33,741 nucleotides of DNA from Chrysochromulina tobinii (Eukaryota), in NCBI GenBank assembly GCA_001275005.1, contig JWZX01002434.1, forward strand, positions 1-33,741. Reading direction: 5' to 3'. The notes beneath the pieces are model-generated. The model saw nothing but the letters and a program-made list of their open reading frames with translations, searched no databases and was not told the origin of the DNA. The translations under genes and the position numbers were made by a program. Below, one piece after another: positions 1 through 33,741 of the stretch. How positions within the stretch are numbered: position 1 is the first letter of the stretch; each line of letters opens with the position of its first letter.

Positions 1-169
1 CGGTGAAGTTCTTGAAGGGGCCGACGACGCGACGGCCGCTGTAGCTCTTGAAGTTGTACATCTCCAGCCGCACGATGCGGCCGGAGGAACGCGTGCCAAG
101 GGTAGATGATGCGCCGGCCGACGCGCCGGCCGACAGGCGCGTGGACAGGCTCGCGCGGTCCGCTGGCAT
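1..169 (-). CDS. SMC1: SMC1 cohesin subunit, 5' end (truncated by the window edge)
   Basis: Manual translation from ATG 169 gives MPADRASL...GRIVRLEMYNFKSYSGRRVVGPFKNFT, matching the SMC1 N-terminal NFKSY-x-G-xxx-I/VGPF motif just before Walker A. Not in the ORF track. Confidence 0.88.
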   Translation of the reverse strand, partial: MPADRASLSTRLSAGASAGASSTLGTRSSGRIVRLEMYNFKSYSGRRVVGPFKNFT

Positions 170-446
170 TTCTTCGCTCTCCCGCTTCGCGCGACTCAAG
201 ACGGGGCGCGCGCGCGCTGCGTGAGTTGGCGTTCGCGCCGAGCGAGCCGGCGGCATGCGCTGAGAAGCCTAATTTGGCAGCTGATCGCGCTCGCATGCGC
301 CCCTGCTGGCGTAAAACCCGGTGCCTGTGAACAGTGCCATGATCCGCACGGCTGCCCCTTCAAAACAGGCAGCGCGTTCTTTCTGAGTTCTTTATTGGCT
401 AAGCCCGTTCACAGCGAATGGGCGGGGGAGCAGGTCGCCCGCCGCC

Positions 447-3400
447 ATGGAGTTCGAAGCCATGAAGCAGGGGCTCGAAGCTGCTTCCAATGCGGCGCAG
501 CTTTGCGTTTTGCTTCTGCGGCTACGAGACACGCCATGCAACGGAAAGCTTCGCCAGATCTCGGATAGCGGCCTTGGCAAGGCAGTAAAGCGGTTGACTA
601 ACCATGGTGACGCGGAGGTCGCAGAGGCTGCACAAGCGGTGGTCCGAGGGTGGACGGACCTCTTAGCCGCTGCGAAGCAAGCCAAAGAGAGTGCAAGCGC
701 CTCCGATGCCGTTGGCATAGTTCCCAGTAGCAGCATGGACAGCGCCACCACCGTTGCACCAGGCGCTCGATTAGCACCAGCAGCAAACAGCAGCAAGCAG
801 AGGATGGGCTCAACGCCTCTGGTACAGGCGTCATCTTCGATGGCGGTCCTGCCACCGCTCCTCCCGATGGCACCGGGCGAGTACAAGGATTACACCATGG
901 ACACGAGAGCAGCCGGGCGCGTGCTCGTCAAGCCCGACGCGGTGCAGAGGCCCTTTTGGGTGCTGCCCGACAACCGCATCATCCTCGAGTCGCACTCGCC
1001 AGTGTACGCCGAGGCCGAAGCGTTGCTGATCGCCATCGCCGAGCCCGTGTCGCGCACGCGCTTCTTGCACGAGTACCAGCTCACCGACTACTCGCTGTAC
1101 GCGGGCGCGTCGATGGGGCTGAAGACGAGTGAGATACTCGAAGCGATGGCACGCTTCTCCAAGACGGAGCTGCCGCCCAAGGTGCGCCAGTACATCCACA
1201 ACGAGACGTCGCGTTATGGCAAGGTCAAACTGGTGATGCGTGCGGAGCGACTCTTCATCGAGTGCTGCGGCAAGCCGGAGGTCCTCGCCGAGCTGCTGCG
1301 CGATCCGGAGCTCGAGCAATGGCGGCCGCTCGCGCGCCTCAAGCCGTTCCAGCTGCGCGTGACAGGCACCCGGGGTAAGAAGCTCGTGGGCAGCGTACGC
1401 TTCCTGCCCGCAGAGTGCATCTGTGCCTTTGACGCCTATCGGCGTGTCGAGATGCGCTACGGGAGCATGTCAGGGCTGCGCCCCGCGCCGCGTGACCTGA
1501 GCCGCGAGGCTCCTGAAGCGGCTCGGTGCGACCTGCGCTTTCGGCTCGCCTTCGCAACGGAGGAGGATGTCAAGCGATTCCACACCACGCTCGCCCTAGA
1601 CTATGTGGAGGGCAATCCTGCGTACAACTGGCGCAACCCCGACCACGAGCTCATGTTCTGCTTTGCCTCTGAAGCCGACCGGCGCCGCTTTTGGCTGACG
1701 GCGCTGCCCCGGCTGCGTGCCCAGGCGCAGCTCTCGCCCTCGGAGCACAAGGCGCTCGACGAGGCGCTCGGCCCGCCCCCCACTGGAGCTGTGCGCCTCG
1801 GCGTCGACGGCACGGGGGCGGGGGACAGCGCCCCTCGGGAGGCAGCGGACGCTGCAGACGTGGAGGCCCTCCGGCGTGCCGAGGACGTCGACGATGCCAG
1901 CGAGGCGCGCATCGAAGAGTTTGAGGTCGACCCGAGCAGGGTGAAGGAGGTCAAGGCGCGCTGCCGCCAGATCCGGTGGCCGCTCCTCGAGGAGTACGAC
2001 TTCCGAAACGACACGGAGAATCCGGAGCTGCCGATCGAGCTCAAGCCCGACTCGAAGATTCGTGACTATCAGGAGCAGGCGCTCAAGCGTTGTTTCGGCA
2101 ACCACCGGGCACGCTCGGGCATCATCGTGCTCCCCTGTGGCGCGGGCAAGACTCTCGTGGGCATCGTGGCGGCGTGCACGGTCAAGCGGAGCACGCTGGT
2201 GCTGTGCAACTCATCCGTCTCGGTAGAGCAGTGGTACCAGCAGTTCCTCATGTGGGCACAGATCGACAAGGATCGCGTGACGCGCTTCATCGCTGGCTCC
2301 AAGGAGCCGCTGCACAAGGATGCGTGTGTCCTCGTCTCCACGTACAACATGATTGGGTACACGGGCCGGCGCTCCGCCGAGGCGCGTGCCATCATGGAGG
2401 ACGTCTCGGACCGCGAGTGGGGCCTCGTCATCCTCGATGAGGTGCACGTCGCCCCGGCGGACACGTTCCTCACGTGCATGACGACCCGCACGCGCTCGCG
2501 CTGCAAGCTCGGGCTCACGGCGACGCTCGTGCGCGAGGACGGCAAGATCGATGTGCTCAACGCCCAAATCGGCCCCAAGCTGTACGAAGCCAACTGGCTC
2601 GATCTGCAGCAGCGCGGCTTCATCGCGACCGTCTCGTGCGCCGAGGTGTGGTGCGAGATGACGCCCGAGTTCTATCGCGAGTACCTGCGTGCGAGCACGC
2701 CGATGCAGCGGGTGCTGTACGCGCTCAACCCGAACAAGTTCCGCTCGTGTGAGTACCTGATGCGCTTCCATGAGAGGCGCGGCGACAAGGTGATCATCTT
2801 CTCCGACAACGTCTTTGCGCTGCGCGAGTACGCCAAGAAGCTGCAGCGCCCGCACATCGATGGCGACGTGGGCCAGAATGAGCGCATGGCGGTGCTGCAG
2901 CAGTTCAAGACGGGCGGACGCTACTCGACGGTCATCATCTCGAAGGTGGGCGACACCTCCATCGACCTGCCGGAAGCAAACGTGATCATCCAGATCGCGT
3001 CGCATTTCGGGGCTCGGCGGCAGGAGGCCCAGCGGCTGGGCCGAATCCTGCGCCCCAAGGCGCGTACGGGCCAGGAGTTCAACGCCTTTTTCTACACGCT
3101 CATCTCGCGAGATACGCAGGAGATGTACTACTCGGGCAAGCGGCAGCAGTTCCTCGTCGACCAGGGGTATGCCTTCAAGGTCATACCGCAGCTCGATCTC
3201 GATGCGGAGGAGGGGCTCGCGTACGGCACGAAGAAAGAGCAGCGCGATCTACTGAGCTACGTCATCTCCACTAACGAGACCGAGTTGCGCGGCGCCGACG
3301 AGCGCGAGGACGCCGAGATCTCACGCTCCACTGGGGCCGAGGACGGTGGTGTGAGCGGCGGCGGAATCACACGAAAGCGCGGCTCGATGGCCGAGCTCTC

Positions 3401-3530
3401 CGGCGCGGGCTCGATAGTCTACACCGAGGTGGCGCAGCCAGCCGCGCAACGGCTTCGGAGCGAGTACCAGAAGCGGCAACAAGCGAACGCGAAGGCGCGC
3501 GCAGCGCAGAGCGTGCAGGCGCAGAAATGA
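447..3530 (+). CDS. XPB: TFIIH XPB/Ssl2 DNA translocase with an extra N-terminal TFIIS-N-like domain and an internal insertion
   Basis: Intronless 1027-aa ORF. Contains the XPB N-terminal domain (LIAIAEPVSR..LHEYQLTDYSLYAGASMGL), IRDYQ, SGIIVLPCGAGKT, DEVH, TATLVRED (RED motif) and QEAQRLGRILRPK. Confidence 0.97.
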   Translation: MEFEAMKQGLEAASNAAQLCVLLLRLRDTPCNGKLRQISDSGLGKAVKRLTNHGDAEVAEAAQAVVRGWTDLLAAAKQAKESASASDAVGIVPSSSMDSATTVAPGARLAPAANSSKQRMGSTPLVQASSSMAVLPPLLPMAPGEYKDYTMDTRAAGRVLVKPDAVQRPFWVLPDNRIILESHSPVYAEAEALLIAIAEPVSRTRFLHEYQLTDYSLYAGASMGLKTSEILEAMARFSKTELPPKVRQYIHNETSRYGKVKLVMRAERLFIECCGKPEVLAELLRDPELEQWRPLARLKPFQLRVTGTRGKKLVGSVRFLPAECICAFDAYRRVEMRYGSMSGLRPAPRDLSREAPEAARCDLRFRLAFATEEDVKRFHTTLALDYVEGNPAYNWRNPDHELMFCFASEADRRRFWLTALPRLRAQAQLSPSEHKALDEALGPPPTGAVRLGVDGTGAGDSAPREAADAADVEALRRAEDVDDASEARIEEFEVDPSRVKEVKARCRQIRWPLLEEYDFRNDTENPELPIELKPDSKIRDYQEQALKRCFGNHRARSGIIVLPCGAGKTLVGIVAACTVKRSTLVLCNSSVSVEQWYQQFLMWAQIDKDRVTRFIAGSKEPLHKDACVLVSTYNMIGYTGRRSAEARAIMEDVSDREWGLVILDEVHVAPADTFLTCMTTRTRSRCKLGLTATLVREDGKIDVLNAQIGPKLYEANWLDLQQRGFIATVSCAEVWCEMTPEFYREYLRASTPMQRVLYALNPNKFRSCEYLMRFHERRGDKVIIFSDNVFALREYAKKLQRPHIDGDVGQNERMAVLQQFKTGGRYSTVIISKVGDTSIDLPEANVIIQIASHFGARRQEAQRLGRILRPKARTGQEFNAFFYTLISRDTQEMYYSGKRQQFLVDQGYAFKVIPQLDLDAEEGLAYGTKKEQRDLLSYVISTNETELRGADEREDAEISRSTGAEDGGVSGGGITRKRGSMAELSGAGSIVYTEVAQPAAQRLRSEYQKRQQANAKARAAQSVQAQK

Positions 3531-4179
3531 GACGACTTCAACGATCAGCTGCGACAAGAGTACGCCCTAAGAGCGAGTGCAGAGTCCACGGTCCAAGCCG
3601 GGCTCCGCGGCTCGGGGTGTCGGTACCGCTACCGGCTCTCGTCGTCGTCTCGTACCGAGTACGGTGACTGTGCTCTGTGCTCTGTGGCTGGTTGTGCGTG
3701 TTGTCGTACGATTGTCGATTCGTTTCATCCCGCTCGCGTCCATTTCGTTATTCGCTTACGCGTTCGCGTATCCGTATGGCTGAAATATGAAATTGAAATG
3801 TACGATCTACGTGAGGATTTCAGGGCACAGGGGTCGCGCTAACACGACGAACGACATCGACAAAGCACGCGACACCCTAACCCCCCGATACACGCACAGA
3901 CCTACCAGCCAGACTGCCCGGGCTCATTGTAGTAGCCTATCGGAGCGGGTGTCTGACACACATCCCGTCACCCCAGAGCCCAGCGTCACGACCCCCCCCC
4001 GCCCCTCCCTTCCCTCTCCTCCTCACCAACCGCTGGTCGAGATCATGCGCGCCAGTTGGGTAGGATATCTCAACCTCGACACGCCAACCCCAACACGGCC
4101 CACCGTTGGAGGCGTCGCGTGGGCGGGTGATTCATGCACACTGCCAGCACAGATCGTGGAGCATCTGAGCGTTACTGGC

Positions 4180-5073
4180 CTAGAGCTCGTCACGCAGACG
4201 CAGAAGAGCCGTGTTCGACGCCACGGTGACCGTCGTGTTTCGGGGCACGCCGCAGCACTGGGCCTGCGTCCACGCCTGGTGAATGTCGTCGCATGTGTAC
4301 GAATTGATCACATTGCGGGTGTTGTCGAAGATAGCATCGTCGAAGCAGACAATCATAAAACGCGTGTCCATAACCTGCTGGAAGTGCGGCGTCTGTGCTG
4401 CTGAGACCCCAAACTGGTTGGTTCCCGGGAAGTTGGTGTCAGTGCCGGCCATCAGACACCAGTTGTCCATGATGATGAGCTGCTCCGGTGTCCACTGCGT
4501 GAAGGCCGCAACAGCACGGCCGTCGCCGTCAGCATCGAACGGGTCTGACACACGATGGTAGTTGAGGACGCAGTTCTTGCGGAACACGTTGAAGCGGTCC
4601 TTGACAGTAAGATCGATGATGCACACGCGGTTGGCGGGGGCACCCTGGCCAGGGACCATGTGACCGTTGGGAAAGTCGGAGCGCTCGACAACGGCGATCT
4701 TGGTCGACGAGCCAGGCAGTGGCGACGCGTCCGCGATCGCACCGCCACCCGTCTCAAACTTGTAAAAGCCCCAGAACGAGTCGAAGGCCAGCGGCTGCGC
4801 CCGCACCTTGTACACACGGATGCCTGGCTCGTTGCGGTTGGCGAGGACCGAGCCCGCGTTGCGCTCGACAAAGGCCGCGACGAAGCCATCTGCCATCATC
4901 ACAAGACCCTCATAGCCACCCGATGTTCCGTGGCGCACGTAGTTGGTCGCGTCGACAACAGCGTCGGTCGAGATGCCGCACGTGTTCGCCTGCAGGGCCG
5001 CGATGGTGCAGTGCACCTTGTCGCTTCGGCTCGAGAGGAAGCGGCCGTTGAAGTTGCCAGACGAGTCGATGTC
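4180..5073 (-). CDS. Esterase-like activity of phytase family protein, C-terminal part (ends in RDEL)
   Basis: Motifs SGGYEGL, AIAD, IAVVERSD, V-x-DP and TPEQL...GTDTNFP match the C-terminal half of the PF13449-type family. The N-terminal half lies in the adjacent inverted segment. Confidence 0.8.
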   Translation of the reverse strand, partial: DIDSSGNFNGRFLSSRSDKVHCTIAALQANTCGISTDAVVDATNYVRHGTSGGYEGLVMMADGFVAAFVERNAGSVLANRNEPGIRVYKVRAQPLAFDSFWGFYKFETGGGAIADASPLPGSSTKIAVVERSDFPNGHMVPGQGAPANRVCIIDLTVKDRFNVFRKNCVLNYHRVSDPFDADGDGRAVAAFTQWTPEQLIIMDNWCLMAGTDTNFPGTNQFGVSAAQTPHFQQVMDTRFMIVCFDDAIFDNTRNVINSYTCDDIHQAWTQAQCCGVPRNTTVTVASNTALLRLRDEL

Positions 5074-5802
5074 CATTCATCCCGCCCGTGCTCGCCAACC
5101 ACACGTCCGGCATGGCAAAGACGTCGAACGTCACGTGCACCACGGCCACGACGGGCACCCGGAGCAGCAATGACCCATGGTGCGACATGGCGTTCGGCCC
5201 ATGGAACTACGTGCCATCGGTCGGTTTCTCGGACATCGAGCCTCGCATGGACGCCACCGGCAAGCGCATCACGGGTGAGTTCATCTGCACGACTGACAAC
5301 GGCTTCGGCAACTCGGCAAACTCATGGGACTACCCGCTCCACCTGCACCACATGCGCATCCAGAAGCCGTTCACCTTCCGCCACGGCGGCTCCACATTCC
5401 CAACGTACACGGAGACCACGAGCCTTGGCGTTGTCCTGCTCCGTGATCCGAACAACTTGGTCCGCTGGGAGAACGGCGCCGACATCCAGGTGACGTATGC
5501 CATCCCGGACGCGACTTGGAACGATTGGAAGAGCATGCGCGTGCTGACTGGCCGTGACTTTGACATCGAGGGCCTCGCGGTGCGCGACGCCAACTATGGT
5601 GAGCGCTCGCCCCGCACACTCTGGCCCACGCCTTCTCCACAACACAGAGTGCACCGGTCACATCACCTTGCTCACACGAGCTGACTGCCATGGATCCGAA
5701 CGCCGTTCGTGCGCAGCCATCGCTGGCGAGGAGCTGATGCCAGCGCTCTTTGCAGTCAACCCCACGACGGGTGTCGTGCTGAGCAACTTCGTGCGCACGC
5801 CC
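5074..5802 (+). CDS. Inverted middle segment of the same phytase-like gene (contains intron 5599-5716)
   Basis: Encodes (A)FIPPVLANHTSG...VGFSDI...TDNGFGNSANSWDYPL...LRDPN...RVLTGRDFDIEGL, then a GTGAG...GCAG intron, then AIAGEELMPALF...FVRTP. These are the N-terminal family motifs, on the opposite strand to the rest of the gene. Confidence 0.8.
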
Positions 5803-5954
5803 CATTCGGGAAGTTGAGCAGGCCGACCTGTGGGCAAACAAGTGACGGTCACCACAGCTCCAACAGCATGGAGGGCGTTCGGATGTACCAGGTAGTGTGC
5901 GGGATAGTCTTGGATTTGTTGAGAGAGGGTGAGTGTTGCGAGAAGAGCGATCAT
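5803..5954 (-). CDS. Leader exons of the phytase-like gene (signal peptide; intron 5888-5828)
   Basis: ATG 5954 gives MIALLATLTLSQQIQDYPAHYL, then a 61-nt GTACAT...TTGCCCACAG intron, then VGLLNFPN, which joins in frame to 5074 once the inversion is undone. Confidence 0.72.
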
Positions 5955-6489
5955 GCGCTCCGCGATCCTGTCGAGACGCAAAATGGAACGAGCGATCGCC
6001 CATAGAAAGTTATGATAGCAATGGCAAGCAGGCAATCATGATAGCAGACGATCTGAGCGACGCAGAACTGGAAAATCGGCAGACTGCGCACTGAAATGAA
6101 AAGTCGGCCGATCACTGAAGAGTCGGCCCGCCGGACCGTCGGCGATGGCGAACTCCCGACGGTGGTCTCAAAGTTGCCAAAGAAGGCAAAGACGAACCAC
6201 AACTCTTCTCGATGGGACACGCGTGACCAGAAATAGACAAACTTTCAAATCCCCATTAAATCGTCCACGACGAACACGTAAAATCCCGAGCGCCTGTCGG
6301 TTCTTGCACTGCCGAGACTGAAGCAGCCAACCCGCCACAGCGAGACAGGGAGCACAGCCACAGCGCCCTCCGCGCGGCTGCCGCGGCCACGCGGTCTCGA
6401 CTCATCCTCAACGACCGGATACCTAGCGATACACACGCACTTCCCTTTCCCGTACCCCCGGGCCGAAGTCCTATGAACTGATATGGCGC

Positions 6490-9154
6490 TCAAGCGATTG
6501 GTAGCACAGCCGTCTCGAGCTCCGCGTCGTCCTCGACTGCGATCGAAGTGTGCGCGGCCATCCGGTTCACGTGCGCCTCGGCCGCTGCTGCGAGCGCCTC
6601 CACATCCGGGTTAGCGCTCGTGGCGCACTTTGGCAAGCACGCCGAGGTGCACCCCCGGTAGCAGCTCGCCTCCGCCGCCGAGTGGCAACGCGCGAGGCAG
6701 TCGCGTGCGCAGCCGAGCGCGCAGCGCACGGGCAGCTGCGCGGTCGGTGCCGCGTGCTCCGCGCACTCGGGACCGCCAAACTCGGGGTAGCAGAGGCACT
6801 CGCCATCGCGGCACCAGCCGTTGCCCGAGCATGAGCTCGGACACGTGCGCACTGCGCAGTCGATGCCGCCATAGCCCGGACGGCACCAGCACGTGCCGTT
6901 GAGGCACGCGCCATGCCCCGAGCAGTTGCCGAGGCACTGCGGCACCGAGCAGTCGCGGCCTCCCCAGTCAGGCGCGCACTCACACCGGCCGGCCTTGCAC
7001 GCGCCGTGCCCGTTGCACTCGTTCGGGCAGGTGGGGAGCTTGCAGTCATAGCCCGTCCAGCCGGCGTCACACTCGCAGCTCAGGCCGACGCACTTGCCAT
7101 TTGGAGCGCAGTCACTGCGCGCGCAAAAAGGGGAAAGGGTCATAAGTGGGCAAAGGGTCACCGGCCGTCCGAAGCAGAGCATGCAAGTGCAGCTGCATGG
7201 TTCGAGAAGATCGGGGGCGTGTGCGCACTCGGGGCATGCCGCAGCGGAGCAGTCGCTGCCCACCCAGCCCGGTTGGCAGTAGCAGGTGCCGTTGTGGCAG
7301 TAGCCGTGGTCGGCGCAGCCGCGCGCACACGTGCGGAACGAGCAGTCGACGCCCGACCAACCAGCCTCGCATGCGCACGTGAGCGCCTCGTCGCAGCGCC
7401 CGTGGCCCGAGCAGCCGTTGGGGCACGTGCGCTGCTCGCACGCATGCCCAGTGTAGCCGGCGGCACACACGCACATGCCATTGGAGCAGCGGCCGTGACC
7501 ACTGCAGTCTGAGGGGCACGTCTTGAGGTCGCACTGCCGGCCCGTCCAGCCAGGCTTGCACGCGCACGTGCCGTTGTAGCAGTGCTCGTTGAGGGCGCAG
7601 CCGTGCGCGCAGGCGAGCAGCGAGCAGTCAGGGCCGGTGTATCCCGTGTCGCAAGCGCATGTCCAGTCGCGGCATTGGCCGCGGCCGGAGCACTCGTTGG
7701 GGCAGGTGGGCACCGCGCAGTCGAGGCCGGTGTAGCCCGCCTCACAGTAGCACGACGCATTCACTGGGTCGCGGCGAACGGACAGGGCACGTGCAGCGCG
7801 TCAGCGAGCTGTGTGGGCACGCAGAGAGGGCAGCAGACGGGCGTGCATGCGCATGCGTGAGGGGCAAGGTCGCACCGCAGAGGCCGTGGCCGGAGCACCC
7901 TGCAGGGCAGGCACGCTGCGAGCAGTCGTCGCCCGACCAGCCCGCCTGGCAGATGCACTTGGTGTCCACGCAGTGGCCCGCGCCCGAGCATTCGTTGGGG
8001 CAGGTGGCGATGGAGCAGTCGGCGCCTCGCCACGACGGCTGGCAGACGCACGTGCCATTCTGCGTGTAACACGCACAGCGTCATTCACAGTGTCATTCAC
8101 AGTTTCAGCTCGAGCGAGGGCAGCGGGCGCGCGCGGCTCGGCGCGCTGTTCAAGCGCGCGCACACACCTGGCAGTAGCCGTGGTGCGAGCAGTCCTCGGG
8201 GCAGGTGACCACCTCGCACGCGTCACCCGTGAAGCCATCGGCACAGTAGCACGTGCCATTGAGGCAAAAGCCCTTGTACGAGCAGTCGCTCGGGCACGCG
8301 CGCATGGAGCAGTCCTCGCCGGCCCAGCCGGCCGCGCATTCGCACACCTTGCGCGTGTTGCACTCACCGTGGCCCGAGCACACGAGCCGTTCGTCGCCTT
8401 TGACGATGACGCCCGGACACACCTTCTCGGAGCAGTCCACGCCACTGTAACCCGCGGAGCACACGCACATGCCGTCCACGCACGAGCCGTGGTATGAGCA
8501 GGCGTTTGGGCACGTACGTGTGCCACACTCGGCGCCACGCCAGCCGGGCGCGCAGTAGCAAGTGCCATTGTAGCACGTGCCGTGCGACGAGCAGTCGGAT
8601 GGGCACGCGAGCGTCGCACAGTCGAAGCCGGTGAAGCCCGCGTCGCACGTGCATTTGAAGCTCGAGGAGCACGCTCCATGGCCTGAGCAGTCGCTCGGGC
8701 ACGCGCGTGTGGCGCACGACTCGCCCTTCCAGCCCGGACGGCACGCGCACTTGCCGGCCTTGCAAACGCCGTGGTAGTTGCACTCATCCGGGCAAGAGCG
8801 CACGGCGCAATCAGCACCGCGCCACCCAGGGTGGCAGTGGCACGTGGCATTGTAACAGAAGCCGTTGTTGCTGCAGTCGCTCGGGCAGACGCGCAACGAG
8901 CAATCGTAGTAGGTGAAGCCCGGAGCGCACTTGCACACGCCGTGCTCGCACACGCCATGCCCAGAGCACAGGTGAGGGCACTCGCTGCTCGACAAGTCAG
9001 GCGAGGAGTGCACGGCGACAGGCATGTCGAGAATGCCGTACGGGGCCTCGCTCGGCTGCGACACGGTTCTCGCAGGCAGCACCATAGTCATTAGGTAGAG
9101 TAGAGAGACGAATCGTGGGCATGTCCCAGTCGTTTGGATCGCCACCATATCCAT
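6490..9154 (-). CDS. Secreted tenascin-type EGF repeat protein (20 repeats)
   Basis: 20 CPxxCSxxGxCxxGxCxCxxGWxGxDC units after removing GT-AG introns 8167-8060, 7875-7764 and 7228-7115 (the last is in-frame and read through in the ORF track). Hydrophobic N-terminus and a C-terminal CxxxCxxxCxxxC helical Cys motif. Exact start ATG uncertain. Confidence 0.9.
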
Positions 9155-9204
9155 GGAGACGAGAGGTTCAGGTGATGCCCAGCTTGGCGTTTTGACGAAT
9201 CCTC

Positions 9205-9917
9205 ATGTCGACTTCAATGAGCGAACCCGCCATACTTCCGGATGCGTTCGCCACGCTGCCATCGCAGCGTGCAGCGCGCCTGCACGAAGTGGCGACGCGT
9301 GCACTCACCGACACGCTCGCCGCCGGCTGCTCGGGCGACGAGTTCGTCCTCGGCTTCACCGGGGTCGACGACGAGGAGACGCGTTTACTCCTCCTGAACA
9401 TGCGCGAGCAGACGCAGGCCGCCCTGCGCGACAACGTGCTGGTGCGTGCTGGTGGTGCTCACGCCAGCCACGCCACATCCCACTGAAAGGCAGTGCAGCA
9501 CGGCCGCCGCGTTCTCTCGCGCGCTCACTCTAACACGCATCGTACCTCTCCGACTGTCGCATGCAGGCGGAATTTGAGGTGCTCTTCAACGAAACGGGGG
9601 CGATCAAAAGCCTTGAGGCGCTCGATGCTCTGCTCGCACGGCAGCCCGAGCTGGCTGATGGCTCGCGCGTTCCTTTGACCTCGGTCACCGAGGCCAAGGA
9701 CATGATCGCCACCGCCACGCTGCCAGCAAAGCAGCAGCACAAGCTCGCGCTGCAGCAAGCGATTCGTCAGGTGGAGGCAGAGAATCAGTCGCTGCAGCAG
9801 CAATATATGGCGGCGCAGCCAGCGCTTGCGGCGGCATCCGAAGAGATCCAGGCGTGCAAGGCGCTCATCGAGAAGACAGCCATGACCTGCGAACGGTGGC
9901 GGGCAACGAACGCGTGA
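9205..9917 (+). CDS. NNF1: Kinetochore Mis12-complex subunit Nnf1/PMF1-like
   Basis: Exons 9205-9441 and 9567-9917 (intron GTGCGT...ATGCAG). RAARLHEVATRALTDTL..CS..EF...LRDNVL|AEFEVLFNETGAIKSLEALDALL plus a C-terminal coiled coil fits the Nnf1 pattern. Confidence 0.72.
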
Positions 9918-10663
9918 ACGATACCTGCCCACATGGAATGAGATGGCGGCATGGCGGCATGGCGAGGCTGAGGTGGGGCCGAACCCCGTGCGGGTGGGCT
10001 CCCCGCCCTGGATGAAGCCGTAGTGTTGCGCGGAGGCCCGTGTCGCGCACATGTGACGGGCTGCCAGCGGAAGGCCGACGCACTCGCAGGCAGCGAGGGG
10101 CCACGTAGAGCGGGACAACATAATGCCCAGAGACCAGAGTCTCAGAGCAGAGAGCCAGAGCACCCAGTCTAGTGTGCCCGCGTTCAGCGCCGACAAGCCA
10201 TGCAGCTGCAAGCACGCCTTCGTATCTGGCGCCATGGCACACCATGGTCGCCCTTTACGTCCGGAAGCGCATATAATTGTATGTGTCTGAGGCCATTTGC
10301 GGATCATAAGGACTAATATATGCATACATGTGCACCATGCCCTTGGGACGACACGACGACTACAATGTATACGATCGTCAGTGCCGCTGGAGGCCTCGCC
10401 TTGCGGCCTAGGCCCTAGCTGCAGCAGTTTAAGTAGATCGACTGTAATTTGCCTGCTCCCAGGCTCCCTGAGAAACTAAGCGCACATCTCTCATCTCTCA
10501 CATCTGTCATCACGCACACGACCAACGAGAATCGACTGTACTATTCGTTGCGCAAGCAGCGCCGACGGCGAGGGCGGCGCGGGCGAAAAACGTATTGTAC
10601 ACAAGCAAGCTAATTAGTCGACACACACAAGTACCTAAACCAGCGCAACCGAGTACCCCTGTA

Positions 10664-10700
<37 letters not shown>
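10664..10700. repeat. (GCTT)9 microsatellite
   Basis: Perfect tetranucleotide run read directly from the sequence. Confidence 0.95.
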
Positions 10701-10701
<1 letters not shown>

Positions 10702-10760
10702 ATTGTACACAGCGTTGCAGTGTGGGGAAAGTGAGGTCACGGTCTCTCACAAGTCGTGCG

Positions 10761-11777
10761 ATGCTTCGTACCGCGGCGCTTCCTCATCGGCGCTTAACGA
10801 TTCGATGCGCTTTGCGAGTCGCTGCACGAGGACTCGCCGCATCAACGGAGTCCACGATGGCAGCCAAGCCTCCGCCGATTGACGAGTGGGATCCGCGCTT
10901 CATGCGATTTGCAGCAGGCGTCGTGGGCCTGTGCATCTTCCAGCGCTTCATCGTGCCCGCGCCTAAAGTGCCTGAGCCACCGCACGTGTCAAAACGAAAG
11001 GTCCCTCAGCCTGTGGAAGAGACGCCGCCCGCTCCATTGAGCCCGCCTGCTTCCCCCACCGAAATCGCCGATCCCGCCGAACCCACCGGGCCCCCAGCGC
11101 CGGCCTCAGCCACCATAGTTACTCCGCTGGCACCACCGGCACCAGCCGGCACCAAACCACTCGGCACCACCGCTGGGTGGCGCATCTTTGAGAGCGAGGG
11201 TGCTGTCATGGCTGCCTCGTCCACGTCATCGCTCCAGCTCACACCGCCCGGCGTGGCTGTGGGCGCAGTGCTCATCGGTGACGCTGAGCTCTTGGTCGAG
11301 TTGCCCGCCGCTTTCGGCTCGGACGCCTCCACCCTCTACCGCATCAAGCTGCCGACCGAAGAGTATCAGACCGGCCCCGAGCTCGTGCCCGACACGCTGT
11401 CGCCCGCCGGGACATGCACGCCGCCAGGCAGCGTCGTGAGCTGGATGACCTCCGGCTCACCACTCGCGGTACGCGGCGCGGTCGTGCGGAGCGGTTCGAG
11501 CCTCTTTCTCGCTCTCCGCTCCGAGGAGCACGCGCGCATAGGGAACCCGCTCTGGCTGGCCACGTGCAAGCGCCTCGGCCTGCCTGAGCCGCCCATCGAC
11601 CCGCTGGGTCCACGGCTCTACTCCGAATGGCGCCTCGTCGGCACTTTGGACAACGAGGCCGACCAACTTGAGGTTCAAGGTTTCCATGATGAGGCCGCCT
11701 GGTTCATTGACCATAGCACTAAGACTGCCGTGGCATTCTCCACCGATGGCTCGCGCACCGAGATCTCGCTTCGATAG
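10761..11777 (+). CDS. Hypothetical protein, probable mitochondrial single-pass membrane protein
   Basis: From ATG 10761: Arg-rich, acid-free presequence MLRTAALPHRRLTIRCALRVAARGL, one hydrophobic segment (FAAGVVGLCIF), a Pro-rich linker and a beta-rich globular domain. No family recognised. Confidence 0.55.
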   Translation: MLRTAALPHRRLTIRCALRVAARGLAASTESTMAAKPPPIDEWDPRFMRFAAGVVGLCIFQRFIVPAPKVPEPPHVSKRKVPQPVEETPPAPLSPPASPTEIADPAEPTGPPAPASATIVTPLAPPAPAGTKPLGTTAGWRIFESEGAVMAASSTSSLQLTPPGVAVGAVLIGDAELLVELPAAFGSDASTLYRIKLPTEEYQTGPELVPDTLSPAGTCTPPGSVVSWMTSGSPLAVRGAVVRSGSSLFLALRSEEHARIGNPLWLATCKRLGLPEPPIDPLGPRLYSEWRLVGTLDNEADQLEVQGFHDEAAWFIDHSTKTAVAFSTDGSRTEISLR

Positions 11778-12408
11778 GAGCGCCTCGGTGCAACGGCCCC
11801 GGATCTCGCATGCTCACCGAAGATGGCGAGCGCACTCACATATGTTCCACGGGTGCAGGGATGTCACGAAAGACAGTTGCGAGCATGTGCATGCCGAGGT
11901 GGCCGCGTGGTCGCGTCCCACGTCACAAGGGTGCACATGCAACAGACAGGGCGAGAAGGAAGGCTCAAAAGTAAAATATTCCGGCCCGCGGGTCCGCAGG
12001 CGCAGCCGAGCGCCATATTGTCGACATGTCGAGCGCTGCGTCGGCGAGCTGGGGTACCCGCTGCGGAGCACGGAGGTGCAGCGTGGGGCCTTTATGGTTT
12101 ATCTCATGTTTGATGTGATAAAAGGGCAGTTTGGTCGCACCGTCGTTATTTTATAGATTAATAGCGAGTACTGAGTGGTATAATTCGGGCCGCGGCGCGC
12201 CCAGGGCGCAGGCCGCAGCCGGCGGAACGCGATAAGAACGCGACATGCGATCGCTTAAAGATTCATGCCAGGGAGGGAGCAAGATCGACTGCTGCTGCGG
12301 CCTTTGAGCATTTAGCCTCAGGGACGTGCTGTGGCGCCGTCGGCCGCAGTTACTTCGGACCTCCGGGCTCCGCTCTTCTTGATAACCCCCCGGGGGCCCC
12401 CGGATTCC

Positions 12409-13833
12409 CTAGCTGCTCTTCTTCTTCCTCGCGACGGCCGCCTTGCCAAAGCCGCCGCGCCCAACGAGTGTGCTCTCGGGCAAGCTGGCTGCCACGCTCG
12501 GGGCTGGGGGCGAGCCCGCGGCAGCCGCGTTGGGCTCGGCTGCCGTCGCCGTCGCCGTCGCCGTCTCGCCGATGGTCGCGCGCATCTGATTGCGCGCGCC
12601 GAGCGGGTCGGGGCGCAGCGCCTTGGGCAAGTCGGCGCGCACGCGCGCGAGCGAAGGAGGCCGGCAGAGGGAGCCGACAGCGAAGCGCTCGAGTGCTTCG
12701 ATGTAGCTCTGCTGGATCTCGGTCTCGGGACGGCGGGCGGCAAGGAAGCTCAGTGCATCGTACAAGGACCAGCCCGCGTGCGTGCTGAGCAGGTGTGCTG
12801 TTGCGAGGCTGCCCGCGCGCGAGCGGCCCTGCTGGCAGTGCACGAAGACGGGCCCATGAGCGGCGGCCGCGGCCATGGCGGCGAGCGTTGCCGGAAGCAC
12901 CTCGAGCAGACGCTCGCCGTCGCCTGGCTTGTCGGTCAGCTGCCCGCCGTCGGCGCAGCGTACCTCGACGAGCATGCATTGGCGGCCGGAGCTCATGGCG
13001 GCACTGACGACCTCGCGCGCGGGTGCGGGGTTTACGTGCTCAGGCGCGAGGTTGACGACGCCGCCGAGCGGCACGAGCGGCGCCCAGTCAGCGATGCACA
13101 ACGCATGGCCCTGGTGGCCGACGAGCAGCGAGCCGCCGACGAGGTTGGGTAACACGGGCCGGCGCTCGGCGCCCGTCTCGCCGCACAGGTAAGGGTGGGC
13201 GGCGCACAAGGCCGCAAAGGCGCCATCGGAGAGCAGATACACGGTGCGGCGCACGCGGCGCGTCACGGCGTCGAGGAGCGCGCGCTCGCGCTCGGTCGGA
13301 GCAGCAGAGGCGCCGATGCAGACGGCGTCGTCCTTGAGCGGCAGTGCGGCTGCCGCGGGCGCATCTTCGATGACGACGCTCTCGCGTAGCCGCGATGTGG
13401 CCATCGCTCGCAGATCGATGGCGACGGTACCAAACCACTGCAACACATTGTAGGCGAGCTCCACGTTGTCGAGCACCAAGACTGTGGCGCCGTTGCCGCT
13501 GCTCCCAGCGGTGATTGCGAGCGTGCTGGCCGGGCGCGCGAGGCTGATTGGCGTGGTCGCCTCGGCTTCACCATTACGCAGTCGCCACTCGGCCGTGCGC
13601 GGCAGGCCACTCGTCGCGGTGGCCTCTTTGATCACCACGACACCGTCGGCCGCCGGCAGTGCGTCGCCGTGCGCGTGCCACGCGGTGGCGTCGCCCTGCT
13701 CGGCCGCGGCGGCTGATCGTACCTCAAGCACCGTGACACCCGGCGCCACGCTCGCGTACACGAGGCGTACGCCGTCCTTGCCGAATGGCTTGGCCGCGAG
13801 CGTCCGCAGCGAGGCGGGAGTCGCTGTCCCCAT
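12409..13833 (-). CDS. Dual-specificity phosphatase, MAP kinase phosphatase-like (rhodanese-like + DSP)
   Basis: Catalytic CX5R motif VFVHCQQGRSRAGS and YDALSFLAARRP. Upstream rhodanese-like motifs (VAIDLR...VYLLSDGAFAALCAAHPYLC). First ATG at 13833. Confidence 0.85.
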   Translation of the reverse strand: MGTATPASLRTLAAKPFGKDGVRLVYASVAPGVTVLEVRSAAAAEQGDATAWHAHGDALPAADGVVVIKEATATSGLPRTAEWRLRNGEAEATTPISLARPASTLAITAGSSGNGATVLVLDNVELAYNVLQWFGTVAIDLRAMATSRLRESVVIEDAPAAAALPLKDDAVCIGASAAPTERERALLDAVTRRVRRTVYLLSDGAFAALCAAHPYLCGETGAERRPVLPNLVGGSLLVGHQGHALCIADWAPLVPLGGVVNLAPEHVNPAPAREVVSAAMSSGRQCMLVEVRCADGGQLTDKPGDGERLLEVLPATLAAMAAAAAHGPVFVHCQQGRSRAGSLATAHLLSTHAGWSLYDALSFLAARRPETEIQQSYIEALERFAVGSLCRPPSLARVRADLPKALRPDPLGARNQMRATIGETATATATAAEPNAAAAGSPPAPSVAASLPESTLVGRGGFGKAAVARKKKSS

Positions 13834-14070
13834 CAAAAAACACACGTGAGTGTTTTGCAATGCGCGTCGAATTGGGCACTTCGAGACACGACTCGTCCAC
13901 GCGCCGAGAGGAAAACCTCTTCCGTTTTCAGTTTGGGGTGACTGCCTTTCTGTGAGTTTCAGCGGCGGCGCCGCATCGGGCGGCGAGACCGGGTTTCGCT
14001 GATGTGGGGAAGCCCTGCCGCCCCTGGTTGAAAGTCAAAGCAGCCGCCTACCGACCCGACCTCGCTCGCC

Positions 14071-15578
14071 ATGCCTCCCAACGACGGTCCCGCCGCTGCG
14101 ACCCGCGCCCGCGTGGCGCTTGGCGACATTTCCAAGCGTCCCGAGCACAACAAGGCCATCGGCCAGCTCGGCAAGCCCTTGGTGCGCATCCCTTCGCAGC
14201 ACCCACCGCGCCCTGCTCGCGCAGCACCTGCCGGGCGGTTGCCTGCATGTCCCTGCGAGCGCGGCGGTCTGACCGCGCGGCGCCCGCCCATTCGCCACGC
14301 AGGAGCCGGCCAAGAAGGCCCTGGCCAAGCCGCGCGACAACCTGGCCAACGCCTTTGAGACTTTGGCGGTGCCCAGCAAGGAGGTTGACAAGGTCGACAT
14401 CCCCGACGTGCAGGATGCGCAGTCGGTCGTTCCGTACCTGCAGGAGATCCACGATCACTACCGCAAGTCGGAGGTGCGCACACGCCAGCACGCACCGCCC
14501 GGTGATCGCGGCATACTGGCCGGCCGGTGGACACACTCGCGATGCTGCACCTGTAACAGCGCAGCGGGCTCAGGCGAAAGGAGCCGGCTTGGAGCCGACG
14601 ACTGGCGACAAGGACTGCGGCGCGCAACGAGCTGGCGCGCGGCATTGGCATCTGCATGCACATTTGCTCCACGCTCCGCCCTCACCTTGCGCTGCTCCCG
14701 CTCCCGTCTCCACGCGCAGGCGATCCACCTCGCTGCGTCCACCTACATCACAAAGCAGGAGGACATCAACGAGAAGATGCGCGCGATCCTCATCGACTGG
14801 CTCGTCGAGGTGCACCTGAAGTTCAAGCTCATGCCTGAGACCCTGTACCTGACCGTCAACCTGATCGATCGCTACCTCGAGAAGGAGAAGATCAAGCGCA
14901 GCCACCTGCAGCTGGTCGGCGTCACGGCGATGTTCATCTCGTCCAAGTACGAGGAGATCTACGCGCCCGAGTGCCGCGACTTCGTGTACATCTCCGACAA
15001 GGCGTACACGCGCGAGCAGATCCTGAAGATGGAGGGCGACATGCTCTCGAAGCTCAACTTTCAGCTGACCACGCCGAACTCGCTCCTCTTCCTCAAACGC
15101 TTCGTCAAGGTCGCCGGCGTGCATGCCAACCCGCGCACCAAGACCGATCTGCTCGCCAACTACCTCGTCGAGCTCACCCTGCAGGACTACAAGATGCTCA
15201 AGTACCTGCCCTCGCAAATCGCCGCTGCTGCCACATACCTCTCGCTCAAGACTATGGGCGCCAACCCCTGGGTACGCTGCGCACCTGCCGCCTGCCGCCC
15301 TCACTTGCGTTTGAACTGCTCACTCGGGGCCGCTCCGCGCGCGTGCTGCGCGCTCACTCTGTCGCTCACGCGCGCAACCGCTCGCTTCCACTGTGCAGTC
15401 TTCGGAGCTGCAGCAGCACACGTGCTACACCGAGGCTGCCATCCTGCCCTGCGTGCGCGACATGAACCAGCTGCACAAGAACGCGGCTGCCAACAACCTG
15501 CAGGCCGTGCGCAAGAAGTACGCGCAGGAGAAGCACGGCTCCGTGAGCGGCATCCCGCCAGTCGAGATTGCTCCGTGA
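14071..15578 (+). CDS. CYCB: Mitotic B-type cyclin
   Basis: D-box RVALGDISK and cyclin box INEKMRAILIDWLVEVHLKFKLMPETLYLTVNLIDRYL...SKYEEIYAPE. Introns 14182-14302, 14474-14719 (in-frame) and 15272-15398. Ends AVRKKYAQEKHGSVS. Confidence 0.95.
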
Positions 15579-16445
15579 GCCGCCGACGCGCCTCACGACC
15601 TACAGGCGGCACTGCTGCAGACGCAGTGCGCTCCCGGCGCCTCGACCGGCGTCGTGGACGCGCACGCATTTCGCGCGTGCTACTTTAGGGTTAGCACCAT
15701 GTGTGCGTACAGACACGAGCCCGGGCGCAGTGCGCTCGGGCTCGACATCTTGAGTGGCGCTGATGTGGCGCAGGTCAGATGATGGGCTTGATGGTAGGGG
15801 AGCGTGGTCATACCACGTGGGTCAAGCGATGGACAGCCGTCGGCATCGCGTGCTGTGATGTGCACCCGAGTATATGTGATCTGTGTACTTTTGTCGATGC
15901 GTGTGAGGGTCGGTCGGTCATGGAATGGATGGAAGATTACCTCTGCTACAGCTATGTATGTCGTTAATATGCCACTAACTGCACGTTTATCGTTTTGAGT
16001 CCAAATTGCTACCGTTCTCAATCGAGCGCTCAGCCTGTCGGAACCGCGATCGGATCGTCGGACGTCGCGGCTCGCGCGGAACAAGCCGGATCGAACTTCG
16101 AAGCCGGAACGCCAATCGCCATGGGCGGAACCGCGTCGCGGATCGACCGCGGCCCGCGTCCGTCCGGTCGGGTCGCTACCTAGTTACCCTATACCTGGTA
16201 GCGAGTTACAGCTTAGAAGCCTAACCCTAAGCGTTTACGCCCGGTCGGGCCGGTGTAAGCCCTCGCCTAACGGATCGATTCGGGCCTTCAAAATGCTGAG
16301 GGAACGCGCCGCTATGCCGCTATGCGCTAAGACGCTATTCGCCTCAGCCCTTCGCCCTGATGAGGCGAGACTCGCGCGCGCCAGCGCTGTGCCGGCGCGC
16401 GCCAGCGCCGCGCCGGCGCGCGCTTCTGCGCGTGGCGTCACCATC

Positions 16446-18196
16446 TCACCATCTCTGGTATTTCGAGAGGCCATCGGGGCACCGCCACGGCGTATGGCCC
16501 CGCTCGGGCGTCTCTTGCATGTCCACCTCGCGCTCGAGACAGCGCACGCACACCCCGCGTACGTAGTGGTGCTGCTTGCACAGCCGCACCTGATGAGGGA
16601 CGCAATCAGTGGCAATCGGACGCAATCAGCGGCCATCAGCGGCCATCAGTGGTGCTGCTTGCATAGCCGCACCGCCGTCTTGAGCGCGCGGCGCGCCCTG
16701 TGGGAGCGTTCCTCGGCGGCGCGCTCCTCCTCGGCCTCCTCCTCCTCGCTGCTGCCCTCGGGGTAGTGGTTGTCGTTCAGCCGCCATTTGTTAAGGAGAA
16801 CGCTCCTATTTTGGGAAGGGCGTGGCGACCCCTTTTGGGAAGGGTGTGGCGACATGGCGCTGTCGAGGGCCTCTCCCGTCTCGCTCGTGAGATTGACCTG
16901 ATTCGCGGCCAGCTCGTGCGGTTGGGGCCAACGGCGCCGCTTCCAGTGAGCGTCCGTGTCCGGCTCCTTGCCGGCGTTTGCGAGGACGCGCGCGGCGACG
17001 AGGGCGGCGTCGGGTGCTGGTGCTGGCGACAGTAACGATGGTACCTCACTGGGCAGCTTCGCGCCACGCGCGAGCTCTGCGTTTGCCGCCGCGAGTCGGC
17101 GGCGCGCGTGTAGCAACGCCGCGCGCACGACCGGCCGCGCCTAGATGGAGTTAGGGTTAGGGTAGGGTTGGGGTTGGGGTTAGGGTTAGGGTTAGGGTTA
17201 GGGTTGGGGTTAGGGTTAGGGGTTAGGGTGAACCGGCCGCGCCTTGAAAGAGCTGCCGCTCGCGCCTACGCCTGGGCTCTCAGCCTCTTCGTCGGACGTG
17301 GCCATGGCCGCCGCGTACTCGTACGATGAGCCGTTCGAGAGAGCGGCGAAGTCGGCCTCGTGCGCGCGGTCGAGCGAGACGCCGGGGCGGGCGCATGATC
17401 GAGCGAGTGCGCTCTCATTGTCCGCTAACTGCAGCAGCGTCGGAATGATGTTTGGATGGCACGCCGCGAAGCTCCCAGTCAAACGGCCACCCTCGTACTG
17501 GTCGCGCGCGATCCGAGCGAAGTCGAGCACCGCCGTCGCGGCGTGTCGCAGCTGCGTGGCGCGATGCGTCAGGGACGCGGCGCGTCTCCCCGCCTCCACG
17601 CCCGCAGAGGCGGCGACCGAAGAGCCGCCGACGGCGACGGCATCCTCGCTGTGGTACTCGGAGTGATGCTCACCCGCCTGGGCCCGTAGCGCGTTCGACA
17701 GCTCGAGCAGTCGCGTGCCGGCTGCGCTCGGGTCGGTAGCCTCGTCCGAGAGCCGGCTGACGACGGCGCGCAACTCCTCAGCGAGGAAGAGGTGCGCGCC
17801 CGCCTCGAGCAGGCGCGATCGCTCCGCGGAACCGTTGCCTGCCTGAACTCTGGACGCAAGACGGTTCTGTGCGGCGCGCTCCCGTGACGGCGTCACGTAT
17901 GCATGAGGCGGCCGCTGTTTGCCAGCGCTGGCTGGCCTCAATGGCGAGGTTGCGGTGGAGGAGCGCCACAGAGGCTGCCTGCCCGTGCCAGTCAAGGGCG
18001 GCGAGCCCTCGTCCAATGGCTGCTGCGATGATGAGGAGGGCAAGTGCCACGGCGGGGCGGGAGGCGCAGGCGTGACGAAGCCATCGAGCGCAGCCGCCGC
18101 TGCAGAGCCGTCCAAGCTCAGATCAAGCGACGCCGAAAGCTGCTGCATGCGCTGAACCGAGCGCTGCGACATCGAGGAGGTGCTGAGGCGCTCCAT
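16446..18196 (-). CDS. Hypothetical protein (3 exons) with a C-terminal CxxH-x6-CxxC putative zinc motif
   Basis: ORFs 17216-18196 and 16646-17128 and a final exon 16589-16446 (VRLCKQHHYVRGVCVRC...YQRW*) join in frame after removing introns 17242-17141 (or 17233-17141) and 16672-16590. Confidence 0.6.
16590..16672 (-). repeat. Intron made of a decamer satellite plus a 26-bp exon duplication
   Basis: Sense strand: GTGCGG...CACCA CTGATGGCCG CTGATGGCCG CTGATTGCGT CCGATTGCCA CTGATTGCGT CCCTCATCAG. Direct repeat 16565-16590 / 16648-16673 with 1 mismatch. Confidence 0.85.
17151..17228. repeat. Interstitial telomeric array (about 13 TTAGGG/TTGGGG units) inside an intron
   Basis: Read directly. Flanked by the 13-bp direct repeat ACCGGCCGCGCCT at 17130-17142 and 17232-17244. 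Confidence 0.95.
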
Positions 18197-18647
18197 TCCT
18201 CCGACCGTTACAAAGGTTGGAAGGACACGTATTTGTTCTCAAAGTTTGGGTCGGGACCCCTGCACATACATGTAAAGCGAAATGCGATATCAACGCGTGT
18301 GGCGCCTCACTTGTTCACGTGAACTGCGAGAATAGAGACTTCAGGGTGTCGAGGAGGAAGCGCGCTTGCGCGAGCCTCTTCGCGCTCCGTAGCGCTCCCG
18401 TGCTCAACGTGCGTCGGTGCGATCGATGCACGCGCACAGCGCACCGCCTTCGTACACGGAATCGATCGAGTGCCCAGGTGCTTTCCTCCATGGTGCCCCG
18501 CGGGCACTCCTGCATCTCCGGAGTCTCCCTTTGTCTCTCTCATGACCGTGGTTTTTCGCATGCGGGCGTCGCCGCCGACCAGTCCGCCTCCCTCCTCTCC
18601 ACCCCGTGCGCTTCACTGCCACGCTCTTCTTCTCTCTTGTTCACAGG

Positions 18648-19126
18648 ATGATCGCGATGCTCATCAACTGTGTAGCAGAGAAGACCAGCGCCCACAGCGG
18701 TGAAGTCTACTCGGTCGCCTTTTCCCCGGATGGGACCAAGATTGTCTCCGGATCGCGCGACGGGACGATCAAAGTCTGGGATGCAGGTGCGTCGGAGCCC
18801 TCGAATCGCCCCTCCTTGGCCAAAACTGACGCTTGCTGGCTCGTATTGCAGGCGCGCTGGGGCTGCTGAGCGAGAAGACGAACGCCCACAGCGGCTCGAT
18901 CAACTCGGTGGCGTTTTCCCCAGATGGCACGAAGATCGTGTCCGCATGCAATGGTGGGACGATCAAACGCTGGGATATGGTCAAGTGGTCTCGCAAAGAT
19001 CATTTGTTGTTCAACGTCACCACCCAGCAATTTGTCTTGCAGCTGCTGTGGCTGAACAAATACAGCATGAAGTTTCCTGATGATGTGCTAGATCTACTGA
19101 TTGAAGCTTGCTTGCAAAGCAGGTGA
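18648..19126 (+). CDS. Short protein with two HET-E-like WD40 repeats and a helical C-terminal tail
   Basis: [31 protein letters not shown], intron 18787-18851 (GTGCGT...TTGCAG), then [31 protein letters not shown]. 137 aa in total. An upstream acceptor at 18646 suggests a further 5' exon. Confidence 0.7.
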
Positions 19127-19688
19127 GGCGGGGTGACGGCAATCGGGTGTCGCCTCTTATTTTAGCAGCCTCTTCTGAGAGCTGCCTCCTATAAACGGAG
19201 TTGGGATTGCTGTTAGCTGATCACGTGAAGGTCCTACGATCACGTGGGGGTCACGCTGTGCTTGGGCGAGGCTTTGGATTCTTGGATTGCTGTCCTTGTC
19301 AAGTGCGCCGGTGCATGCGATTCCATGCGCACGGCGCCGTTGCTGTGTTTCAGAATCAGAATTTAGAATTAGAATCTGTCATGGAATCGTGTACGTGAAC
19401 CCGCCAATGCGCCATGCCCATGGCGCGTTGGCCGGCCATGCCAGGACCCAGGTGCTCCAGCGAAGGGATTCTTTACGCACCTCCGGTGTAACACCAGTGT
19501 TCCCGAATCGAATGAGCGCGCGTCTTCCATGTCGCGTCGTTTCGCTTCCTGGGCACACTGGACCCTCTCCACGTGGAATGTCACGTGTGTGGATCCCCAT
19601 CATGGCCATATTACATGTCGCATCGCAGACGTGTGACGTGATGTGACAGACGGGGGTGTTTGCTCCTCTCGGCGGCTCTTACAGTGTC

Positions 19689-20160
19689 TCAGCCGCGCTT
19701 AAGCCGCGCTCCGTGCACGGCTTCGGCTCCCTCAACGGACAAGAGCGATTCATCGAAGCCTTGCTGCGCCTCGAGTAGGCGCGGCAAGCACCACTCGTAC
19801 AGCGCGCGCTTCTCGTCGCGCTCGAGCTCGCGCACCTGGCCAGGCTCGAGGCCGCCAAGCCCTACAGGCCCCACCTCCAAGCGGCGCAGGTGATGCAGAT
19901 GCAGCCCCGCCTGCTTGCACAGGCGTCGGACCTGATGATTCCGCCCCTGTGAAAGCACCACTTCGACGCGTGTGACCCAGCCATCCTGAGCGCCGTCCTG
20001 AGCGAGAGGATCCTCCAAAAGGCGAGGCGCCTCCACCACATTCGTCGCCCGTCCGTCCTCAGCGTCCCCGTCCTCGGCGTCCAGCTGGGCCAGCTCCGAA
20101 AGGCAATTCGCCTCTCCCAACGCCAACGCCGCCTCCAACTGCTGCTGCTCCTGCTCCTCT

Positions 20161-20222
<62 letters not shown>

Positions 20223-20876
20223 AGCTCGCTGCCTCTCGGCGCGCCGGCTCGCGTGCCAGAGCTCACGAGCTGAGGGAAGTCGCTTCGACGCGCGCCTGAT
20301 CTCCCCGTGCTGCTCTCGCTTGCGCGCCCTGTCCGCCGTGCTATCAAAGAATCGCCACTCGGAGGCGGGCCGCTCGTCCACGTACGAACCGCGGCACTCG
20401 ACGGCGACCGCCGGCCTCGAGTAGTACGTTCGGCCGCTGAGTCGATGGGTGAGTGGCGCCGCGAGCCGCTGGATGCTCGATGATTCAGGCTCGTGCCGAC
20501 CTGCGACGATCAGCTCATAGCGCTTTGTCACCGGCGAGCCGCCGTACGCCTCGAGCACCTCAGGCAGATTGATCAATGCGCGGTTGAGGAGGCCGTGAGC
20601 CGTCACCAAAATGAGCCCCGACGTCTCAAAATCAAGCCTGCCCACGTGGCCAGCCATCGGCACGACACCCGCCTCTAGCATGATGTCTGTCAGAGTCCGA
20701 CGTTTCTGAGTGTCGTGGCCTGCAGCACTCAGCACATTCCGTGGCTTGTAGATGGCGTACGTTGGCTCGGCGAGACATTCACCCGAAGGAACGTCGGTCA
20801 GAGCAGCGGCCGGCGGACGCAGATCATCGAAGAACCATCGTTGAGGCTGTTGCGTGAGAGAAAGCACGGCCATCAT
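19689..20876 (-). CDS. RsuA/RluE-family pseudouridine synthase with a polyQ-containing insertion
   Basis: YKPRNVLS, HVGRLDFETSGLILVT (catalytic Asp), KRY, and LSQGRNHQVRRLC...LRRLEVGP..LEPGQVREL. First ATG at 20876. Confidence 0.9.
20163..20222 (-). repeat. (CAG)20 coding polyglutamine tract
   Basis: Perfect trinucleotide run, in frame as Q20. Confidence 0.95.
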
Positions 20877-21047
20877 TTCCGGCCGCCTGGTTGCCGCACG
20901 CCTTCCACGCCTGCCTTGACCAAGATCCAAGTCGGCGAGTTTCTTCACGGGAACCGAGAAAAGCAAGCGGCACACAAAAAATTGCAGCTTACTCACTCAC
21001 TAGACTCACTTTCACTCACTCACTCAAAAGACCCCTCTAGCTAGGTG

Positions 21048-21740
21048 CTACTGAGATAGTCCGTCTGAGTGGTCACTGCTTCTCTCTACAGCCGGAAACC
21101 ACTTGCGCGCACGAAAGGTGGCACCGAGTTGCGCGGCCAGGATGGCGGTGGCCTCAATATCGACATCGGGGGCTTCGACGGCGGTGCATTCCACGGCTAG
21201 CCCAGCGTCCACACATGCACTCACGAAGCCTCGCACCTCCGAGAGTCCGAGCGACAGGCTGAAGACGGGCGAGTACCTCAGCTTCTCGGGTTTCATGAGC
21301 TGCACGTACTGATCGGCGTTGGCTGTAGCGAGAGCCACGGTTGCCGCGCTCACGCCCGCGGCCCGAAGGCGAGCCGCCGTGTCGGGTGCCTCGCTCGTGG
21401 GCACCAACCCGTTCGTGTTGACGCGCAGCACTAGGTCGTGAGGGTGCTCACTGCTGATGAGAGTCGCCGCCGCTTCGAGCTCGCGTAGCCGCAGCAGAGG
21501 CTCGCCGACGCCAGCAAAGCACACCTCGCTTGGTATGTCATTGCTTGCAAAAGCAGCACGAACGGCCTCAGCCACATCAGCAGCGCTCGGCTCGTTTCCA
21601 GCCGGCAATGGCACGAAGCCGCTCGCTGACGACATCGCAAAGCCAGGGCCGCGCGTCTGTGGCAGCGGCACAGCGTTGCATCGGTTCGTCAGCGCCACGT
21701 AAAGGGTCGAGCCGAGGCGGTACGTCAAGCCGGGAAGCAT
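21048..21740 (-). CDS. TatD-associated radical SAM family-like protein with a degenerate CxxxCxxC motif
   Basis: LTYRLGSTLYVALTNRC, EVCFAGVGEPLLR, LRVNTNG and LGATFRARKW follow the TatD-associated radical SAM pattern. The second and third cluster Cys are absent. Confidence 0.78.
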   Translation of the reverse strand: MLPGLTYRLGSTLYVALTNRCNAVPLPQTRGPGFAMSSASGFVPLPAGNEPSAADVAEAVRAAFASNDIPSEVCFAGVGEPLLRLRELEAAATLISSEHPHDLVLRVNTNGLVPTSEAPDTAARLRAAGVSAATVALATANADQYVQLMKPEKLRYSPVFSLSLGLSEVRGFVSACVDAGLAVECTAVEAPDVDIEATAILAAQLGATFRARKWFPAVERSSDHSDGLSQ

Positions 21741-22134
21741 ATTGAACGCCCTCTGTGAACAGCGCGTTCACGGCTGTGAACGTCCGTGTGCGAGAGCTGG
21801 CTTCTCATTCCTCGAATTTAGAGGGCTTCTGTTGCGGGTCCGGACGGCCCGTTCTGGGTTCTGGCTCACCATCTGTCGTTCCCACGATCTCGTCAAAAGA
21901 TGCCGCGTAATAAATCTTGGTGGAAGTGCGCGCGGTGGATCTCTGTCTCTTTGTGAGTTTGCGAGCCATGGTCTTTCCTCTTGCACTGTCCTGCCCTCAT
22001 TCCGCGGCTGTCTGTAATTTGAGTCTCTCTGTGTGGAACGGCATCGTGGCATGGGCTCTACGGATACCCTCTACTGTAAGGGCACAGACACATGCACGGG
22101 CGGTGGGGGCACCACGTATGCATGCGCCTCGTCC

Positions 22135-22722
22135 TCACAGGCTGGCCAGATAGTCCTCAACGGCCTTCATCCGATACTTTTTGGCCAGCACGAGCGGAGT
22201 GTCGCCGCCGATGGTCTGCTTGTCAACCTTCGCGCCGGCAGCCGTCAGCAGCTTTACGCACTCGAGCCTGCCGTTGCGCGTCGCCATGTGCAAAGGGGTC
22301 TCCTTCCACTGGGTAACAGCATCCACCTCGGATCCGGCCTTGAGCAGCGTCTCGACTGCCGCGTCATTGCCCACTTGAGCAGCACGGTGCAGCACCGTCT
22401 TGCCGGCCGTATCCTTGGCGGAAGCTAGATCCCAGCCCCCGTCGACCATGAGCTTGAGCGATGCCTGGTCGCCGGTGCTCACGGCGTAAAAGGCTGCACT
22501 CTGCTGCTCTGACAGCGGAGGGTTGGCCTGCTTCGCAGCGGCGGCCCTCGCCTTTGGATTGTCGAATTCGCTGAGCGGCGGCAGGTTGAAGGCCTGCGCC
22601 GCCTGCAGCGGTGCAACGGCGGCAGCGGCAGCGCTCGAGAGCAACGCGCGGCGGCCGAGCGTCGTCTGTGCTCCGCCGGTGAGCGCCGATGCAGCCAGCG
22701 CGAACAGGGCAGCGCAAGCCAT
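22135..22722 (-). CDS. Ankyrin repeat protein, probably targeted to the thylakoid lumen
   Basis: Ankyrin motifs GKTVLHRAA, ETPLHMA and GDTPLVLA. Presequence: signal peptide, twin-Arg GRRALL, hydrophobic stretch, AQA|F cleavage site. Confidence 0.85.
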   Translation of the reverse strand: MACAALFALAASALTGGAQTTLGRRALLSSAAAAAVAPLQAAQAFNLPPLSEFDNPKARAAAAKQANPPLSEQQSAAFYAVSTGDQASLKLMVDGGWDLASAKDTAGKTVLHRAAQVGNDAAVETLLKAGSEVDAVTQWKETPLHMATRNGRLECVKLLTAAGAKVDKQTIGGDTPLVLAKKYRMKAVEDYLASL

Positions 22723-22946
22723 CGCCGCGAATCTTCACTTAGAATCTCGTAATTGCGTCGGCGCGGTGCGGGGGGCTGACGCCACGGTGTCGATACGCGT
22801 CGAAATTTGATGCGGACTAGGTCGAGGGTATTAGAACCGTCGAGGTGATCCACGATTTGTCGTTGACGAAGTAGTGCACGAGAGGCCCGGAGGATGTTCT
22901 CCTACCCCTGGTGCTTGGACGACGGTACCTGTACCTGTACCACACA

Positions 22947-24290
22947 ATGCGCAATGTTTTAACGACCGCTCTTCTGCTCGCCACATTGGCGCACTCCTCC
23001 GTCAAGAGGGCCGACGCCGACGACAACGCTGAGGGGTGGTACGCACCAGCATACACAGAGCCAATGGACTCGATTCTGCTGCTTGCACAGGACCCCGACG
23101 TGCAGTTCGCGGATCCGTCCAAATTCACCTATCCTGACACGATCACGGCGGTGCAGGCCGAGCTTGCCAAAGCTCTGCATACGCACGTGCACGTGCGCGT
23201 GCTCGTGGATCCCAAGAGCACCGCTCATCAGCAGCGGAGCTTCGAGCTGGCGCTGATGAAAGCCGGCCTGAGGTTGCCGGTACCCAACATTAGCTTCGTG
23301 AACGTGAGCCATTGTGACATCTGGACACGGGACACCGGCCCGATCTGGCTGCGGCGGGCCGGTGGGCGCGAACCGAGTCGCCTCATGATTAAGCCGCACT
23401 TTACATTGTGGGGCTACCTTGTTGGTGATCACGTGCGTGGCCCGTGGGCTACGTGCGACGTACCGAACACGGTCCCCGACGGCCTCAGTACGGCGCTTGG
23501 CCTGCCCGTGGAGAGCGCAACGGACTTCGTGACCGAGGGTGGTGACAAGTCCTTCAATGGCCTAGGGACTGTGATCATGTCGCGCGAAGTCGAGCGCCAG
23601 CGGCACCCTGGCCTGACAGACGCTCAGATCGAGGCTCTTGCGCAGAAGTACCTCCGCGTGAGCCACGTGGTTTGGACTCAGGATGGGGTGGCGGACGATG
23701 AGCAGTCGTACCTCGGGCCGCTCGAAGGCGAGGGAGGCCGTCGCGTGTACACCACCATCGGCACCGGCGGGCACGTCGACGAGTGCGCGCGGTTTGTTGG
23801 CCCGTACACCGTGGTGGTGCCTCAGCTGACGCCGCAGCAGGCGCAGCACTCGGCGCTCGCAGCGACGACCGCACGCCGACTGGACGCGAATGCGGCGCTG
23901 CTGAGCAACCAGACAGATCAGAGCGGCCGCCGTCTCGTCGTCGAACGGATGCCCTACCCTGAGGAGCTCTACCTGACTATCAATGCATCCGAGGGCACGT
24001 ACCAGCTGCTTGCCCAGCTACCTGAGTTAGGACTCACCCCAGGCTCGGGGAGTGTCGAAGTCATCGCAGCGGCCTCCTACACCAACTATGTGATCGCCAA
24101 CGGCCTCATTGTGCTGCCGCAGTACTACAAGCCCGGCCGGCCGCAACGATTCGCCGACGCTGATGCGCAAGCCGTGGCTACGATGCGCCGGTTGTTTCCC
24201 GGCTACGAGGTGAAAGGCGTCAATCCTGAGCCCGTGAATTTTGGCGGAGGTGGGCTGAATTGCATCTCGAATAACATGCCGGCAGCATGA
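22947..24290 (+). CDS. Agmatine deiminase / Porphyromonas-type peptidylarginine deiminase family, with signal peptide
   Basis: DIWTRDTGP, EGG, GHVDE, SYTNY and GGGGLNCIS (catalytic Cys). N-terminus MRNVLTTALLLATLAHS. Intronless. Confidence 0.88.
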   Translation: MRNVLTTALLLATLAHSSVKRADADDNAEGWYAPAYTEPMDSILLLAQDPDVQFADPSKFTYPDTITAVQAELAKALHTHVHVRVLVDPKSTAHQQRSFELALMKAGLRLPVPNISFVNVSHCDIWTRDTGPIWLRRAGGREPSRLMIKPHFTLWGYLVGDHVRGPWATCDVPNTVPDGLSTALGLPVESATDFVTEGGDKSFNGLGTVIMSREVERQRHPGLTDAQIEALAQKYLRVSHVVWTQDGVADDEQSYLGPLEGEGGRRVYTTIGTGGHVDECARFVGPYTVVVPQLTPQQAQHSALAATTARRLDANAALLSNQTDQSGRRLVVERMPYPEELYLTINASEGTYQLLAQLPELGLTPGSGSVEVIAAASYTNYVIANGLIVLPQYYKPGRPQRFADADAQAVATMRRLFPGYEVKGVNPEPVNFGGGGLNCISNNMPAA

Positions 24291-24468
24291 ACTGTTGGCC
24301 TTCGCCTTGTGCGTACTACGTATCTCGGATCGTTTCCGCGTGGTCCGGGGCGTCATCGGTCCGGGGTGAAACCGAACCGCGACGTAGTGATTTGATTTTT
24401 GTTTTTCAAAGGTGTAACGGGTGTCACATATTTCAATCGATCAGATTGAGAAGAGCTGTTCACGTTCG

Positions 24469-24570
24469 CAGCGGCCCGTTGCAAGCATCCTCAGGCAGCC
24501 GGCATGCAGCGCGATCCACGCGTGCACTCTCCGCCGGCCCACCGTCATGGGCAGCCTGGCCGTTGCGCTG
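24469..24570 (-). promoter_or_regulatory. Eukaryotic SECIS element (type II-like) in the 3' UTR of the SelW-like gene
   Basis: Sense strand: CAGGC-TGCCC-ATGAC-GGTGGGCCGGC-GGAGA-GTGCACGCG-TGGAT-CGCGCTGCAT-GCCGGCTGCC-TGAG-GAT-GCTTG. It has the AUGAC/UGAG core (24548-24544 / 24493-24490), a 10-bp helix II, an apical mini-helix and helix I CAGGC/GCUUG. Confidence 0.8.
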
Positions 24571-24615
24571 TGGCACAGCTCATCAATCGTGAGCTAGGAC
24601 ATGAGATCTGGATGA

Positions 24616-25202
24616 TTAGACACAGTCGCCTGCGCCATTGTCTGCGTCGAGCATGGCCTCAATCTCATCTGCCACCTTTGACCTCTGTTCGTCAGTACGG
24701 CAGGGTTCCGCCTGAAATTGGCTGTTGTACTTCGAGTACACGAGCTTGCCCACGGCCGATTCGTATTTTTTCGGGTATTTCACCGGCGGCGGCGGCCATG
24801 GCGTGGTTCCAGTTTGAGCCGCCGTCACCTCGAAAGAGCCCACATTTCCATCCGACGATGCAGTGATAGCCACCTCGTCGCCAAAGCGGTCCATGATGAC
24901 CTTCTTCAGCAGGGGCAAATCGTCGAACTTGTCAAATCACCCTCCGCAGTACCTACATGCATGGGGTTGATAGGTATGCAGGTCGATAAGTTGATGTGAG
25001 TTTGATAGGTATGCAGGGGCGGTCTTGGCAGCTTGGCTGCCGGTCAGGGAAAGGCAGCTCACTCGACGTGAACCATCAACTTGGGCTCGGCCATGAGCAG
25101 TGCTGCGCGCACGGCGTGGTGAGGTGCATGCTGCGTCAGAAACGAGTGCTTCAGCGCCGATGCCGCGCCGACAAAGACGAGAGCCAGAAGGGGACGCGAC
25201 AT
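24616..25202 (-). CDS. SELENOW: Selenoprotein W-like (Rdx family) with in-frame UGA-Sec, bipartite plastid presequence
   Basis: Exons 25202-25063 and 24952-24616 (110-nt GTGAG...TAG intron) give ...MVHVEYCGGU(TGA 24939-24937)FDKF...LKKVIMDRF...GSFEVT...GKLVYSK, i.e. SelW CxxU, FEV and GKLxxSK motifs. 158 aa. SECIS downstream. Confidence 0.9.
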
Positions 25203-25317
25203 GATTTCTTCAGGGTGGAGTCGGTCTGCAGAGTCGGACGCTCGCCGCCTCACCATTGGCTGTGAACCGGAGGATGTACGCACCGTGAATTCTAAACGCT
25301 AAGGAAAGGCGTGTATC

Positions 25318-25534
25318 GTCGCCCGCCTCGTTAGGTACGGTCCCCGGTCGGAGTACCGACGGACGACAAATCACAAAAGACAAGTTTTTTTCTATCTCAA
25401 CCGCCCCCTGGGCCTGCTCGCTGCTGCCAAGGGGGAGTCGGGAGATAACCAAAAGGGGGAGTTCGCTAGCCGCCCGATGGTCGCCCGCCTCGTTAGGTAC
25501 GGTCCGGTGAGACAAAAGATAACTTTTCTATCTC
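25318..25534. repeat. Dispersed direct repeat: 26-bp identical copies plus a degenerate AT-rich partner
   Basis: GTCGCCCGCCTCGTTAGGTACGGTCC at 25318-25343 and 25480-25505, each followed by ACAAAAGA-x-AA-x-TTTT..CTATCTC (25373-25398; 25512-25534). Confidence 0.85.
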
Positions 25535-25924
25535 GACATCTCTAAGATGTATGCATGCGGATACAGCTTACATCACAGGTATCCTCTACCAAGAACCATG
25601 CGGATGCGCATGCCCCGCACCATCCTCCTCATTAAGGCGACAGGGCCGCGCACGATTGTCTCGTCGCGCCGCAGCCTATACGGCGCTTTTCTCGCTCCAG
25701 CCATGAGCGCTTTTCTCGCTCGACGCTCCCGCCCACCCGGGAATCGACCACTGCAGTACTGGCAGCGCGGATCCCAACCTCCGTGAGCTCTAGCCCTAGT
25801 CGCTAGTGGATTGTCCCCCATGATTGCCCCTCATGTTCCAATGCCCCCCCATCGATGCGAGGCCACCCACGTCCTAAGACAATTGCACGCCAACATTCAG
25901 TGATTGATGTTGTTTCTTGCAAGC

Positions 25925-28877
25925 TTACTCGGTCGTGCTCGTCACGACGGTGGGCCCCTCCATTGAGAGGGCGCTGTTTGCGCACGGCGTGACCGCATAC
26001 TGGCTTCGGATGCCGAGCAGGCTGATGGCATTCGCAAGCACGATGATGATGCCGAGCACGTCCGAGCCTACGGAGGCCGTAATCAGGTACCCCTCAGCTT
26101 TCTCGAACGCCGTGAAGATGAGCACCAACGGCAGCAGCTTGAGCAGCAGCGCAATCGCGACGGAGTTACGCAGCGTGCGCGCCGTGCGCCGCGCGCCCAT
26201 GATGCCGTCTGCCAGCCGACGCAGGTCGTTGGTCATCAGCACGACACCAGCGGCCGCCGAGGCCAAGGCGGTGCCATGGACACCCATCGCGATGCCCACG
26301 TCAGCGGCAGCGAGGGCTGGGCCATCGTTGACGCCGTCTCCCACCATGCCGACGATCGCCTCGCGCCGAAACTCTTTGATCATGGCGAGTTTCTCGGCCG
26401 GCTTCATCCCCGCGACCGCCGTCGCGATGCCCGCCTGCGCGCGCACCGCCTGCGCCGTCTCTTCACAGTCACCCGTGAGAATCGTCGTCTTCACACCCAG
26501 ACCGGCGAGTGCCGCCATCGCAGGCGCTGTCTCGCCGCGGATCGCGTCAGAGAGCTGGCACGCGGCCGCGATCTCGCCGTCTAGCAGCACCCAGAGCACG
26601 CTGCTTCCCGAGCGTCGCCAGCCCGCGATGAGAGACGAGCCCAGGGTCAGCTCCGGGGGGCCGTCGACGGGCGGCGAGGGCGGCGGTGAGGGCATTGGCG
26701 CCGTAGCGGGCGTAACCGTCGGTTCGATGGCAGCCTCCGGCGCGAGCTGGGGCATGGGCGCGGGGGTGGGCGTCGGCGCGAGGTAGGGCGTCGTCGTAGG
26801 CGCGAGCTCGGCAGTAGGGCATGGCCCGTCATGGCAACACTCTCTGGGAGGGTTGCAGCAGTCACGATGGCAGCAGCGGCCACCGCAGCGACGACGGCGG
26901 AGGCCCCGCCGGTTGCAGCATTCCTTCGGGCCACACCCGCCGCCGCGGCACTTGCCACAGTCCTTCGGGCACGGCGGCAGCGGATCCGCCGCCGCCTCGT
27001 ACGCCCCACCTTTGAATGCAGCCTGCGCACACCGCGCGGCCTCCGTGGCGGCCTCGAGGGCAGCCTGCGCTTGCTGCTGCTTCTTCTGCAGACTCGTGAG
27101 CATGCGCGCGGGCAGCTGGTGCTGCTGCGCGTGCGCGACGTTCGCGTTCGCCGCTCGGAGGGCCTCGGCGGCGGCCTCCATCTCGGGCGTCGAGACGACC
27201 TCCCCTCGCGCGATCGCCGCCTCCGCCAGAACGCGTCGGGCGAGGCGCTCGTTGCCTACGTGCACCTTGACGCCCTCCACGAGCGCTTCGATGCCCTCAC
27301 CTTCGAGGAGCATGAACTCGGGCGCGGGCGGCGGGTCCACGCCGAGCGAGTCCGCAAACTCAAGGAACGCGGCGGCGATCGGGTGGGACGAATTCTTCTC
27401 AACGGCCGCGGCGTAGCGCATCACGCTCTCGATTTCGGCACGCCGATTGGCATGGTTCAGCGCGAGCTGGCGTAGGCGGAAGCGCCCCTCGGTGAGTGTG
27501 CCGGTCTTGTCCACGGCCAGGTGCGTCATGCGCGCGAGCAGGTCGAGCTGCTTCGCGTTCTTCACGAGGATGCCCCACTTGGCGAGCGCGGAGATGCCGC
27601 ACGCATTCGTGACGGGCATCGCCACAATGAAGGAGCACGGGCACGAGATGACCACGAGCGCCAGGGCGCGATGCAGCCACCACACGCACCCATCCGCGCC
27701 TGCGCCCGTGTGCATCCAACGCTCCGTCCAAGTCTCGGGTTCCTCGCCGTGGCCTCCCTCGCCGTGGCCGCTCGCGCTGACGTTAGCGCTGACGCTCGCC
27801 ACGACGCTCGCCCCATTCGGAGCGTCGTCCTGAGCGTCGTCTGTCCACGTGCACCAGCCGAGTGGGATGGTGGCGAGGAGTATGGCGGTGAGTAGGATGA
27901 GCGTGGTGTACACGCGCGCGAAGCGCTCCAGAAACACCTCGCGCCCTCCCGAGCGCTGCGCTTGTGCGACGAGCATGCCGAGCTGTGCGGCCGTGCTCTC
28001 GGCCGGTAGCCGCACGACGCGGACGGTTAGGACGCCAGTCTGGTTGGTGGTGCCTGCGAAGACTTGAGCGCCCGCCGCCTTGGACACCGGTATCGACTCG
28101 CCAGTGAGCATCGACTCGTCGACCGACGAGGCGCCCCCGACGACGTCACCGTCGGCGGGTACGGCGCCCCCCGGTTTGACCAGCAGCAGCTCCCCCACCA
28201 CTACCTCTGAGAGCGGTTTGTCGGCCGAGCCGTCGGCCGGGTAGGCGCGCTCGGGCAGCATGCCGCCCAGGCTGCCCGCGAGGTTGGCCGTGTGGTGCAC
28301 GCACCATGCCTGGAGCCACTCGGAGCCCAGGAAGAAGAAGGTAATCGCGGCGGCCTCTTCCAGGTCGAGGAGCACAAGCGCGCCGATGCAGGCGAGCGCC
28401 ATCGACGCGAACATGTTGAGCGTGCACTGCAAGAAGAGGCCGTTGAGTGCACGCACCACGAGCGTCGGCAACCCGAGCAGCACGCACGCCAGCGAAAAGT
28501 ACGAGTACGGCCACTCCCAGAACTCGGTGTCCTTGGGGCGCGCCCAGACGCCTTGGCCGATCAGGAAGAGCACGAGGCAGCACACCGCAAGGATCGTCTC
28601 CTTCGAGCACATTTCGCCGCGCTTCAGGCCCGCCCCTGGGCCGCCCTTTTGCACGACCGACGCGCCGAGGAGCGCCCAGTTGAGTGGGCGGAGCATTTGA
28701 GCGGCGCTCACCTTGCTCGGGTCGTGGTAAACCGCGACGCCGGCGCAACATCAGGTTGAACTTGAGGTCGATGACGCCCTCCATGGGGCCGAGCTTCTTC
28801 TGGATCAGCGTCACCTCCGACTGGCAGCACATGCCCGTGACTACGAGCTCGGTCACCTTGATCGTGGGCTCCCCCAT
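25925..28877 (-). CDS. P1B-type heavy-metal ATPase (Zn/Cd, plant HMA2/4-like) with a 1-nt frameshift near 28741
   Basis: N-terminal GMCCQSEV metal-binding domain, TGES, SCPC, DKTGT, SSHP and GDGVND. The N-terminal exon (ATG 28877) joins ORF 25925-28711 only if one base is removed at 28740-28741. Confidence 0.92.
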
Positions 28878-29227
28878 GTCTCCAACGGGATTGTGTTTGG
28901 TGTCGAGTGACGAATTCTCCCGGGCGTGAACAACTTCTTGCCTGGCCGGGTCACCGGTCTCAACGTCAAGCCGAGCCGAGCTTTCTGGATAGGTGGCAAT
29001 AGGGATACACCAGGTTTACACCAGGGGGTCATCGGGACGAAAGTCACGCCGTGCGCACTTTTTTGACCTAGTAGGGGACCTTGGCTAAGGTGACCTTCTC
29101 AGTTCTCACTACACTCAGGTAATTACCTCATAGGCTTTGAACACTGTGTTGTGACGCACACAGTGGACAGTGACACGTCGTTAGCGTTACCCATGCCGTT
29201 CCACGCCGCTCTCGCGGGCCCCATCTT

Positions 29228-29335
29228 TTGAGATTGAGAGTCAATTGAGCAATTGCAATTGAGATTATGTTGAGATTGACAGTCAATTCAAATTGAGAGT
29301 CAATTCAAAGCGTTGAGAGTCCATTGAGAGTGACT
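29228..29335. repeat. AT-rich array of the palindromic motif ATTGA-SAG-TCAAT
   Basis: Copies at 29233-29246, 29275-29288 and 29291-29305, degenerate copies at 29313 and 29323, plus half sites. Confidence 0.75.
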
Positions 29336-29465
29336 CAGGCAACCACAACGCACCACCAGCTAGCTCAACTGTCGCCGCATCGCCATGCGCTGTAGCACGT
29401 TGTAGGCGTCGATGGCTGGCGGCTGAGACGGTGGCTGAGACGGCGGCGGTTGCGTCAATCGAAAG

Positions 29466-29823
29466 CTAGCATTGCTGCTGCGCCTCGTCAATCGAAATGT
29501 ACCCCTTGGACGCCAGCAACGCGAACGCCAAAGCCCGCCTTTGCCTCGCTGCCAGCTGCAGGCTCTGTCGCTCCCTCGTCAGCCTGGTCTGGGTGGCCTC
29601 CTTCGGCGCCGCCGGCTGCCGCGGGCTGTCCGCGGGCTGCCGAGGGTCGCCACGCATGCGCCTCATCAACTCCTGCTGCTCTACGAGCTTCTGCATCGCG
29701 GGCTTTGGCAGCGGCGCCTTTGGCACCGGTGGCCTGGGCGCAAGTTTGGGCGGCGGCTTAGGCTGTGGTTTGGGCTGCGGTGGTGGTGGCGGCGGCCGCT
29801 GCTGCATTGGCTCCTCCGCCTCT

Positions 29824-29898
<75 letters not shown>

Positions 29899-30471
29899 TC
29901 CTCCTCCTCCTCCTCCTCCTCCTGATGATGATGCTGCTACTGCTACTGCTGATGATGATGATGCACCTGCTCCGGCTGCACCGGCTGCACCAGCTGCACC
30001 GGCTGCTGCGGCTGCTCCGGCTGGCTGCGTCGGCTCGACCACCACCGGTACCAGCGCCGGCTTCAGGCACATCATTATTAGTGCTGAGAGCCAGCCTTGA
30101 CTCGCTGCTACAGGTAGCTGCGCCATCGTCGCCTGCTGCCGAAGGAGCTTGGTTGACTGTATCCGCTCGAGCTTCGCTTCCAGCACCTGGATGTCTACTG
30201 CTGCCAGCAAATCTACGGCCGCCTCGGCTTTCGCTTCCTGAAGTTGCGCCGCACGGTCGTGCTGCATCTCCACGTAGCACTCATTCGTACCAGTGACTAC
30301 GTGCGACCTTAGTTCAGCAATTAGGTCGCGGGTTGACGCGTGCCGCAACTTTGCCGCAGCGGCCGATGAGGTCGCGACTGAGAGGTCGCGACCGGCGGGA
30401 CTGAGAGGACGTCGACCAGCGATGCTGGCGGACATGAATTTACACTCGCGTTTTGGACTGGAGAACTTCAT
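29466..30471 (-). CDS. Hypothetical coiled-coil / polyE-polyQ / Pro-rich protein (gene model uncertain)
   Basis: Coiled-coil-like N-terminal ORF from ATG 30471 or 30435, and a C-terminal ORF 29807-29466. A frame change near 30025 and a possible 45-nt intron 29966-29922 are needed to join them. Confidence 0.4.
29826..29965. repeat. Compound microsatellite (CAG)23 (GAG)9 plus CAT/CAG/TAG runs (minus-strand reading)
   Basis: Read directly from the sequence. Confidence 0.92.
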
Positions 30472-30691
30472 GCCGGTACGCTCAACATGGCGCATTTGCT
30501 ACACATGCACAGATGCACAATCGTTGTCTGTACAAGAGCTCCTCCGCGGCCCTGCCGTCCTGTCTTGTGTGTGCCTCACCAGCGCTGGGAGCCCATGCCA
30601 AAGCGCCAGTTCGGCAGCCGGCACAAAGGCACGCCCATCTGGCCCTCGTGTGGCTGAGGCGGTGGCTTGATCGGCGGATCGGGCACGTCTC

Positions 30692-33549
30692 TCACGCGGA
30701 GGCGTGCACGGCCTGCGTCGCATGCACATAGTAGAGCAGCACGCACAGCGGCTGGCCTACAAAGCAGAAGGTGACCCAAAAGAGGAAGTTGCCCGCCTGC
30801 TCGAAGGCGGTGCCTTGCGTGTACCTCCTGAGAAGCTTGGAGAGCGACGCAATCAGAGGTCATCAGAGGCCATCAGAGGCCATCAGCGGCCATCGACGAA
30901 CCTGAGAAGCTTGGAGAGCGGGAGCATGGGCACCTGCGACATCATGCCTACGAAGGCGAGCGGCATCCGGTACGAGTGCAGCGGGAAAGCGACGACGATC
31001 TCGTGCAGAACGGCCGAGAGGGTGAAGCACAGCAGGCCCGTGAGCACCTTTGAAGAGGTGACGTGTCGCTGGATGGGGAAGAAGGCGTGGCGCACGACCC
31101 ACATGTGGACGGGCATGTTCCACGTGCGCCAGTAGCCCTCGAAGTCGATCGCGTTCCACCACGCCTTGTAGAAGACGCGATCGCCGAAGCGCGTGAGCTC
31201 GGCCAGGAGATTGAGCCACACGTGGAAGAAGGCGTAGAAGCCGACCAGCCAGACGTATGTCACGGGTACCGCGAGGCGCAGCAGCCGGTCGAGGATCCTC
31301 GCCACATCGCCCGCCATGATCGGCTCGATGGACGTCTCGAGGAGAGGCAGCATGTACTGTACCACGAAGGCGGGCAGTAACGTCCATAGCATGATCGTCC
31401 GGAGGACGAGTGAGATCAGGTACGTCTTGCGCACGCGCGGTGTGCGAGGGTAGTCGAGCTGGTAGCACAGCGTAGGCGCGACTAGGAACCAGAGCAGGTT
31501 GCCGAAGGTCACGTTGTTCGGGTAGTGCAGGCTCGCGCCGTCGGTGTCGCTCACCGTCGAGCGGTACTTGGCAAGTCGTGCGTCGAGGGAACCTTCGGCC
31601 TCCCCTCGCGACTCCTTTCCCGCCTCGCGCAGGTCGTGGTGCACGTGCGCCCACGAGACGAGCTTCAGGAAGATCGTCACCGAGCAGATGAGCAGCAGCA
31701 CGCCGCCACCCGCGCCGCCGTAGTGGCGCTCCGTGCCCACGAGTGCCGCAGGCAGGGCGAGGGACGCGCCCACATTGATGGCATGCAGGGGATCGACGAA
31801 GCGGCGCGAGAAGCGACTGAAGGGCGTGCGCTGAACCGCGGCACGCTCCAGCCCAAACGCAAACAGGATCGGCACGGCGAGCACGGCCGCGGTGCGCAGC
31901 AGCGCGTGAAGCTTCACCTGAAGTGCGGCCCCGTCGAGAAAAGCCTCGGCGTCGCGGAGCAGATCGGCGAAAGAGGGAAGGGTGACGCGCAGACCGTTGA
32001 GGAGAAGGTTCTCGAGGAGCAGACGGAAGTTGGTCACCACAAAGAGGAGGAAGACCAGGTTGACGAACCCCGACAGGTTCGCGTGCTCGCCGCTCGGGTC
32101 GCTGCCAAATCCGCCTCCGGAGAGCAGCGACGGCTTCGACGTGCGGTGCATCGGGCGCGACGCCGGGAAGAGATTTGGGTCGAGAAACGCGCGCGGCTTG
32201 CGCGTGCCGCCAGGTGTGGTCGTCTCGCCGGGCGTGTCGGGCGCCGGCAGGGGCGGGGGCACCCCCGGCGCCTCGCCGAGCCCCACTTCGATGGGCGGAG
32301 GGCGGCACCCTTGAGAGGGCGGAGGGCGCGGCGGAGGCGCACTCAAGGGTACCGCGCTCGCCGCGGGCGACGTGGCCGACACGGGCTGCGCTGTGACGGC
32401 GGCGACGGGGGCACTCGTGGTGGCGCTGGGCAGGGCGCCCCCCTCAGCCGACGAGAGCGGCACGCCCCAGCGCACCGGCGGCGAGTACATGAGAGTTGCG
32501 AGGTTCTGATGAGACGGCACAGGCGAGAGCTGCACCGCGTCGAGCGTGCGCACCGAGCTACCCGTCGCCTCCGCAAGCGCCTCGAGCCATTTGTTCGCCT
32601 CGTGCTCGTCGGCGCAACTCGCGCGGAGCAGCGCACCCGAGCCTGGCCCGCGCTCCGAGTGCAGCGTGCCCTTGAGCCAGACCGAGAAGATGTGAAACTG
32701 CGCGCCCTTGGACTGCTTGGTGCCTTCGTCGATGACGACGCAATTCGAGAGAGGCAGCCGCTCATCCGGTACGAGCGCCGTCTCGGTCGGGTAGTAATGC
32801 AGCTGGAGTGCTCCCTGTGTATCGCGCGTGAGGACGAAGAAGCGCCGGTCCCAGCGCGACGCGCTCGAGCCCAGCCATGACCCGGCGTCAGGCTTGTACC
32901 GGTTCAGCCAGCCACGCGTCTGCTTGATCTGCTTCGTCATGCGCGCGAGCGTCGCCTCGAGCTCGACGATGCGCGCGCGCAGCACGCTCTCCGTGGCCAG
33001 GGTGCCCTCCGAGCTGCTTGCGCCGCCACCGACCGGCGCCGGCTCCACCGCGGCCGTGGCAGCGGTGCCCGCCGCCGCAGCCATGTGCCCCGACTGAAGC
33101 TCGTGCACGATGGAGATGTATTTGGCCTTAGCGTCGGCGGGTGCTCGGCCGCGCCGACGGGACCAGCTCGACCATTTGGTGTGGTCGATGACCAAGTACG
33201 CGGGCGGCCCCTCGGCCGGAGCGTCGCCGCACGTGCCCTGCTTGTAGTAGGAGTATAGGCGCAGGCGCTCCTTCATGGGCAGCTGGTCACGGATCTTGTT
33301 GACGTGTTCGCTCGCTCGCTCAAAGTCGGCGTCATACGGCGTGGCCGCTAAGCTCTTGTCAAGCCTGCTGCTCCGACGGCGCGCCCGAGCATCTCGCTTC
33401 CACAGGAAAAAGTAGGCTGTTGCGACCGCAAGCAGCGTGGCGAGGGCCGCAGTAGGAGGCGCGGATGGCCAGTCGGCGAGCGGCGCGCCTTCAGCCTTGG
33501 GCTTCGAGGGGGCACTGCGGCGGTTGAACGGGTTTGGAATGTTTGGCAT
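30692..33549 (-). CDS. DGAT1: Diacylglycerol acyltransferase type 1 fused to N-terminal TM anchor, ACBP and PH domains
   Basis: DGAT1 motifs HRTSKPSLLS, NFRLLLENLL, KLVSWAH, APTLCYQ, FGDRVFYKAWWN, WNMPVH and SAVLHE. Intron 30901-30828 adds the final exon GNFLFWVTFCFVGQPLCVLLYY, with stop at 30692. First ATG at 33549. Confidence 0.95.
30828..30901 (-). repeat. Intron made of a decamer satellite plus a 20-bp exon duplication
   Basis: GTTCGT CGATGGCCG CTGATGGCCT CTGATGGCCT CTGATGACCT CTGATTGCGT CGCTCTCCAAGCTTCTCAG. Exact direct repeat 30827-30846 / 30901-30920. Confidence 0.88.
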
Positions 33550-33741
33550 TCGCTGGAGTCTGGGCAGACCAGGTGGGCACGCACAAGAGAGCGGAGGTGC
33601 GACGCCGTCCACTCCCCGCGTGTTTCATGTTAATACACACAACACGTAAGCAACACAGCCGTGAAGACAAAACAATACAATACAGGCCAGGCCTCAACTG
33701 AGACACATGCAGGCAGAGAGCTGAGAAACAGCCTATAAGAG

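What the first reader, a model, noticed from the sequence alone, without database searches (positions are those of the whole stretch)
16565..30920. Candidate intron-gain system: tandem-repeat filler plus exon duplication that splices out seamlessly (3 cases)
Seen: three introns share one design. Intron 16672-16590 (83 nt) has a 26-bp duplication offset by 83. Intron 17242-17141 (102 nt) has a 13-bp duplication offset by 102. Intron 30901-30828 (74 nt) has a 20-bp duplication offset by 74. In each, intron length equals the repeat offset, so splicing removes the filler plus exactly one copy and restores the uninterrupted coding sequence (for DGAT1 this is confirmed by the conserved C-terminus). 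One splice site comes from the duplicated exon sequence and the other from the filler end. The fillers (CTGATKRCSN decamers in two unrelated genes, CCCTAA in the third) are all oriented so that a CTRAY branch-like motif is repeated on the sense strand. The other introns in the window lack such duplications. Known: introner transposons usually have short TSDs and terminal inverted repeats, and repeat-rich introns are reported in haptophytes. Inference: staggered-break repair with satellite or telomerase-like filler creates new introns, with variable-length TSDs and no TIRs.
Basis: partly seen in the sequence, partly recalled or inferred. Interest (0 to 1): 0.82.

Follow-up and report, generated by a model that had tools for sequence, protein, structure and literature searches.

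The report
New introns built from intron halves
In a haptophyte alga, new introns appear as an 11-48-base duplication of the gene wrapped around a piece likely copied from another intron; one is spliced out exactly in RNA and similar ones are present in some alleles and absent in others, which offers a testable answer to where new introns come from.

Summary
All three units are real: duplications of 26 (one mismatch), 13 and 20 nt at offsets equal to the intron lengths. The DGAT1 intron is spliced exactly in RNA contigs of two studies; the other two lack a shown RNA junction. Eight RNA-confirmed control introns have 0-3 nt overlaps. In 121 related loci, 106 of 206 decamer arrays have a flanking duplication of 12 nt or more, against 27 of 500 controls. 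Seven sites differ cleanly between alleles. The filler is better read as half of another intron than as satellite or telomerase product: a non-repetitive intron 3' end fills the same role, true (CCCTAA)n occurred only in the window, fillers resemble neighbours within 2 kb, inner junctions show microhomology, and 93 of 115 family acceptors precede GT/GC. Best mechanism (inferred): microhomology-guided template switching during repair. There are no terminal inverted repeats and no fixed duplication length, so this is not a standard introner. The scan noted the same footprint earlier on another piece of this genome (e1-2577349), read there as a mobile family.

The parts
16648..16673 (-). Unit 1, upstream copy of the 26-nt exon duplication; supplies the GT donor at 16672
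16591..16647 (-). Unit 1 filler, 57 nt: decamer array ending in the family acceptor CCCTCATCAG (last G shared with the duplication); 6-nt microhomology to known arrays at its start
16565..16590 (-). Unit 1, downstream (exonic) copy of the duplication
16590..16672 (-). Unit 1 intron, 83 nt, GT..AG; splicing inferred from reading frame; same sequence in L098, L113, L119
   Evidence: no RNA joint displayed
17232..17244 (-). Unit 2, upstream copy of the 13-nt duplication; supplies the GC donor at 17242
17143..17231 (-). Unit 2 filler, 89 nt: degenerate (CCCTAA)n array plus a short non-repeat tail
17130..17142 (-). Unit 2, downstream copy of the duplication; includes the acceptor AG
17141..17242 (-). 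Unit 2 intron, 102 nt, GC..AG; splicing inferred from reading frame, not tested by RNA
16446..18196 (-). Host gene of units 1 and 2: 521-codon open frame after removing both; no Pfam hit in exons 1 and 2
30901..30920 (-). Unit 3, upstream (exonic) copy of the 20-nt duplication, ending in AG|G
30847..30900 (-). Unit 3 filler, 54 nt: intron start plus decamer array
30827..30846 (-). Unit 3, downstream copy of the duplication; supplies the acceptor AG
30828..30901 (-). Unit 3 intron, 74 nt, GT..AG, spliced exactly in RNA contigs of X13 and X18; also present in L065 (98% identical allele) and L079
30692..33549 (-). Host gene of unit 3: ACBP-PH-MBOAT (DGAT1) fusion, 927 aa after splicing

Best explanation
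These are recently gained introns in which a stretch of exon is duplicated around a filler that was likely copied from one half of another intron, probably by microhomology-guided template switching during DNA break repair or replication. Inferred steps: DNA synthesis leaves the exon at a few bases of microhomology, copies 25-150 nt of an existing family intron (often one within about 2 kb), then returns to the exon 11-48 nt upstream of where it left. The junction at the splice site usually falls on AG|GT, so the copied half supplies one splice site and a branch-like CTRAY/CTCAC motif, and the duplicated exon supplies the other. Splicing then removes the filler plus one copy. Each new intron would be a donor for the next, so no transposon is needed. 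Shown: the architecture, exact splicing of one unit, presence/absence between alleles, microhomology, similarity to neighbours, and GT/GC after family acceptors. Inferred: the copying itself, a DNA rather than RNA template, the polymerase (Pol theta-like by analogy only), and gain rather than loss at each polymorphic site.
For: (1) Duplication of 12 nt or more at 106 of 206 non-redundant decamer arrays vs 27 of 500 control positions. (2) Exact GT..AG removal fits 56 of 115 isolated units on the filler's sense strand, vs 20 antisense and a null mean of 11, maximum 21 in 2000. (3) Seven clean filled/empty sites among 46 indel rows from 150 allele alignments; three remove exactly as GT..AG introns from open frames: L009/L015 vs L052, L063 vs L010/L019, L025 vs L033. 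(4) Of 67 exact units, 40 take the acceptor from the filler end, 19 the donor from the filler start, 8 both from the duplication; 34 share a 3' end and 14 a 5' end with another unit, but only 2 share both. (5) Microhomology at the inner junction, which splicing does not constrain, averages 3.1 nt vs null 1.0, maximum 1.7 in 300; 23 of 41 decamer units were scorable. (6) Arrays within 2 kb are more alike than arrays elsewhere after dropping pairs with shared flanks (150-500 bp: 0.193, p=0.002; 500-2000 bp: 0.143, p=0.005; other loci 0.101; no excess beyond 2 kb). The new L009 filler best matches, outside its own allele, the intron about 1.2 kb upstream in the same locus (score 55 vs 22 next), with 5 shared bases at the entry junction. 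(7) One polymorphic 69-nt insertion (L063 vs L010) is an inverted copy resembling an intron 300 nt away and stays in frame, which fits a double-stranded template. (8) TMEJ-made tandem duplications are microhomology-associated and sometimes carry in-cis templated inserts (PMC5730883, passages).
Against: No local donor was found for 5 of 7 fillers queried: two had no good match in the 857 kb held, and three, including both window decamer fillers, matched best in other loci. A near-identical donor-side filler occurs in unlinked loci L005, L051 and L062, as a mobile family would. The proximity effect is modest and tail-driven (Mann-Whitney p=0.13 at 500-2000 bp), and later gene conversion could also produce it. 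73 of 132 family acceptors have no upstream copy of 8 nt or more. GT/GC follows 93 of 115 decamer acceptors and 24 of 27 second-family acceptors vs 14% after background CAG; plain repair plus selection explains this precision less easily than a splice-site-guided process. The inverted insertion is a single case, and its gene direction is inferred. Loci were selected by a decamer pattern, so frequencies are not genome-wide. Only one unit has RNA proof.
Confidence: 0.5

Rival explanations
1. RNA-guided version: an RNA end at an AG is joined to a GT splice site (aberrant or reverse splicing), and a reverse transcriptase or repair polymerase copies this chimera with a template switch in the repeats, writing duplication plus half-intron into the gene.
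For: Both main designs share one AG|GT junction; GT/GC follows 93 of 115 and 24 of 27 family acceptors, with GTACG and GTGCG the commonest, and GTGCG is also the commonest donor of the window's control introns; arrays within 500 bp are co-oriented in 96 of 97 pairs; in-cis RNA would also give local donors. Related models exist: RT template switching (cited in PMC3443670, passage) and reverse splicing at R-loops (PMC4540971, passages).
Against: One inverted insertion (L063) and 8 of 67 units with neither junction at a splice site. Fillers extend well past the expected branch point (from general knowledge of lariat structure). Published reverse-splicing models insert whole introns with no duplication.
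Confidence: 0.2
2. Short non-autonomous mobile family, introner-like or SINE-like, inserted by a non-LTR retrotransposon with long variable target-site duplications and truncation. This is the reading of the earlier scan note e1-2577349.
For: Variable duplications and one constant end fit target-primed reverse transcription (recalled). A near-identical filler lies in unlinked loci. 1,448 DNA contigs of X12 were laid on the 1.1-kb DGAT1 stretch, piling on the 45-nt array. About 5% of classified introners derive from non-LTR elements (PMC12130899, passage), and haptophytes carry introners (PMC9860276 supplement rows).
Against: The constant end is the 3' end in some units and the 5' end in others; only 2 of 67 share both ends or reach 80% end-to-end score. 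At least four unrelated fillers use the design. No conserved sequence extends beyond the intron ends. Similarity decays with distance. No RT motif was found in the 857 kb held (a weak test).
Confidence: 0.17
3. One reading: staggered breaks filled de novo with satellite or telomerase-made repeats, kept when the repeat happens to supply a branch point.
For: Window unit 2 is a CCCTAA array, the haptophyte telomere motif (PMC11347835, passage). All fillers carry CTRAY-like or CTCAC motifs on the sense strand. Staggered-break gains are reported in Daphnia (PMC4202315, passages).
Against: Non-repetitive fillers, conserved non-repeat acceptor ends, a matched neighbour donor, a degenerate telomere array not abutting the duplication, and 1 true telomere array among 9 CCCTAA clusters.
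Confidence: 0.07
4. The duplications are secondary: old repeat-rich introns whose edges were later duplicated by slippage, with no new intron position created.
For: Many units are nested or tandem at the edge of an existing array (202 of 317 units were not isolated; several copy-number rows); 3 of the 7 clean sites abut existing introns. All held alleles of window units 1 and 3 carry the intron.
Against: Three empty alleles have a single uninterrupted copy in an open frame with no array at the site; window units have no adjacent array.
Confidence: 0.06

Closest known systems
Intron gain by staggered double-strand-break repair in Daphnia pulex (PMC4202315, passages read; review PMC3443670, passages read)
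   Same: Polymorphic new introns with a direct repeat of the adjacent exon at the far end; later nested events.
   Different: Daphnia intron-exon repeats are 4-12 bp and the source of most inserts is unknown; here repeats run 11-48 nt (median 23; the lower bound is my seed size) and inserts belong to recurrent intron families with identifiable neighbours.
Introners / introner-like elements that recruit one splice site from a target-site duplication: Polarella glacialis and Symbiodinium classes (10.1101/2020.10.14.339549, parts 1-2 of 4 read); Chrysochromulina MAG family with 4-bp TSD and no TIR (10.1101/2022.06.06.494994, passages and section 20 read)
   Same: One splice site carried, one recruited from the duplication; several frames of use; donor-like dinucleotide after the acceptor; haptophyte precedent without TIRs.
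   Different: Those duplications have a fixed length per class (3-8 nt) and introns are similar at both ends; here the length varies continuously and only one end is shared. That survey required similarity at both ends and removed low-complexity families, so it would likely have skipped these.
Tandem genomic duplication of an AGGT-containing exon segment (Rogers model; as described in PMC3443670, passages read)
   Same: Exon duplication supplies splice sites and is removed exactly; 8 of 67 units take both sites from the duplication.
   Different: The classic model has no foreign filler; here a filler always lies between the copies and usually supplies one site.
Polymerase theta-mediated tandem duplications with in-cis templated inserts (PMC5730883, passages read)
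   Same: Microhomology-associated duplication plus locally templated insert.
   Different: Shown in mouse cells at engineered nicks, with no link to intron creation; the enzyme was not tested here.

Membership tests
Spliceosomal intron | GT/GC..AG ends and exact removal from RNA | tested here: met
   Unit 3 spliced in X13 and X18; units 1 and 2 have the ends and restore the frame but show no RNA junction
Recently gained intron | Presence/absence between close alleles with a single copy at the empty site | tested here: met
   Met for related units in loci (3 exact, 7 clean sites); not seen for window units 1 and 3, whose 5 held alleles are all filled; no allele of unit 2 was held
Introner (Gozashti 2022 definition) | Sequence similarity to other introns reaching both splice boundaries | tested here: not met
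   2 of 67 exact units share both ends; 34 share the 3' end, 14 the 5' end
TIR DNA-transposon introner (MITE type) | Terminal inverted repeats | tested here: not met
   Mean longest inverted match 3.8 nt vs null 3.5, maximum 3.9
TIR DNA-transposon introner (MITE type) | Short fixed-length target-site duplication | tested here: not met
   Continuous 11-48 nt among units found with an 11-nt seed; shorter overlaps exist at other arrays and were not classified
Non-LTR retrotransposon / SINE-derived introner | One constant end with truncation at the other, and variable duplication | tested here: inconclusive
   Variable duplication met; the constant end is 3' in 40 and 5' in 19 of 67 units
Non-LTR retrotransposon / SINE-derived introner | Autonomous RT partner or longer parent element sharing the end | not testable with these tools
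   No whole genome held; no RT motif or conserved extension in 857 kb
Tandem genomic duplication (Rogers) | Both splice sites from the duplication and no foreign insert | tested here: not met
   8 of 67 take both sites from the duplication; all scored units have a filler of 25 nt or more by selection
Templated-insertion repair (TMEJ-like) | Junction microhomology | tested here: met
   3.1 vs 1.0 nt, 23 of 41 scorable
Templated-insertion repair (TMEJ-like) | Insert copied from nearby sequence | tested here: inconclusive
   Excess similarity under 2 kb and 2 of 7 queried fillers with a local best match
Templated-insertion repair (TMEJ-like) | Dependence on Pol theta | not testable with these tools
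   Needs genetics in the alga
Telomerase-added filler | Perfect TTAGGG added directly to the broken 3' end | tested here: not met
   Unit 2 array is degenerate and 8 other bases separate it from the duplication on that strand

The most novel reading that the evidence does not exclude
This haptophyte runs an element-free, self-propagating intron-gain process that is aimed at splice sites: halves of existing introns are copied next to cryptic donors or acceptors in exons, guided by the spliceosome or by AG|GT microhomology, so most events are exact from birth and each new intron seeds its neighbours. It may explain the repeat-rich introns of haptophytes generally.
Probability: 0.3. Interest if true: 0.9.

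Novelty: new variant of a known kind. Interest (0 to 1): 0.72.

Why it matters
For most newly gained introns the source sequence is unknown (PMC4202315, PMC3443670), and the main solved route is transposons. Here the source, the insertion footprint and empty alleles are visible together in an organism that grows in mixed culture and has RNA data. If the mechanism holds, it is a large-scale route to new introns that introner surveys filter out, and it can be tested directly by population sequencing and mutation accumulation.

Tried and rejected
No whole genome is held, so no genome-wide scan was possible. The decamer pattern found 0 matches in viral contigs. RNA laid on 1-17149 did not display junctions for units 1 or 2; coverage there was low and 10 of 25 joints were hidden, so this is no evidence against splicing. 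Summed depth on the decamer core was not used as a copy number. A first duplication score (113 of 206 vs 41 of 400) was too lenient to mismatches and was replaced. The first distance test included pairs sharing flanks; 61 such pairs were dropped. The RT motif scan was empty, a weak test on 857 kb. Species naming failed: the best named XPB hit of the expected lineage is Prymnesium parvum at 71%, and no Chrysochromulina tobinii protein was among the 120 listed. Assembly artefact was rejected: units 1 and 3 recur in separate assemblies, including 98-99% identical alleles. Passages of the C. tobin and two Phaeocystis genome papers say nothing on such introns. The report of repeat-rich Emiliania introns is recalled and was not found in the library. 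Hypoxylaceae stwintrons were rejected as a model: they have TIRs and no flanking duplication (PMC8469720, passages). Long LINE duplications in Chlamydomonas (PMC9977147, passages) concern full elements.
Full report
Observation. The three units are in the sequence as described. Each is a direct repeat (26 nt with one mismatch, 13 nt, 20 nt) whose offset equals the proposed intron length (83, 102, 74 nt). Removal restores a 927-aa ACBP-PH-MBOAT (DGAT1) protein whose C-terminus aligns through the junction with homologues, and a 521-codon frame of unknown function across units 1 and 2.

RNA. Of four runs laid on 30400-31500, RNA contigs of X13 and X18 (two studies) skip exactly 74 nt with GT..AG ends on the minus strand and 20 ambiguous bases. 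DNA run X12 has no such joint. X17 has short contigs through the intron and no joint. X18 is a slightly different allele, so its joint alone could be an empty allele, but X13 matches the window without differences and the 98%-identical DNA allele L065 carries the intron. On 1-17149, eight other introns show joints, with exact overlaps of 0-3 nt. No joint was displayed for unit 1 (15 of 25 joints shown, low coverage), and unit 2 was not spanned.

Related loci. A 21-nt decamer pattern gave 0 matches in viral contigs and 121 loci in metagenome contigs: 857 kb with the window, 474 kb after masking redundancy. All frequencies below come from this pattern-selected sample. Flanking duplications of 12 nt or more occur at 106 of 206 arrays against 27 of 500 control positions. 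A separate scan found 317 duplication-plus-filler units, 115 of them isolated (a few counted on both strands). Exact GT..AG removal fits 56 of the 115 on the filler's sense strand, 20 antisense, and 11 on average under a null (maximum 21 in 2000). Allowing GC donors gives 67 exact units: 40 with the acceptor at the filler end and the donor at the start of the duplication (like units 1 and 2), 19 with the donor at the filler start and the acceptor at the end of the duplication (like unit 3), and 8 with both sites inside the duplication. Their duplications span 11-48 nt, median 23. Against universality, 73 of 132 family acceptors have no upstream copy of 8 nt or more.

Polymorphism. Aligning 150 allele pairs gave 46 indel rows of 40 nt or more; most are copy-number changes of nested units. 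Seven distinct sites have filler plus one copy in one allele and a single copy in another. Three remove exactly as GT..AG introns from open frames: 96 nt with a 19-nt duplication (L009, with a variant in L015, vs L052/L066); 100 nt with 41 nt (L063/L073 vs L010/L019; the site reads as a leucine-rich repeat, seen directly in the sequence); and 74 nt with 24 nt and an unrelated 9-mer filler (L025 vs L033). Three abut existing introns (L015, L039, L023). One is a 69-nt in-frame insertion whose filler is inverted relative to a similar intron 300 nt away (L063 vs L010). None of these was tested by RNA or polarised with an outgroup. Gain is inferred because the intron contains a copy of its own exon.

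What the filler is. It is not only repeat. In 31 of 115 isolated units it is a non-repetitive intron 3' end with a CTCAC branch-like motif, a pyrimidine tract and AG. Units share one end with other units (3' end 34 of 67, 5' end 14 of 67) but rarely both (2 of 67), and terminal inverted repeats are at chance level. True (CCCTAA)n was 1 of 9 non-redundant CCCTAA clusters, the window's own. After family acceptors, GT or GC follows in 93 of 115 independent decamer cases and 24 of 27 second-family cases, against 14% after background CAG. At the inner junction, which splicing does not constrain, exon and array share 3.1 nt on average against 1.0 expected; 18 of 41 units had no library match and were dropped. 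Arrays within 2 kb are more alike than arrays in other loci (p=0.002 and 0.005 by permutation, after dropping 61 pairs with shared flanks), with no excess further out. The L009 filler matches the intron about 1.2 kb upstream far better than anything else held. However, 5 of 7 queried fillers had no local donor, and one donor-side filler recurs in unlinked loci.

Mechanism. I commit at 0.5 to microhomology-guided template switching on DNA: synthesis leaves the exon, copies half of a family intron, and rejoins upstream, giving duplication plus templated insert. AG|GT microhomology and selection make the product spliceable, and each product can serve as a new donor. The nearest biochemical analogue is TMEJ tandem duplication with in-cis inserts (PMC5730883, passages). 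Rivals are an RNA or spliceosome-guided version (0.2), which explains the GT/GC precision best but not the inverted insertion; a truncated mobile family with long duplications (0.17); de novo satellite or telomerase filler (0.07); and secondary duplication at old introns (0.06), which is real for many nested units but not for the three exonic empty sites.

Comparison and novelty. The system works like staggered-break intron gain in Daphnia (4-12 bp repeats, source mostly unknown; PMC4202315, passages) and like introners that recruit a splice site from their duplication (fixed 3-8 nt in Polarella, preprint parts 1-2 of 4; 4 bp without TIRs in a Chrysochromulina MAG, passages). It fails introner membership on both-end similarity, TIRs and fixed duplication length. 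The introner survey required similarity at both ends and removed low-complexity families. Its supplement lists haptophyte families without duplication lengths (rows 1-32 of 155 seen, file cut when stored); unseen rows, its sequence files and closed bioRxiv supplements could hold related families. Ten full-text searches listed no paper whose title, abstract start or read passages describe long variable duplications with half-intron fillers in haptophytes; the library lacks most subscription papers. The scan itself noted the same footprint on another piece of this genome and read it as a mobile family (e1-2577349). I saw that note after my own analyses; it is not independent support, and it led me to the Polarella preprint.

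Verdict. A real feature and a new variant of a known kind (intron gain by duplication with insertion), with an unusually visible source and standing polymorphism. Interest 0.72.

Noticed in passing
window 28500-28880 (-): The 5' part of a predicted heavy-metal P-type ATPase-like gene changes frame near 28745 with no obvious intron: assembly error, pseudogene or tiny intron.
   Followed up: no
window 30692-33549 (-): DGAT1 is fused to N-terminal ACBP and PH domains and has the new intron as its only interruption.
   Followed up: partly
window 447-3530 (+): Intronless XPB helicase with an N-terminal TFIIS/Med26-like domain and an insertion relative to typical XPB length.
   Followed up: partly
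window 3800-5900: Very deep RNA cover in X17 and X18, with opposite-strand joints between 5073 and 5802; unexplained.
   Followed up: no
window 20139-20222 and 29825-30028: Long CAG/CTG-type triplet runs; the second differs in length between the window and L065.
   Followed up: no
L052:8000-13300; L017; L056: Hot loci with 16-23 arrays each, including head-to-tail copies of [exon end plus intron start] that would form repeated mini-exons or recursive AG|GT sites.
   Followed up: partly
L023:9102-9228 vs L022: Three tandem 42-nt units, each an exon tail plus donor plus short acceptor, absent in the other allele; the 30-nt mini-introns may be too short to splice.
   Followed up: no
window 10600-10700 and L008:7953-8069: A short sequence with (GCTT)n ends looks shared; in L008 it is a 116-nt insertion absent from L044 and L011, possibly a small mobile element.
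   Followed up: no
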